Positions 1 to 64,000 of a stretch of DNA of 64,000 bases are shown here, in pieces. A program made the position numbers and the translations under genes. This DNA comes from Blastocatellia bacterium (GTDB lineage: Bacteria > Acidobacteriota > Blastocatellia > UBA7656). Numbering within the stretch: position 1 is the stretch's first letter; each line of letters begins with the position of its first letter. The notes below the pieces were generated by a model. The model was not told the origin of the DNA. It ran no database searches and saw only the letters and a list, made by a program, of their open reading frames with translations. The DNA lies in contig CAVXWP010000001.1 of NCBI GenBank assembly GCA_963765495.1, positions 736,001 through 800,000 of the forward strand, given 5' to 3'.

Positions 1-203
1 GGCGCAAGCTTGACATACTCGTATGGTTTGTACGGCTTATTGACTATCTCAAGACTCGAAAACGGCGAGATTACATCCGAATAGAACAAAAACGCGGCCA
101 GCGACACATGAAGAATCACAGAGACGGCAAGCAAAAGGATAAACCATCGACGGGGGCCTGAGCCTGCCGGCGAGAAGGTGGGAATACTTCTATCAGCTAC
201 CAT
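1..203 (-). CDS. N-terminal part of a membrane-anchored TonB/TolA-like protein (runs off the window edge)
   Basis: Manual translation from ATG at 203: MVADRSIPTFSPAGSGPRRWFILLLAVSVILHVSLAAFLFYSD..., open to position 1. Single TM helix with S-x3-H (SVILH); AGGA just upstream. Confidence 0.6.
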   Translation of the reverse strand, partial: MVADRSIPTFSPAGSGPRRWFILLLAVSVILHVSLAAFLFYSDVISPFSSLEIVNKPYKPYEYVKLA

Positions 204-240
204 CGTCCTGATCATAACTAGAACCGGCAGACGCTGGCGG

Positions 241-280
241 AAAATCAAGCGCCGAAAAATCAAGCGCCGAAAAATCAAGC
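241..280. repeat. 15-bp tandem repeat (AAAAATCAAGCGCCG), about 2.7 copies
   Basis: aaaatcaagcgccg aaaaatcaagcgccg aaaaatcaagc read directly; flanked by imperfect inverted arms. Confidence 0.85.
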
Positions 281-498
281 ACTACCAGTCCGCCTGCCCG
301 GCACCTCTACTCTAATAATACAATACGCAGAGCCGAATAGAAAAAGTGCATTTGTTTATCCGCGCATTTTGTCGCCGGATCAATCGGGCGGGTTGCAATA
401 CGGATTTGATGAGTACATCTGGAAAATATGGTATCGAAACGGACACGCGCGGCTTATCGCGTGGCGTTTGTGAGCATCTTGCGGTTCGGTAGGGTGAT

Positions 499-1545
499 TT
501 ATTTCCCGTCGTTCGGATCTTTGATTTTAGGGTCTCCCATCTCGACTTTGAATTGCTTGTAGTCGAGGAACTCAAACTTTACATCCCAGCTCAGCCCTTC
601 GAACAAAGTGAGGTCGCCGACCGGGTTGATTCGAATCAGGCTTGGGAACCATTTCCCCGTATCAAGCCGGGTTTGCTGATAGATAAGCGCTGCATTCGGG
701 TCGGGCAGAAGATGAGACTCGGCTTTTCCTTCGGCAAATTCCGTTGCGGGCCAGCCCTCAAGCCTCACCAGAACCTTATCGTCCGCATCTATCCAGACCA
801 CACCCGCGAGATCCAAAATATATCTCTTGTTGGAAGGAAGGTTTATACCGGCGCGAGGCTGAAACCGGAGGACTATAGTATCGCGACCGTCGAGCTTTTC
901 TTGTCGAGGCGAGAAAAAATCGCAGGAGTGCAGGAACTCGGAAAGATCTATCGAAACTCTCACGCGTTTACCGTGAGCGTTTCCCAGGACTCCCGCAGAT
1001 ATATAATGTGGATCGACCGCCTTCCCGTCATTTTCCCTGGTCCGTTCGGCCGCCATCAATTGCTCGCCCGCGTTCTTGCGCTCCAATCGCACCCGCCAGG
1101 GGGGCACCGGCTCGCCGTCAGTGCTCAGCTTTATGAGAACGTGTTCTCCTCGCACGGGGTAGGCCTCAAAAAGCTCAACGCTTTCGTCTTTCACCTTGCC
1201 CTGTTCGTTCAAAGTAGTCCTGACCTTTTTCAGGGTATAGGTGTAGTCGAATATGCCCTTGTGCATGGCCGCGCCATTAATCTCGCACAGACGCAAAAGT
1301 TCGGGAATATCAAAACCATTCGAACCGGGCTGTTCCGCCATTCCCTGAGCGTTGCCTGTGGCATGTTCGATTCCATCGGATGAGCGTAACCCCTGATTTT
1401 GAGGATTGCCGGTCTGGGCAAACGCGCTGATGATCGCGATTTCAAGAAACAGAGCAGGCAGGATAATAGCCGTCAGACCCGGCTTGAGGATGGATAAAAT
1501 AATCTTAGCCAGGTGCGTATAGCCTGCTAGAGGGTCCGATTTCAT
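499..1545 (-). CDS. Exported hypothetical protein, beta-rich (possibly MucB/LolA-like fold)
   Basis: Long ORF, likely start MKSDPL at 1545; hydrophobic segment ending AFA-Q; C-terminal GVVWIDADDKVLVRLEG...FEFLDYKQF pattern. Confidence 0.65.
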   Translation of the reverse strand: MKSDPLAGYTHLAKIILSILKPGLTAIILPALFLEIAIISAFAQTGNPQNQGLRSSDGIEHATGNAQGMAEQPGSNGFDIPELLRLCEINGAAMHKGIFDYTYTLKKVRTTLNEQGKVKDESVELFEAYPVRGEHVLIKLSTDGEPVPPWRVRLERKNAGEQLMAAERTRENDGKAVDPHYISAGVLGNAHGKRVRVSIDLSEFLHSCDFFSPRQEKLDGRDTIVLRFQPRAGINLPSNKRYILDLAGVVWIDADDKVLVRLEGWPATEFAEGKAESHLLPDPNAALIYQQTRLDTGKWFPSLIRINPVGDLTLFEGLSWDVKFEFLDYKQFKVEMGDPKIKDPNDGK

Positions 1546-1721
1546 AACCGCCTCTCGACTGATTAAGCCTGATTGATTCCCAGCATCTCCATAACGCAAG
1601 CGCAATTCGATCCTTACGTCACAGGTTCGTTCTTAAATATCAGCCGTATCAAGATGGCTGCGCGAAACTGCCGCAATGATAAATGAATCGAGCCGTCTGA
1701 GCAATTCGTTTTCGTTCAAAC

Positions 1722-1877
1722 CAGGGCTATTGCAAAGTCGAGCAAAAATGTAGGGGCAGCCCTTGTGGCTGCCCGAATCGCGCGTAAGCGCGATGACAGT
1801 CATCGCCCTTCGGGCGATCCGGGCAGGGACAAGCCCTGCCCCTACCATACATGTCAAGCTACTTTGCAATAGCCCTG
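1722..1877. mobile_element. MITE-like element with 17-bp perfect terminal inverted repeats, enclosing a REP doublet
   Basis: CAGGGCTATTGCAAAGT (1722-1738) and ACTTTGCAATAGCCCTG (1861-1877); no transposase inside. Confidence 0.6.
1750..1845. repeat. GTAG-type REP doublet (REPIN-like), 96 bp
   Basis: GTAGGGGCAGCCCTTGTGGCTGCCC...GGGCAGGGACAAGCCCTGCCCCTAC; near-identical copy at 63320-63415. Confidence 0.85.
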
Positions 1878-1957
1878 CGTTCAAACAGGTACTACTATGT
1901 GGAAGTTCTTCAAGGCTATTCAGTCTTTTGCCCGCAGATATTCGGCTGAAATCTCAA

Positions 1958-1991
1958 CAAAACTCAAAACTCAAAACTCAAAACTCAAAAC
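1958..1991. repeat. Heptamer tandem repeat (AAAACTC)n
   Basis: aaaactcaaaactcaaaactcaaaactcaaaac just downstream of the AKR stop codon. Confidence 0.85.
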
Positions 1992-2004
1992 TTCAGGGGG
2001 GGAG

Positions 2005-3114
2005 CTATTCGCTGGAAAAGAGTTTCATGAATTCTTCGACCGTTGCGGGTGGCAGCTTCGCTACCTGCATATTCTCTTCTACGTGGGTGCGCTGGCTCAT
2101 GCCCACAAGCGCCGTGGTCACACCGGGAGCGGATCGCACGAACTGGATGGCGCGCTGGGCATCTGAATCCAGCCCTTGCAACGCATTTGCGACGAAGGGC
2201 GGGAGATTTTGCGTCAGCCTGGATTGAAATATGGAAGCGCTCGCCATTACGGTCAGGTCGAAGCGGTTTGCGGCAAGTAGAGGCGAGAACTGTTTGTCCT
2301 CGATTGTCTGATTAGCCGTAGTGATAGCTTCCGGCATGGCAAGATTGCAGGGCAATTGGACTACGCGGAAGCGATTACTTTCGCCTCCGACCTCGCGGGC
2401 TATTTTAACCATCTCGGCAAGCGAAAGATAATCGCGCGAACCGGGTGATTGACGATATCCGTTCCACGTCGCCGTACCGTAAAATTGTATTTGCCCAAGG
2501 CTTGCGGCCTCTTCCAGAAACTCGAAAGCCGCGCGAACGCGATTTAGAAACTCTTCTCTTGTGACGCCGTCAAGTTGTGATTCAGGGTTGTGAATATAAT
2601 AGATGTCTATGGTATCAAGCCCGAGGTTTTTCAGACTGCGCGAAAGCTGATCGCTCAGATAGCCGGGCGACATGCAATGACTATCCACAATGTCTTTGAT
2701 GTCGGCCACGCCCGGCTCTATAAGGTTTTCCATCACCCAGCCGCGAGCGTCGCGCGGTGGTTCGTTTTCGAAGGGGAAAAAGCCGCCTTTGGTTGCTACG
2801 ATAATTTCGTCACGCGCAGCTCTTCCCGATTCAAATAAATTTTTGAGGGCCGCCCCTATAGCCCGCTCGCTGCGCTGAAAGCGATAATTGATGGCTGAAT
2901 CAATCACGTTGCAGCCAAGCTCCGCAGCGCGCTCGACTGCCTCCTGATACATACTGTCGGTATGGTCGTCCCAGTGGCCCAGATAAGTTCCCAGCCCTAT
3001 CGACGACATGTAGAGTTCCTGTTGCAATCGAAAATGGTCCGGGACCACCTCCGACATCATTCGCTCGGCATACCTGCGGGTTCCTTCCGGGGTCGCGCCG
3101 TTCGGTTTATTCAT
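2005..3114 (-). CDS. Aldo/keto reductase
   Basis: SSIGLGTY, IDSAINY, IIVATKGG, SLKNLGLDTIDIYYIHNPE and LVGMS motifs of the AKR family. Confidence 0.92.
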   Translation of the reverse strand: MNKPNGATPEGTRRYAERMMSEVVPDHFRLQQELYMSSIGLGTYLGHWDDHTDSMYQEAVERAAELGCNVIDSAINYRFQRSERAIGAALKNLFESGRAARDEIIVATKGGFFPFENEPPRDARGWVMENLIEPGVADIKDIVDSHCMSPGYLSDQLSRSLKNLGLDTIDIYYIHNPESQLDGVTREEFLNRVRAAFEFLEEAASLGQIQFYGTATWNGYRQSPGSRDYLSLAEMVKIAREVGGESNRFRVVQLPCNLAMPEAITTANQTIEDKQFSPLLAANRFDLTVMASASIFQSRLTQNLPPFVANALQGLDSDAQRAIQFVRSAPGVTTALVGMSQRTHVEENMQVAKLPPATVEEFMKLFSSE

Positions 3115-3132
3115 TTTCCTCTCCTCTTCTTT

Positions 3133-5475
3133 TTACTTTTCTTCGGCTGCGATCAGCGAAGAGACCTCAAGCCTGCGAGAGATCGCATTGCGCCATGCAT
3201 CTTCGACCTCGGCCACGGAGCGGTTGATTATGACCTGCCCGCCCGCGCTGATCTTCAGCCAGTCGCCGCCTGTTCGTCCTATGACAGATATGCTTGCGCC
3301 AAAACTCTCCGCAATCTTTTTTATCTGATCGAGATTATTATCGCCCGCCGTGAGGATTATTCGAGAAGGCGTTTCGGAAAACAGGAGCGCGGCCTGCGAG
3401 AGATCGCCTTCCAGATTGACCTCGCACCCCACTGCCGAGCGGCGATAACTCGAAAACGCGCACTCCGCAAGCGCCACACTCAACCCGCCGTCAGAGCAAT
3501 CGTGAGCCGATTCGACGAGTCCTTCCTGAATGATCCTCAAACACGCTTCCTGCACATTGCGTTCACGTTCAAGATCGAGGTGCGGCACGCGGCCTTCTAC
3601 TCGCCCTCCTTTTACTCGCTCGCCTTCTACTTGCCCGCGAGTAGCAAGTGCGTACTCGGTTGCGCCGAGATCGTTTTCGGTAGTGCCGAGCAGGATGATC
3701 GCGCAATCTTCGTGTTTGAACCATTGAGTAGCCGTATGGCGAATCTCTTCAATGATCCCGACCATGCCGATAACAGGGGTTGGGAATATGCCGCGCCCGT
3801 CCGTCTCGTTATAGAAACTGACGTTGCCGCCCGTGACCGGCGTCTTGAACACCTCGCAGGTTTCTCTCATCCCTTCGATGGTTTCGCTGAACTGCCACAT
3901 CACTTCGGGCCGTTCGGGCGAACCGAAATTCAAACAGTTGGTCAGAGCGACAGGCCGCGCCCCGCTTGCGACCAGATTGCGACAGGCTTCGGCTATGACG
4001 AGCCGCGCGCCCGCTCGCGGGTCTGCCTGGCAGTAGCGGGCATTGGAATCGAGCGTCATGGCGAGCGCCCGCCGCGTCTCCTTTATTCGAATAACGGCGG
4101 CGTCTGAGCCGGGCAGCGTCACCGTGTTTGTTCGCACCATGTGGTCGTACTGTCTGTAGACCCATCTCTTTGACGCGATATTTGGGGACGCGATGATTCG
4201 CATGAATGTCGCGTCGAGTTCTTCGGCGGATGTCTCCTGCTGGTCTATCTCCTCAAGCGGGACAGGGGAATCGGGCCGTTTTATCGGGCGATTATAAACG
4301 GGGGCCGCGTCGGTGAGCGCCTCGTTGGAAATATCGGCGACCGTCTCACCGCCCTGCTTTACGCGCAGGTGGCCGTCATCTGTGACGCGGCCAATGACTA
4401 CGGCGTCAAGCTCCCACTTGTTGAATATTTCGACGACCTGGCGTTCGCGTCCGGCGGCGGCCACTATCAGCATTCGCTCCTGCGATTCGCTGAGCATCAT
4501 CTCGTAGGCGGTCATGCCGGTTTCGCGTTGCGGAACCAGATCGACATCTATTTCGATGCCGGTTCCGGCGCGCGCCCCCATCTCGCAGGAAGAGCTTGTC
4601 AGACCCGCCGCTCCCATATCCTGGATGCCCACGATTGCGCCCGCGCGCATGGCTTCGAGACAGGCCTCGAGCAGGAGCTTTTCAAGAAACGGGTCGCCCA
4701 CCTGCACGGTAGGCCGTTTTGACTGGGCCTCTTCTCCGAACTCTTCGGATGCCATCGTAGCGCCGTGGATTCCGTCGCGTCCCGTCTTGGCCCCGACATA
4801 GATGACCGGGTTTCCTATGCCCGAGGCGCGACCGTAAAAAATCTGGTCCTGTCGCATTATCCCGAGAGTGAATGCATTGACCAGAGGGTTGCGCGAATAA
4901 CATCCATTGAAGCGCACCTCGCCGCCGATGGTCGGAACGCCAAAGGCATTGCCGTAATCGCCTATGCCCTTGACGACCCCGGCCATAATCGAGCGGTTTC
5001 GCGCAATCGTGGACTGCTCTTCGAGGGAAGCATCGGAGGGCGCGTCAATCGGGCCGAAATGGAGCGAGTTCATGGCGGCGAGCGGGCGCGCGCCCATCGT
5101 GAAGACATCGCGCAGTATGCCGCCCACGCCCGTGGCCGCGCCCTGATAAGGCTCGATAAACGAAGGGTGGTTGTGCGATTCGATCTTAAAGGCCGCGGCA
5201 AGGTCCCCGCCTATGTCGATTATACCGGCATTTTCGCCCGGCCCCTGAAGCACGTACTCGCCTTTCGTGGGAAGCCGTTTGAGATGAACTCGCGAAGATT
5301 TGTAAGAACAATGTTCGGACCACATGACCGAAAAGATGCCAAGCTCGGTAAAGGTGGGCGCGCGTCCGAGCAATTCCAGTATGCGGTTGTATTCGTCTTC
5401 TTTGAGACCGTGGCTGCGGATCAATTCAGGTGTGATTTCAGGTACGTTCATATCGGAATGCCTTATTCGCCTCAT
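3133..5475 (-). CDS. purL: Phosphoribosylformylglycinamidine synthase subunit PurL
   Basis: [56 protein letters not shown]; alternative start at 5451. Confidence 0.97.
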
Positions 5476-5643
5476 GCGGACGGAAAAGATTGACGAGTAT
5501 GCTACCCGACAGGCAATGGCTTTATCAAGTTAGGATGGAGCGAGACGTGATCGAAAACTCAAACAGGATTCACAAGATTGCCCGGAGGGGTTTCCGGGCG
5601 ATCCCGGCAGTTGAATTCAAGTCCTTGGCATCAAAGGTTGGCC

Positions 5644-6351
5644 CTAAGATGCCTTCGCAAGCTCGGCCAGCGTATCGGCCAGCGAATAAAAGACGATGCG
5701 GCCGTCGTTGCTTCCAAGCAACGCTTCGCTTGCGCGCTCGGGGTGCGGCATCAGCCCCAGCACGTTGCGCTCGCGGTTGCAAATGCCAGCGATGTTGTCG
5801 AGCGAGCCGTTTGGATTTGCATCACGCGTGATAGCGCCGTTTGCGTCCGAGTAGCGAAAGATGATGCGGTTTTCGCGCTGAAGCTCGGCAAGCGTATCGC
5901 TGTCGCAGAAATAGTTGCCATCGCCGTGGGCTATGGGAACCATCAGCACTTGATTGCGCTGACAGCGAACCGTAAACGGAGTGTCGGTGGCTTCGACGCG
6001 CATCTGAACATGCTCGCAGATAAACTTCAAATTACTGTTTCTCATAAGCGCACCGGGAAGCAATCCGGCCTCGCACAATATCTGAAAGCCGTTACAGATG
6101 CCCATCACCAGCCCGCCCTGCGAGGCGTACTCTTTTATCGCACCCATCACGGGGCTGAACCTCGCAATCGCGCCGGTCCTCAGATAATCGCCGTATGAGA
6201 ACCCACCCGGCAGTATGACCGCGTCATAGTCTGCAACGGAAGACTCGCGGTGCCAGATAAAGTCTACAGGCTGTCCGATGACTTTGCTGATGACGTGGTA
6301 TGTATCGTGATCGCAGTTGGAACCCGGAAACACTACTACTCCGAATTTCAT
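5644..6351 (-). CDS. purQ: Phosphoribosylformylglycinamidine synthase subunit PurQ (glutaminase)
   Basis: [14 protein letters not shown] start with AGGAGAGG RBS; [24 protein letters not shown]. Confidence 0.97.
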
Positions 6352-6521
6352 TCTTCTATTCCTCTCCTGGGCCTGAAAAGGGTCAGGGCCGTTATCAGGG
6401 GCTTTGGTAAGAGGCATTATCTCATGATTGGTCATTGGAATCTAGCTCTTTAAGTATTCTTATTTTGTTGCAAGTACCGTCCACAAGGGTTTTAACCTGC
6501 TTTGAGATTATTTGCGGGTCC

Positions 6522-6576
6522 TTAGGACGGCGCGTCTTTGCGAGAATCTATCGCTTGCAAAGACGCGCCGTCCTAA
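6522..6576. terminator. Long hairpin downstream of the M16 gene (terminator or REP-like palindrome)
   Basis: TTAGGACGGCGCGTCTTTGC / GCAAAGACGCGCCGTCCTAA, a 20-bp perfect stem. Confidence 0.55.
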
Positions 6577-6597
6577 ACCATTTTTAGCCCGTTGCCA

Positions 6598-9384
6598 CTA
6601 CTTCTGCCCGTCGGAGGCTGTCGCCGATTTGAGCGGCTTCCCGTCAGCGTCAATAAACCTGATCTCGCCCAACCCAAGCTGGCGAATGCCCGTTTCTATC
6701 TTTGCGCGGTCGCCTACGACTACCCACACAAGTTTATCGGGCTGGATGATGATCTTTGCCGCGGGCGAGATATTTTCGATCTTCAGCGCCCGAATCCTGC
6801 TGGCGTAGGTGTCATAGTACCTGTCATCCAATCCGTAGCTTACGATGTCGCTTATAGTGCTTGAAAGCGCGCTCATCGTTTCCCACGAGCCGGGAAGCGT
6901 CAGCGTCTTGGATGCCTGCGCCTTCTCAAGCTCATCGGCAAGGACGGGTCGCGCGCCCAGAATGCCGCGCAACTCTTTGGCAAGCTCTGCCACCGATTCT
7001 TTTGTCTTGTCGGTCTGCACCGGGGCGTAGGCGATGAACGGGCGCTGACCACGAGCGTCCATAATAAAGCTGAAGGAACCATAAGACCAGTGCTTGTCTT
7101 CTCGAAGGTTCATGTTGATTCGAGAAGTGAAATTCCCGCCGAGCAAAGCGTTCATGGTCTCGATGGCTATCTCGTCGGTGTTGGCCTTTGGAGGGGCAAG
7201 CGTTCCCGCGAGGATGATCGACTGCTCCGAGCCCGGACGATCAAGCAAATAGACGACCGGCTTTGACTGCGCCGGTACGGTTGCAAGGTTCTTGGTCGGG
7301 ACCTTGCCGGATTGCCACCCTTGAAACAGCTTTTCAAGTTTTGGCTTTATCTCGGCCATAGTCGTATCGCCTACGACGACAAGAGTCGCGTTATTTGGCT
7401 TAAACCAGGTGTCGTGCATCTTTGCCAGGTCCTGCCGTGTGAGTTTTGATACCGACTCTTCGGTCCCCGATCCGGTCAGCGGATTGCTGTAGGCGTGTCC
7501 CGCGCCGTAAAGCAATCCGGGCAACACCCTGAGCGCCATATAAATCGGCTGAACCTTCTCCTGTTGAATGCTGACAAGTTGCTGCTTTTGCTGACGAGAA
7601 AAATCATCCTGCGGAAACGCGGGATTGAGGATTACATCGGCAAAGATGTCGAGCGAAGGATCGAGATTCTCCTTGAGCGCCGATAGATTAACTCTCGATG
7701 TATCGAGGTCTGAACTCGTCCGCAAATTGGCTCCAAGCATTGCAAGCTCTTCGCTGATCTGTAGGGCGGTGCGCCGTTTTGTTCCCTCATCGAGCATGCT
7801 CATCGTCAGGTCGGCAGTGCCCGGAACCCCGAATTGATCTGAGGCATAACCCGCATCTATCAGAAGCTCGAAATTGACCTGGGGAATCGAGTGGCGCTCG
7901 GCCAGAACGATTTTGAGCCCGTTGGCAAGTTCTGCGCGCTCAAGGGCAGGGAATTTCGCTTCTGGCGGCTTGCCTGCATCCGGGAGTTTCGAGCGATCAA
8001 CACCCGACTCCGCGGCTTCGTATTCCGGGAAAGGATGAACCTCTAATATATACACTCCATCCGAAAGCCAGCGCGTGGCGGCAGCTTTCAAATCCGTGGG
8101 GGTGGCATCGGCTACGCGTTTGAGCGTGGTCTTGTAATAATCCGGGCTGTCCCCGAAGACCTGATTCACAGCCAGCACATCAGACTTGCCGCCGAAGCCG
8201 CCTATCCGCTCGATGCTGCGGATAAAATTGGCTCGATACTGTGTCTTGACTCGTTGCAGTTCTTCCGGGGTCGGCCCCTCGGCGAGAAATCGAGACATCT
8301 CTTCATCTATTGCCCGCTCGATTTTTTCAAGCGACTCGCCGGGCCGCGCCGTTGCCTGTATGAAAAACAGCCCGCCGATTTCGGGCAGGTATGTCTCGAC
8401 CTCAACCTCGCTCGCGATCTGATCGTCATAAACCAGCCGCTTGTAAAGCCGCGAGGTCTTTCCCGAAGCCAGGATATTGCTTACGAGGGTAAGGTAATTT
8501 GCGTCGGCGGTTCCCCATTGCGGGATGTTCCAGAATTTGTATATTCGCGCCTGCGGAACGCGGTCCTGCATCTGCTGGCGATGCGTGCCGGTTCGTTTGG
8601 CTATCCAGGCATCCTGCTTGGCGATAGGGGGGCCGGGAGGAATATCGCCGAAGTATTTCTCGACCTTCTCTTTCGCGGTCTTTGCATCTATGTCTCCGGC
8701 TATGACTATAGTGGCGTTTGCGGGGCCGTAATAGGTGCGGAACCATTCGCGCACATCCTCAAGGCTTGCGGCGTTGAGGTCTTCCATCGAGCCTATAACT
8801 TCCCACGAATATGGATGCCCTGCCGGGTAGAGGTTTGGCGTAGCGACGGAGAATACCTTGCCGTAAGGCTCGTTTTCGCCCTGTCGCTTCTCGTTTTGAA
8901 CCACGCCGCGTTGCTCGTCGAGTCTTTCCTGCGAGATCGCTCCCAGAAGGTGCCCCATGCGATCCGACTCCATCCACAACGCTACGTCCAGAGATGAAGA
9001 CGGGACATTTTCGAAATAGTTTGTGCGGTCTTCGTTTGTAGTGCCATTCATATCGGTTGCGCCTATGCGCTCGAACGGCTGAAAGTAATCGTCGTTGAAA
9101 TTTTCGCTGCCGTTGAACATCAGGTGCTCGAACAGATGAGCAAAGCCGGTCTTGCCGGGTTTCTCATTCTTTGAGCCTACGTGGTACCAGATATTGACGG
9201 CCACAATCGGCGCTTTGTGATCTTCGTGAACGATGAGCGTCAACCCGTTTTTGAGCACGAATTTCTGATAAGGGATATCAATCTCTGCTTTGCCGGAATT
9301 CTGAACCGGCGCTGAATAGGTTGCCTGACTTAACAGGATGATTAGCGAAAGAGCGATAACCGCCCTTGCAGTGCGTAGGTACAT
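6598..9384 (-). CDS. Secreted M16 (insulinase/pitrilysin-family) zinc protease, two fused M16 halves
   Basis: Signal peptide; inverted zinc motif GFAHLFEHLMF; second half has the LREDKHWSYG R/Y motif. Confidence 0.95.
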   Translation of the reverse strand: MYLRTARAVIALSLIILLSQATYSAPVQNSGKAEIDIPYQKFVLKNGLTLIVHEDHKAPIVAVNIWYHVGSKNEKPGKTGFAHLFEHLMFNGSENFNDDYFQPFERIGATDMNGTTNEDRTNYFENVPSSSLDVALWMESDRMGHLLGAISQERLDEQRGVVQNEKRQGENEPYGKVFSVATPNLYPAGHPYSWEVIGSMEDLNAASLEDVREWFRTYYGPANATIVIAGDIDAKTAKEKVEKYFGDIPPGPPIAKQDAWIAKRTGTHRQQMQDRVPQARIYKFWNIPQWGTADANYLTLVSNILASGKTSRLYKRLVYDDQIASEVEVETYLPEIGGLFFIQATARPGESLEKIERAIDEEMSRFLAEGPTPEELQRVKTQYRANFIRSIERIGGFGGKSDVLAVNQVFGDSPDYYKTTLKRVADATPTDLKAAATRWLSDGVYILEVHPFPEYEAAESGVDRSKLPDAGKPPEAKFPALERAELANGLKIVLAERHSIPQVNFELLIDAGYASDQFGVPGTADLTMSMLDEGTKRRTALQISEELAMLGANLRTSSDLDTSRVNLSALKENLDPSLDIFADVILNPAFPQDDFSRQQKQQLVSIQQEKVQPIYMALRVLPGLLYGAGHAYSNPLTGSGTEESVSKLTRQDLAKMHDTWFKPNNATLVVVGDTTMAEIKPKLEKLFQGWQSGKVPTKNLATVPAQSKPVVYLLDRPGSEQSIILAGTLAPPKANTDEIAIETMNALLGGNFTSRINMNLREDKHWSYGSFSFIMDARGQRPFIAYAPVQTDKTKESVAELAKELRGILGARPVLADELEKAQASKTLTLPGSWETMSALSSTISDIVSYGLDDRYYDTYASRIRALKIENISPAAKIIIQPDKLVWVVVGDRAKIETGIRQLGLGEIRFIDADGKPLKSATASDGQK

Positions 9385-9435
9385 CGTAGCCTCCTTAAAC
9401 TTTTTACAAATGCGGCCTCGTGATGCAGGTTTTTC

Positions 9436-9464
9436 ACTCTAACCCTGACCCGCGTGTCTGTCAA
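9436..9464 (-). promoter_or_regulatory. Putative sigma70 promoter for the M16 protease
   Basis: Minus strand TTGACA-N17-TAGAGT. Confidence 0.55.
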
Positions 9465-9526
9465 ATCGGCCCGGTTATGACGATAAGCGCGGTGATGAAA
9501 AATACAACATGCATCACAAACAGCGT

Positions 9527-9555
9527 TTGACCGAGAAAGGATTGAGGGCTAAAAT
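9527..9555 (+). promoter_or_regulatory. Putative sigma70 promoter for the small basic protein
   Basis: TTGACC-N17-TAAAAT, divergent from the M16 promoter. Confidence 0.6.
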
Positions 9556-9599
9556 GCCTGCCAAACCGGGTTTTGATATAAAAGACGCCCGGCTGATAC

Positions 9600-9785
9600 T
9601 TGAGCAAAAGGAGATTGAGCAAAGATATGAGAGAACGTGAGCGTGAGATAAAACGCCGCCGCCACCGTTATGAAAAGCGCAAGAAGCTACTTGCAAGACT
9701 TGCTTCGGCCGAGACGGATGAGCAGAGGCGCGAGATTCAAGAGAAGATCCGCAAGACCTATCCGAAATACACCTCTGAGATCTGA
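9600..9785 (+). CDS. Small basic helical protein (DUF6800-like)
   Basis: REREIKRRRHRYEKRKKLLARLASAETDEQRREIQEKIRKTYP; own promoter; the start may be the ATG at 9627 after AAGGAG. Confidence 0.7.
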   Translation: MSKRRLSKDMREREREIKRRRHRYEKRKKLLARLASAETDEQRREIQEKIRKTYPKYTSEI

Positions 9786-9807
9786 GGCTGCAAGGGAGAC
9801 AAAAAAT

Positions 9808-9852
9808 CGGGCAGGCAACATCGCTTGAAAAAACGCGCAACGTCGCCTGCCC
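9808..9852. terminator. Hairpin between convergent genes (possible bidirectional terminator)
   Basis: GGGCAGGC...GCCTGCCC arms preceded by an A-run. Confidence 0.45.
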
Positions 9853-9907
9853 CGTGGATGAATTCGACCTCTGGTCGGCTTCTTTGAGAAGATGCCTCTT
9901 CCGCCAG

Positions 9908-12610
9908 TTAACACTCGGAGTAGCCGCAGGCATAACAGGACTGGCAGCCTTCGATTCGCACAAAAGCCGAATCGCCGCAGCTTGGGCACAGGTCTATAGA
10001 AGTGCCGGGCGTCGCTTCGGCCTTGAGCTTTTCTGCCTCCGTCGGCTCTGTCGTCTCCACTCCCATCTCCGCACCCTGACCCGGCTCCTTGTTTCCGTAG
10101 CTCACTCCAAGATAATTCTCGGCCAGCGCCTGGCCCACCGCATCCGGCAGAGAGAGAACGCGCCGCTTGCCAAACCCGTAAGACCGCGCTCCGCCTATGC
10201 CGGTGATCTGTTTGACGATCTCGCGCACGCGCTCGACCGGAGAGACGGGCGAGGCCATGCGCAACGTAAGCGACATCAATCGCCCCATGGCTTCGGCCAT
10301 AGCCTTGATGTCGGAACCGGCTTTGCCTATCTCAAGAAACACCTCGAATGGCTGCCCCGTCTCGTCTTCATTCATAGTGATATGAGCAGTGCCCGACGGC
10401 GTCGTTTTGCTGACCGTATAACCGCGCCGCTTGTAAGGACGCGGGCGCACCTTTGGCTGCACTCCCCCTTCGCTTTGAATGAGTCCGCCCGTGGTCGCGC
10501 CGACTGCGCCTGCTGCCTTTTGCGGCTCAGATGCTTCGGCCTTTTGAGGTGAATCGGACGACGTACCTGCCTTCTTACCTTCCGCCTTGAGGTTAAGCAC
10601 CTGCACGTCGCGTGAACCGTCGCGGTAAATCGTTCCACCTTTACACCCGAGGCTGTAGAGCAATTCGTAGATTTCCCGTGTCTGGTCCACCGAGTAGGAA
10701 TTAGGCAGGTTGCAGGTCTTCGAAATCGAAGAATCAACCCATCGCTGTATGGCCGCCTGCACTTTGACGTGCTCTTCGGGCGCGAGGTCCATAGCCGTTA
10801 CGAAGTAAGGAGGAAGCGGCTCGTCTTTGTGCGCCTTCTGCCACTCTTCGAGCACCTTTACGCGTTCTTCGTGCTGACCCAGCCGCGATGTGCGGAAATA
10901 GCTCCAGAAATAGAACGGCTCGATTCCGGTCGAAGTACCCGCCATCGTGCCTATAGTTCCGTTCGGCGCTTGCGTAAGCAGTGTGACGTTGCGCACGCCC
11001 TTTTCGCGAACCGCCCGACGCACATCTTCCGGCATCTGCCGCATGTAACCCGATTCGAGAAACTTTTCTTCATCGAACATCGGGAATGATCCCTTCTCAG
11101 CGGCGATGTCCGTTGAAGCATAATATGCCTCGCTTGAGATAAAGCGATAGAGCCTGTCAATAAATTCGACCGACTCATCCGACCCGTAGCGAATGCCCAG
11201 ACGGATCATCATTTCGGCCAGCCCCATCGTATTCAAACCCACGCGCCTTTCGGCCGTTTGCTGATCGAAATTCTCGTCGAAAAAGTAAGGCGTCGCGTCA
11301 ATCACATTGTCGAGGAATCGCACGGAATATCGCACTGCCTTGCCCAGGTCATCCCACGCCACATCACCGTCTCGCACGAATTTCGACAGGTTGATCGCTC
11401 CCAGATTGCAGACCCCAAAACCCGGCAAAGGCTGCTCGCCGCAGGGATTTGTGCAGCCCAGATAACCCGCGTCGTAGTACCACGAATTCGACATCTTGTT
11501 GGAACGCTCTATGAAATAAACGCCCGGCTCGGCCGAAGCCCACGCCGATTCGATTATCGAATCCCAGATTTCACGCGCCTTCACGGTCTTGTGCACGACC
11601 GTCTGTTTGCCCGCAGCAATCCACTTGTCGAGATTGCCGTTCCACAAATGCCCGTAATCAGGATCGGACACGTCCGGGAATACCAGGTCCCAGTCGGCAT
11701 CGGCGTGGACCGCATCCATGAATGTATCCGTAATACCTACCGAGATATTGGCATTTGTGATCTTGCCCATCTCGCGTTTAGAGTTTATGAACTCAAGCAC
11801 GTCCGGGTGCCAGCAGTTCAGTATGAGCATCAGCGCCCCGCGCCTTGAACCTCCCTGTTCGATAAGCCCGGTGACGAATGAATAGAGCGCGCCCCACGAT
11901 ACCGAACCCGACGAACGGCCGTTTACGCCCTTTACATACGAGTGACGCGGGCGCAGACTGCTGACGTTGATGCCGACTCCGCCGCCGCGCGACATGATCT
12001 CCATCATCTGTGAAAGGGTGTCTACGATGCCCCGGCGGGAATCCTTCGGGGACGGCACTACATAGCAGTTATAAAATGTCAGCTGCTGATCGGTTCCGGC
12101 TGCGGTCAGTATTCGGCCAGCAGGCACGAACTTCCAGCCGTTAAGAAGCCAGCGAAAATTATGATACCACTCCTCGGCCTGCTCTCCCTCAATTGCGGCA
12201 ATTCCGCGCGCTACCCGCTCCATCATCTGCTCCGGCTCGGTCTCTATAGGCTTGGAGACATGCTCGGAGAGGCGATCTATAACCGCGCCGTCTCTGAGCG
12301 CAACCGTTACGCGACCGGCTCCCCCGGCGGCTCGCTCATCAATCGAACGAACAAATCCTATCTCGCGCTGGCCGGTCTTGTCGTCAACACAGACGATCAC
12401 CATATCGCCGACCGTAAGCGTCCTCTTGCTCATGTCCTTCATCGCATACCGATCCAGAAATATCTTCTGGCCGAGCTCGCTGAGCCGGTTGTTTTCAGCC
12501 CCGTCGTCCGTCGCATGTTCCCCTTCATGTGAGACAAGAGGCGAAATCGACTCTTCAAGTGAGGACTGGCCGTTCGATTTCCGTAGATCGCCGATAGATC
12601 GGGTAGCCAT
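9908..12610 (-). CDS. nrdJ: Class II adenosylcobalamin-dependent ribonucleotide reductase with C-terminal TSCPD domain and Zn ribbon
   Basis: [48 protein letters not shown]; C-terminal CPSC...[12 protein letters not shown]; likely start MATRS at 12610. Confidence 0.95.
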
Positions 12611-12975
12611 TATTTTCAGTCTCCTTCCGCTTTGAGTAATTTTTATATTCGCAGACACATCTCCTGCTTTCAAGAGAGACCCGTCTGATTCCCTGCACAA
12701 GCCGGGTAACCTGGGGACTACTGGTTTGCCTGCTATCTATGATTTGACTATACAGCCAGACCTCTTACCCCCCTGCATGGTGGCCGGGCCGGGCTGCTCC
12801 GAGGAGTGTTCCACTACTATTTCCGTACAATAGATCGCCGCTGACAGCAAATTTCGCCATACATAGTGCCGGGTAGACACTGGTCCCAACCCGAATCTAT
12901 AACAGCGATTGTATTGCCCAATCACAAGGGCTTACCTGCGTTTTAATGATTTCTTTTTCCCTCGAGCGGTTTCGG

Positions 12976-13004
12976 AGTTTACCCCATACATAGACCTATG
13001 TCAA
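12976..13004 (-). promoter_or_regulatory. sigma70 promoter of nrdJ
   Basis: Minus strand TTGACA-N17-TAAACT. Confidence 0.65.
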
Positions 13005-13027
13005 CCGAAAAGTACAATATATTGTGG
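12981..13027. promoter_or_regulatory. Tandem NrdR boxes
   Basis: ACCCCATACATAGACC (12981) and GTACAATATATTGTGG (13012), 31 bp apart, compared with consensus acaCwAtATaTwGtgt; third candidate TCGCCATACATAGTGC at 12854. Confidence 0.75.
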
Positions 13028-13294
13028 TTTGATAAGATTCGACCACCGGGGCTTTGCCCAAAATGTCTAACAAAAGGCACTTACGGTAACAATCCAAAAT
13101 CACTTTTTGGGCAAGTAGCGGTTTTGCCTAAAAAGTCACATGCCAGATACGCTTTACGGTTAGGCAGCGTAATTCTATATGTGGAAAAGATGTGGAAAAC
13201 TTGTTTTCCGCCCGATCCGCGCTATCCGTGGTCTTTTGCTACTTTCCCAATCCTGCAAGTGCATTTACAGGCATAAGTGTCCTTGCTCAACTGC

Positions 13295-13438
13295 CTACTT
13301 CTTACTATCTTTGGCCGGATCGCTCTCTTGATCAATCCCGAGCGTCCAGCCGGGAGGGTCGCTGGCCGGGAAAGACTCTTCGATGGTTTCGTCTATCTCT
13401 TCTTCGGTCGGATGTTGTTCGTGTCGGCTGTCGGTCAT
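13295..13438 (-). CDS. 47-aa acidic small protein with ESFPASDPP motif (not in the ORF track)
   Basis: [47 protein letters not shown]; AAGGAG RBS; directly downstream of the dioxygenase gene. Confidence 0.8.
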
Positions 13439-13467
13439 ACATTATTCTCCTTGAATTCTGGCAGGGC

Positions 13468-14259
13468 TCATCCGATTTGAACCGAGAGCATTGATACGGA
13501 ACCGCCATCAACGCCTTCGACCGGAAAGCTTACCTGATCGCCTTCCCGGCGAAGCGCCATCACATAAAGAAGCGGCAGGAAATGCTCGGGTGTGGGGATT
13601 GAAAGTAAAGCATCGCGCCCCAGACTCTCATAAGCAATGAGCGGGCCGTCATCTCCTTCGAGCAACATCTCACGTGCCCGCTCTTCGAAACGCACGGCCC
13701 AGTCGTAAGGGGCAACCTCGTGTCGCCCCCAGGCGTACGCGTGCAGGTTGTGAATGATATTGCCGCTGCCGATGATCAAAATCCCTTCGTCGCGCAACGG
13801 CGTGAGCCGCTTTCCTGCCTCATAGTGAAAGAGGGCCGGTTGTGTCTCATCAATGCTCAATTGCACAACGGGAATATCGGCCTGCGGGAAGACGTGATAT
13901 AACACCGACCAGGTGCCGTGGTCGAGACCCCATTGCTCATCGCGGCTCACACGAATGGGCGCTAGCAAATCCTGAACGCGGGTTGCCAGCTCCGGATCAC
14001 CCGGGGCCGGATATGTGGCCTGATAAAGTTCGCGCGGGAATCCGCCAAAATCGTGAATGGTGCGGGGCGAGACCATCGCCGTCACCGCACTGCTCGGAAC
14101 GTACCAGTGCGCCGATACGGAAAGCACCGCTCGGGGTCGCCCGATCTTGCTCCCCAGAGCGGCCCAGCCCCGCGTATAGTCGTTATCCAGCAACGCATTC
14201 AACGGGTTTCCGTGCCCGAAGAAAATGGTCGGCATCGGCCCTGGAATATCCGTACTCAT
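13468..14259 (-). CDS. ygiD: 4,5-DOPA extradiol dioxygenase (LigB/YgiD family)
   Basis: FFGHGNP, SAHW, TIHDFGGFP, GLDHGTW, GSGNIIHNL, PTPEHFLPL. Confidence 0.92.
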   Translation of the reverse strand: MSTDIPGPMPTIFFGHGNPLNALLDNDYTRGWAALGSKIGRPRAVLSVSAHWYVPSSAVTAMVSPRTIHDFGGFPRELYQATYPAPGDPELATRVQDLLAPIRVSRDEQWGLDHGTWSVLYHVFPQADIPVVQLSIDETQPALFHYEAGKRLTPLRDEGILIIGSGNIIHNLHAYAWGRHEVAPYDWAVRFEERAREMLLEGDDGPLIAYESLGRDALLSIPTPEHFLPLLYVMALRREGDQVSFPVEGVDGGSVSMLSVQIG

Positions 14260-14314
14260 CGCATTATCGAGATAGCCTTATTTGATCGGTTCCCTTTCGG
14301 TCATCACACGAAAT

Positions 14315-14617
14315 TTACTGGGGAAGCTTTGCCGCCAACACGTCTACCTGTTCGATGACAGGCGGTTCTGAGAGAAGATCGGACGCCTTTTGCATCAGCG
14401 CCGCGGCGACCCGGCCCGACAGATGCGCCTGTCTGCCCGCTTCATCCGGGAATGCGTCGAATATGCCAAAGGTCGAGGGTCCGAGGCGAATCGCAAACCA
14501 CGCCGTCGTTGCAGGCTCTTCTTCCACGATTGCCAGCCCTCCGCGCAGGAAGTCTGCGACCTCATCCTCTTTACCCGGTTTTGCTTCCAGTCGAACGAGC
14601 AGTGCTACTTTTACCAT
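14315..14617 (-). CDS. Antibiotic biosynthesis monooxygenase (ABM) family protein
   Basis: LEAKPGKE...EEEPAT...FDAFPDEAGRQAHL; AAAGGAG RBS. Confidence 0.88.
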   Translation of the reverse strand: MVKVALLVRLEAKPGKEDEVADFLRGGLAIVEEEPATTAWFAIRLGPSTFGIFDAFPDEAGRQAHLSGRVAAALMQKASDLLSEPPVIEQVDVLAAKLPQ

Positions 14618-15016
14618 GATTTATCTCCTTTTCATTGCCGGGTTATTGAGACAAAAATTATACCGGAGCATCTGTAGTCTTTTGATATGACGCCTCGGCA
14701 AACACAACTATCAAGTGTCGTCGATGATTTGCCCTTAAAAAGGCGGACCTTTTGCGCTCAAAAAGATTCTTCATCGTGTGGCCTCTGGCAAGAGGCTGTG
14801 ACACGTCTGACAAGCTTATTCTACCAGCTTGCCGCAGGGCTTGCGAACCGCTTCCTAATGTAATTTCGCGAAATCGTACTGCGCACGACGGGCATCCCTC
14901 TCACATTTGCGGGCGATCAGGGCTACCCCTCAAAATCAACGCTATTGTAATTATCCTGACTCGAATGGCGCGGATCAGGAGGTTACGCTAAGATGTCGGG
15001 CAAGGAGGGATGATTA

Positions 15017-15442
15017 ATGCTCGATAGAGTGATGTCACGTTTTGGTGACTATGCGCCTTTGCCTCTGCGCATAGCGGTGGGGATGATCTTTCTGGCCCAC
15101 GGCTCTCAGAAGCTGTTCGGGGCTTTTGGCGGGTTCGGAATTTCAGGGACGGCGCATTTTTTTGATCAGATGGGTATTTCTCCGGGCACGTTCTGGGCGG
15201 TCGTGGTTGCAGTGGTCGAATTCGGGGCCGGTCTTGCGGTGCTCATAGGATTGCTGACCCGCTATGCCGCTTTGCTGCTGGCAATCAATATGCTTGTAGC
15301 CATCCTGACAGTCCATCTCGCCAACGGCTTCTTCCTGCCGCAAGGCTTTGAATACCCCTTTGCGTTGTTCTGCGCGAATCTTTCGCTGTTGATAAGCGGT
15401 TCAGGTCCCCTGTCGGTTGATCGCGCTCTAAAACGCGGATAA
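15017..15442 (+). CDS. DoxX family membrane protein
   Basis: LRIAVGMIFLAHGSQKLFG, GLLTRYAA, GFEYP, GSGPLSVD; AAGGAGG RBS. Confidence 0.92.
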   Translation: MLDRVMSRFGDYAPLPLRIAVGMIFLAHGSQKLFGAFGGFGISGTAHFFDQMGISPGTFWAVVVAVVEFGAGLAVLIGLLTRYAALLLAINMLVAILTVHLANGFFLPQGFEYPFALFCANLSLLISGSGPLSVDRALKRG

Positions 15443-15583
15443 AGCATCTGAGATTTGAAACCTAATATGCGCAGGCGTGATCGGTAAAGAGCGAGAAAGA
15501 AATAGACAGGGTTAACAAGATTTAGCGGAGCAGTTTTCCGACAACGGTTCTTCCGTATTCGGCAAGGCTTGTCTGCTTGTCGC

Positions 15584-17569
15584 CTATTTACCCGTTTCTA
15601 TGACCTCTCGCAGCTTACGCGCAAGCATATTCGGCGTAAATGGCTTTTGCAGATACGGGATGTCCGAATCCAGTATTCCCGGATGATTGATCGCATCCGC
15701 AGAGCCTGATATATACAGCACTTTCATCTCCGGCCTGTGTTGTTTCAGGCGATTTGCCATCTCTCTCCCGCTCGTCCCCGGCATGATCTTATCGGTCAGC
15801 AGCAGATGCACCGGCCCTTGATGGCTCTTACAGATTGCAATCGCGCATTCTTCGTCTGTTGCGTCCAGCACTTCGTATCCATTGCATCTCAATACTTCCT
15901 TTACGAGATTGCGCACCATCTCGTCATCTTCTATCAGGAGGATACTCTCTGTCCCTCTCAGGCTTTCCTCGGTCTCGTTGCTTTGATTTATCGCCTCCGC
16001 CTCTTCGGATGTGCGCGGCAAATAAATATTAAAGGTCGTTCCCTCACCAGGCTCGCTGCATACCCGGATATAACCGCCCGAATGTTTGACGATTCCATAG
16101 ACGGTCGAAAGCCCGAGGCCGGTTCCTTTGCCCGGTCCCTTGGTAGTGAAAAACGGCTCAAACAGGTGCGCCTGAGTCTCGGCGTCCATGCCGGTTCCGA
16201 TATCACTTACGGTAAGCATCGCGTAAGACCCCGGCACCAGGGGGATTTGCCCGGGGGGGCACTCCTCCTTGAGGAATATGCTGGCGGTCTCAATGGTCAA
16301 CTTGCCCCCCTGTGGCATGGCATCGCGGGCATTGACAACGAGATTCACTATGACCTGCTCGATCTGACTCGAGTCGGCTTTGACGCTTCCGATCTCAGGA
16401 TCGAGCGCCGTTTTCAAATCTATATCCTCTCCGATGAGTCGCCGCAATATCATTTCCAGGTCCGAGACTATGAAGTTGAGGTTAAGATTCTTGAGTTGCA
16501 CGATATGTTTGCGGCTGAAGGCGAGCAACTGGCCGGTCAAAGAAGCGGCGCGCCGCCCGGCCTTTAGAATCTCTTCTATCTCTTTGTGAAATTCACTTTC
16601 CGGGTGAAGACGGGACTGTATGATCTGGGTGTAGCCGATGATTGCCGTCAGCAGGTTGTTGAAGTCGTGCGCGATTCCCCCGGCTAAACGTCCGATGGCC
16701 TCCATCTTCTGCGCGTGTTGAAGCTGCTCCTCGCTTTTGCGAAGCGCTTCTTCGACTCTTTTGCGCTCGCTGATGTCTATCGTGACGCCGCGCAAGCCTA
16801 CGGGCCAGCCGTCATCATCCGTAATGACGGCCGACCTTGACTCGACCCACACCGCGCGCCCGTCTTTGGCGATCCATCGGAATTCAAGCGCGCTGCTTTT
16901 GCCGCTGGCAAACGTTGCGGCGGCACGCGCAATCCGCTCTCTGTCATCCGGGTGGATGATCGAGAGCCAGAAATTTGGCGTCGAAACCCATTCGGCCACG
17001 CTGTAGCCGAGCAACTCTTCAATATATTCGCTCACGAAAGTAGCCCGTTGCGTTTCAGCGCCCGGCTCGCCCCACGATTCCCAGAAGACGCCCGGCACAT
17101 TCGCCACGATGTTATCCAGGCGTTTGCGCTGGCTTTCGATCTGGGCGATCAGTCGTTTTTTCTCTTCTTCGTCCTCTCTTCGCGCCTGCCGGGTTTTCGC
17201 CTCTTCCATCTCTCGCTCGATGACCGGGCCGAGTCGCGCCAGATTATCCTTCATCAGATAGTCGTGCGCCCCGGCGCGCATGGCCTCAACGGCGAGAACC
17301 TCGCCCACGGTCCCGGAAATGATGATGAAGGGGATGTCCAGCCCCATTCCTTTCAGAAGCGCCAGAGCCCCGAGCGCGCTGAATTGCGGCATCGAGTAGT
17401 CGCATAAGATTACATCCCACTCTTCTCTTTCGAGCGCCGCCCTCATCTCGGCGGATGTCTCCACCCGGTCGAAAATCACCTCATAGCCCGAGCGCGATAA
17501 GTGACGAAGAAGCAACTCAACATCTCGCTCCGAGTCTTCGATGTTCAATACTCTTAATGTTTTCTTCAT
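15584..17569 (-). CDS. Hybrid sensor histidine kinase (REC-PAS-HisKA-HATPase-REC, CckA-like)
   Basis: ILCDYSMP; PAS/PAC; GGIAHDFNNLL; NLVVNARDAM; FFTTKGPGKGTGLGL; C-terminal REC. Confidence 0.93.
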   Translation of the reverse strand: MKKTLRVLNIEDSERDVELLLRHLSRSGYEVIFDRVETSAEMRAALEREEWDVILCDYSMPQFSALGALALLKGMGLDIPFIIISGTVGEVLAVEAMRAGAHDYLMKDNLARLGPVIEREMEEAKTRQARREDEEEKKRLIAQIESQRKRLDNIVANVPGVFWESWGEPGAETQRATFVSEYIEELLGYSVAEWVSTPNFWLSIIHPDDRERIARAAATFASGKSSALEFRWIAKDGRAVWVESRSAVITDDDGWPVGLRGVTIDISERKRVEEALRKSEEQLQHAQKMEAIGRLAGGIAHDFNNLLTAIIGYTQIIQSRLHPESEFHKEIEEILKAGRRAASLTGQLLAFSRKHIVQLKNLNLNFIVSDLEMILRRLIGEDIDLKTALDPEIGSVKADSSQIEQVIVNLVVNARDAMPQGGKLTIETASIFLKEECPPGQIPLVPGSYAMLTVSDIGTGMDAETQAHLFEPFFTTKGPGKGTGLGLSTVYGIVKHSGGYIRVCSEPGEGTTFNIYLPRTSEEAEAINQSNETEESLRGTESILLIEDDEMVRNLVKEVLRCNGYEVLDATDEECAIAICKSHQGPVHLLLTDKIMPGTSGREMANRLKQHRPEMKVLYISGSADAINHPGILDSDIPYLQKPFTPNMLARKLREVIETGK

Positions 17570-17579
17570 CGTAGGGTAT

Positions 17580-18020
17580 TTATTCGAGGGGCGCGACCTG
17601 ATTCAAGACGAGCCAGTAGAGCCCCAGTTGCTTTGTCGCTTCCAAAAATTGCTCGAAATCGACAGGTTTTCGGACATAACTGTTGGCCCCGAGGTTGTAG
17701 CTGTTAATGAGGTCTTCTTCTTCGTCCGAGGATGTGAAGACGACTACGGGCAATCGCCTTGTGCGTTCGTCCTCTCGAATCCTTCGCAAAACCTGCAATC
17801 CGTCTACTTTGGGCAGCTTCAAATCGAGCAGGACCATTTGCGGCATCATGGACATATCACGCCCGGCATAGATTCCGGTCCCGAACAGATAATCGAGCGC
17901 CTCGACACCGTCGCGCGCAACCATTACGTCATTGACGATATTGCCTTTCTTCATAGCGCGCAGGGTCAGAGCCTCATCTCTGGAGTTATCTTCGACCAGT
18001 AGGATGACTTTGTTTTCCAT
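17580..18020 (-). CDS. Single-domain response regulator (Rcp1-like)
   Basis: LLVEDN, LLDLKLPKVDG, GANSYVRKPVDF, LYWL. Confidence 0.93.
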   Translation of the reverse strand: MENKVILLVEDNSRDEALTLRAMKKGNIVNDVMVARDGVEALDYLFGTGIYAGRDMSMMPQMVLLDLKLPKVDGLQVLRRIREDERTRRLPVVVFTSSDEEEDLINSYNLGANSYVRKPVDFEQFLEATKQLGLYWLVLNQVAPLE

Positions 18021-19917
18021 ATTTTACCTCCTTGAAATCAGGGAGCGTAAAATAGAAGCTTGCCCCCTTATTCACCTCACCTTCGGCCAGGACCCTACCG
18101 CCGTGTCGGCGAGCGATTCGCTCGACAGTCGCCAGACCAATGCCTGTGCCTTCGAATTCACTATCACTATGGAGACGCTGAAACGCGCTGAACAATCTGT
18201 TTACATAACTGATATCGAATCCCGCGCCGTTATCGCGGACGAAATAAAACATCTCGTCGTCTTTCTGCTCTCGCCCGAAAGTGATTCTCGCCTCTTCCCG
18301 CTTCGACGTGAATTTCCAGGCATTCCCAAGAAGGTTATTGAGCAGGATGCGCAACAACCTCTTATCGCCGTATGTCGTAAGCCCCGCTTCGATGTTGACG
18401 ATCACACGTCGTCCCGCATCTGCACCTTGCAACTCTTCTATTACCCCGCGAGCCATCTCGCTTAGGTCGAGTGTTTCGCGGTGCATCTCGCTGCGCGTCA
18501 CCCGCGAGAGTTGCAGCAGATCATCAATCAGAGATGCCATCTCATTGCTTGCTTCGCATAACTCTCGAAGATAGCCCTTGCCTGTTTCATCAAGTACATC
18601 CGAATAATCTTCCAGCAGCGCCTGAGAGAACCCGTTGATATGCCGCAAGGGGGCGCGCAGGTCGTGCGAGACGGAATAGGAAAAGGTCTCGAGTTCCTTG
18701 TTGGCGTTCTGGAGTTGCGATGTGCGCTCGTTGACGCGCTGCTCAAGCTCTTCATTGAGCCTGTGAACCTCTTCTTCGGCCTGCTTGCGCCCGGTAATAT
18801 CCACAATCGTTCCGAGTATCATTACCCCTTGCTGTGTGTCGAGCGGGTTCAGGCCGATCTCTACCGGAAACTCGCCTCCGTCCTTGCGAAGCCCGAAGAG
18901 GTCCCGCCCGGCCCCCATCGGTCTGGCAACAGGGGTGGCTGTGAATTGACTGCGGTAAGAGCCGTGATGCGCGCGAAATCGTTCCGGCACGAGCATCTCT
19001 ATTGATTGCCCGAGCAATTCATCGCGGCTGTAGCCAAATGTTTTTTCTATCTGCGCGTTGACAAGCGCGATTTTGCCATCCTGATCAACCATCACCATTC
19101 CATTAGGCGCGTGCTCGATAACCTGACGGAATCGCTCCTCGGCGCGTTTGTATTCGGTAATGTCGCGCATTATGACGGTGTAGAGCTTCTGTCCTCCGGC
19201 TTCGACCTGTGAGATAGAAGCCTCGAGAGGGAACTCCTCGCCGTCAGCGCGAACTCCATAAACCGTTTTTGCTCCGGCCATGGCGCGAGTCGTGGTGCCG
19301 GTCTCGCCAAAAGACCGGATATGTGAATAATGGACGGCGCGAAACCGCTCGGGAAGAAAGCGATCAAGCTTATGCCCGATGACTTCCCCGGCAGAGCATC
19401 GAAACATCTTTTCGGCAGCCGCGTTGAAGAGCAGGATGTGCTGCTCGCTATCGACGGTGATGATGGCGTCCATCGCCGAATCAACGATACCGGCGAGCCT
19501 CGCCTGATTTTCGCGCAGCGCCTCTCCGGCACCTTTGCGTTCAAGCAACTGAGTTACCTTCGTAAGCAAACGCACTGGATCGTAAGGTAATTCCAGATAG
19601 TCATCTGCTCCGGCCCTTAAACCTTCAATTACTCTTTCGCTGTCTGCGGGGCCGCCGCTGATCAGAAGAACAGGCGTGGCGCACAGTTCAGAATGCTGAT
19701 TTATCGCGCGGCATAACTCGATGCCTCCAAGGCGCGGTATCGAGATGTTGCTTATGATCAGATCAGGATGTTTCTTTGCGGCAAGCCTAAAGCCTTCCCT
19801 CCCATCACTAGAAGATAAAACGCTGTAGCCGGACTGGCACAGTAATAGACACGTCGTCTCCAGTTGACCCGCTCTCTGATCGAGCACCAGAATTTTGACC
19901 CCAGCGTTTTTTTCCAT
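17986..19917 (-). CDS. Sensor histidine kinase: REC-like, PAS, PAS, HisKA, HATPase
   Basis: Two PAS domains; FSYSVSHDLRAPL; NLLGNAWKF; RDNGAGF; GTGIGLA; the N-terminal REC has Asn at the phospho-Asp position (IISNISIP). Confidence 0.92.
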   Translation of the reverse strand: MEKNAGVKILVLDQRAGQLETTCLLLCQSGYSVLSSSDGREGFRLAAKKHPDLIISNISIPRLGGIELCRAINQHSELCATPVLLISGGPADSERVIEGLRAGADDYLELPYDPVRLLTKVTQLLERKGAGEALRENQARLAGIVDSAMDAIITVDSEQHILLFNAAAEKMFRCSAGEVIGHKLDRFLPERFRAVHYSHIRSFGETGTTTRAMAGAKTVYGVRADGEEFPLEASISQVEAGGQKLYTVIMRDITEYKRAEERFRQVIEHAPNGMVMVDQDGKIALVNAQIEKTFGYSRDELLGQSIEMLVPERFRAHHGSYRSQFTATPVARPMGAGRDLFGLRKDGGEFPVEIGLNPLDTQQGVMILGTIVDITGRKQAEEEVHRLNEELEQRVNERTSQLQNANKELETFSYSVSHDLRAPLRHINGFSQALLEDYSDVLDETGKGYLRELCEASNEMASLIDDLLQLSRVTRSEMHRETLDLSEMARGVIEELQGADAGRRVIVNIEAGLTTYGDKRLLRILLNNLLGNAWKFTSKREEARITFGREQKDDEMFYFVRDNGAGFDISYVNRLFSAFQRLHSDSEFEGTGIGLATVERIARRHGGRVLAEGEVNKGASFYFTLPDFKEVKYGKQSHPTGRR

Positions 19918-20342
19918 TCTCGCGGTTCCTGCTTGATTGCTGAATCTGTTCGGTCTCTTCCCATTGTGATCAAGCTAAAGAGAAAATCACCGGATAATAC
20001 CCTTTAGGCTAACCCAATCTTATAAAAATAAGATTTATGACAGTTTGTGGGGGGGAATCAGTACAGGCAATAAATTATAACAATCTGATTGATGATAAAA
20101 AATCAGCAAAAACTGGATTCTTATGTAAGGATAAAGACAGTTTGCCTGTCGGTGTTTCCCTTACGAAATGCTCTTTGAGGAGATGGATCGGCAAACAATA
20201 GCGCAAAGGGAGTTGCGGAAGAAATTCTTGTGCGGGCCGGTGCCGGTGGGGAGGGAGACGACCGTTCACCATCCCGAATTTAGGATTTCGATCACGGCCC
20301 TTGATTCTGCTCAGCCTGGCCTCTCTCCAAATCATCGGCGCG

Positions 20343-20975
20343 TTAATCAACAAGATCATTTTTTATAGCATAATGAGTGATTTCGGCGTTTGTCTTCATG
20401 CGCATCTTCTCAAGGATGCGCGATCTGTAGGTGCTGATGGTCTTGTCGCTTAGGGCAAGCATCTCGGCTATCTCGCTTACGGTCTTGCCCGACGCGATCA
20501 GCCGCATAACCTCGAACTCACGATCCGAGAGGGCTTCGTGAGGCGGGCGGTCCGTGCCTCTTTCGATGTCGAAGACGAGTTTTTCGGCAAGCGAGGAGCT
20601 TACATAGCGTCCGCCTTCGATCACTTTATTGACGGCCCTGACGAGTTCGACACGCGAAGAGTCTTTTGTGATATAACCGGCAGCGCCTGCCTTAAATGCC
20701 CGGCGCGCATACTGTTCCTCGGAATACATGGTCAGAATAAGCACGGGGAGTTTCGGGCGGATATGTTTTATTTCCTTCAGGACATCCAACCCGTTTTTTC
20801 CGGCCAGAGATATAGCGAGGATCACAACATCCCAACTTTCCTGGCTGGCGAGTTTGACGGCTTCCTGAGCAGTGCCGGCTTCGCCAAAGGTGATTTCACT
20901 GAATTGCTCGGCGAGGATTTTCTTGACGCCGTCTCGCACAACCACGTGATTGTCTACTATCAGGATACGCAACAT
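20343..20975 (-). CDS. NarL/LuxR-family response regulator with degenerate receiver
   Basis: C-terminal LSDREFEV...EIAEMLALSDKTISTYRSRI HTH; receiver reads VDNH and VILAISL. Confidence 0.9.
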   Translation of the reverse strand: MLRILIVDNHVVVRDGVKKILAEQFSEITFGEAGTAQEAVKLASQESWDVVILAISLAGKNGLDVLKEIKHIRPKLPVLILTMYSEEQYARRAFKAGAAGYITKDSSRVELVRAVNKVIEGGRYVSSSLAEKLVFDIERGTDRPPHEALSDREFEVMRLIASGKTVSEIAEMLALSDKTISTYRSRILEKMRMKTNAEITHYAIKNDLVD

Positions 20976-21044
20976 GTCCCCTCCTCAGGTGAGGAGCCGG
21001 GTTGTCTGAATGGAATCCTACTTTCCAGCAAGAGAGATTCGGCC

Positions 21045-21513
21045 TCAATCAGAAGCCTGGCTTTGAAGGGGGATTCGCAGTGTCAGGGTCATCCCTTTCC
21101 CGCGAACCCCGATGATATTGATCTTGCCGCCTTTGAGATGAGCGCGTTCCCTCTTACCCAAAAGACCGAGCGAGCGCGACCCGATTATCTCATCTTCTTG
21201 AATACCTCTCCCGTTGTCCTTAATCTCTAAGACGAATTCTCTCACATCTTCTTCCATTATGATACTGACACTGGTTGCTCCGGGAAGAGAGGATATCTGT
21301 CAGGGGCTTCTTGAAAAATGCGGGAAAATGGCTGTTACGTGTTCCCGGCTCAAAGCAGAATTCGTTGCTTTCTAGTCCTTGTTTGAAGTATGGGATCAAG
21401 ATGTCGAGCAGGTTCTGCCGGGTCTCGAAGAAATGGCAGAAGTGCGTTCCCCAGGGTATGTCACCCAAAATGCTTATCCCTGTTTGCCTCAATTCCGTTA
21501 CCATCTCAACCAT
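21045..21513 (-). pseudogene. Internally deleted and frameshifted MEDS-domain, NarX/UhpB-type histidine kinase remnant
   Basis: MEDS start (TGISILGDIPWGTHFCHFFET...YFKQGLESNEFC) abuts a C-terminal HATPase fragment in another frame (LEIKDNGRGI...SLGLLGKRERA..GG). Confidence 0.8.
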
Positions 21514-21764
21514 CCCCTTTCACGCCCGGAGTGATTGCTCAGAATTTCAGCCTTAATATCTGAGCAATCAGCCCAGATCTAAAGAACAGTTCGCCAGATT
21601 TGTCAAATAAACTCGTGGGAAACCCAAACACCAATCATTATATACCCAATCGCGTGCAATCTTGAGGGCAATGTTGTAGCCTCAGACACGCAAATATTTT
21701 TCCATCAAGGGGGATGTGTGGCATACTTGAGCGGCCTTTTTATACCATCTTGCCACAATAAGAT

Positions 21765-22235
21765 ATGAGCAAGAAACCGACATCACAATGGCGCGATCAT
21801 GGAGTGAAAGTGATTCCGGGCGACCGCCTCGATTCAAATACTCCGCAAACGCCCGGCATGAAGCGCGAGGCAGCCGTCACGCACGCGAGGACCGGAGCCG
21901 CCTCCCTGTGGGCGGGCACGGTCATAATCGAACCCGACGCAAAGACGGGCGCGCACCATCACGGCGAACTTGAAAGCGTGATATATGTAGTCAGCGGACG
22001 GGCGCGCATGCGCTGGGGAGATAATCTCGAATTCACGGCCGAGGCCGGAGCGGGCGATTTTATCTTTGTTCCGCCCTTTGTGCCTCATCAAGAGATCAAT
22101 GCCGCAAGCGACGAAGCTCTCAGTTGCGTGCTGGTGCGAAGCGGACAGGACCCGGTGGTCGTCAATCTGGACATCGAGCCGGTAGAGAAACCGGAAGATG
22201 TCTACTGGGTTGACCCGATTCACCCGCATCCGTGA
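21765..22235 (+). CDS. Cupin domain protein
   Basis: TGAHHHGELESVIYVVSG...GDFIFVPPFVPHQE. Confidence 0.9.
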   Translation: MSKKPTSQWRDHGVKVIPGDRLDSNTPQTPGMKREAAVTHARTGAASLWAGTVIIEPDAKTGAHHHGELESVIYVVSGRARMRWGDNLEFTAEAGAGDFIFVPPFVPHQEINAASDEALSCVLVRSGQDPVVVNLDIEPVEKPEDVYWVDPIHPHP

Positions 22236-22282
22236 CAGACGGATGCGCATTCGATCTATATTTCGATCTGGAGGGAGTTACT

Positions 22283-25048
22283 ATGACGGCAAGATCCGTG
22301 CGATTATTATTCGCGCTCGTTTGTATGATGATGCTTTTATTGACCCGCGCGCCTCTTGCGTCCGCGACTCAGACAGAAGCAACAGTCACGGGGCTTCGGA
22401 CCGAGTACAAGGCGAACCCAATCGGGATTGACGCTCTGCGACCCCGCCTGAGCTGGCAAATTCAAGCGCCCGGGCGCGGGCGCTCGCAATCGGCCTATCA
22501 AATCCGCGTAGCGAAAAATGAACGCGATCTTCTGGCCGGAAAATCTCTGCTGTGGGATTCGGGCAAAGTGGTTTCGGATGAGTCGGTTCATCGCGTTTAT
22601 GAGGGGGCCGCGCTTGAATCGGGAGGGCGGTATTTCTGGCAGGTACGAGTCTGGGATGCAGGCGATAAGGCGACCGATTGGAGCGCGCCCGCCTTCTGGG
22701 AAATGGGGATGCTCAATTCCGGTGATTGGAAAGCCGCGTGGATCGAGCCTGACTTGCAGGAAGACGTTAAAGAATCGAACCCCGCCCCCATGCTGCGCCG
22801 CGAATTCAAACTGAACGGCCCGATTGCGCGCGCGCGCGCCTATGTGACCAGTCACGGGCTCTATGAACTGCATCTGAACGGCCAGCGCGTAGGCGATCAA
22901 CTCTTCACACCCGGCTGGACGAGTTACAACAAACGACTCCAGTACCAGACCTATGATGTGACGAACCTCTTGAAGAGCGGTGAAAATGCCGCAGGCGTGC
23001 TGCTCGGCGACGGCTGGTATCGCGGGAATCTTGCGTGGGGAGGCAGGCGCAACATCTACGGCGAGCGGCTCGCGCTCCTGCTCGAAATCCGTGTCACATA
23101 CAAAGACGGGCGTGAAGAGGTCATCACGACCGATCAGGGCTGGAAAGCGGCTACGGGCCCAATCCTGATGTCGGAAATTTATCACGGCGAAACCTATGAT
23201 GCTCGATTAGAGAAGGCCGGATGGACGAACGCCGGGTTTGCAGACGCGCAATGGAAGGGTGTGAAGATAGCCGATTATCCGAAAGATGATCTGGTTGCGC
23301 CCGCCGGTCCTCCCGTTCGGAGGATCAAAGAGATAAGGCCCGTCAAGATTTTCAAAACGCCCGAGGGCGACACCGTAGCCGATATGGGTCAGAACATGGT
23401 CGGCTGGATCAGGCTCAAGGTTCAGGGAGGGGCCGGCACGGTTGTCACGCTCCGGCACGCGGAGGTGCTCGACAAGGAGGGAAATTTCTACACGGAAAAT
23501 CTCCGCGCCGCAAAGGCGACCACCCGGTACACGCTCAAAGGCGGCGGGGTAGAGACATTCGAGCCTCATTTCACCTTCTTCGGCTTTCGCTATGTGGCCG
23601 TGAGCGGTTATCCCGGCGAACTCGCGCCGGACGATTTGACCGGAATAGTAGTTCATTCCGACATGCAGCCGACGAGCGAGTTTGAAACCTCAAACGGGCT
23701 TATCAATCAGCTTCAACACAATATTTTGTGGGGGCAGAAGGGCAACTTCCTCGATGTTCCTACCGATTGCCCGCAACGCGATGAGCGGCTGGGATGGACG
23801 GGCGACGCGCAGGTATTTGCGCGCACTGCCGCCTTCAACATGGATGTAGCCGGATTTTTTACCAAGTGGCTCAAAGATGTAGCCGCCGATCAATTTGACT
23901 CGGGCAGTGTTCCCTATGTCATACCAAACGTGCTTGGCAACACGGCGGGCGGTTCAGCCGCGTGGGCCGATGCGGCGGTCATAATTCCCTGGACGGTTTA
24001 TCTCAGCTACGGCGACAAGCGGATTCTGGAAGAGCAGTACGCGAGCATGCAAAAATGGGTCGAATACCAGAGAGTGCGCGCGGGCGAGGATTACATCTGG
24101 GACGGCGATTTTCATTTTGGGGACTGGCTGGCCTTTGCAACCACCTCGCCTGATTATCCGGGCGCGACCACGAGCAAAGACTTTATCGCCACGGCCTTTT
24201 ATGCTCACTCGACCGATCTGCTGCAAAGAATCGCTCGGGTTCTCGGCCATCAGGAGGACGCAAGGCGCTACGGCGAACAACTCGCCAAAATAAAGGCGGC
24301 GTTTCGCCGTGAGTATGTGACCGAGGCAGGGCGTGTAGGCGAAAATACGCAGACCGCCTACGCCGTGGCCCTGCAATTCGATCTGCTGCCGGATGAGTTG
24401 CGCCCGGTCGCTGCCCGAAGGCTTGCCGAAGAGATTCGTCAACGCAAGCATCTGACGACAGGCTTTGTAGGCACGCCTTACCTCTGCCACGTGCTCAGCC
24501 GTTACGGGTATCTGGAAGAGGCTTATATGTTGCTCAAACGCGAGCAGTATCCTTCGTGGCTTTATCCGGTCAAGCAGGGGGCGACGACCATCTGGGAGAG
24601 GTGGGACGGTCAGAAGCCCGACGGCACGTTTCAGGATAAGGGGATGAACTCGTTCAATCATTACGCCTACGGGGCCATAGGCGAATGGATGTATCGAGTA
24701 ATGGCCGGAATCGAGATAGATGAAAAGTCACCCGGGTACAAACATATTTTCATTCAACCTCTTCCGGGCGGCGGGTTCACAAGCGTCAGGGCGAGCCACG
24801 ATTCCCTGTACGGCAAAGTGAGTTCCGCCTGGACGATCAAAGACGGCAGGTTCGAACTCGCCGTCGAGATACCGGCAAATACGAGCGCAACCGTGCGGCT
24901 GCCAAAAGCGGAGCTTGCCACGGTCACCGAATCCGGGCATGCGCTTGCCGATGAAAACGGCGTAACGGCAAGCAGGCAGGAAGGCGATACGGTAATCGTT
25001 GAAATCGGGTCGGGGCGATACGTGTTTAGCTACGCTATGGGGAAATGA
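22283..25048 (+). CDS. Secreted alpha-L-rhamnosidase (GH78)
   Basis: Signal peptide; PTDCPQRDERLGWTGD, FGDWL, GATTIWERW, SFNHYAYG; GGAGGGAG RBS before the ATG at 22283. Confidence 0.95.
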   Translation: MTARSVRLLFALVCMMMLLLTRAPLASATQTEATVTGLRTEYKANPIGIDALRPRLSWQIQAPGRGRSQSAYQIRVAKNERDLLAGKSLLWDSGKVVSDESVHRVYEGAALESGGRYFWQVRVWDAGDKATDWSAPAFWEMGMLNSGDWKAAWIEPDLQEDVKESNPAPMLRREFKLNGPIARARAYVTSHGLYELHLNGQRVGDQLFTPGWTSYNKRLQYQTYDVTNLLKSGENAAGVLLGDGWYRGNLAWGGRRNIYGERLALLLEIRVTYKDGREEVITTDQGWKAATGPILMSEIYHGETYDARLEKAGWTNAGFADAQWKGVKIADYPKDDLVAPAGPPVRRIKEIRPVKIFKTPEGDTVADMGQNMVGWIRLKVQGGAGTVVTLRHAEVLDKEGNFYTENLRAAKATTRYTLKGGGVETFEPHFTFFGFRYVAVSGYPGELAPDDLTGIVVHSDMQPTSEFETSNGLINQLQHNILWGQKGNFLDVPTDCPQRDERLGWTGDAQVFARTAAFNMDVAGFFTKWLKDVAADQFDSGSVPYVIPNVLGNTAGGSAAWADAAVIIPWTVYLSYGDKRILEEQYASMQKWVEYQRVRAGEDYIWDGDFHFGDWLAFATTSPDYPGATTSKDFIATAFYAHSTDLLQRIARVLGHQEDARRYGEQLAKIKAAFRREYVTEAGRVGENTQTAYAVALQFDLLPDELRPVAARRLAEEIRQRKHLTTGFVGTPYLCHVLSRYGYLEEAYMLLKREQYPSWLYPVKQGATTIWERWDGQKPDGTFQDKGMNSFNHYAYGAIGEWMYRVMAGIEIDEKSPGYKHIFIQPLPGGGFTSVRASHDSLYGKVSSAWTIKDGRFELAVEIPANTSATVRLPKAELATVTESGHALADENGVTASRQEGDTVIVEIGSGRYVFSYAMGK

Positions 25049-25106
25049 TCGCGGGATGTCGGCGGCAATTAATGACAAAAGCATATTTGATTGAGAGGCA
25101 AATACG

Positions 25107-25199
25107 AATAGGCCACGGATGACGCGGATGCGACGGATTTTCGCGGATCTGACTCTTTATGAGCTAATCCGCGTCGATCCGTGTCATCCGTGGCCTATT
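25107..25199. repeat. Palindromic dispersed repeat (AATAGGCCACGGA family)
   Basis: 17-bp perfect inverted arms AATAGGCCACGGATGAC / GTCATCCGTGGCCTATT with internal CGCGGAT repeats. Confidence 0.8.
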
Positions 25200-25228
25200 T
25201 CTTCTTACGCTACTTTGGAAATCCTTAA

Positions 25229-27421
25229 ATGAAGAACGAGAACCCGGAATACAAGTTTGTAAAAAACCTCTGGCAGGATGAAGAGGCTGACCGTCTGAGT
25301 GGAGTAGATCGTCTGGTCTATCGCTCTAATAAACTCGGCGAGGATTTGACGCTTACAAACACGGGCGGCGGCAATACCTCTTCCAAGCTGATCGAGCAAG
25401 ACCCGCTCACCGGCGAAAGCGTCGAGGTGTTATGGATCAAAGGGTCGGGCGGCGATTTGCGCACAGCGCGTCCCGAGGGCTTTGCCTCGCTTTATCTCGA
25501 AAAGGTGCGGCGGATGAAATCGCTCTACCTCGGCAGCCCCGAGCGCGGGCCAAAGACCAGAATCGAAGACGAAATGTACCCGATGTATAGCCACTGCGTC
25601 TTCAATCTGAACCCGCGAGCCTGTTCTATTGATACGCCTTTGCACACGCTCGTTCCTTACCGCCACGTTGACCATCTGCATCCAAACGCGGTCATAGCAA
25701 TCGCCGCTTCGGTAAATCAGGAAAAGCTTTGCAAAGAGATTTACGGCGACGAAGTGATCTATATCCCGTGGCAGCGACCGGGCTTTGACATAGGCTTGAA
25801 GATCGAGCAGTTGATAAAAGAGAACCCGCAGGCCAGAGGCGTGCTGCTTGGCCATCACGGGATGAGTTCGTGGAACAACGATGACAAAACCTGCTACGAG
25901 ACGGCGCTTGAGATAATTGACCGCGCGGCTCGCTATATCGAAGAACGCGACCGGGGTGATGAGACCTTCGGCGGACAGAAATACAAACCGCTGGCCGAAT
26001 CCGAAAGAAGGAGGATCATCGCAGAGATCATTTCATTCTTGCGCGGGCAGGTATCGGTTTACAAAAGATTCGTGGGAACGGTTCAGGACGACGAGAAGAT
26101 GTTGCGCTTTGTAAATAGCCGCGATGCGATGCGTCTTGCCGCGCTCGGCACTTCGTGCCCCGATCATTTCCTGCGCACAAAGATCAAGCCGTTCTTCATA
26201 GACTGGAACCCCGAAAGCGGCGACATTGAATCGCTAAAAAAAGCGATCACCGACGGACTGCCTCCGTACCGCAGGGATTACAAGGATTACTATAATCGCT
26301 CGAAACACCCCGACTCGCCCGCGATGCGCGATCCCAATCCCACAGTGGTTCTGATACCGGGTCTCGGTATGATTGCCTGGGGCAAGAACAAAAGCGAGTC
26401 GCGTGTGACCGCTGAATTTTACAACTGCGCCATCGAAGTGATGCGCGGGGCCGAAGCGATAGACGAGTATGAGGCGATGGATCAACAGGAAGCCTTTGAC
26501 ATCGAATACTGGCCGCTTGAAGAGGCAAAGCTTAGAAGACAGCCGCCTGAAAAAGAGCTTGCCCGCCAGATCATCGTCATCATAGGCGCGGGCGCAGGCA
26601 TCGGGCGAGCAACGGCTCATCGTCTGGTAAAAGAAGGCGCGCACGTTGTATGCGTAGACCTTGACGGAGCCGGAGCGGAAAAGACGGCGGAAGAGATCAT
26701 CACCGAGTACGGCGAAGGCATCGGCGTGGCGGGCACAGGGATAAGCAATTGCGGCCCGGCCATCGGGCTTTCGTGCGACATCACAGATCGCCGGAGTGTC
26801 GCTCGAATGTTCGAAGATGTGATGCTTGCCTACGGCGGGTTGGACGCGGTGATAGTGACGGCTGGAATATTCGCCCCGCCCGATAAACGGGGCCGTGTCG
26901 AAGACCATCAGTGGGCGCACACCTTTGCCGTCAACGTCACGGGCGCTTATATCGTCGCCGACGAGGCGCGCAGGATTTTCGAGAAGCAGAATCTGCCCGG
27001 GGCTATAGCGCTTACTACAAGCGCAAATGCCGTCGTAGCCAAGAAGGGAAGCCTCGCTTATGACACGAGCAAAGCCGCGGCCAACCATCTGGTTCGGGAA
27101 CTTGCAATTGAGATGTCGCCGCTGGTCCGGGTAAACGCCGTGGCTCCGGCTACGGTAGTTCGAGGCAGCACGATGTTTCCGCGTGACCGCGTGATCGCCT
27201 CGCTCGCGAAATACGATATAGCTTTTAACGAGGAAGAAGAGACCGACGCTTTAAGAGAGAAGCTTGCGGCATTTTATGCCCGGCGTTCGTTGACACAGAC
27301 TCCTATCGAACCCGAAGATCAGGCCGAGGCTATATTCCTGCTCGTGTCGAAGCGGTTGTCGAAGACTACGGGTCACATCATTCCCGTAGACGGCGGGCTA
27401 CAGGATGGGTTTTTAAGATAG
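25229..27421 (+). CDS. rhaD: Bifunctional rhamnulose-1-phosphate aldolase / short-chain dehydrogenase (RhaEW-type)
   Basis: GGGNTSSK, KGSGGDL, SIDTPLH, DHLHP, PDHFLRTK, EYWPLEEAKL; SDR motifs GAGAGIG and YDTSK. Confidence 0.93.
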   Translation: MKNENPEYKFVKNLWQDEEADRLSGVDRLVYRSNKLGEDLTLTNTGGGNTSSKLIEQDPLTGESVEVLWIKGSGGDLRTARPEGFASLYLEKVRRMKSLYLGSPERGPKTRIEDEMYPMYSHCVFNLNPRACSIDTPLHTLVPYRHVDHLHPNAVIAIAASVNQEKLCKEIYGDEVIYIPWQRPGFDIGLKIEQLIKENPQARGVLLGHHGMSSWNNDDKTCYETALEIIDRAARYIEERDRGDETFGGQKYKPLAESERRRIIAEIISFLRGQVSVYKRFVGTVQDDEKMLRFVNSRDAMRLAALGTSCPDHFLRTKIKPFFIDWNPESGDIESLKKAITDGLPPYRRDYKDYYNRSKHPDSPAMRDPNPTVVLIPGLGMIAWGKNKSESRVTAEFYNCAIEVMRGAEAIDEYEAMDQQEAFDIEYWPLEEAKLRRQPPEKELARQIIVIIGAGAGIGRATAHRLVKEGAHVVCVDLDGAGAEKTAEEIITEYGEGIGVAGTGISNCGPAIGLSCDITDRRSVARMFEDVMLAYGGLDAVIVTAGIFAPPDKRGRVEDHQWAHTFAVNVTGAYIVADEARRIFEKQNLPGAIALTTSANAVVAKKGSLAYDTSKAAANHLVRELAIEMSPLVRVNAVAPATVVRGSTMFPRDRVIASLAKYDIAFNEEEETDALREKLAAFYARRSLTQTPIEPEDQAEAIFLLVSKRLSKTTGHIIPVDGGLQDGFLR

Positions 27422-27442
27422 GATAGATGCGGAGAGATTGTC

Positions 27443-28741
<1,299 letters not shown>

Positions 28742-28743
28742 TT

Positions 28744-28771
28744 GGGGGCCGGGGGCCGGGGGCCGGGGGCC
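28744..28771. repeat. G-rich (GGGGCCG)n short tandem repeat
   Basis: gggggccgggggccggggggccgggggc, with partial complement ccccggcccc near 28836. Confidence 0.7.
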
Positions 28772-28852
28772 AGGGTTCTCTGGGATGAGAAGCGCTATTA
28801 AATTTCAACTCGCGGTATGTACTCCACAACCTGTTCCCCGGCCCCTACTCTT

Positions 28853-30340
28853 ATGAAAGATTCGCTTTACATCGCGGTTGATCTCGGCGCAGGGAGTGGA
28901 CGTGTCTTTCTGGGCGGGGTCGAGGAGGGTGAGTTTCTGCTTGAGGAGGTGCGCCGGTTTTACTATCCGGCAAGGCATTTGGCCGGGCATCTTCGATGGA
29001 ATCTGAGCCGGATACTCGACGAGATAAAGACGGGTTTGCGCGAAGCGGGCGAACGGGCGCGGCGGCTCGGTCGGTTTATTCTGAGCATAGGGGTTGATAG
29101 CTGGGGCGTTGATTACGGGCTAGTTGACGACGCGGGCCGCCTCATCGAAGACCCCGTCTGTTACAGAGACGAGCGGACACAGAAGGTCGCGGAGAAGGTC
29201 TTTGCAATTATGGGCCGCGAGGAAATCTTTAACCGCACCGGCATTCAGTTTTTAAACTTCAACACGCTGTTTCAACTCTACGCCCACGCGCAAGATGAAA
29301 TCCCTCCGGCTGCCGCGAGGCTGCTTTTGATCCCCGATCTGATCAACTTCTTTCTCACCGGGCGAGCCGCTACCGAGTACACGAACGCCACTACGACGCA
29401 GATGATCAATGCCCGGACGGGGACGTGGGATCGCGAAATGCTCGAACGCCTGGGCTTGCCCACAGGGTTAATGACAGAGATAGTTTCTGCGGGCACATAT
29501 CTCGGGCCGCTTGAGCCTGCGCTTGCTCGTGAGCTTTGCCTCGACGGCGCGCAGGTAGTGGCTACGGCTACGCACGATACGGCGAGCGCAGTCGCGGGCG
29601 CGCCGCTCGAAGCCGGGTGGGCTTATATATCTTCCGGGACGTGGTCTCTGATAGGTGTGGAGCGCGAGAGCGCGCTCATCAACTCCGATGTAGCGCGTCA
29701 CAACTTCACCAATGAAGGCGGCGTGTTTGGAGGGTTCCGCTTTCTCAAGAATGTCTGCGGGCTGTGGATTCTTGAATCCTGTCGAAAGGAGTGGGAAACG
29801 CGCGGCCTCGATGTAGACTATGACATGCTCTTGAAACAGATCGAGACAAAAGGTGATTCTGTGGGCTTGATTTATCCCGATGATCCGCGTTTCTTCAATC
29901 CGCCGAGTATGCTTCGGGCGATAGCCGCACATCTTGGCGAAAGCGATCAACCTGTCCCCACGGAGCCGCCCTCGGTCGCCAGAATGATTCTCGATTCGCT
30001 CGCTTTGCGATACGGGTCCGTGCTTCGCGCTGTCGAATCGCTTACGAAAGAAAAGATCGCCGGAGTTCATATAGTCGGCGGGGGCAGTCGGAACGATTAT
30101 CTGAATCAGGCAACCGCAGATGTCACCGGGCTGCCGGTGCTGGCCGGGCCGGTGGAAGCAACCGTCACGGGTAATCTGCTGGTTCAGGCCATTGCCTCGG
30201 GCCGCTTTCGATCACTCCGAGAGGCGCGGCGGCATGTGGCTGAAAACATCCGGCTCAGAAAATTCATGCCGCACCCTTCAATCGAATGGCAGGAAACCAT
30301 CCGGCGATACGCAGGTCTCGAAGCGCGCTACGGGAATTGA
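28853..30340 (+). CDS. rhaB: Rhamnulokinase (FGGY family)
   Basis: AVDLGAGSGRV, IGVDSWGVDY, YRDERT, HDTASAV, ISSGTWSLIG, NFTNEGG, VGGGS. Confidence 0.93.
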   Translation: MKDSLYIAVDLGAGSGRVFLGGVEEGEFLLEEVRRFYYPARHLAGHLRWNLSRILDEIKTGLREAGERARRLGRFILSIGVDSWGVDYGLVDDAGRLIEDPVCYRDERTQKVAEKVFAIMGREEIFNRTGIQFLNFNTLFQLYAHAQDEIPPAAARLLLIPDLINFFLTGRAATEYTNATTTQMINARTGTWDREMLERLGLPTGLMTEIVSAGTYLGPLEPALARELCLDGAQVVATATHDTASAVAGAPLEAGWAYISSGTWSLIGVERESALINSDVARHNFTNEGGVFGGFRFLKNVCGLWILESCRKEWETRGLDVDYDMLLKQIETKGDSVGLIYPDDPRFFNPPSMLRAIAAHLGESDQPVPTEPPSVARMILDSLALRYGSVLRAVESLTKEKIAGVHIVGGGSRNDYLNQATADVTGLPVLAGPVEATVTGNLLVQAIASGRFRSLREARRHVAENIRLRKFMPHPSIEWQETIRRYAGLEARYGN

Positions 30341-30350
30341 CGCGAAATCT

Positions 30351-31079
30351 ATGCGAGTATCTCTATTCATCACATGCCTGATTGACCAGTTGTGGCCGGA
30401 GATAGGCACGTGCGCGGTCGAGGTATTGAGACGCGCCGGATGCGAGGTTGTCTTTGATCGCAGGCAAACCTGTTGTGGTCAGCCTGCATTCAACACTGGT
30501 TACAGAAGCGAGGCGCGAAAGCTTGCCCGCCGATTTATTGAAATCTTTGAAGAGGCCGACGCGGAGTCAATCGTCTGCCCGTCAGGTTCGTGCGCGGCGA
30601 TGGCGCATCACTTTGAGGAACTCTTTCCAGATGACCAGGAATGGCGCAATCGCGCGCGGGCACTTGCGGAGCGCACTCACGAATTCGGTTCCTTTTTAGT
30701 CAACGTGCTTGGCATCGAAGATGTCGGGGCAAGCTTTCGCGGGCGTGTGACGTGGCACGATGCCTGTCACGGCTTGCGCGATCTGAATATTCACAGCGAG
30801 CCGCGCCGTCTGATTCAGAACGTGCGCGGGGTGGAATTTGTCGAGATGGCGAATGCGGATGCCTGCTGCGGCTTCGGTGGAACTTTTTCTGTGAAGTACC
30901 CGGAGATTTCCGTCGCCATCCTCGATACTAAGATTGATTCAATCGAGAAGACGGGAGTAAGAGCCGTAATCTCAGGCGATGCGAGTTGCTTGATGCAGAT
31001 CGGCGGTCGCCTGACCCGAAAGAAATCTCAGGTCAGGGTAATGCACCTGGCCGAATTGCTCGCTTCACGGGAAGAATAG
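30351..31079 (+). CDS. lutA: L-lactate dehydrogenase complex subunit LutA/LldE (CCG domains)
   Basis: MRVSLFITC, QTCCGQP, PSGSC, HDACH, CCGFGGTFSVK, DASCLMQI. Confidence 0.9.
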   Translation: MRVSLFITCLIDQLWPEIGTCAVEVLRRAGCEVVFDRRQTCCGQPAFNTGYRSEARKLARRFIEIFEEADAESIVCPSGSCAAMAHHFEELFPDDQEWRNRARALAERTHEFGSFLVNVLGIEDVGASFRGRVTWHDACHGLRDLNIHSEPRRLIQNVRGVEFVEMANADACCGFGGTFSVKYPEISVAILDTKIDSIEKTGVRAVISGDASCLMQIGGRLTRKKSQVRVMHLAELLASREE

Positions 31080-31081
31080 TA

Positions 31082-31207
31082 TGCAGTAGGCAGTTCGGAA
31101 TAACCCGACAAATTGCGCTAAAGCGAGCAAGCCAGAGGCAGGGAGCCGGGTATTGATATGAATAGTTGGTTCCCGGCTCCGAACTGCCTACTGCCTACTG
31201 CCTACTG
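31082..31207. repeat. Inverted pair of (GTAGGCA)/(TGCCTAC) heptamer arrays
   Basis: gcagtaggcagt ... actgcctactgcctactgcctactg, with an internal GGAGCCGGG/CCCGGCTCC stem. Confidence 0.7.
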
Positions 31208-31210
31208 AAT

Positions 31211-32680
31211 ATGGAACATCAAACATCAGAAACCTTCGATCAGAATGCGCGCCGGGCGCTCAAGGATGACCAACTGCGCGGCGCGTTGCGTAATCTTGTT
31301 TCTACGTTTGGAGAACGCCGAAAAGCGGCTATCTCGACCGTTGATGACTGGGAGGGTTTGCGCGAACGCGCCCGCGCCATCAAAGATGAAACTCTTGCTC
31401 ATCTGGATCATTACCTTGAAACCTTCGCCGACAATGCGGAGCAAGCCGGAGCACAGATTCACTGGGCGCGCGACGGGGCCGAAGCGTGCCGGATCGTCAT
31501 AGGCTTGCTCAAAGAGCGCAACGCTACGCGCATAGTCAAATCCAAAAGCATGGCGACCGAAGAGATTCATCTAAACGCCGCGCTCGAAGCCGAGGGGCTT
31601 GCCCCGGTAGAGACCGACCTCGGCGAATGGATTATTCAACTCGCCGGGGAAACGCCGTCTCATATCGTAGTTCCGGCCATTCATAAATCGAAAAAACAGA
31701 TCGCCGAGTTGTTTGTTGAAAAGGTGGGAATCGCTCCTACCGATGACGTGGCGGAATTGACCGGCGCGGCGCGGCGCACCTTGCGCCGTCGTTTCGCCGA
31801 AGCCGATGTGGGCATCAGCGGGGTCAACTTTGGCGTAGCCGAGACGGGAACCATTCTGATTCTTGAGAATGAGGGAAATATTCGCCTGACTACGAGTTTG
31901 CCAAAAACTCATATCGCGCTCATGGGGATTGAAAAAGTGATTCCGCGTTTTGCTGATCTCGACGTGTTTTTGAAACTGCTGCCGCGCTCGGGGACCGGGC
32001 AGCAATTGACGACCTATCAATCACTGATCACGGGAACTAAGAGAGCCCCCGACGAAGAAGGCCCGCAGGAGGTCCATATAATCCTGATGGACAACGGGCG
32101 TTCGCGGATGCTCTCACATCCGGTGACGCGACAATCGCTTGCCTGCATACGCTGCGGCGCGTGTCTGAATGCCTGCCCCGTCTATCAGCAAATCGGCGGG
32201 CACGCCTACGGCTCCGTCTACCCCGGCCCGATAGGCGCGGTCATCACGCCGCAGTTGATCGGGATAGGAAAGGCCGCGCAGTTGCCTTTTGCATCGAGCC
32301 TGTGCGGCGCTTGCCGTGATGTCTGTCCGGTTAAGATAGACATACCCGAACTGCTGCTGCATCTGCGGGCGGAGGTGGTTGAAGCAGCGAGCGGCACGAC
32401 GGGCCGGAAAGGGCCGGTGAAAGGGAAACTGATCGAACGGCTCGCGTTTCGCTTGTACGCCTTTGCGTGGTCCAGCCCTGCATTGTATGAATGGAGCCTG
32501 CGCGTCGGGCGACTGCTCACCCGTCGGGCAGCGCGTGAAGGGCGCATCGGCAAAATCGGCGGCGTGGTTGCGAAGCTTGTGCCGCCACTTGGCGCATGGA
32601 CCGCCTGGCGCGATCTGCGTCAGGTTGCGCCGCGCTCTTTCCGTGATGAGTGGCGCGATAATTTAGCCGGTAAAAAATGA
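31211..32680 (+). CDS. lutB: L-lactate oxidation iron-sulfur protein LutB/LldF
   Basis: KSKSMATEE, ETDLGEW, PSHIVVPAIH, ENEGN, CIRCGACLNACPVY, SSLCGACRDVCPVKI. Confidence 0.93.
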   Translation: MEHQTSETFDQNARRALKDDQLRGALRNLVSTFGERRKAAISTVDDWEGLRERARAIKDETLAHLDHYLETFADNAEQAGAQIHWARDGAEACRIVIGLLKERNATRIVKSKSMATEEIHLNAALEAEGLAPVETDLGEWIIQLAGETPSHIVVPAIHKSKKQIAELFVEKVGIAPTDDVAELTGAARRTLRRRFAEADVGISGVNFGVAETGTILILENEGNIRLTTSLPKTHIALMGIEKVIPRFADLDVFLKLLPRSGTGQQLTTYQSLITGTKRAPDEEGPQEVHIILMDNGRSRMLSHPVTRQSLACIRCGACLNACPVYQQIGGHAYGSVYPGPIGAVITPQLIGIGKAAQLPFASSLCGACRDVCPVKIDIPELLLHLRAEVVEAASGTTGRKGPVKGKLIERLAFRLYAFAWSSPALYEWSLRVGRLLTRRAAREGRIGKIGGVVAKLVPPLGAWTAWRDLRQVAPRSFRDEWRDNLAGKK

Positions 32681-33423
32681 AAGAGATTGGAGGGAGTTTG
32701 AACGAACGCAGGCAAAACGATCAGGCGCGGCGCGAGATGCTTTCGTCTATCAGAGAACATCTCGCGGCGAGTGCCCCACTTGATCGCGCCCGTGATTTCA
32801 CCAGTGATCGAGCCCGTCACGGGCGCGAACAACAACACCAGAATGCGAAACACAAAAGCCCTGCCTCAGTCGTTTCTCACAAGCAAACCGCTTCGCCTGT
32901 CGAGCGTTTCCGGCGGTCTCTCGAAGCTGTCAGCGGGCACTCTTCTGTTGCGCGAAATGAATTGGAAGCGGCCGAAACGATACATGCCATTTTAGAGCAG
33001 GTGAAAGCGCGTCGAGTCGCGATCTCAAATTCACCGCTTGTCGAGCGTGTGATGGAGAGTGTGAGCACAGAGGCCGCGATTCTGAGAAACATTGATGCGT
33101 CTGAGTTGTTTGATTGCGATCTAGGCATAACGGGCGCTCAGTGGGCCGTAGCCGAAACAGGCACGCTGGTTCTGGAATCGGATGCCGAGCGCCATCGCCT
33201 GACCTCGCTCGTCCCACCCGTTCATATCGCGCTCATCGAAGCCGAAACGATTCGCGAGTCCCTGGAAGAGGTGCTCGGGTCGCTCAGTGAGGCTGGCCGG
33301 GATGGCCTGAATCGCGCGGTGACATTTATAACAGGCCCGTCGCGCACCTCGGACATTGAACTGACTCTGGCAATCGGAGTACACGGCCCCGCGGAGGTTT
33401 ACGTAATCATCCTTGAACGCTGA
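32677..33423 (+). CDS. lutC: LUD-domain protein LutC/LldG
   Basis: AETGTLVL, SLVPPVHIA, ITGPSRTSDIELTLAIGVHGP. Confidence 0.9.
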   Translation: MKEIGGSLNERRQNDQARREMLSSIREHLAASAPLDRARDFTSDRARHGREQQHQNAKHKSPASVVSHKQTASPVERFRRSLEAVSGHSSVARNELEAAETIHAILEQVKARRVAISNSPLVERVMESVSTEAAILRNIDASELFDCDLGITGAQWAVAETGTLVLESDAERHRLTSLVPPVHIALIEAETIRESLEEVLGSLSEAGRDGLNRAVTFITGPSRTSDIELTLAIGVHGPAEVYVIILER

Positions 33424-33634
33424 CAGAGAGCGCGTGACTGAGATTGAAATCACAAATCTCCATTCACAAATCTCAAATCACACAGGTATTCTTCGGATTG
33501 CGCGGATATTTTCTCTGTACGGCTTTCCCGTAAATAGTGCTATACTTGGCCAATTCCGGCCCGCGCCCCTGTGATTTCTCAGGTATTACCAGGTGTCGGG
33601 CAGGGCATATCAAGCGAGGACAGAGATCAAGTTT

Positions 33635-35863
33635 ATGGGCGTTCGCGGAGAGATTCATTTTCTAAACGAAGATGCAGGTGATGTCTTCACGGTTGAAACC
33701 CCACGATTCACAATCGGACGCGGGATTGAAAACTCGCTCTGTCTGCCCGATCCAAGCGTCTCTCGCTTTCACGCAGAGATCATACGTCTCGGCAAAGATT
33801 TTCTCCTCAGAGACCTCGGCTCCACAAACGGCAGTTATGTCAACGGTGTTCGCGTTGCCGAGCAAATGCTCAACGACGGCGACCTTGTTTTGTGCGGCGA
33901 GTTCGGCCCCCGATTGCTTTTCAAGCAGATTGAAGATTCACAGGAGATCCTCGCGCAAAAGCGGCCTCGCTGGGGCAGGACCGAAAACCTTATAAAATCG
34001 CTCTCACACAAGCTCGACGATCTGACAACGGATGAGCGCGAAGAGGTGAGCCTTCGCTGCGTGCTGGCCGAAGCCTACATCAACAAGGGCAAGCACGAAG
34101 ACGCATTCGATATGCTCTCGAAATATGTGGCCCCGGTCAGGTTGCTTTCGCTGTCGCCGGAATTTCGCGCCTCGGTCCTTTACTGGGTGGGCTCCGTCTA
34201 CATCGAGAGAAAGCAGTACGCAAGCGCCATAGACGCCTTGCATCGCAGTCTCGATTATTACACACAGGTTGGAGACAGCACCGGGATAGCCGGCGCGCAT
34301 ACTTCGCTCGGTCGCGCCCTGAGCAGCACGGGAGATTTGCTTGCGGCCCGCGACTCTCTGCACAGGGCTATGCTTGTCGCGCGGCGTGCCGGAAACGCGC
34401 GGCTTCGCGCCGAGGTCCATCTGCTCGTAGGAAAGCTGGATTGGAAGGAAGGCGATCTGGAGGGCGCGCGCTATAACTGGATGCGTGCCGCGCGTCTGGC
34501 CGAAGGCTCAAGCGATGCGCTGTTGCAGGCGCGCGCGCAGCTTCAGCAGGCGTTCGTGCTCTACAGTGAAGGCAAGCTCAAAGAGGCCGTGCCCGCTTAT
34601 CAGGCGGCTATAGATCAGATCGAGGCGGTCGAAAACGTGCGCTTTTTGCTGAAAGCCTACAGCAGCCTGTCTCGCGTGCTGACGCATCTCGGGTCCTGGA
34701 TTGCGACCGAGCGCCTTTTGGAAGACCGTATGCGCCTTGCGCGCGAAAATTCTATCAGTAAGGCCGAAGCCATAGCGCTCACCGACCTTGCAGAGTTGAG
34801 ACTGAGGCAGGGAAATTTCATCGCCGCCTGGAATGTGATTCACGAAGCGATAGAGCGTCACGGCCCGGTTGTTTATGCGCGCACGCAGAGAATACTGGGG
34901 CGCATACTCTGGGTGCGCAAACGCCATCTGGAAGCCGTCGAGGCGCTCGAAAAAGGGCTTGCCTCGGCATCGAAAAAAGGCTCGCTCGAAGAACAGATTC
35001 TGATAGGGCTCGAGCTTGCATTGATCTACCTGGAGAGCGGCGACACGGCGCGCGCATTCGAACATCTGGTCGCGGCCGAATCGGTCACACCGCTCGACCC
35101 GGCTCTCGGTTTAATGGGGCGGGCGCTTTACACGCGCGGGCGCATACAGGCCGAGGCAGATCAAACGGCGGAAGCAAATCGCTGCTTTACGCAGAGCCTC
35201 TCGATACACCAGACGATAGGCGACCCGTTCCGAGCCGCTATGTGCCACGCGGCCATAGGGGCTTTGCGGGCGCGCATGGATCGCCCCGAATCGGCTCGCG
35301 GTCACCTTGAAGAGGCGCATGAAATCTTCACACGCCTCGGAGCCGCCTTCGAGCTTGAACAGGTCGAAGCCGAATTAAGATCGGGCGAACTCGATCTGGT
35401 CGAGGCGAGTATGACCCGCGCGCTTTCGCCCGGTCTGACGATGACCGCGCCCCTGTCGCTTTCAAGTACGACGACCGTGACGATGATAAGCCCCAGCCCG
35501 CATCGTGTACTTGTGGGCGAGGCAAATGATGATCTGGCCGCATTGCTTACAAGAGGGCTTGAAGTCGAGAATTATGTCGTAGAGCGAGCCCGCGATGGGC
35601 GCGAAGCCTTTGAGCAGGCCACTGACCGCAAAGAGTCTTTCGACCTGCTTGTGCTCGATACCTTGCTCGAACACCGCTCAGGCTTCGATGTCTGTTGCGA
35701 GTTGCGAAAGATCAAGCTTGAGATCCCGGTCATTTTGCTGGGGAATCGTCAGGGAGTCGAAGACAAGATCGAGGCGCTACAGGCCGGAGCGGATGATTTC
35801 ATCGCCAAAAAAGATATGGTCTTCGAAGAATTGCTGGCAAAAATAGAAGCACTTTTAAGATAA
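33635..35863 (+). CDS. FHA-TPR-receiver domain signalling protein
   Basis: FHA (IGR...VSRFHA...DLGSTNGSYVNG); many helical TPR-like repeats; C-terminal REC (LLVLD, GADDFIAK). Confidence 0.85.
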   Translation: MGVRGEIHFLNEDAGDVFTVETPRFTIGRGIENSLCLPDPSVSRFHAEIIRLGKDFLLRDLGSTNGSYVNGVRVAEQMLNDGDLVLCGEFGPRLLFKQIEDSQEILAQKRPRWGRTENLIKSLSHKLDDLTTDEREEVSLRCVLAEAYINKGKHEDAFDMLSKYVAPVRLLSLSPEFRASVLYWVGSVYIERKQYASAIDALHRSLDYYTQVGDSTGIAGAHTSLGRALSSTGDLLAARDSLHRAMLVARRAGNARLRAEVHLLVGKLDWKEGDLEGARYNWMRAARLAEGSSDALLQARAQLQQAFVLYSEGKLKEAVPAYQAAIDQIEAVENVRFLLKAYSSLSRVLTHLGSWIATERLLEDRMRLARENSISKAEAIALTDLAELRLRQGNFIAAWNVIHEAIERHGPVVYARTQRILGRILWVRKRHLEAVEALEKGLASASKKGSLEEQILIGLELALIYLESGDTARAFEHLVAAESVTPLDPALGLMGRALYTRGRIQAEADQTAEANRCFTQSLSIHQTIGDPFRAAMCHAAIGALRARMDRPESARGHLEEAHEIFTRLGAAFELEQVEAELRSGELDLVEASMTRALSPGLTMTAPLSLSSTTTVTMISPSPHRVLVGEANDDLAALLTRGLEVENYVVERARDGREAFEQATDRKESFDLLVLDTLLEHRSGFDVCCELRKIKLEIPVILLGNRQGVEDKIEALQAGADDFIAKKDMVFEELLAKIEALLR

Positions 35864-35887
35864 GGTGGCCACCGATCCAATGGAGGA

Positions 35888-37048
35888 ATGGCTGTGCGCG
35901 TGATCATAATAGGAGCCGGGCGGGTTGGATGCGGCGCACTGGGGATGGCGCTGGCCTTGCAGGGGCACGAAGTAGTCTTTGCGGCCCGGCGCGATGACAT
36001 AGTTGATTCGATAGCCCGGTTTGGTTATGACATCGTGACCAAGGGCGATGTAGAGGCTCGCGTTCAGGTGCGCGGAGTGCGCGCCGTAAATTTCAATCGG
36101 CCTGAATTTGCCTCTGAAATAGCCCTTGCCGATCAGGTCTATACCTGTGTGCGACCGGATAATCTTCCAACGGTCGCCCCCGTGCTTGCCGAAGCGATTC
36201 TTCACAGAATCAGATCCGACATAAGACGCACGCTTGATGTCTTTTGCTGCGAGAACCTGAAGAACGCCGGGTCGCAACTCGAACGCCTGACGTTTACATA
36301 CGTGCCTTTTGCTTATGCGCAGCAGGTACAGAGCCTCATCGCCTTTAATGCGGCGGTCTCAGACCGCGTAGTCTCCGGGCAAGAGATGGACCCGGAGGGC
36401 CGACTCGTCTTTACATCGGACGCGAAAGGCGATGTGTTGTTTGATGTCTTGCAGATAAAAGGCGATTTCGAAATATTGCCGCCCTTCAAGGGTCTCGAGA
36501 ACTTTCCCGCCTGCATAGAAGAGAAGCTCTATATCCTCAATTGCGGTCATGCCGCCTGCGCCTATCTGGGTTACAAACGCGGCTATACATACATTCACGA
36601 AGCGATGGCCGACGAAGCGATCAATCGGTGCGTGGTCGGGGCTATGCTTGAAGCGCAGCGGGCGCTTCATCTCAAACACGGGCACACGCTCCATTACGGC
36701 GGATTCATAAACGAGATACTCGCAAGCTTTTCAAACGCCGCGCTGATGGATACGATTGCGCGCGTAGGTCGCGACCCCGTCAGAAAACTTCAGGCGGATG
36801 ACCGCCTGATCGGGCCTGCAAAGCTGGCCTTTCGTTACGGCCTGAACCCAACCTATCTCATAAAGGGGGCGGCGGCGGCTCTCTCTTTTACTTATGCCAG
36901 TGACCCGCAGGCGGTCGAGCTTCAGAAGACGATGAGCGGTAGCGGCATCGAACAGACGCTCGACACAATATCTCAACTGCGCCCCTGGAATCCTATATCG
37001 GAACTCATCCGCAAAGAGTTCGAACGAACCACGGCCGCCGCCTCTTGA
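35888..37048 (+). CDS. mtlD: Mannitol-1-phosphate 5-dehydrogenase-like protein
   Basis: GAGRVG, CEN, SDRVV, EKLYILNCGH, RVGRDPVRKL...DRLIGP; GGAGG RBS. Confidence 0.8.
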   Translation: MAVRVIIIGAGRVGCGALGMALALQGHEVVFAARRDDIVDSIARFGYDIVTKGDVEARVQVRGVRAVNFNRPEFASEIALADQVYTCVRPDNLPTVAPVLAEAILHRIRSDIRRTLDVFCCENLKNAGSQLERLTFTYVPFAYAQQVQSLIAFNAAVSDRVVSGQEMDPEGRLVFTSDAKGDVLFDVLQIKGDFEILPPFKGLENFPACIEEKLYILNCGHAACAYLGYKRGYTYIHEAMADEAINRCVVGAMLEAQRALHLKHGHTLHYGGFINEILASFSNAALMDTIARVGRDPVRKLQADDRLIGPAKLAFRYGLNPTYLIKGAAAALSFTYASDPQAVELQKTMSGSGIEQTLDTISQLRPWNPISELIRKEFERTTAAAS

Positions 37049-37056
37049 AATGAGTG

Positions 37057-37147
37057 GTCGTGATGCGTGATGCGTGATGCGTGACTTTCAAACAGGCAGC
37101 ATGTTTTAGACATATTGCAAGTCCGGTAAATCACGAATCACGCATCA
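37057..37147. repeat. Inverted pair of (GTGATGC)/(GCATCAC) heptamer arrays
   Basis: cgtgatgcgtgatgcgtgatgcgtga ... tcacgaatcacgcatca. Confidence 0.75.
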
Positions 37148-37261
37148 TCCACCGGCCTGTTTTATCCTTAAACACAGGGGCCCTGTTGCTGAGTTGCAAT
37201 GCCACTGTTTGAATCAAATCGGCTCGGATTTTTTGCCTGATTTTTCTGAGAGTAGAGCGGC

Positions 37262-37291
37262 ATAAATTACAATTATTCGCTTGTAATTTAT
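37262..37291. promoter_or_regulatory. AT-rich perfect inverted repeat, candidate operator
   Basis: ATAAATTACAA-N8-TTGTAATTTAT, about 75 bp before the Cys-rich uORF. Confidence 0.5.
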
Positions 37292-37365
37292 CGCGTTGGG
37301 TGTATATTAGACCGAGCGAAGCGACTGGCAGCATTTTTTGAACATACGACTTTTGAAATAGCGTC

Positions 37366-37800
37366 GTGTCGGTTATGAAAATCCGGTTGAGCAAATTTGC
37401 GAAGCTGCGCGCTGTTTGCGTGCTTCTTGCGATGTTGGCGGGCTGGCTATCGCCTTCGATAGCGATTGCCGTCACCTCCCCGGATGTTTGCTCGATGACC
37501 TGCTGTGTCAACGAGGGTTATTGCTGTTGCAGCCCGCGCCACAGATATGTCGAAGGCCAGTTGCCCGGCGAGGGCGAGCATATCAGTGACCAGCAGATTG
37601 CAGCGCCCTGTTCAAAAGGCTGCTCAACGCCGTCGTCTTCATCGAATTCGCTTTTCCGCAATGCCGACCGCACAGCTACCGGCCATTTACTTGCTCTAAC
37701 ATCCGGCTCGATTCATTCCCACACGCCGCTTGCTTACGGAAAGACTTTTGAATCAGGCCGGCCCTCTCCTCGCGCTCCCCCTCGATCCTTAAAACTTTAA
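37366..37800 (+). CDS. Cys-rich exported leader protein with C-terminal RAPP arrest motif (DUF2946/CruR-like)
   Basis: Signal peptide; CSMTCC, YCCC, CSKGC; ends ...RPSPRAPPRSLKL; directly upstream of the TonB-dependent receptor. Confidence 0.75.
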   Translation: MSVMKIRLSKFAKLRAVCVLLAMLAGWLSPSIAIAVTSPDVCSMTCCVNEGYCCCSPRHRYVEGQLPGEGEHISDQQIAAPCSKGCSTPSSSSNSLFRNADRTATGHLLALTSGSIHSHTPLAYGKTFESGRPSPRAPPRSLKL

Positions 37801-38064
37801 TCGCTTAAACATTGAAGGCAGACCGGGCAGTCCGATAAGGCCGATTATTTTATAAGGCCGATTATTTTATTGAGATGCCTTTTATCGAGCTGCCTTGCCG
37901 CGCCTTCCATGCTCAGGTGACGACTGGTTGCAGACTTGCCGTGGTTGGAAAGATGTTTCGCATTCCGGGCTGATTTTAGTCTTTCGACCCGCACTGACAA
38001 CCGGCAAAGGGTCTTTGCCTCCGCTGCCAGTGGACTGCGGGGGCAAAGATCGGGGAGAAGAGAG

Positions 38065-40881
38065 ATGGCTTCAAAGAGCAAGAACCGACTCATTCGCAGT
38101 TTGGTCTTATTCGTTCTTATCAATTTGATCGGTGGAGACGGGTTGCCTGCCTTCGCTCAACAGTCGGTAGCCGCGGCCACGCTCAGCGGTCGGGTTGAAG
38201 ATACGACCGGGGCGGCGCTCACTGCTGCATCGGTTAAGGCTACCAATACTGACAGAAACCAGACCTGGACTACCACAAGCGACGATGAGGGTCGCTACAA
38301 CTTTCTTTATCTGCCCGTAGGCACCTATCGCCTGACGGTCGAGCAAACAGGTTTTGCCCGAATGACCAGAGAGTTTCCGCTTTCGGTCGGGCAATCACTC
38401 AACGTGCCGGTGCGGCTTTCGGCTGCCGGGGTAGATGAGAACATCAGCGTCACAACGGTGCCTGTGATCGAAACGGTCCGCACGCAGATAGCCGAGACGG
38501 TCGTTCCGCGCGAGATAGACTCGTTGCCGCTCAACGGGCGCAACTATCTTGATCTGGCGGCGCTGACGCCGGGCGTAACGCGTGCCAACCCGGTTGCCAA
38601 TCAACGCTTCGCGGAGACTTCCGCGGTGCCCGGGACGCAGATCAACATAGCCGGTCAGCGCAATATCAATAACGGCTTTGTCATTGACGGGCTGTCGGCC
38701 AATGATGACGCGGCCGATCTGCCGGGGACTTTCTTCAGTCAGGAAGTGATACGCGAGTTTCAGGTCATCACCTCGGGCGGCATCGCAGAGTTTGGACGCG
38801 CCTCGGGCGGCATAGTCAACGTAGTGACCCGTTCGGGCGGCAACGACTGGCGCGGGCGCGCATACGGATTCCTGCGCAACCAGCGACTCGATGCGCGCAA
38901 CCCTCTTGCTGCGACAAAGGACCCGCTGACGCAGACGCAATACGGCGCTTCACTGGGAGGTCCGATCAGACGTGACCGCACATTTCTGTTTGGAAATTTC
39001 GAGCAGACGCGGCTGCATAACTCCACCGTTTTGACTATCTCACCCGCCAATGTAGCGGCGCTCAACACGGTGCTCGATGAAATCAACTACACTGGCCCGC
39101 GCCTAAGCACGGGGCTTGCGCCGACCGGCTACAACGCAACGAATATCTTTTTGCGCGGCGATCATCGGATCAATCCGTCGAATCTGCTGACCCTGCGTTA
39201 TAACTTTTACGATATTGAAAGCACGAATGCGCGCAACGTAGGCGGCTTGAACACCGTGAGCCGTGGGACCGCGCTTGACGACCGCGACCAGACGGTGGCC
39301 GTAAGCGAAGTGGCGACTCTTTCACCGAGCCTTGTCAACGAAGCGCGCTTTCAATTTACGCGCAGCCGGCTCGCCGCGCCCCCCAATGATCTGGTCGGTC
39401 CGGCAATCAATATTTCGGGTGTAGCAAATCTCGGAACGGCTACTTTTTCGCCCACGGGACGCGACCTCGACCTGTATGAACTGACCGACACCGTAGCGAC
39501 CGAACGCGGCGCGCACGCGCTGAAAATGGGCGCTGATTTCCTTTACAACCGCGTAAATATAACCTTCCCTGGCGCGTTGCAGGGAGTCTACACATTCTCT
39601 TCGCTCGACAATTTGAAGACCGGGCAGTACTCGACTTATCAGCAGGCATTCGGTGAGCCGACACAGTATCAATCGAATCCGAATACAGGTTTTTTTGCGC
39701 AGGATGAATGGCGCGCGCGGCCCGATCTTACGATCAATTTAGGGCTGCGCTACGATCTGCAATTTCTCCCCGACCCGATCCGTACGGACAGGGATAACAT
39801 CGCTCCGCGCATCGGACTGGCCTATGCGCCCGCAGGCGGCAAGACGGTGATTCGCGCAAGCTACGGTATCTATTACGACCGAATTCCACTGCGCGCGACC
39901 TCGAACGCTTTGCAGCGCGACGGATCGAAATACAGGGTCGCTTTCTTTTCATTTGGTCAGGCGGGCGCGCCGGTCTTCCCAAATGTAGCGGCGGCTTTCC
40001 CGACAAATTTCCTCCCGAGTGTTACGACGATTGACACGGCTATCGAAAACGCCTACTCGCAACAGGCGAGTCTACAGATCGAGCGCGAGTTGACGACGAA
40101 GACCTCGGCTTCGGTCGCCTACCTGCACACGCGGGGCCTGCACCTGATTCTGTCGCGCAACGCAAACGTGCCTGCGCTGTCGGCTGCCGATGCGGCAAGG
40201 CTCGGCATACCAAATCTTGGCCGCCCCAATCCGAACTTCGGCAATATCAGTCGATACGAAGGGTCGGGCGATTCTTATTACAATGCGATGACCGCTTCGC
40301 TGAATCATCGCTTCAGAAGCTGGGCGGGGCTTCGCTTTTCCTACACGCTCTCGAAGGCGATTGACGACACGGGCGGCGCATTCTTCTTCACGCCGCAAAA
40401 CAACTTCGATCTGCGCGATGATCGGGGGCTGTCGGATAATGACCAGAGGCATGTGCTCGCGATAAGCGGCTCGCTTGCGATGCCGGAATTGGAGAGCGAT
40501 GCCTTGTGGCGGCGGGCAGTAAGCGGCTTCCAGTTGAGCTATATCTTCAGATACGGATCGGCGTTGCCCTTCAACATCGTCACAGGCGCTGATCGCAACT
40601 TCGATACTAGCACAAATGATCGCCCGGTCGGAGTGGGGCGCAACACGGGCAAAGGATTCGACTTCAAATCTTTTGACCTGAGATTGAGCCGCCGTATTCG
40701 TTTCACCGAGCAGGCGGGATTGGAGGTGATCGCGGAAGGTTTCAACCTGTTCAATCGCTCAAATTTCCAGTTGCCCAACAACACGTTCGGACAGGGCGTG
40801 ACGCCTTTGCCATCGTTTGGTCGTCCGACGGCGGCGGCCGACCCCCGGCAGGTTCAATTCGGTCTGCGACTCAATTTTTAG
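38065..40881 (+). CDS. TonB-dependent receptor (Oar-like, N-terminal carboxypeptidase-regulatory domain)
   Basis: Signal peptide AFA-Q; LPLNGRNYLDL plug; AEFGRASGGIVN; NLGLRYD; ends RQVQFGLRLNF. Confidence 0.93.
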   Translation: MASKSKNRLIRSLVLFVLINLIGGDGLPAFAQQSVAAATLSGRVEDTTGAALTAASVKATNTDRNQTWTTTSDDEGRYNFLYLPVGTYRLTVEQTGFARMTREFPLSVGQSLNVPVRLSAAGVDENISVTTVPVIETVRTQIAETVVPREIDSLPLNGRNYLDLAALTPGVTRANPVANQRFAETSAVPGTQINIAGQRNINNGFVIDGLSANDDAADLPGTFFSQEVIREFQVITSGGIAEFGRASGGIVNVVTRSGGNDWRGRAYGFLRNQRLDARNPLAATKDPLTQTQYGASLGGPIRRDRTFLFGNFEQTRLHNSTVLTISPANVAALNTVLDEINYTGPRLSTGLAPTGYNATNIFLRGDHRINPSNLLTLRYNFYDIESTNARNVGGLNTVSRGTALDDRDQTVAVSEVATLSPSLVNEARFQFTRSRLAAPPNDLVGPAINISGVANLGTATFSPTGRDLDLYELTDTVATERGAHALKMGADFLYNRVNITFPGALQGVYTFSSLDNLKTGQYSTYQQAFGEPTQYQSNPNTGFFAQDEWRARPDLTINLGLRYDLQFLPDPIRTDRDNIAPRIGLAYAPAGGKTVIRASYGIYYDRIPLRATSNALQRDGSKYRVAFFSFGQAGAPVFPNVAAAFPTNFLPSVTTIDTAIENAYSQQASLQIERELTTKTSASVAYLHTRGLHLILSRNANVPALSAADAARLGIPNLGRPNPNFGNISRYEGSGDSYYNAMTASLNHRFRSWAGLRFSYTLSKAIDDTGGAFFFTPQNNFDLRDDRGLSDNDQRHVLAISGSLAMPELESDALWRRAVSGFQLSYIFRYGSALPFNIVTGADRNFDTSTNDRPVGVGRNTGKGFDFKSFDLRLSRRIRFTEQAGLEVIAEGFNLFNRSNFQLPNNTFGQGVTPLPSFGRPTAAADPRQVQFGLRLNF

Positions 40882-40894
40882 TCGAAGGGCGCTT

Positions 40895-41005
40895 GAGGTT
40901 GATTTGAACGAAAGGCTGATAGTAATAGGCCAGGACGGGCGCGGTTCAGACTCTCTTTGAGTTAATCCGTGTAAATCCGTCCGATTTGCGCCCGTCCTGG
41001 TCTAT
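40895..41005. repeat. Palindromic dispersed repeat (AATAGGCC family)
   Basis: GAGGTTGATTTGAACGAAAGGC, then AATAGGCCAGGACGGGCGC...GCGCCCGTCCTGGTCTAT. Confidence 0.75.
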
Positions 41006-41058
41006 ACCCGTTTCCCCGGTCTACAATTTTAGGGATTGAATTTACGAAAAGAGGAATT

Positions 41059-42264
41059 ATGAAATCGAGAATTATCATAGTCGCTTTCCTGCTGATCGTC
41101 GCTTATCCGGCAGGCGCGCAACATCACGGACACGGCTCGATGGCTGACGGAGAAGGGCAATTCAATCCATTTGTGGCCGCAGATTTGCGCGGCGGGTTTT
41201 ATCTCGCTTATGTCGAACGCAAAGACGGGGCAAGCAATGTCATGTTGCGCCGCTCTTCGGACGGGGTGAGTTTTTCCGCGCCGGTTCGAGTCAATTCGAT
41301 TGACGGGGACGCGACCGTGCGCAATGAAAATCCGCCGAAGGTGATTGCCGATTCAGGCGGAAATGTATACGTCTGCTGGGCCAACGAGCGAGGCAAATGG
41401 AAAGGCAATGTGCGCTTTGCGCGCTCGACTGACGGCGGAAAGAATTTTCTCTCGGCCCTGACGATCAATTCCGACGGCGACGGCGAGCCTGCCGGTCACG
41501 CTTTTCAATCCATTGCCTTAGACAGGCGCGGCCGAATCTATATCGCGTGGATCGACGAACGCAACAAGCAGCCAAAGGATCGCGGCGCACAAATCCGGCT
41601 TTCGGTTTCAACGGATCAAGGCAAGACTTTTTCGTCTGATCGCCCCGTCTTGAGTGATGTGTGCGAATGTTGCCGCACAAGCCTGCAAATTGACGCGGCT
41701 GGAAATCTTTATCTCGCCTATCGCAGGGTGCCGAGCACCGGGCCGATGTGCCGCGACATCGTTCTGGCCCGCTCGGAGGACGGCGGCAAGACTTTTACAG
41801 AGAGCGTGGTCAGTCACGATAACTGGGAAATCGACGGCTGCCCGGTCGCGGGTCCGAGCTTCGGTTTTGACAGAGCGGGCAATATTACGGTGATCTGGTT
41901 CATGGGCGGCGGCGGGCAACCCGGCCTTTACTATGCCACTTCGACCGACAAAGGAAAGACTTTTTCTGTGCGCCGACCGCTTGACTCTTCCGAGCGGATT
42001 GGAAAGCACGCGCAAACGGTCATGCTTTCCGACGGCAGACTCTTTGTCGCGTGGGATTACGCAGCGGACAAAGCTTCGACCGCATGGGGCGTGCTTGATC
42101 CAAAAAGGGGATTGCTCGGAAGAAGCGGCGACGAGACAGGAATCATCTATCCGGTGACGGCTGTCAGCGGCAGGGTCGCAATCGTTGTGGGAATGCGGTT
42201 GGCGACACACGAAATCGCGACCTATGTCGAGGATGTGAAGATTGCTTCCGAGTCCGCGCAATAG
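41059..42264 (+). CDS. Exported BNR/Asp-box (sialidase-fold) beta-propeller with His-rich N-terminus and CECC motif
   Basis: Five SxDxGxxF boxes; QHHGHGSM; VCECCR; IDGCP. Confidence 0.88.
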   Translation: MKSRIIIVAFLLIVAYPAGAQHHGHGSMADGEGQFNPFVAADLRGGFYLAYVERKDGASNVMLRRSSDGVSFSAPVRVNSIDGDATVRNENPPKVIADSGGNVYVCWANERGKWKGNVRFARSTDGGKNFLSALTINSDGDGEPAGHAFQSIALDRRGRIYIAWIDERNKQPKDRGAQIRLSVSTDQGKTFSSDRPVLSDVCECCRTSLQIDAAGNLYLAYRRVPSTGPMCRDIVLARSEDGGKTFTESVVSHDNWEIDGCPVAGPSFGFDRAGNITVIWFMGGGGQPGLYYATSTDKGKTFSVRRPLDSSERIGKHAQTVMLSDGRLFVAWDYAADKASTAWGVLDPKRGLLGRSGDETGIIYPVTAVSGRVAIVVGMRLATHEIATYVEDVKIASESAQ

Positions 42265-42279
42265 GGCACATATAGATTT

Positions 42280-42343
42280 AAGGTTTATTTGGAAGAAAGG
42301 GGAGTTGAAACAGGCCACGAATCCGTCGAATCCGTGGCCTATT
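42280..42343. repeat. Truncated copy of the AATAGGCC palindromic repeat
   Basis: aggtttatttggaagaaagg...AGGCCACGAATCCGTCGAATCCGTGGCCTATT. Confidence 0.65.
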
Positions 42344-42497
42344 TCTATTTCCCGTACTACATTTTGGCAAACCGAATAGCATCAGGCCCCTCAAGCTAAC
42401 CCTGCTCGATAATCTCGCCTGTGCTTTGGTATCCGCGCCGCGAGTGCTATCATAGCACCGCCTGTCAAAGCAGCCTGATCTTTTCAGGAGATAACAC

Positions 42498-43997
42498 ATG
42501 AGCGAAGACTATGTACTCGCGCTCGATCAGGGCACAACCAGTTCGCGCGCCATTCTATTCGACAAATCCGGTCAGCCAGTCCACATAGCGCAGCAGGAAT
42601 TCGAGCAATTGTACCCGCAACCCGGATGGGTCGAGCATCGCCCCGAAGATATATGGAATTCACAACTCGACGCCGCCCGGCAGGTGCTCGCCCGCGCGGA
42701 TGTCAAGCCGGGTCAACTGGCCGCCATAGGCATAACCAACCAGCGCGAGACCACGCTGATCTGGGATCGCGAATCGGGCGAGCCAATTGCCAACGCCATA
42801 GTCTGGCAGTGCCGCCGCACAGCGGAAGAGTGCAATCGGCTGCGGCAGGAAGGGCTGGATCAGATATTTCAGCAGCGCACGGGGCTTGTGCTGGATGCTT
42901 ACTTTTCGGGGACAAAGGCGCGGTGGCTGCTTGATGAAATTCCTGATGCCCGCCGGAGGGCTGAGCGCGGACGCCTTGCCTTTGGCACGGTCGATTCGTG
43001 GCTGATATGGAAGCTCACGGGCGGGCGCATACACGCGACCGATCCGTCGAACGCGAGCCGCACATTGATGTTCAACATAGAGACCGGCGACTGGGATGAT
43101 GAACTGCTTGAGGCGCTCAAGGTCCCGCGCCAGATTCTTCCTCACGTTGCGCCTTCAAGCGCCATCCTGGGCGAGACGGACGAAGCGATATTTGGGCGCG
43201 CTATTCCGATAGCAGGGATCGCGGGCGATCAGCAGGCGGCGCTTTTCGGGCAGGCATGCACTTCTCCGGGGATGTCGAAAAACACCTACGGCACGGGCTG
43301 TTTTCTTTTGCTCAACACGGGCCGGGAACCTGTTGAGTCGGCGAGCAATTTGATCACGACCGTGGCATGGAAGATAGACGATGAGCCTATGGAGTATGCG
43401 CTCGAAGGCAGCATCTTTATCGCGGGCGCGGCCGTTCAGTGGTTGCGCGACGGGCTGAAGATAATCGAGACGGCTGCCGAGACCGAACAGATGGCCACAA
43501 GCCTCGAAGATAACGGCGGAGTCTATTTCGTCCCGGCCTTTGTAGGGCTTGGCGCTCCGCACTGGGACCCTTATGCGCGAGGTACGATCATAGGTTTGAC
43601 GCGCGGTTCCACACGCGAGCACATAGCGAGGGCGGCGCTCGAATCAATCGCCTATCAAACGCGGGATGTGCTCGACCGAATGAGGGAGGATTCAGGTGTA
43701 AAGTTGAGCGAGTTAAGAGTTGACGGGGGCGCAACCGCAAACGATTTTCTTATGCAATTCCAGGCCGACATACTTGGCATACCCGTAGTGCGACCGAAAA
43801 ATACGGAGACTACGGCGGCGGGCGCGGCCTATCTTGCGGGGCTCGCCACGGATTTCTGGCCCGATGTGAAGGGACTCAACGAGATGTGGCAGGCCGAACG
43901 GGTCTTCGAGCCTGAGATGAGTGAAACCGAGCGTGAGCGATTGCTGGAAGGATGGGAACGGGCAGTCGGGCGCGCGGGCAAATGGGTCTCTCCGTGA
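42498..43997 (+). CDS. glpK: Glycerol kinase
   Basis: [52 protein letters not shown]. Confidence 0.96.
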
Positions 43998-44046
43998 CTT
44001 CGAAGACTGGTCATGTCGGCAGCCGGTTGATAGAATTTTTTGAGTT

Positions 44047-45405
44047 ATGGAAGAGTCATCGCTATCAGCGATCCTGTTAAAGATTGGCGTAGTAATTCTG
44101 CTTGTGCTCAGCAACGGGTATTTCGTAGCCGCCGAATTCGCTATGGTGAGCGTTCGCCGATCACGCATAGCCGCGCTGGTTTCAGAAGGCAACAAACGCG
44201 CGCAGGCGGTTATGCGCGTGCTCGACGACATCACAGCCTTTATTTCCGCTGTTCAGTTTGGAATCACAGTAGCGAGCCTGGCGCTTGGCTGGCTGGGTGA
44301 GGCTACGTTTGCGCACCTGCTGGAACCGCTGTTTGAGCGCATAATGCCCGGCCCCGTTTCGGTGCTGATCGCCGCGCATTCGATTGCCACGGCATCGGCG
44401 CTTGCCGTTGTAACTTATCTCCATCTTCTGTTTGGCGAATTTATACCCAAGGCCCTGGCTCTGGAACGTACCGAAGCCATAGCGCTGGCGGTCGCCCGCC
44501 CGATGGAGGTCTTTTATCGAGTCTTTAAGGCTCCGATCTGGCTGATAAATAAATCGGGACAGGTGGGACTGCGGCTGCTCGGGCTTCACACTACGGATGA
44601 GCACGGCAAGGCGTACAGCGAAGAAGAGTTGCGCCAGTTGATCGCGGTCTCTCAGAAAAGCGGCCACCTGATAGAAGACGAGCGGCGGCTGATCTATAAC
44701 ATCTTCGATTTCACCGACGCGACGCTCGACGAAATCATGCTGCCGCGCACCGAAATCGAGGCGCTCGACGCCGATATGCCCGCCTCTGAAATGCTCGCGC
44801 TCTTTGCGCAACTGGGCTATTCGCGGATGCCCGTCTATCGCGGCTCGCTCGATAACACGATAGGCATTGCGCTCTACAAAGATCTGGTCAACCGCTCTTA
44901 CACGGGCCAGAGCTTCAATATCGAAGATATAATCCGCGAGGCGCTTTACCTGCCTACCTCCATGAGGCTCAACGATGCGTTGCGGAGTCTTCGTCAGTCG
45001 AACGCTCACATGGCGCTCGTCATAGACGAGCACGGAGGGGTCGAGGGGCTTGTGACGCTCGAAGATTTGATCGAAAAGATAGTGGGCGATATCCGCGACG
45101 AGCACGACGAGATAATGGTCCGCCAGATAGTCGAGCACCCGGACGGCAGCTATACCATAAGCGGGCGATTATCAATCAGAGAGGTGAACCGGCAATTGTC
45201 GCTCGGGCTTGCCGAATCCGACACCTATCACACCATCGCAGGATTTATGATGGCGCGCGCCGGGCGGCTCTTGAAATCCGATGAGAGCATAGATTACAAC
45301 GGCCTGCGACTGACGGTCGAATCCGCTACTCGCAATCGCATAGACGCAGCCCGAATCGAACGACTCAAAGACGAGCAGGCGCCCGCCTCGCCCGTCGCCA
45401 GTTAA
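44047..45405 (+). CDS. Hemolysin/CNNM-family protein (DUF21-CBS-CBS-CorC)
   Basis: NGYFVAAEFA, QFGITVASL, GEFIPK, YSRMPVY, DEHGG...VTLEDLIEKIVGDI. Confidence 0.93.
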   Translation: MEESSLSAILLKIGVVILLVLSNGYFVAAEFAMVSVRRSRIAALVSEGNKRAQAVMRVLDDITAFISAVQFGITVASLALGWLGEATFAHLLEPLFERIMPGPVSVLIAAHSIATASALAVVTYLHLLFGEFIPKALALERTEAIALAVARPMEVFYRVFKAPIWLINKSGQVGLRLLGLHTTDEHGKAYSEEELRQLIAVSQKSGHLIEDERRLIYNIFDFTDATLDEIMLPRTEIEALDADMPASEMLALFAQLGYSRMPVYRGSLDNTIGIALYKDLVNRSYTGQSFNIEDIIREALYLPTSMRLNDALRSLRQSNAHMALVIDEHGGVEGLVTLEDLIEKIVGDIRDEHDEIMVRQIVEHPDGSYTISGRLSIREVNRQLSLGLAESDTYHTIAGFMMARAGRLLKSDESIDYNGLRLTVESATRNRIDAARIERLKDEQAPASPVAS

Positions 45406-45417
45406 GAGACATCGGTG

Positions 45418-45468
45418 GAGGTTGATTTGAACGAAAGGCGAGTTGGAATAGGCCGTCCCGGCCTATTT
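45418..45468. repeat. Minimal copy of the AATAGGCC repeat
   Basis: 22 bp identical to 40895-40916, then AATAGGCCG-TCC-CGGCCTATT. Confidence 0.7.
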
Positions 45469-45566
45469 CAAATTCCATTATCTGGTGTCCGGCGCTCAGC
45501 TTGACCCGGATGTGCCTTTGCTGTAGCCTCAAACTTAAGGATTTAGAGAGTAGGAGGTAACAAATC

Positions 45567-45806
45567 ATGAGTGCAAATGCCAACACGAGCGCAGCCGAAG
45601 ATGTAAGACGAGCCTTTGGCGCTCTGCCTCTGGGAGAGAGGCTTTCAACGCTCATAAAAGTAGAGATGGATATGGTGGGAGATGTGGCAGACGCTATAGT
45701 TGCCGCGGCCTCAAGGGTCGCTGATGATATAGTAGACGCATGCGCCGGGCCTGATCAGGCGACTCAAGCGCCGTCTGATACCGCAGGCCAGGCTCCCACG
45801 AGTTAG
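45567..45806 (+). CDS. Small hypothetical protein
   Basis: AGGAGGT RBS; upstream TTGACC-N17-TAGCCT at 45501; helical 79 aa. Confidence 0.7.
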   Translation: MSANANTSAAEDVRRAFGALPLGERLSTLIKVEMDMVGDVADAIVAAASRVADDIVDACAGPDQATQAPSDTAGQAPTS

Positions 45807-45886
45807 ACTCGACGAACAAAACGCGGGCATAAATTATTTATGTCAGGCATCAATTATTGTGGTTCGAATCATCGGATGGATTGGTT

Positions 45887-46216
45887 ATGAGCGAAAGTAT
45901 TCAATTGCAGGACCCGCTTTTCAAGTTGATAGTTCGATTCAGCAACGGCGAGATGGTTCATCACGTCATGAATTCCCCGATTGATGAGCGCCTGATTGCG
46001 CCCGAGACCCGCTACGTTGTCATCAGTTCGTTCTCTTGCGAGAAACCGAGCGAATGCACCGATATAACGGTTATCAATCTCAAGGATGTGACCTTTATAA
46101 AGACCGAGCGGGTCACGCTCGATCAACTTGCGGGCGAGCGCCGCTCGGCAGGCATGCGCTCAGGCGGCGACGACGAGAGATTGCCCAGGAATCTGGCTCA
46201 GTTGAAATTCATTTAA
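45887..46216 (+). CDS. Hypothetical protein
   Basis: ORF with its stop overlapping the next start (TAATG at 46214-46218). Confidence 0.65.
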   Translation: MSESIQLQDPLFKLIVRFSNGEMVHHVMNSPIDERLIAPETRYVVISSFSCEKPSECTDITVINLKDVTFIKTERVTLDQLAGERRSAGMRSGGDDERLPRNLAQLKFI

Positions 46217-47214
46217 TGAAGCGATTCGGATTGGAAAACAGGATGGCAGTTGCGCTCAGTTTGTTACTTTTGATAATCAGCGCCGCCGGTTGTCAGGGGC
46301 AGGCGTCCTCGAAAACTTCAACCTCGGCCTCAAATGCTTCGGCTCTTTCCGGCAAGGAAAAGGTCGTGGGTGTTGATGCCGGTCGCGCCTACGAGCACAT
46401 GACAAAACTCGTAGCGATGGGCCCGCACCCGCCGGGGTCTGCGGCTATCAAAAAAGCCCAGGATTACATCAAAGCGGAAATCAAAGGCTACGGATTGCGC
46501 GTCATCGAAGACCGTTTCGACGCTCAGACGACAAAGGGCGTCGTGCCTATGAATAACATCATTGCCGAGCTTCCCGGACAAAAGACCGACACTATAATGA
46601 TCGCGGGCCACTACGACACAAAGCCGCAGGCAGGCTTTCTAGGCGCAAATGACGGCTGTTCGAGCACAGCCGCCGTGCTTGAGATGGCGCGTGTGCTTGC
46701 AAAATCGAAACCCGAATACACGCTCTGGTTTGTCTTCTTTGACGGCGAGGAAGCCTTTGTAGACTGGAACGCCAACGACGGCATGGATAACACATACGGC
46801 AGCCGCCATATGGCCTCGAAGATGAAGGCGGACGGCTCGATCAGCCGCATCAAAGCGCTTGTGCTGGTCGATATGATTGGAGATAAAGACCTGGACCTGC
46901 TCAAGGATTATGAATCGACTCCGTGGCTGATGGAGGCTATATGGAATACGGCCCAGCAGGCGGGGATGTCAAAGTATTTTCTGAAGGACGGGAGCGGGTA
47001 TTCGGACGACCATCTGGCGTTTAAGGAAGTGGGCGTCCCCGTAGTGGATATAATTGACTTCAATTACGGACCCGATAATTCTTACTGGCACACAGATAAA
47101 GACACGCTCGAACACGTCAGCGGCGAAAGCGTCAAGATCGTCTGCGACGTTGTGATCAAAGCTCTGCCCGAGATCTCAAAACACCTCAACAACTCAAACG
47201 GCGCGTCTCATTAG
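46216..47214 (+). CDS. M28-family lipoprotein, glutaminyl-peptide cyclotransferase-like
   Basis: Lipobox AAGC; AGHYDTK, GANDG, FFDGEE, YGSRH, VDMIGD, SDDHLAF, YWHT. Confidence 0.85.
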   Translation: MKRFGLENRMAVALSLLLLIISAAGCQGQASSKTSTSASNASALSGKEKVVGVDAGRAYEHMTKLVAMGPHPPGSAAIKKAQDYIKAEIKGYGLRVIEDRFDAQTTKGVVPMNNIIAELPGQKTDTIMIAGHYDTKPQAGFLGANDGCSSTAAVLEMARVLAKSKPEYTLWFVFFDGEEAFVDWNANDGMDNTYGSRHMASKMKADGSISRIKALVLVDMIGDKDLDLLKDYESTPWLMEAIWNTAQQAGMSKYFLKDGSGYSDDHLAFKEVGVPVVDIIDFNYGPDNSYWHTDKDTLEHVSGESVKIVCDVVIKALPEISKHLNNSNGASH

Positions 47215-47241
47215 CTCGCTTTATCGCGCAGGAGGCGAATC

Positions 47242-48303
47242 TTGAAACGTGTAGCTGTCATCCCCGGCGACGGCATCGGGCCGGAGGTCATAAATGAAGC
47301 TGTCAAAACTCTGGAACTCGCAAGCCGGATATTCGGCTTCGATCTTGCCCTCACCGATTTCGACTGGGGAGCCGATAAGTATCTTACGACGGGCATCACC
47401 ATGCCCGAAGGCGGGCTTGAGATGCTCGCGCGCGAATACGACGCCATACTTGCCGGAGCATTCGGCGACCCCCGCGTGCCCGATAACAAACACGCGGCAG
47501 ACATCCTGCTCGGAATGCGGATGGGGCTCGACCTCTACATAAACCTTCGCCCGGTCAAACTGATAGACTCCCGCCTTTGCCCTCTCAAAGACCGCGCTCC
47601 AAAGGATGTGGATTTCGTGGTCTTTCGCGAGAACACCGAAGGGATGTATGTCTTCATGGGCGGCAATTTCAAGAAAAACTCAAGCGACGAGATAGCCGTT
47701 CAGGAAGAGGTCAACACCCGCAAAGGCGTCGAGCGAATAATAACTGCTGCCTTCGAATATGCCGCACGGCACGGTCGCAAGCGCGTGACGATGAGCGATA
47801 AATCGAACGTCTTAACCTACGGCCACGACCTCTGGCAGAGGACTTTCAAAGAGGTTGCCGCGCGTTTCCCCGACATCGAGGCCAATCACCTGTATGTAGA
47901 CGTGCTGGCGATGTGGATGGTGCTCGACCCTTCGAGGTTCGATTGTGTAGTGACCAACAACCTGTTTGGCGACATAGTGACCGATCTGGGTGCGGGCTTG
48001 CAGGGCGGATTGGGGATGGCCGCATCGGGCAATATTCATCCCGGGCGGGTGTCGCTTTTCGAGCCCGTGCACGGAAGCGCCCCGCAGTTTGCGGGCAAGA
48101 ACGTCTCTAACCCGATTGCCTCTGTGCTCACGGCGGCGATGATGCTCGAATACCTTGAACTCCCCGAACCGGCTCGCGCAATCGAAGCCGCCGTCGAAAA
48201 ATCTGTCGCGCTCGGCCAGACCACAAAAGACATAGGCGGCGGGCTTTCGACCACCGACGCGGGAGAAGCGATCAGGCGGCACCTGAAGGCTGCAACAGAC
48301 TAA
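47242..48303 (+). CDS. leuB: 3-isopropylmalate/tartrate-type beta-decarboxylating dehydrogenase
   Basis: IPGDGIGPEV, RENTEG, DKSNVL, NLFGDIVTD, FEPVHGSAP; TTG start with GGAGG; substrate uncertain because no other leu genes are adjacent. Confidence 0.75.
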   Translation: MKRVAVIPGDGIGPEVINEAVKTLELASRIFGFDLALTDFDWGADKYLTTGITMPEGGLEMLAREYDAILAGAFGDPRVPDNKHAADILLGMRMGLDLYINLRPVKLIDSRLCPLKDRAPKDVDFVVFRENTEGMYVFMGGNFKKNSSDEIAVQEEVNTRKGVERIITAAFEYAARHGRKRVTMSDKSNVLTYGHDLWQRTFKEVAARFPDIEANHLYVDVLAMWMVLDPSRFDCVVTNNLFGDIVTDLGAGLQGGLGMAASGNIHPGRVSLFEPVHGSAPQFAGKNVSNPIASVLTAAMMLEYLELPEPARAIEAAVEKSVALGQTTKDIGGGLSTTDAGEAIRRHLKAATD

Positions 48304-48329
48304 ACTCGTAAAAAATGAAAAAACCTGGG

Positions 48330-48402
48330 CAAGATTAACAGGATTAACAGGATTTTCTTTCAATCCTATTTCAGAAAACTTGTTAATCTTGTTAATCCTG
48401 TC
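48330..48402. repeat. Inverted pair of 9-mer repeats (GATTAACAG / CTTGTTAAT)
   Basis: aagattaacaggattaacaggat ... cttgttaatcttgttaatcctgt. Confidence 0.75.
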
Positions 48403-48438
48403 TAAGATTCCGGCATCAATTTGCGAGGATAGTCAAAT

Positions 48439-49275
48439 ATGATAAGTCCGTTGCACATAGGAGTTCTCGTCGAAGCTCGCTATCTCGTTCAGAGTCAGCC
48501 TTCGGGCATGATTCGGGCTCTTAAGGCCGAGGGGCATCGTGTTGAGGTGATAGACCCGCAGACGGATGCCTATGTGTTGGGCGATGATCGATGGCTTGAA
48601 GGGTTTGACGTGGCGCTTGGGCGTGGGCGCAGCAACGCGTTGTTGTGTCTGCTTGCCTGGGCGGAATCCTTTGGCATCCCCGTCATCAACCGCGAAGCGG
48701 CAATCGCCTCCGTTTATGATAAAGCCGAAATGTCTGTGATTCTGGCAAGGGGCCGCATACAGACTCCGCGCACTTTTTTTGGCAGCATCGCTTCACTCGC
48801 CCGGCAGGTCTCCGAAGGTTTCTATCCGCTTATACTCAAACCTATCTTTGGCGATAATTCTCAAGGTTTGCTTGTAGTCTCTTCTCCCGAGGAGATGGCC
48901 GGGATAGAATGGCGAGACCCCGTGGCCCTCGCTCAGAGCTACCTGCCCACGGATGGATATGATGTGAAGCTTTACGGCATTGGCAATGAGGTATGGGTAG
49001 TGCGAAAACCGTCTCCGTTCAACAAGCCTGTTGAACCGATTACCGGCAAATCGGAGGCCGAGTTGCTGCCGCTCACGCCGGAGCTTGAAGCGCTTGGCAG
49101 GCGTTGCGGTCAATTGTTTGACCTTGAGCTTTACGGCGTTGATTGCATACTGACGGAAGAGGGGCCGCTCGTGATCGAGATAAACGAATTTCCGAATTAT
49201 ACGGGCGTGCCTGAGGCCGACCGCAGGCTTGCCGAGTACGTCACCGAGCGGGCGCGGCAGGAGCAATCAAAATGA
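48439..49275 (+). CDS. ATP-grasp protein 1 (RimK-size; ITPK1-like motifs)
   Basis: DK, ILKP, AQSY, DVKLYGIG, LYGVDCI, VIEINEFPNYTGVP. Confidence 0.88.
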   Translation: MISPLHIGVLVEARYLVQSQPSGMIRALKAEGHRVEVIDPQTDAYVLGDDRWLEGFDVALGRGRSNALLCLLAWAESFGIPVINREAAIASVYDKAEMSVILARGRIQTPRTFFGSIASLARQVSEGFYPLILKPIFGDNSQGLLVVSSPEEMAGIEWRDPVALAQSYLPTDGYDVKLYGIGNEVWVVRKPSPFNKPVEPITGKSEAELLPLTPELEALGRRCGQLFDLELYGVDCILTEEGPLVIEINEFPNYTGVPEADRRLAEYVTERARQEQSK

Positions 49276-50102
49276 GGATCGCGATAATCGGAGTCCGCCA
49301 CAAGGAGGACCGCAAAAGCCCGCTGGTCGCTGAGCTTATCGGGTTGCTTTCCGAAAAAGGCGCAAGCGTGGATATGCTCTATCCCGAAGACGATCTGATT
49401 GATCTTGCGCGTGTGCGCGTCGCCTATGACCTCTATGTTTACAAATCGGGAACCGAGACGGCCTTTGCGCTTGCGGGGATTTTGAACGCGGCGGGCGCTC
49501 AGATACTCAACCCTTACAGCGTAGTGGCCGCGATGAAAGACAAGTTCATCGCCTCAAAAATCCTCGAAGCCGCGCGCATCCCGCTGCCCGAAGCCTACAT
49601 GGCGGCAGAGGCCGGTCAGCTTGCCGGGTTGCTTGACGGGGGGGCGCTTGTCGTCAAACCTTTCTGGGGGTCGCAGGGGCGCGGCGTTCAGGTGATACGA
49701 AACCTCGAAGAACTCGACCGGATAGAGACAGGGCAGGGGCCGATATTTGCGCAGCGCTACCACGAGCCTGACGGGCGCGACCGCAAGATATATTGCATAG
49801 GCGGAAAGCTCTTTGGCGTGATGCGGATTTTTCCGGCGCGAACATACGAAGAGAAACTCGGCGAGGTGTTCACACTCACAGACGAAATGCGCGACATCAC
49901 CGAGCGCGCGGGTCGGGCCTTTGGCATTGACCTGTTCGGGCTCGACATCATATTGAGCGACGGGCGTCCTTACGTGGTAGACATAAACACATTTCCCGGT
50001 TTCAAGGGAGTGCCGGAGGCGGCCCGCCTGCTTGCCGATTATATTTACGGCGCAGCCACGCGCGCGCTAAAAGGCGAGCCGTTGATCGAGGGTTGGGAGT
50101 GA
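49272..50102 (+). CDS. ATP-grasp protein 2 (RimK-size; ITPK1-like motifs)
   Basis: YDLYVYKS, KDK, VVKP, AQRY, DRKIYCIG, LFGLDII, VVDINTFPGFKGVP; ATGA overlap with gene 1. Confidence 0.9.
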   Translation: MRIAIIGVRHKEDRKSPLVAELIGLLSEKGASVDMLYPEDDLIDLARVRVAYDLYVYKSGTETAFALAGILNAAGAQILNPYSVVAAMKDKFIASKILEAARIPLPEAYMAAEAGQLAGLLDGGALVVKPFWGSQGRGVQVIRNLEELDRIETGQGPIFAQRYHEPDGRDRKIYCIGGKLFGVMRIFPARTYEEKLGEVFTLTDEMRDITERAGRAFGIDLFGLDIILSDGRPYVVDINTFPGFKGVPEAARLLADYIYGAATRALKGEPLIEGWE

Positions 50103-50208
50103 ATTTGAAATTGATTTGAGGCCGAGACGCCTCAGATTGATTTGATTCACACGCGCTCATCTGAGATTTCAAATCTGAAATCTCAAACCTTTGGGGTGAG
50201 GAAAGATC

Positions 50209-51033
50209 ATGAGACTTTACTTTATGGTAGTCCGTCGCGTTCCGCCCGTGCCGAGCCCGGTGCTTGTGGAAGCCTACGAGATATTGCGACATCGCGGGTT
50301 CGAGATCGAATCCGGCATAGCCGAAGAGGTTCTGTTGCGGCCCGACGAACTGGTTCCCTCCTACGACCTCTACATACTCAAGTCGCACACGGAGTTGTCG
50401 CTCAGCCTGGCGGGGATTCTTTATACTCAGGGCGCGCGACTGCTAAACCCTTACGAGTCGTGCGCGCTGACGCAGAACAAACTCGTAGTCTCGCGGCTTT
50501 TGCAGAAGGCAAACGTCCCGGCCCCGCGCTCGTGGGTGACGGCTGACCTCTCGCTTTTGCGCGAAGTGGTCGAAGAGACGCCGCTTATAATCAAGCCATA
50601 CATGGGCCATCGCGGAGCCGGTATAGTCAAGGTGACAAACCCGGATGAGCTTATGGCGGTTCCAAACCCCGACGCGCCCGTGATAATTCAGGAGTACATC
50701 GAAGGCAGCGGCGAAGACCTGAAAATTTACGTAGTGGGCGAACAGGTCTTTGGCGTGCGTAAGCCGTTTTCGGAAACGAGCTTTACGGTGCCGGGCCGCC
50801 CCGTGCCGGTCTCGGATGAGGTGCGCGACCTGACCATACGCGCGGGCCGGGCTTGCGGGCTCGGGTTGTACGGGCTCGATGTTATCGAAAGCCCTCGCGG
50901 CCCGTTTGTCGTGGATGTGAATTACTTCCCCGGATATAAAGGCGTGCCCGATGTAGCGCCCATCATCGCCGATTATATCGAAGGCTACGCCCGCGAGCGG
51001 TTTACTCTCACCCCGCCCGCACCCGTTCAGTAA
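50209..51033 (+). CDS. ATP-grasp protein 3 (RimK-size; ITPK1-like motifs)
   Basis: [47 protein letters not shown]. Confidence 0.9.
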
Positions 51034-51061
51034 CCCCGCGGATTTGCCGGGCAGACTCCGA

Positions 51062-52330
51062 ATGCGACTTAAGCCTGAACAGATAAACTCCTCTCTGCTG
51101 GTCCTACTCGCGGAGGGCTTTCTCTCAAGACTCAGCTTTGGGCTGATCAGCTTTGCCCTGCCGCTTTATGCCTACTATCTGGGGCTGAGCCTGACCGAAA
51201 TCGGATTGCTTGCCTCGCTCAACCTCGTGGTCGAACAGACGTTCAAACCTGTGATGGGCTGGGCGGCGGATCGATTCGGACTGAAGCGAAGCTTTACGAT
51301 TGCAATCGCGCTCAGAAGCGTAGTCGCCTTGATGCTTGCCTTCGCCTCCGCGCCGTGGCAATTGTACGCGATACGCATCGTTCACGGTTTATCGGAATCG
51401 CTGCGCGACCCGTCTGTCAATTCGCTTCTTGCAGATAACGGCACACCGAAAAATACCGCTTCGCATTTCGCGTGGTATTCGACCGCAAAGACCGTCGCGG
51501 GCTCGCTCGGCAAAACCACGGCGGGGTTGCTGCTCACTTTTACGGCTTACAATTATTCAAGGGTCTTTATGGTCGCGTTCGTTTTATCCGGGTTGCCGCT
51601 TTATGTCGTAGCCCGTTACGCGCGAGAGAGATCGTCGCTCGACCAATCAAAGAGCGGGCATACGTCTGAGGCGAGCGCCCCGCCTGAGGCTCTCGAAATT
51701 GAGAATACGACGGTCGCGGCCCCCGAGCGCATGGCGATATTTCCGGTCGCGGTGCTCGGGTTTCTGATCGCCTCCTCGGCAAACATGATGAGCAATCTGT
51801 TTCCAATTCTGGCAAAGGAGTACGCCGGATTGAGCGCGGCAGAAACGGGGCTGATCTATTCGATTTCGATAGCCGTTGTGATCGTTTCAGGACCGCTTTT
51901 CGGATGGCTTTCCGATAACGTCAGCCGAAAACTGGTGCTGATGGTGCGAGGCATTTCCAATACCATCTCTTCAATTCTTTTCATAATATTCCCGACCTTT
52001 GCCGGGATAGCCGTGGGCAAGGCCGTCGATGATCTCGGCAAATCGGCCTATCGCCCGGCATGGGGCGCGGTGATGGCACGCGTCTCGGGTTTCGACAGGC
52101 GGCGGCGGGCGCGTACCATCGGGTATCTGAGCATGGGCGAAGGGATTGGCGAGACCGTGGGCCCGGTGCTCGCAGGGTTGCTCTGGAACGTGTGGGGGGT
52201 GGGCGCGTTGCTTGGTGCGCGAGTGGCGCTTGCCCTCATCAGCGAAATCTATACGGTGATCGTTACAAGAGAGTTGGATAAGGGAAGCGAGCAGGTTGGA
52301 GCGAGACGTTTTATAATGCGTGATGCGTGA
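51062..52330 (+). CDS. MFS transporter
   Basis: About 12 hydrophobic segments; motif A GWAADRFGLK and GWLSDNVSRK. Confidence 0.92.
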   Translation: MRLKPEQINSSLLVLLAEGFLSRLSFGLISFALPLYAYYLGLSLTEIGLLASLNLVVEQTFKPVMGWAADRFGLKRSFTIAIALRSVVALMLAFASAPWQLYAIRIVHGLSESLRDPSVNSLLADNGTPKNTASHFAWYSTAKTVAGSLGKTTAGLLLTFTAYNYSRVFMVAFVLSGLPLYVVARYARERSSLDQSKSGHTSEASAPPEALEIENTTVAAPERMAIFPVAVLGFLIASSANMMSNLFPILAKEYAGLSAAETGLIYSISIAVVIVSGPLFGWLSDNVSRKLVLMVRGISNTISSILFIIFPTFAGIAVGKAVDDLGKSAYRPAWGAVMARVSGFDRRRRARTIGYLSMGEGIGETVGPVLAGLLWNVWGVGALLGARVALALISEIYTVIVTRELDKGSEQVGARRFIMRDA

Positions 52331-52412
52331 TGCGTGAGTTTTGGAGTCCCAGTTAAAAAGAAACCATCTTTCAGATCACGCATCACGTATCACGCATCAT
52401 TGAGCGCATCAC
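52316..52412. repeat. Inverted pair of (GTGATGC)/(GCATCAC) heptamer arrays
   Basis: atgcgtgatgcgtgatgcgtga ... atcacgcatcacgtatcacgcatca. Confidence 0.75.
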
Positions 52413-52478
52413 GGAGCGGCTGTGGTATAAGAATGAGCCAGACAGGCCGCACCCGTATGAGTCAGGAAAGGAAGCCTT

Positions 52479-53339
52479 ATGCGAATCTGTTTTTTGATGG
52501 AACCGCCCAGAAGCAAGACCTCTGTCACGCACGACATACTCGATGGCTTGAAAAGCGAAGGCGCTGATGTGGAGATAGTCACCGAGCGCACGGGGCTTGT
52601 TGACCTCGAAGGCTTCAAGTTTGACTACGACCTCTATCTTTTCAAGTCTCACTCGCCGCTTGCGGAGTCCTTAGCCGCCGCCGCTCATTACAGAGATTCT
52701 CTTTTGTTAAACGAATACCCGGCGACGATGAAGGTCCGCGATAAGGTGCTGACCTGCACGATGCTCTTGCAGGCGGGGCTGCCCACGCCGCGCACTTTTG
52801 TGACCGATTCGATAGAGACGCTTCGCCCGGTTGTGCGACGTATGCCGATAGTTGTAAAGCCTTATCGCGGCAGACGCGGGCAGGGAATAGAGGTTTGCAT
52901 GGATGAGGCTCAATTTGATGCGCTCATCAAGCGCCGCGCCGGAGAGTCTGTTTCAGATGACGAAGGCGGCGAAGACGGGACCGCGCTTGGCGAGCGGCTG
53001 ATCTTTGCTCAGGAATTTGAAGAACACGAGCCGTTCGATTATAAAGCCTACGCGATAGGCGATTATGTTCACGCGATAAAGCGGATATTTCCGGCCACGA
53101 CCAGAGAAGAAAAAGACGGCACGCCCGTTGGTGACGATCCCGAGCTTCAAGACCTTGTCAAGCGCACGGGCCGATTGTTTGGCCTCGAACTCTACGGCGT
53201 CGATCTGGTCAAGACGCCAAAGGGATTCTCGGTCATCGAAGTCAATTGTTTCCCCGGTTACAAAGGGGTTCCTCAGGCGGGCGAGCGCATAAGCAAATTT
53301 ATCGTGGATCGTGGCAGGCAACTTATTTCTGCGCGATAA
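52479..53339 (+). CDS. ATP-grasp protein 4 (RimK-size; ITPK1-like motifs)
   Basis: [49 protein letters not shown]. Confidence 0.9.
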
Positions 53340-53377
53340 TCTCTGACCTCGACGGCCACTAAATCAGCCGGTCCAGA

Positions 53378-53406
53378 TTGACAAACAAAAGGGCGAGGAG
53401 TAAAAC
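53378..53406 (+). promoter_or_regulatory. Putative sigma70 promoter for the NHL / kinase-MFS / DUF3616 genes
   Basis: TTGACA-N17-TAAAAC. Confidence 0.4.
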
Positions 53407-53515
53407 GACGATGTTCACAAGCCATGCGTAAGCGCCCCAAACTCAGGCAGCAACGCTAACGGGCCGGACTCTCATTCAGGTTGTTTCCGGCTCTGTCGTT
53501 ATTAGGAGGAATTTT

Positions 53516-54892
53516 ATGAGCAGAAGCCCCGTATTTAAGACTCAGTTCACAAGTTCTATGACAACGGCTGTGATGATCTTTCTCTTGCATCTGGCCGTTG
53601 CCGGTTCCGCACTGGCACAGGCGCAGACAGGCAACGCGCCGCCTGAGCCCGAGAAAGACCCGCAGCGCGCGCACTGGCGCATAGAGGTCGAGCCTTATGC
53701 CGTTTTAGGCAGCGGGCAGCCCGGCAAACTGGCCTCCGATTTCGGCAAACCCGACGGCGCTGCATTCACTCCTACGGGTTTGCTGCTTGCAACCGACGGG
53801 AAGAATCGCCGGGTGCAGGTCTGGGACGTGCGCAATCGCACGCACCTGGGCGAATTCGGCCACAAAATCTTTGGAGGCGAGATCGTCGATATAGCCGTTA
53901 TGCCCGACGGACGAGTGCTTGTAACCGATCAAACGCTCAATCTCGCTTACGTATTCGCCCCTCCCGCGCCGGGCGAAAAGGACGAGAACGGCAAGACGCT
54001 CGGCCCTTACGATTACCAGTTCAAGGGCACGCATTTCGGCGAGCAGGGATTCAATAAACTCGGAGGCATAGCCGTTGATTCGCGAGGCAGGATCTATCTG
54101 GTCGACGCGCATCTGAACGATGTGCGCCGCTTCAACTCCGACTTCTCGCTCGATTCGTCGTGGAAGTTCGAGCGGGCGCGACCGGATGGGACCACCTATC
54201 TTCACGGCTGCGAAGGGATCGCTATAGATGAGCAGGAAGGAAACCTTTTTATAGCGAGCGAAAAGGATTACATCATTCAGGTCTTCGATCTTGAGACAGG
54301 AGCCTACAAGCGCCGACTCATCGGCGCGGGCGTGGATAAATCGGGACAGCCCGTCGGGCAGTCCGTATTTTCGGGTTCGGTCGAAGGTCTCGCCGTCACG
54401 CGAAATCATCTTTTCGCCGTAGACGAAAACGCCGGTTTTATTCAGATATTCGACATCATGAAGCCCGACAGCTTCAATGTTGATCTTGCCGGATACAATC
54501 GGACGCGGCGCACTCGATCAGGCGGATACAGGGGATTTTTCGGCCATTCGCCTCTGGTCAACTTTGCCGATAAAGAAGATACAGCGCTGCAAAAACGCTT
54601 GAAGGATGGTTCGATAATACCGGGGCAGGCCAATCCGCCCGGCTATTTCTGCTCGCCTGACGCGATTGCCAGCTACACCGATGACGAATCGGGCGAGACA
54701 TATATCGCCATAGCCGATCAGTGGAATTTCCGGCTTGCCGTCTATCGCTGGTCCGATCTGACCAAAGCGATGGAGCCCGCCTCGGCAAAAAGCGAAGCCG
54801 GGGCGAAAGGCAAATCGAAAGGCGGAGGGAAGAAGAAAGGCGATGGAAAGGGAAAGAATAAGGACGGCAAGAAGAAGAAAAAAAAGAATTGA
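53516..54892 (+). CDS. Exported NHL-repeat beta-propeller with Lys-rich C-terminal tail
   Basis: AGGAGG RBS; signal peptide ALA-Q; FGKPDG, GIAVDSRGRIY, EGIAID, IADQWNFR repeats; tail KGKSKGGGKKKGDGKGKNKDGKKKKKKN. Confidence 0.85.
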   Translation: MSRSPVFKTQFTSSMTTAVMIFLLHLAVAGSALAQAQTGNAPPEPEKDPQRAHWRIEVEPYAVLGSGQPGKLASDFGKPDGAAFTPTGLLLATDGKNRRVQVWDVRNRTHLGEFGHKIFGGEIVDIAVMPDGRVLVTDQTLNLAYVFAPPAPGEKDENGKTLGPYDYQFKGTHFGEQGFNKLGGIAVDSRGRIYLVDAHLNDVRRFNSDFSLDSSWKFERARPDGTTYLHGCEGIAIDEQEGNLFIASEKDYIIQVFDLETGAYKRRLIGAGVDKSGQPVGQSVFSGSVEGLAVTRNHLFAVDENAGFIQIFDIMKPDSFNVDLAGYNRTRRTRSGGYRGFFGHSPLVNFADKEDTALQKRLKDGSIIPGQANPPGYFCSPDAIASYTDDESGETYIAIADQWNFRLAVYRWSDLTKAMEPASAKSEAGAKGKSKGGGKKKGDGKGKNKDGKKKKKKN

Positions 54893-54967
54893 CCTGATTA
54901 AAGACTTGCTCGTAAAAGTAAATATATTACGGTCCTCTGCCGGGACTTCTGTATCTGAGGAAATGTT

Positions 54968-57900
54968 GTGAAACTCTGTCCCGTCTGCAAAAAAGAAGCC
55001 CCCGACGAGCGCAAATTTTGCCCTTTTGACGGGACACCTCTTCCTGATCTTGCGCCGCCCGCCTCGCCCGGCGATGCCGCGAGAGCCTTTCCCCTGCTTA
55101 TAATTCAATCTCCCGGCGGGCAGGTTCAGGAAGAGGCGATCACAACAACGCCGATCAATATAGGCCGCGCGCCCGATAACGACCTCTCGCTTTCCGACCC
55201 TACCATCAGCCGCCATCACGCGACGCTTATCTGGGAGGATGGGCAGTACAGAGTTGTGGATGCGGGCGGGCGCACGGGTCTCTTTGTCAACGGGCGTAGA
55301 GTAGATGAACAGGGATGGGCACTGTGTCAGGACGATGTCATTACAATCGGGCGAACTCAGATCACCTTTCAGATTCCCGGCATCGAGCTTGGCGGGCACC
55401 CATCCAGAACTGCTCGCACACAGGGCCAGCCAGATTCCACCCCCGATTCGGCTTATCCCGAACAGGCGGGGCATATCGAAATACTGACCCCTTCCGGGGA
55501 ACGCCTCTATGTAAATCTCGCGGGCGACCCGGTAAGGATAGGCGCGGGCGCAGACAATGACGTAGTGCTCGACGACCCGGCCATCAGTCACAACCACGCG
55601 ATCATAGGTTTGCGCGACGGCGGGTGGTACATTCAGGATGCGGGCAGCCGCAACGGCGTCTTTGTCAATAGGAAACGGGTAGGCTCGGACGGGCAGCCCA
55701 TCGAGCCGGGTGATTCGATAATAATAGGCCGCACACGTATCGCGCTCGCGCTTGGCCCCGAGACAGCCGATGTTCCCGTGCTCGACGAGAAGGCCACGAA
55801 ATCCGGTTTGACCGGGTTGCCGCCCACCAGACCTTTCTCCCCAAAATCTTCTCCTTCGGAGGCGGAAGGCGCTCAGGGCTACAAGACGCCCGCCGCTATA
55901 CCTAAGACCGGCCCCGCCGGTCTGCCTTCCATAGTCCTGGACAACCGATATAAGCTCGGAGCCCGAATCGCGCAGACATCGACCGGCACTCTTTATCGCG
56001 CCCGTCGCATAGCTCTTGGCGATGAAGTTCTTGTGAGAGTCCTGTACCCGGATCTGGTGCGCGACCCGGCAGCTTACGCGCGGTTTCGCAGGGGCGCGCA
56101 GGTGGCGGCAAGGATACAGCATCCGAATTCAGTCAAGATATTCGATTTCGGCTCGACCGAGGATGGGGTCGTCTATGTCGTAGAAGAGTTGCTATCGGGC
56201 CGCACCTTGCGCAATCTGATAGTCGAAGAGCGCGGCCTGACCTTGCAGCGCGTCGTCGGGCTGTTCAATCAGATATGCGGGGCCGTACACGCGGCGCACC
56301 TCAACGGCATAGTGCTGCGCGACATAAAACCCGAATCCATCTTTATCGAAAAGGGGCCGGACGGCAAAGAGCTAATCAAGGTGGGCGGTTATGGTCTGGC
56401 CAAGCTCAGCCCCTCGGAAAGCGCGGGCGTGACTATGGCCAGTCAGGCAAAAGTCTTCGGAGCGCCGCAATATATGTCGCCCGAACAATGGCTCGAACGC
56501 CCGCTCGACTCCCGATCCGATGTCTATTCGCTCGGCGTCATCCTCTTTGAATTGCTCACGGGCGCTGTGCCTTTTGACGCGCTTATGCCGGGAGAAATCG
56601 CCCAATTGCATCTGACCGCAAGGGTGCCGGATATTACCGAACTGGGACGCCCCGATCTAAACGAGGATGTGGCGGCTGTGGTAAATCGCGCGCTCGCAAA
56701 AGACCCGAAAGACAGACAGCCCACGGCACTCAATCTGGCCTCCGAGCTTCAGGCCGTATCGGGCGCGCCGCGCGGCATACTGAGCGATTTCCTGAGCCGG
56801 ACCATAGGCATAAAAGCCCTGCCGCCTGTTGTCGTACCGACTGCGCCCGCCTCGGTCCCTGCCGGAGAAGAGACCTTGCCATCGGTTGTCGCCGCGCCCG
56901 AGCCTAAAGCGGGCGGCTCGCTCAACCCTGTGGTCCTCGCCCTGATGTGTGAGGCCTTTCTTTCGCGCATATCGAGCGGGATGATAAAGACGGCCGTGCC
57001 GCTTTATGCGCTGCTGGTCTTTGGCCTCGACATCACTTCCGTCATGGTGCTCGTGCTGATTCAAAACATAGTGCCCCTGCTGCTGCGCCCCTTCTTTGGC
57101 ACGCTCGCCGACAGGTACGGCAAGAAGCGCGTATTTTTGATCGCGCTTGCCATTCGCACGCTTGTCAGCATACTTTACGCGCTAGCCACGCTGCCGCTTT
57201 TATTTATCATCAGCGCCATAAGGGGGATAGCCGATTCGGCAAAAGGGCCGTCGGCCTCGGCTATGATAGCCGACAACACGGACGAGCGACACATAGCCAA
57301 AGCCTATTCCTGGTATACGACTACGAAATCGACATCGGGCGGCATCGGCGAGGCGCTGGCGGCTTTCCTGCTGGTCACACTGATAGTCTTTCTCTCTGGC
57401 AGCCAGAATGTGACTGTAAATGTGGCCGTGCTCGAAGAGAATCATCTGGGCAAGCCTGTGGAAGAGATTTTAAAAAGCCCGGCGGATGTGACCGCAGACC
57501 GGATGCTGCCGGGAACCGAGGCCAACCCGAAGCCGCGCCGTGTGCTCATGGTAGAGCAGCGCCAGATGCCGCTCAGTCAGGTTCCGCTCGAAGATTTGCC
57601 AAAGGTCATAGAGGACACGTTCCTCAGGAGGGCGCTCGTTGTCATCTTTGTGGGTTCGACTATTCTTTCGGCCATCTCGCTCATATTGGTTGCCGTCTTT
57701 ATTCGCGAAAAAGACAAGTCAAAGAAAGTGAAAAAGAGCGCATCCAATGAATCCGCCCTGCTCGACAGATCAACCTCGCCCGCCACGCAGCCAAACATCT
57801 GGGCATTTGCGCTGATGGGCACGGCGCTCACGGCTCCGGCCTACATGGTAACGGGCGAGTTTTTCACCGTGCTTGCGGTGAAACTGGAAGTCACATCGAA

Positions 57901-58369
57901 TGCGCTCGGATGGATAAAGATACTGGCCGAGACCATAGTGCCGCTCCTGTTCGGCCCGTTTTTCGGCTGGCTTGCCGACCGCGTAGGAACAGGAAAAGTG
58001 ATCGCGACGCGCTCGATTGCCAACCTGGCCACGTCGCTGCTGTTTTGGATAACGCCCTGGTTTGCCGGAACCTTTTTGCTCAGCACGATGATGGGGCTTG
58101 CGCGCGGGGTTGACGAAATAGGCAAGGCCGCCTTCAAGCCTACGTGGGGAGCCATCGCGGCCAAAGTGTCGAGTTTCAATCTGAGCAATCGAAGCCGGAC
58201 TATGGGCATACTCGAAGGCGGTGTTGACGCATCGGACCTGGCTTTCCCGGTGCTTGCGGGGTTGTTGTTGCAATACCTCTCGCTCGGCCTCCTGATGGCC
58301 GTCCGCGCCTTGTTTGCCATCGCCGCCGAAGTTTACACTTTTATCCTCATGCGGAGATACAGGATTTAG
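54968..58369 (+). CDS. Zn-ribbon, FHA, FHA, Ser/Thr (pseudo)kinase, MFS transporter fusion protein
   Basis: CPVC..CPFDG; two FHA domains (IGR..ISRHHA; IG..ISHNHA..GSRNG); kinase HPN, RDIKPE, YMSPEQ, SDVYSLG; C-terminal MFS ([18 protein letters not shown]). Confidence 0.88.
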
Positions 58370-58491
58370 CATATCGAGATTTGAGATTTGAGACTTGAAA
58401 CCTCAGATGGGCGCGTGTGAATGAGATTAATTTCCAGCGTATTTGGTTTGCATTTGACGATAAAGGCGAAAATCGAAAGGTAAAGGATAAG

Positions 58492-59526
58492 ATGAGAAGT
58501 GATATGGATAGGATAAGAACAGGTGGTTCCGGCCTCCCACACGGGTCGGCCTCCGCTTTTTTGTGTATGGCTATAATCGTTATTTCGGTTATCGGGGCCG
58601 CCTCTTGCCACGGAAGTTCCAACAATAATGAGGCTAATGAGACGATGGCAAAGGGCGAGAAGAAGCATAAGGAAAGATCGAAAGGGATAGGCGAAGGCAT
58701 TGCGATCAAAGGGGGAACGTTTGAAACATCCGGGGCGGCGCAGGTTCCCGGAACCGATTATCTGCTCGTCGTTGACGACGGCAGAAACGATCAGATTCTC
58801 TTGCTGCAAATAGACAAAACGGGCCAGCAGGTAGGCGACCCCACTCCCTTAGACCTCGGGGTGAGCGTCAACGACCCGGAAGGCATCACCTTTGACGGAA
58901 CATATTTCTACATCGCGGGCTCGCAATCCCGGCCAAAGCAGGAAGAGAAAAACGCGCTCGCGCGATTTGTCTTTGACTCAAACACGCGGCAGATAAAGAG
59001 CGCGGAGGCGATAAAGGATTTCAGGTCGTGGCTCCTCGAAAAAGCGCCCGAGTTAAAGGCCGAAGGCGACCAGAAGGGCGAAGACGGCGGGCTGAACATC
59101 GAAGGCATCGCGTGGGACCCCGATCATAAGCGCCTTCTGCTCGGGTTGCGCTCGCCGTTTGTCGGCGACAAGGCAATGATTATACCCGTGAGTTTACGCA
59201 CGCCAACCGGCCCGTTTTCAGCCGACAATTTGCAGGTTGAAAAAGCCATCGAGTTGCCACTCGGCGGTGCGGGCGTCAGGGACATTCAATACGACAACCG
59301 ATTGAAATCTTTCCTGATAATTTCGGGCGCGCCTGAAACGCGCAAGAAAGGCGAATTTGATCTCTGGCGGTGGGACGGCAATTCAGAACCGCAGAAGATG
59401 GCCGTGCTTGATCGCAAATTGAAACCCGAAGGCGTAGCGCCGATCAAAATGGCCGATAGCGATTTTATCTTTGTAGTCTGCGACGCGAGTTTTTATTTCA
59501 AAATCGACTACCCCGAGGGGCAGTAG
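58492..59526 (+). CDS. DUF3616-like beta-propeller lipoprotein
   Basis: Lipobox AASC; FETSG, VVDD, DPEGIT..GTYFYIAGS, GLNIEGIAW..RLLLGLRSP, LGGAGVRDI, KPEGV; start uncertain (58417 also possible). Confidence 0.8.
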   Translation: MRSDMDRIRTGGSGLPHGSASAFLCMAIIVISVIGAASCHGSSNNNEANETMAKGEKKHKERSKGIGEGIAIKGGTFETSGAAQVPGTDYLLVVDDGRNDQILLLQIDKTGQQVGDPTPLDLGVSVNDPEGITFDGTYFYIAGSQSRPKQEEKNALARFVFDSNTRQIKSAEAIKDFRSWLLEKAPELKAEGDQKGEDGGLNIEGIAWDPDHKRLLLGLRSPFVGDKAMIIPVSLRTPTGPFSADNLQVEKAIELPLGGAGVRDIQYDNRLKSFLIISGAPETRKKGEFDLWRWDGNSEPQKMAVLDRKLKPEGVAPIKMADSDFIFVVCDASFYFKIDYPEGQ

Positions 59527-59697
59527 GCAGTAGGCAGTAGGCAGTTTTTAAGGGGGAATATCGCTATCTATACAGATGCCTGATTAGAACGGTGGGAATA
59601 GACCACGGACGGACGCGGATCGGGCGGATTTACACGGATGAACTCATCGCTTCAAAATAACTGCCTACTGCCTACTGCCTACTGCATACTGCCTACT
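59521..59697. repeat. Inverted (GTAGGCA)/(TGCCTAC) heptamer arrays enclosing a half copy of the AATAGGCC repeat
   Basis: cagtaggcagtaggcagtaggcagt ... aatagaccacggacggacgcggat...tttacacggatg ... actgcctactgcctactgcctactg, between convergent genes. Confidence 0.8.
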
Positions 59698-60747
59698 ATC
59701 CATAGGCCACTGTCTGGGCTTGCGGCCTCGTTTGAACATCAATTGGGGGAACATCAGATTGGCGCGAAACCGCTCAATCGAGTGGTCTCGTTCGACGTGT
59801 ATTCGCGGCAGGGCGAATCGGTCAAACTCATCATAAAATGCCATCGAGTCTTCATAAGATACAGCGTAGTGAAATCCTGCGCGGGCCACTGCTTCCTTTG
59901 CTTCGAGGCTGAATCTGGAGAGCGTCCCCGCCGGATAGGCGAATGCTATGGCCTCTTTCCCCAGATGTCGTTCGATGGCTCGCTTGCTTTCAAATATCTC
60001 CTGCTCAAGCTGCGCGTGGCCGACATTGGCAAGAATCGGATGTGTGATCGTATGACTGCCAAACTCGATGCCTTCGGACGCCATCAGATTGATCTCTTCC
60101 CAGGTGAGCATCATCTTTCGGGCAAGGTGCTCGGGCATCTCTACATCGAGTTCCAGATTGAGTCTTTCCAGAAAGCCCTGTCTGACCTCTTCGGGAACCT
60201 CCTTGATCCATTCAAGCACGCGCTCGATGGCGCTGCGTCTGTCGATTGCAGACCGAAGCGACATAGGCTCTCCTGAAACTGAGGGGAAGGAGATTTCCGC
60301 GCGCCGGGTTTTTTTCAATGAGTAAGTGATCCGATCCCACCAGAAGAGCTTCGATTGATTTATACAGCCCGTCGTGAGAAAGATGGTCGCAGGGAGCGCC
60401 AGAGCTTTCAGCACGGGGAAGGCATTGGTGTAATTGTCTTTGTATCCGTCATCGAAGGTGATCAGCAGAGCGCGGTGGGGCAATTTTCGCCCTTCGATCT
60501 CCGACTGGCGCAGGTCTTGAAAAGAGATAACATCAAAATTGTTCCGCGCAAACTTCATCTGATTATAGAAGCTCTCGGTGTCGGCGCTTATCAACTCTTC
60601 GTCAAAAGGAAAGGTGGCCGGGTCATCATCTATCACGCGATGATAGGCGAGTATGCGCAAGCCCTCCGAGCGGGCGCTGGCAAGCGACCATATTCGGCTG
60701 GTGAATTGATTGCCCAATAAGCGGGATGCAATCTCTCGTCTGCTCAT
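59665..60747 (-). CDS. Polysaccharide deacetylase (NodB/CE4)
   Basis: ILAYHRV, ITFDDGY, FGSHTITHP, FAYP. Confidence 0.92.
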   Translation of the reverse strand: MSRREIASRLLGNQFTSRIWSLASARSEGLRILAYHRVIDDDPATFPFDEELISADTESFYNQMKFARNNFDVISFQDLRQSEIEGRKLPHRALLITFDDGYKDNYTNAFPVLKALALPATIFLTTGCINQSKLFWWDRITYSLKKTRRAEISFPSVSGEPMSLRSAIDRRSAIERVLEWIKEVPEEVRQGFLERLNLELDVEMPEHLARKMMLTWEEINLMASEGIEFGSHTITHPILANVGHAQLEQEIFESKRAIERHLGKEAIAFAYPAGTLSRFSLEAKEAVARAGFHYAVSYEDSMAFYDEFDRFALPRIHVERDHSIERFRANLMFPQLMFKRGRKPRQWPMDSRQYAVGSRQ

Positions 60748-60756
60748 AATCGGCTC

Positions 60757-61905
60757 TCAAGACGCCGCGCTGCGAAGGCTGCGCCGGGCTTCGCGCAGAT
60801 GGGCGATAACCCGATCAGCCGCGCTGAAGACGGCTTCCTTTGAGTGCGCGCGCGCAAGTCGCAACTGGCGAATGCTACGGCTCTCAGCGCCCCACCTGAA
60901 CTTGTAGCTGCCCGGCTCGCCTTTCAGGAAATCACATTCCCTCAAGCCCATCTCTATGGCTTTCTCGACGGCGAAACTGCGAATCAGAACTCCGGGGCTT
61001 GATATACGGCCTCCTTCGAGGATGAGGCCGCTTTGATAATAATACATTTTGTTGTTGTAGATGAAATCATAGAGCGCGGCGGCAGGCTCTCCCGATTCGA
61101 AAAGCACGAAGAGCTTGAGCCACCCCTTTTGCAATGCCTTTGGCGCAAGCAAGCGATGAAAGCGCGTGAATCTTTCGCTTGAGAAAACACCCGGTCTTCC
61201 ACGCGAGGTCCATCGCGCCTGATGCAGCCGGATCAGTATCTCGAAGTGCTCGTCAAAACCTTTGAGGCTTTCGATCAGGCGCACTTCTCCCTTCAGGCTT
61301 TCGAGCGTTCTTCGCTCTTTGCGTATCTTTCTGCGAAAATCCCGGCTGAGCCCGCTCATAAATGTCTCCCAGTCGCCGGGCAGAGGAACATAGACGCAGA
61401 TTTGATCGCGCAGGGTTTGAAATTTTGTATCGCTCGCTTCGCATAAGGTTTCAAGGAAAGGCAGATTCGGCGACTCGCCGGAAATGTCGGTCAGGATGAA
61501 TTCATCCCAGTCCCTGTCTTGTTTGTGCAGGAATTCGAAGATGGCCCGAAGAGATTCGGCTTCGCGCCCGCCGAGAAGTATGAAATCGAGATAATCCGAG
61601 CAAATCTCGTCGGCCTCGTCTTCACCTGACCCGAGAAATTCAAGCCTGCGGTAAGGCAGCACTCCATAATGCCGCACCGTGCGTTTCAATAGCGGGGCGA
61701 TGCCGATAAGTTCTTTCCCGTCGCGGACCAGCAAAATATAAAGCTCTCTGCCCTCGCCAAACACATCCCACCACGTGCTCAGCCATTCCCATGTAAGTGT
61801 GATCGAGTTGCTGGAGCTTGCTTCAAGAAGGCCGTTCCACACCGATTCGAGATCGTTGAAATCTTCGCGGGTCGTTATCTTTTCAATCGTGATCTTGCTA
61901 CGCAA
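60757..61905 (-). CDS. GNAT-family acetyltransferase (CelD/BcsL-like)
   Basis: WEWLSTWW, GIAPL, SDYLD, YYYQSG, SPG, DFLKG..YKFRWG; TTG start with GGAG. Confidence 0.9.
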   Translation of the reverse strand: MRSKITIEKITTREDFNDLESVWNGLLEASSSNSITLTWEWLSTWWDVFGEGRELYILLVRDGKELIGIAPLLKRTVRHYGVLPYRRLEFLGSGEDEADEICSDYLDFILLGGREAESLRAIFEFLHKQDRDWDEFILTDISGESPNLPFLETLCEASDTKFQTLRDQICVYVPLPGDWETFMSGLSRDFRRKIRKERRTLESLKGEVRLIESLKGFDEHFEILIRLHQARWTSRGRPGVFSSERFTRFHRLLAPKALQKGWLKLFVLFESGEPAAALYDFIYNNKMYYYQSGLILEGGRISSPGVLIRSFAVEKAIEMGLRECDFLKGEPGSYKFRWGAESRSIRQLRLARAHSKEAVFSAADRVIAHLREARRSLRSAAS

Positions 61906-61928
61906 AACTTATCTCCAAATCAGGCTCA

Positions 61929-63467
61929 TCAAAGACGGGAAGACTTTATCGCCGGTCGCGCCACATCAGGCTTGCGGGTACTGTTAAAAGGGGTACTCTT
62001 AAAAGCGCTCTCGTGCGCGCCTATGTCATAGCCTGCGCCTTGCGGACGCCCGGACGTTGAATAATCCGTCATCACTTCCGTAATACTCTCTCCGTGATCG
62101 ATGGCGGGGCTTGTTGGGCGCAGCCTGTACAGATCATGTTCATCCAGCATAGGATTGGCGACAATAGAGTTATAGTCAACTCTTATATTTTTCTTCCACT
62201 CGTCAAACCGCCAGGAATCGGCCTCGCCCGCAGGGGTTTCGCGGCGAAACTCTACGCCCTTTTGCCCGCTGAAATATATGTTCGAGTTGCATATGAGTTG
62301 ATCCGCAAGATTCTTGATAAAGATGACGGGCCGCGAGTTTGAAACGACTATGTTGTTCTTAAACATCACGCGCTCGCTCGGCACATCCCGCTCGTTTACT
62401 ACTACCCAGAAGGCCGCCTGCATCCGTTTTGCCACATCGTAAAGCGTGTTGTTTATGAATCGAACATTGTTGCCCGAATAGGTGCCTGCGCCCGCCGCCT
62501 CAGACCCGATGATCAAATTATTGCGCGCCACACAATTTATCGCTTCAAACCGAGCGCCGTCTCTCATAAATTCAAGATCGGTAGACTGACCGAGCAAGAT
62601 GCCTGCGTGGCCCGAGCGTTCGACCAGACAGCCTTCTATCAGGCCGTCACGCGCTCCGCCTTTGAGGTAAAGGCCGTTTGTCGCCGCATCGTGTATGTGG
62701 CATCGGCGAATGGTTATGCCCACCGAGCCTATCGAGTCAATGCCCTCGGCATTCGACGAATCGCGCGCGCCGGTCGGGCCGATTTCGCAGTCTTCGATCA
62801 AGAGGTTATCGGCATTGAATGTCTTTACGGCATCGCGTCCGGTATTTTGAATGCGGCAGCCGCGAATCACTACGCCGGTGGTCGAAGCCTGTTTATCCAC
62901 ATCCACCTTTACGCCGTAATAAGATGCGCCCTCAATATCGAGATTGATCAAAGAGACGCGGTTTGCGGCGATGATGATGATGCTCGTAGGGTTATCGGCG
63001 CGCTCATCAATTCCGCCGACGATACTTGCGCGCTCGCCCGGATATGAAGAGATGGTAACTCCCTCCTCATCAACCCAGAGAAAACGATTGATCGTGTAGC
63101 GGCCTGCTCTGAGGTAAACCGTATCCCCGGCAGAAAGCATCTCGGTCGCCTGCGCGGGTGTCGAGACGGGGCGTTCGAGAGTGCCGGGATTGCTGTCATC
63201 ACCCGAGGGGGATACATAGATTGTCTTAGCCTGCGCGCAAACGACCGATGCCGATGTGATGAGCGCAAACGAGAAGACAAATTGAAAAATCAGTTTTTTA
63301 GACCGGATTCCGATTGAATGTAGGGGCAGGGCTTGTCCCTGCCCGGATCGCGCGTTAGCGCGATGGCAGTCATCGCCCTTTGGACGATCCGGGCAGGGAC
63401 AAGCCCTGCCCCTACATTTATCATATATGCAACTGGAACTCGGTCTAAGATTCGCTTTAATCATCAT
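61929..63467 (-). CDS. Exported right-handed parallel beta-helix protein (pectate-lyase-like fold)
   Basis: IYVSPSGDDSNPGT, GDTVYLRAG, GLYLKGG, NNT/NNI repeats, SPAID..G..YDIGAHE; the N-terminal region contains a REP doublet. Confidence 0.85.
   Translation of the reverse strand: MMIKANLRPSSSCIYDKCRGRACPCPDRPKGDDCHRANARSGQGQALPLHSIGIRSKKLIFQFVFSFALITSASVVCAQAKTIYVSPSGDDSNPGTLERPVSTPAQATEMLSAGDTVYLRAGRYTINRFLWVDEEGVTISSYPGERASIVGGIDERADNPTSIIIIAANRVSLINLDIEGASYYGVKVDVDKQASTTGVVIRGCRIQNTGRDAVKTFNADNLLIEDCEIGPTGARDSSNAEGIDSIGSVGITIRRCHIHDAATNGLYLKGGARDGLIEGCLVERSGHAGILLGQSTDLEFMRDGARFEAINCVARNNLIIGSEAAGAGTYSGNNVRFINNTLYDVAKRMQAAFWVVVNERDVPSERVMFKNNIVVSNSRPVIFIKNLADQLICNSNIYFSGQKGVEFRRETPAGEADSWRFDEWKKNIRVDYNSIVANPMLDEHDLYRLRPTSPAIDHGESITEVMTDYSTSGRPQGAGYDIGAHESAFKSTPFNSTRKPDVARPAIKSSRL
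63320..63415. repeat. GTAG-type REP doublet (REPIN-like), 96 bp
   Basis: GTAGGGGCAGGGCTTGTCCCTGCCCGGATCG...CGATCCGGGCAGGGACAAGCCCTGCCCCTAC; homologous to 1750-1845. Confidence 0.88.
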
Positions 63468-63506
63468 AAGGTCCGTCGAGGCTCTGGAAATCTCTAATCT
63501 CAGCCT

Positions 63507-64000
63507 TCAAATCTTAAAACCCTTCCTGAGTTTTAGCCGCCAGTAATCGGGGTCGAACCCGGCCACGCGCGCTCTGAGGGCGAGCCGGCTCAGGTGGCCG
63601 TTGCCTACGTCTATGCGGCGGATGTTGAATACATCGAGCCCGCGCGAATTGGCCCCGCCGTAAGCCGATGCCGCGCAATAATAACCCGCGCGCTTTACTT
63701 CCTTGACGGCCTCGGTTGAAATATCTTCGGGCTTGCCCCAGGGAAACGAGAAGGCGCGAGGTCGAGCGCCAAGCTCGCGCCTGAGCGCCGCAAGCGAATC
63801 GTTGACTTCGGTTTCGATGGTCAGATAATCGGCGCTTCCCAGATTTGCGTGGTTGACCGTATGCGATCCTATCTCGAACCCTTCCGACTCCATCGCGCGG
63901 AGGTCGTCCCACGTGAGCTTTACGTGGCCCAGACTTTCGGCGCGTATGTCGTGCGAAAACTCTCTGTCGGTTCCGATGAAACCTGTAGAGACGAAAAAGG
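63507..64000 (-). CDS. Polysaccharide deacetylase, C-terminal part (runs off the window edge)
   Basis: FFVSTGFIG...LTWDDL, EIGSHTVNH, FSFPWG, IRRID. Confidence 0.88.
   Translation of the reverse strand, partial: FFVSTGFIGTDREFSHDIRAESLGHVKLTWDDLRAMESEGFEIGSHTVNHANLGSADYLTIETEVNDSLAALRRELGARPRAFSFPWGKPEDISTEAVKEVKRAGYYCAASAYGGANSRGLDVFNIRRIDVGNGHLSRLALRARVAGFDPDYWRLKLRKGFKI

Follow-up and report, generated by a model that had tools for sequence, protein, structure and literature searches.

A single gene on the forward strand of a 64,000-nucleotide stretch of Blastocatellia DNA (below, the window) joins a Zn-ribbon-like knuckle, two FHA domains and a degenerate Ser/Thr kinase domain to a complete MFS transporter, and lies in genetic linkage with a cassette of ATP-grasp genes. 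Judged by sequence conservation, this is a genuine fusion maintained by purifying selection, with a kinase domain that is catalytically dead across the family; conservation and structural models agree in that the MFS domain looks transport-competent. The design is conserved but unstudied, a literature search having found no paper on an FHA-pseudokinase-MFS fusion, and it probably ties small-molecule export to cellular phosphorylation signalling. The gene and its parts are as follows.

54968..58369, forward strand: whole gene for the Zn-knuckle/FHA/FHA/pseudokinase/MFS fusion (1133 aa, stop included; 100% match to collection copy P0002)
54968..55051, forward strand: Zn-ribbon-like knuckle, residues 1-28 (C4, C7, C18, D21; AF2 pLDDT 84)
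55085..55378, forward strand: FHA1, residues ~40-137 (Pfam, AF2, motifs)
55460..55753, forward strand: FHA2, residues ~165-262 (Pfam, AF2, motifs)
55931..56761, forward strand: PknB-like pseudokinase, residues ~322-598 (R357, G376, L450-R-D452, S457, G474-Y-G)
56762..56926, forward strand: juxtamembrane linker, residues 599-653 (candidate phospho-Thr T612, PAGExxLPSVV motif)
56927..58366, forward strand: MFS domain with 12 TM helices (Pfam, AF2, fold matches, motif A-like at 711-721 and 1000-1010)
57398..57616, forward strand: predicted periplasmic beta-sheet insert between TM5 and TM6, residues ~811-883 (AF2 strands; specific to the fused clade)

The gene starts with GTG and runs as one uninterrupted open reading frame, and its start codon fits those of the relatives, in which the alignment begins at the very first residue (M in 71, V in 20 and L in 5 of 120). 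Pfam matched FHA twice, Pkinase and MFS_1, with E-values that place these matches far beyond chance. A sequence-only reading of this DNA had described a single 1133-aa frame coupling a phospho-signalling module to a complete MFS, which the reading frame, the Pfam matches and the 12 helices modelled by AF2 bear out. The same architecture recurs elsewhere: Pkinase plus MFS is present in all of the best 120 relatives listed, drawn from several public sources, with FHA present as well in 117 of them, and an ortholog of the fusion was found in 13 of 41 related genomes, spanning nine genera. Conservation per block reaches 0.84-0.94 in most of the MFS, 0.75-0.85 over the kinase fold and 0.55-0.72 in the linker. 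Close matches that appear to be MFS-only come almost entirely from gene fragments on contigs of 1-4 kb, with the occasional split copy. The claim that MFS carriers rarely bear such fusions needs qualifying, in that this particular MFS clade has gained N-terminal add-ons repeatedly, among them HTH_25, a second degenerate kinase lineage and triple fusions of ATP-grasp, kinase and MFS.

The MFS domain is the best-conserved part of the fusion. Pfam MFS_1 (PF07690) matches it in two stretches (E = 1.2e-28; 100.5 bits against a cut-off of 33.4), AF2 models 12 helices both in the full-length protein and in the MFS domain taken alone (pLDDT 86.9 and pTM 0.83 for the latter), and the top fold matches are all MFS structures, in keeping with a fold of two six-helix bundles with both termini in the cytoplasm. 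The best of these matches are the exporters NorA, LmrP and VMAT (TMt 0.69-0.79; 0.66-0.79 with YajR included). These DHA1-type carriers and Escherichia coli YajR, an MFS protein with an extra soluble domain, share the 12-TM fold and motif A with the fusion at only 12-15% identity, and none carries a kinase/FHA module or a periplasmic beta domain between TM5 and TM6. Motif A of the MFS, Gx3(D/E)(R/K)xG(x)(R/K)(R/K) in loop 2-3, is present at residues 711-721, with G711, D715, G718, K719 and K720 invariant in 75 sequences, and a second, motif A-like copy occupies loop 8-9 (1000-1010; G1000, D1004 and G1007 invariant). Fused and standalone MFS share 16 invariant columns in an alignment of 37 rows (A2). 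Basic residues cluster on alternate, predicted cytoplasmic loops, which places the N-terminal module in the cytoplasm. An addition to the earlier description is the TM5-TM6 insert of ~80 residues, modelled with 10-residue-block pLDDT values of 79-91 in the full-length and 77-90 in the MFS-only model; this region is 82-84 residues long in all 11 rows of the fused clade, as against 1-2 in 26 of 26 standalone relatives. In the MFS tree, the fused clade stands apart from the ordinary cassette MFS clade on a long stem of 1.69 substitutions per site (100* support).

The neighbourhood of the fusion gene in the window comprises the following features.

33593..35863, forward strand: FHA-TPR-receiver (REC) protein whose FHA is canonical (GR, SRFH, STNG), candidate co-inherited partner
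35888..37048, forward strand: mannitol-1-phosphate-dehydrogenase-like oxidoreductase, conserved fifth enzyme of the cassette
48439..53339, forward strand: conserved upstream cassette, made up of four RimK-like ATP-grasp paralogs and one standalone MFS paralog (synteny, Pfam)
48439-49275, 49272-50102, 50209-51033 and 52479-53339, forward strand: the ATP-grasp genes of the cassette, RimK/LysX type by Pfam
51044-52330, forward strand: standalone MFS of the cassette, paralog of the fused MFS (synteny)
53516..54892, forward strand: NHL-repeat beta-propeller with a 'Phytase-like' PF13449 match, in a variable slot between cassette and fusion
58417..59526, forward strand: DUF3616 protein directly downstream after a 48-bp gap, kept in the nearest relative L009 only (57% identity)

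The four ATP-grasp genes adjoin the fusion in 8 of the 11 loci retrieved, and in G011 as well, and an ATPg4 ortholog is present in 12 of the 13 genomes with the fusion and in none of 28 others, so that the connection to the ATP-grasp cluster suggested from the sequence is strongly supported by both synteny and co-occurrence. The FHA-TPR-REC gene adjoins the cassette in all eight loci that hold it, and the 13 of 41 genomes that have its orthologs are precisely those that have the fusion (13/13 against 0/28). Both co-occurrence counts overstate the evidence, since kin are not independent. Against the RimK family profile (TIGR00768, cut-off 143.4 bits) the four ATP-grasp paralogs score 71.9-91.6 bits, under this curated cut-off. 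Cassettes with three to four RimK-like ATP-grasp genes, a mannitol-1-phosphate-dehydrogenase-like gene (displaced 11 kb upstream of the cassette in the window) and an MFS occur in Actinomycetota, Chloroflexota, Gemmatimonadota, Myxococcota and other groups, and no match of the cassette to any described pathway was found. In three other genera, the slot filled here by the NHL-repeat protein is taken by a phytase of the beta-propeller type (PF02333, E = 1.7e-100 to 5.8e-108); a secreted phytase within the cluster in three genera offers a lead, and only a lead, that the pathway may bear on nutrient (phosphorus) acquisition.

Our tentative preference, which we rate as somewhat short of probable, is for a phosphothreonine-switched permease for the product of the ATP-grasp cassette, working in the manner of the MviN pseudokinase and FhaA. 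We infer its substrate, phosphosite, upstream kinase and direction of control as follows. The fusion would be a working MFS permease with a cytoplasmic N-terminus acting as a phosphothreonine switch, and the permease, with its 12 helices and DHA1-exporter-like fold, would most likely move the anionic product made by the neighbouring multi-ATP-grasp cassette, or a precursor of that product. The kinase domain, presumably unable to phosphorylate, would serve as a docking and allosteric platform, and could probably pair through its N-lobe with that of a second copy or of one of the ~50 active Hanks kinases in the genome. An active kinase would phosphorylate a Thr of the module, the best candidate being the juxtamembrane T612, whose column holds Thr in 101 of 120 relatives and the T-x-x-hydrophobic context in 81; the Thr is absent in the other 19. 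The mark would be read by the fused FHA domain(s), by the canonical FHA of the co-inherited FHA-TPR-receiver protein, or by both, and FHA binding would shift the linker and pseudokinase on the cytoplasmic face of the permease, turning transport on or off. Within the linker, AF2 pLDDT falls below 50 at 614-616 and 636-648, and the PAGExxLPSVV motif is well kept, with G633 in 117, E634 in 113, L637 in 114 and P638 in 117 of 120 relatives.

The precedent is MviN (Rv3910) of M. tuberculosis: according to the account in a 2025 review of bacterial pseudokinases, PknB phosphorylates its pseudokinase tail, which then recruits the FHA of FhaA, and the pathway of the transporter is inhibited (PMC12599244). 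Like the fusion, MviN couples a polytopic transporter to a cytoplasmic dead Hanks-type kinase domain, and the phosphorylation of a Thr beside the pseudokinase and its reading by an FHA, as that account presents them, would be analogous to the logic proposed here (PMC12599244). Both also keep the residues for back-to-back pairing of the N-lobes: PknB L33 and D76, the residues mutated in PDB entries among our fold matches, correspond to L350 (at least 90% conserved) and D393 (invariant) in the fusion, and the review attributes back-to-back dimerisation of MviN to the analogous residues (PMC12599244). The two differ in transporter class (a MurJ/MOP flippase in MviN, an MFS here), in the position of the pseudokinase (C-terminal in MviN, N-terminal here), in the FHA (a separate protein for MviN, fused here and accompanied by a second, co-inherited FHA protein) and in phylum (Actinobacteria against the Acidobacteriota, class Blastocatellia). 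The logic of MviN would recur here on an MFS scaffold, with the reader, the platform and the transporter combined in a single chain. The fusion does not itself belong to the MviN-type family ActPs3, its proposed likeness being one of working only: it lacks the hallmark activation-loop deletion, with an activation segment (477-507) that aligns full-length to PknB and has two extra residues, it belongs to a Blastocatellia lineage, and it carries a C-terminal 12-TM MFS.

The long stem of the fused clade, the periplasmic gain and the usual coexistence with a cassette MFS fit a new sensory role at least as well as a gated transporter. The fusion occurs together with an ordinary cassette MFS in the window, G006, G032, G040 and G036, and G020 has a standalone ortholog on a separate contig. 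These features, with the perfect co-occurrence with a soluble FHA-TPR-REC signalling protein and the repeated joining of the same MFS clade to regulatory-type domains (HTH_25 and another degenerate kinase), would suit the main rival, a transceptor, which we nevertheless hold to be rather doubtful. It would be a cassette permease that was duplicated and retooled chiefly for sensing, its new periplasmic beta domain detecting either what the cassette makes or an external signal. The conformation of the MFS would be relayed to the pseudokinase/FHA scaffold, and by recruiting a Hanks kinase and the FHA-TPR-receiver protein, or activating them allosterically, this scaffold would control the cassette. 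The analogous model comes from E. coli UhpC (with UhpB/UhpA) and yeast Snf3/Rgt2, paralogs of permeases that accompany a true transporter and report the substrate to a kinase pathway, signalling to a histidine kinase or recruiting casein kinases through their tails. To our knowledge, none of them is fused to a pseudokinase or FHA.

Several findings argue against sensing as the chief role. The four genomes of genus g21 yielded no standalone-MFS match at E <= 1e-20 except the fusion's own MFS domain, making the fusion the sole cassette permease found there, so that in g21 transport must fall to this protein as well, provided that the product is exported. The part of the protein that is most conserved retains motif A and the polar residues invariant in the clade, and a dead kinase emits no phospho-signal itself, so that a transceptor would require an active partner kinase. 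The bolder proposition, that an MFS transceptor founds a new signalling route from periplasmic sensor through dead kinase to an active Hanks kinase and a pThr read by FHAs, we regard as unlikely; if true, transporter sensing, Ser/Thr signalling and a two-component-type receiver would be united in one dedicated module, in control of a widespread, chemically uncharacterised multi-ATP-grasp pathway.

Canonical FHA domains contact phosphothreonine through the Arg of GR, the Ser and His of SxxH and the Asn of SxNG. Pfam FHA (PF00498) matches the fusion in two stretches (E = 2.2e-36, best stretch 64-128, with an overlapping Yop-YscD_cpl match at 182-260), and AF2 models both domains with pLDDT 89-96, consistent with the FHA fold. 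The motifs lie as the sequence-only reading had described them. FHA1, which is the FHA found in nearly all relatives (occupancy 0.97), keeps GR at 66-67 and SRHH at 81-84 (R67, S81, H84), and its SxNG turn reads GRTG, with G101 and T103 in place of the Ser and Asn seen in 108 and 91 of 120 relatives. FHA2, a second FHA found in only 12 of 119 relatives, keeps SHNH at 207-210 and SRNG at 227-230 (S207, H210, S227, N229) and has Ala for the pThr-binding Arg (IGAGAD). The missing Ser and Asn of FHA1 and the missing Arg of FHA2 count, like the relatives that lack the candidate Thr, against a switch. In the single FHA of the family, the Arg position holds Lys in 82 and Arg in 18 of 120 relatives, and the Ser and His of SxxH are kept in 116 and 117. 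Each FHA here thus lacks one canonical contact and the relatives mostly have Lys for Arg, so that phospho-independent binding is possible; the strong conservation of the SxxH residues and of Arg/Lys (100 of 120 together) is what a phosphate-binding pocket would show. Ahead of the FHA domains, the region proposed as a Zn-ribbon is folded by AF2; its putative ligands are three Cys and an Asp only (CPVC...FCPFD), where a zinc ribbon has two CxxC knuckles with four Cys, and the N-terminus gave no Pfam zinc-ribbon match at E <= 0.1. In the family, Cys fills its columns in 79-80 of about 80 occupied rows and the fourth position is Asp in 60 and His in 21.

The partial degeneracy of the FHA domains at pThr-contact residues would agree with a metabolon scaffold, in which the pseudokinase and FHA form a phospho-independent adaptor that keeps the ATP-grasp enzymes, possibly together with the TPR protein, next to the opening of the exporter and so channels the product out. 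Phosphorylation-free binding of FHA and pseudokinase is documented between YukB/EssC and YukC/EssB, in the T7SSb work described in PMC9600267. As portrayed there, YukC/EssB is a membrane pseudokinase and the interaction hub of a transport machine, and the tandem FHAs supplied by YukB/EssC partly lack pThr residues, as they do here (PMC9600267). In T7SSb, however, pseudokinase and FHAs sit on different proteins of a protein-secretion ATPase complex, and their binding appears phosphorylation-independent (PMC9600267). In the fusion they share one chain on a small-molecule permease, and the FHA of the family retains the Ser and His of SxxH as well as a basic side chain where the Arg would stand. 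A second lineage has ATP-grasp, degenerate Pkinase and MFS in one chain (P0353, 908 aa; P0354, 945 aa), a Rosetta-stone hint that contact between enzyme and permease is advantageous; each of the two is represented by a single cluster, on contigs of 4.5-5.3 kb, and read-through gene calls are conceivable. With the family FHA residues as conserved as they are, we consider the scaffold quite improbable.

The fold of the kinase domain is kept. Pfam Pkinase matches residues 330-584 (E = 2e-31; 109.8 bits, cut-off 31.7), AF2 gives a pLDDT of ~88 over 322-598, and Mycobacterium tuberculosis PknB is the top match both by sequence (E = 1.8e-47) and by bilobal fold (TMt 0.76-0.87 and 34-36% identity over the PknB chains). 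The C-lobe motifs YMSPEQ (502-507) and SDVYSLG (517-523) are intact. Every motif quoted in the sequence-only reading was found in its place (AQTSTGTLY at 335-343, VLVRV at 354-358, LRDIKPES at 450-457, GGYG at 473-476), as residue alignment to PknB confirmed, and the pseudokinase call is right not only for this protein: among 120 aligned members, the beta3 Lys, here R357, is Arg in 107 and Lys in 13; the His of HRD, here Leu, is aliphatic (L/V/I) in 120; the catalytic-loop Asn, here S457, is Thr or Ser in 114; the DFG Asp, here the first Gly of GYG, is Gly in 109 and Asp in 1; and of the Gly-rich loop (AQTSTG here) the family retains a single Gly. The alphaC Glu, a loss that the earlier reading had not included, is replaced by G376 (Gln in 106 and Glu in 4 of 120). 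The fold is retained and the catalytic motifs are degraded, in a pattern conserved among relatives, and the domain fits the class that section 5 of the review sets apart by the divergence of all three canonical motifs (PMC12599244).

Compared with PknB, PknA, StkP and Stk1, the Hanks kinases closest by sequence and fold, the fusion shares an intact SPE and SDVYSLG and lacks the GxGxxG loop, the beta3 Lys-alphaC Glu pair, the His and Asn of HRDxKxxN and the DFG Asp; it also lacks PASTA domains, and its C-terminal membrane part is a 12-TM permease, not a single helix. It scores 244 bits on the NF033483 profile, whose curated cut-off is 450. D452 and K454 of the catalytic loop are kept in 97 and 102 of 120 relatives, the beta3 Lys survives in 13, and NCBI automatically names some relatives 'bifunctional serine/threonine protein kinase/MFS transporter', all of which might speak for an atypical active kinase that achieves non-canonical phosphotransfer through the catalytic-loop Asp, the Lys and Arg357, onto the permease or cassette enzymes. 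We judge such an activity very improbable: four elements for nucleotide and metal binding (the Gly loop, alphaC Glu, catalytic-loop Asn and DFG Asp) are consistently absent as a set; the fusion ranks 43rd of the 56 Pkinase matches in the genome (113.9 bits, against 153-198 for the 37 best); and, according to the review, pseudokinases in which all three motifs are degraded hardly ever bind ATP (PMC12599244).

An artefact or decaying gene, be it an assembly chimera or a recent, functionless lost stop, is for practical purposes refuted, despite some broken relatives (an internal TAG in G020; copies split on single contigs, P0146/P0158 and P0157/P0177), by the occurrence of this junction with its conserved linker motif in all of the best 120 relatives listed, from several sources, by the same junction in 13 genomes of nine genera, and by the linker conservation. 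As to coverage of the junction, a check proposed in the sequence-only reading, Logan contigs of the likely source run show no joints, indels or loose ends; as a point on the other side, they span the junction in two pieces only, with a 19-base gap and a depth of 4-5.

Bacterial pseudokinases have barely been studied. The 2025 review counts seven annotated families, and a term search of its main text found no mention of MFS, transporters or Acidobacteria (PMC12599244). MviN is the one worked case in which a pseudokinase and an FHA reader regulate a transporter. The fusion family would be a second, independent case, in another transporter superfamily and with all parts in one chain, and would for these reasons offer a compact system for the control of a membrane carrier by a dead kinase. 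In Blastocatellia, which are abundant soil bacteria, the cassette would thereby have acquired a phospho-signalling layer of its own.

The fusion gene (54968-58369, forward strand) is a single unbroken frame of 1133 codons with a GTG start, in whose product Pfam recognises two FHA domains, a protein-kinase domain (residues 330-584, 109.8 bits) and MFS_1 in two stretches. Every motif that the sequence-only reading had quoted was found at its place in a position check. An AlphaFold2 model built from 75 relatives (mean pLDDT 80.7) contains six confident blocks with disordered linkers between them.

Layout of the window protein in the AlphaFold2 model
Residues 1-28, N-terminal knuckle (block)
Residues ~40-137, FHA1 (block)
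Residues ~165-262, FHA2 (block)
Residues ~322-598, kinase fold (block)
Residues 599-653, short helix and disordered linker (block)
Residues 654-1131, twelve membrane helices (block)

Basic residues, mapped by combining the sequence with the model helices, cluster on the loops after TM2, TM4, TM6, TM8 and TM10 and on the C-terminus, which places the N-terminal module in the cytoplasm, as is required for it to meet kinases. An antisense ORF over the FHA/kinase part (54518-56122, reverse strand, 534 aa) matches no Pfam family; in DNA of 60% GC it is probably a frame open by chance. Promoter and terminator scanning of 47000-60500 gave numbers at the chance level (10 for an expectation of 7.6 and 16 for one of 15.2), so operon boundaries are not callable in that interval.

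Relatives encoding the kinase and the MFS as separate genes, which the sequence-only reading had named as the sign of a chimeric or accidental fusion, were looked for, and the two were found joined. Pkinase and MFS_1 are combined in all of the best 120 relatives listed by a word-index search (the window's own copy included), and FHA is present too in 117 of them. These relatives come from NCBI, JGI, ENA and Logan assemblies, and the named ones are Blastocatellia/Acidobacteriota MAGs annotated as 'MFS transporter' or 'bifunctional serine/threonine protein kinase/MFS transporter'. Of 41 genomes of the same class (the window's own counted), 13 have an ortholog that is complete or nearly so and reads through the kinase-MFS junction in a single frame; one of these copies has an internal TAG (G020:C149:8138-10927). 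Only 3 of 401 genomes in an even sample of the phylum have it, all three of the same class. A search of the MFS part against all 1.84 billion 50%-identity representatives recovered three full-length fused clusters plus fragments and no more, identity falling to about 40% beyond them; nearly all of the short MFS-only matches above 60% identity come from contigs of 1-4 kb or represent one half of a split copy.

Logan contigs from X1, one soil-metagenome run that is probably the source sample and so not independent, match at 100% over 56307-56802 and 56822-57446 at a depth of 4-5, leaving a 19-base gap, with no single contig across the whole junction; no joints, indels or loose ends were seen in them. 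No RNA run was among those listed for this stretch. The read support is too thin to weigh in either direction, and the question is settled by conservation in relatives: the fusion is real. Kinase-MFS and MFS pieces were called separately in two metagenome contigs (P0146/P0158 and P0157/P0177), and the FHA-TPR-receiver gene of the related genome G026 (G026:C20:47696-49970) reads as two pieces; these broken copies, like that of G020, may be sequencing errors or decay.

The best solved relative of the kinase domain is M. tuberculosis PknB (E 1.8e-47), whose chains also head the fold matches (TMt 0.76-0.87 at 34-36% identity). Compared with PknB, the window protein reads AQTSTG at the Gly-rich loop, R357 at the ATP-anchoring Lys, G376 at the alphaC partner Glu, LRD for HRD, S457 at the Mg-binding Asn and GYG for DFG. 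Aligning the window protein to 119 relatives (120 sequences) gives Arg in 107 and Lys in 13 at the ATP-anchoring Lys column, Gln in 106 and Glu in 4 at the alphaC Glu column, an aliphatic residue at the HRD His column in 120/120, Thr or Ser at the catalytic-loop Asn column in 114/120, and Gly in 109 and Asp in a single sequence at the DFG Asp column. The catalytic-loop Asp and Lys are kept in 97/120 and 102/120, respectively, and the C-lobe motifs also persist. The degeneracy first noted in the window protein is thus borne out both against PknB and across the family, and the alignment indicates that the losses are family traits, not damage private to this protein, and that the kinase was already dead in the family's common ancestor. 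Conserved (0.75-0.85 per block), folded and catalytically stripped, the domain is best read as a pseudokinase with a non-catalytic job.

PknB residues L33 and D76, which we take to be back-to-back dimer interface positions, are the residues mutated in PDB entries among the fold matches, and correspond in the window family to L350 (at least 90% conserved) and D393 (invariant). Residues analogous to these are described in the text of a 2025 review as mediating dimerisation of the MviN pseudokinase (PMC12599244). Unlike the ActPs3/MviN type, the mycobacterial transporter-borne pseudokinase associated with PknB and FhaA, the window pseudokinase has no activation-loop deletion, and it belongs to a different phylum and is joined to a different membrane part; for these reasons it is not a member of that type and would only work like it. 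The window genome contains 56 Pkinase matches and therefore many possible upstream kinases. A complex prediction for the pseudokinase (320-600) with FHA1 (40-137) scored 0.00 (mark 0.32), the predictor giving no verdict.

Among the 119 relatives, 104 have one FHA domain, 12 have two and 3 have none. The family FHA retains the Ser (116/120) and His (117/120) of SxxH and the Ser (108/120) and Asn (91/120) of SxNG, and its canonical phosphate-binding Arg position is occupied by Lys in 82 and Arg in 18 of the 120 sequences. The two FHA domains of the window protein differ: the Arg is present in FHA1, without the S/N of the SxNG turn, and FHA2 keeps the turn with Ala at the Arg position. The N-terminal 'Zn-ribbon' of the sequence-only reading survives as a Cys knuckle, composed of three Cys and an Asp/His; it had no match among Pfam zinc-ribbon models. 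FHA domains prefer pT-x-x-hydrophobic, and the candidate phosphosite is the juxtamembrane T612, with Thr at that column in 101/120 and a hydrophobic residue at +3 in 81/120. Just ahead of TM1, a PAGExxLPSVV motif is strongly conserved amid predicted disordered sequence, which points to a putative binding site.

Conservation within the protein is highest in the MFS, at 0.84-0.94 for most blocks; the MFS has motif-A-like sequences in loops 2-3 and 8-9, with Gly/Asp/Gly/Lys/Lys invariant. Because Foldseek with the full-length model returned kinases only, the MFS part was folded separately (pLDDT 86.9, pTM 0.83); its best fold matches are the DHA1-type exporters NorA, LmrP and VMAT, plus YajR (TMt 0.66-0.79, 12-15% identity), and the permease looks functional and exporter-type. 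In the full-length model a periplasmic beta-sheet insert of ~80 residues (10-residue block pLDDT 79-91) lies between TM5 and TM6. It is present in 11/11 fused-clade sequences, whereas 26/26 standalone relatives, the window's own second MFS among them, have only 1-2 residues there. An atlas search with the insert as query gave no usable match.

Genomic context is the strongest evidence on function. Directly upstream of the fusion lies a cassette (48439-53339, forward strand) of four RimK/LysX-like ATP-grasp paralogs together with a standalone MFS, the latter 33-38% identical to the fused MFS; the ATP-grasp proteins score under the NCBI RimK cut-off. Of the 11 loci fetched from relatives' genomes, 8 have this block adjoining the fusion, as does G011; in G022 the same contig carries it at a distance of 20 kb, and the assemblies of G005 and G020 are fragmented. 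A standalone-MFS query (E <= 1e-20) of the four genomes of genus g21 returned nothing except the fusion's own MFS domain, leaving the fusion as the only cassette permease found there by sequence. A gene for an FHA-TPR-receiver protein (33593-35863, forward strand) is located 11 kb upstream in the window, followed by a mannitol-1-phosphate-dehydrogenase-like (MtlD-like) gene (35888-37048, forward strand). Its FHA has the textbook residues GR, SRFH and STNG and is 39-46% identical to that of the fusion (tblastn), and its receiver domain has the acceptor Asp in the context LVLD. The FHA-TPR-receiver gene is inside the fetched cluster region in 8/8 related loci with the cassette, seven of them with it next to the first ATP-grasp gene, on the other strand, and the eighth (L009) with it beyond the fusion gene, and the MtlD-like gene follows it wherever the locus extends far enough (4 loci). 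Orthologs of the fourth ATP-grasp protein were found in 12 of the 13 fusion-bearing genomes and 0 of 28 others, and those of the FHA-TPR-receiver protein (E <= 1e-80) in exactly the 13 and 0 of 28 others, counts that express the linkage of a jointly gained or lost gene set and are no statistical proof, since kin are not independent.

Three genera have a secreted beta-propeller phytase (E 1.7e-100 to 5.8e-108) encoded in the slot that separates the fusion from the fourth ATP-grasp gene.

Phytase genes in this slot
L011:12307-13989, reverse strand, phytase (PF02333)
L012:7466-8773, forward strand, phytase (PF02333)
L013:6749-8107, forward strand, phytase (PF02333)

The same slot in the window (53516-54892) is occupied by an NHL propeller whose 'Phytase-like' match is weak, and the window genome's own phytase homolog is on another contig (C16:207073-208041, 66% identity). 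A connection with phosphorus scavenging or with polyol phosphates is hinted at by the slot phytase. An inositol-phosphate function was not adopted, as PF05770 (Ins134_P3_kin) covers only ~60 C-terminal residues (E 3e-7 to 4e-13); RimK/LysX models match a longer stretch of the ATP-grasp proteins. Taken with the phytase and the MtlD-like gene, the PF05770 match is a lead in that direction.

Upstream LeuB-like (47242-48303), M28 peptidase and CNNM genes had no match in the fetched parts of other loci, and are therefore treated as inserted bystanders. In this genome only, ordinary-looking genes (28817-33423 and 37936-47214) intervene between the FHA-TPR-receiver/MtlD-like pair and the cassette, encoding FGGY sugar kinases, LutABC-like lactate-utilisation proteins, a BNR protein, a CNNM/CorC transporter, an M28 peptidase, LeuB and a TonB-dependent-type outer-membrane barrel with a CarboxypepD_reg domain. 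Downstream (59665-63893, reverse strand), a polysaccharide deacetylase, a GNAT (Acetyltransf_6), a right-handed beta-helix protein and a second deacetylase fragment look like an exopolysaccharide-modifying set unrelated to the fusion.

The cassette is far wider in range than the fusion. A query with P0214, a distant kinase-MFS relative, at one genome per species returned 80 loci from Actinomycetota, Chloroflexota, Gemmatimonadota, Myxococcota and cyanobacterial and proteobacterial MAGs, of which 61 (L020-L080) were examined and L081-L099 left out because they matched on the kinase part or a short query stretch. The MFS has one to four RimK-like ATP-grasp genes as neighbours in 55/61 loci (three in 32, four in 6), and an MtlD-like gene is also present in 41/61; the FHA-TPR-receiver gene is not part of these wider cassettes, with three weak domain-level matches in the 61 loci. 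A literature search found no paper on this cassette, which combines an MFS and an MtlD-like gene with three or four RimK-like ATP-grasp paralogs, and it could be matched to no described pathway.

N-terminal add-ons recur within this MFS clade, among the proteins P0353, P0354, P0214, P0348-P0352, P0373, P0387, P0397 and P0413. A second lineage has another kinase, degenerate in a different way (HGD, SFG, no APE; Lys retained), and other members have HTH_25; P0353 and P0354 (908 and 945 aa) are triple fusions with a RimK-like ATP-grasp in front of kinase and MFS. By identity and tree, the nearest standalone MFS relatives of this second lineage include Actinomycetota MAG proteins. An MFS tree recovers the Blastocatellia fused clade as monophyletic (100*), with a long stem (1.69) and separate from the Blastocatellia standalone clade (99*), and the other kinase-MFS group is nested in actinobacterial-type standalone MFS, away from the Blastocatellia fused clade. 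An AU test did not reject the union of the two fused groups (p 0.43, delta lnL 1.47). Kinase domains of the second lineage show no special likeness to the window pseudokinase, which they rank only 26th-30th among 43-46 kinase matches in genome G000, and the two lineages likely fused independently.

The simplest mechanism using all the parts, namely an apparently competent exporter-type permease, a conserved dead kinase that keeps its dimer face, FHA domains, many kinases, and strict co-inheritance both with an ATP-grasp pathway and with a canonical FHA protein, is a phosphothreonine switch on a dedicated permease, which we put forward tentatively as the likeliest reading. An active Hanks kinase, perhaps recruited via the pseudokinase N-lobe, would phosphorylate the module, with T612 as candidate site; an FHA, in cis or from the FHA-TPR-receiver protein, would bind the phosphothreonine mark; and the rearranged module would free or block the cytoplasmic gate of the permease. 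Phospho-switch logic of this type is described as established for MviN/PknB/FhaA (PMC12599244, review text). The main rival reverses the flow of information, with the fusion sensing and the scaffold reporting; that the fused copy is duplicated, fast-evolved and equipped with a new periplasmic domain speaks for it, and we consider it rather unlikely. A phospho-independent metabolon scaffold, suggested by the ATP-grasp-kinase-MFS triple fusions and by the EssC-EssB precedent as presented in PMC9600267, appears improbable. Five defining features of an active Hanks kinase were tested and none was found, on which ground the window protein is judged not to be one, and an atypically active kinase is very improbable; an artefact is scarcely credible.

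The domain string is already displayed in databases and NCBI names the protein automatically, which in superfamily terms belongs with the MFS, FHA and protein-kinase-like proteins. A literature search found no paper on the FHA/kinase/MFS fusion. The 2025 review lists seven annotated families of bacterial pseudokinases (ActPs1-3, GLW, CP1, DYD and DLHK), and the terms MFS, major facilitator, Acidobacteri* and transporter occur 0 times in its main text, although its supplementary family tables may hold the architecture (PMC12599244); the same four terms have 0 occurrences in a bacterial kinome atlas preprint whose supplement may list it (bioRxiv 10.1101/2025.01.12.632604). New here are the recognition of the kinase as a conserved pseudokinase, the periplasmic insert, and the finding that the gene is tightly linked to that of an FHA-TPR-receiver protein and to a multi-ATP-grasp cassette. 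By analogy, the window protein may be likened in design to its known counterpart, a transporter regulated via a pseudokinase/FHA pair.
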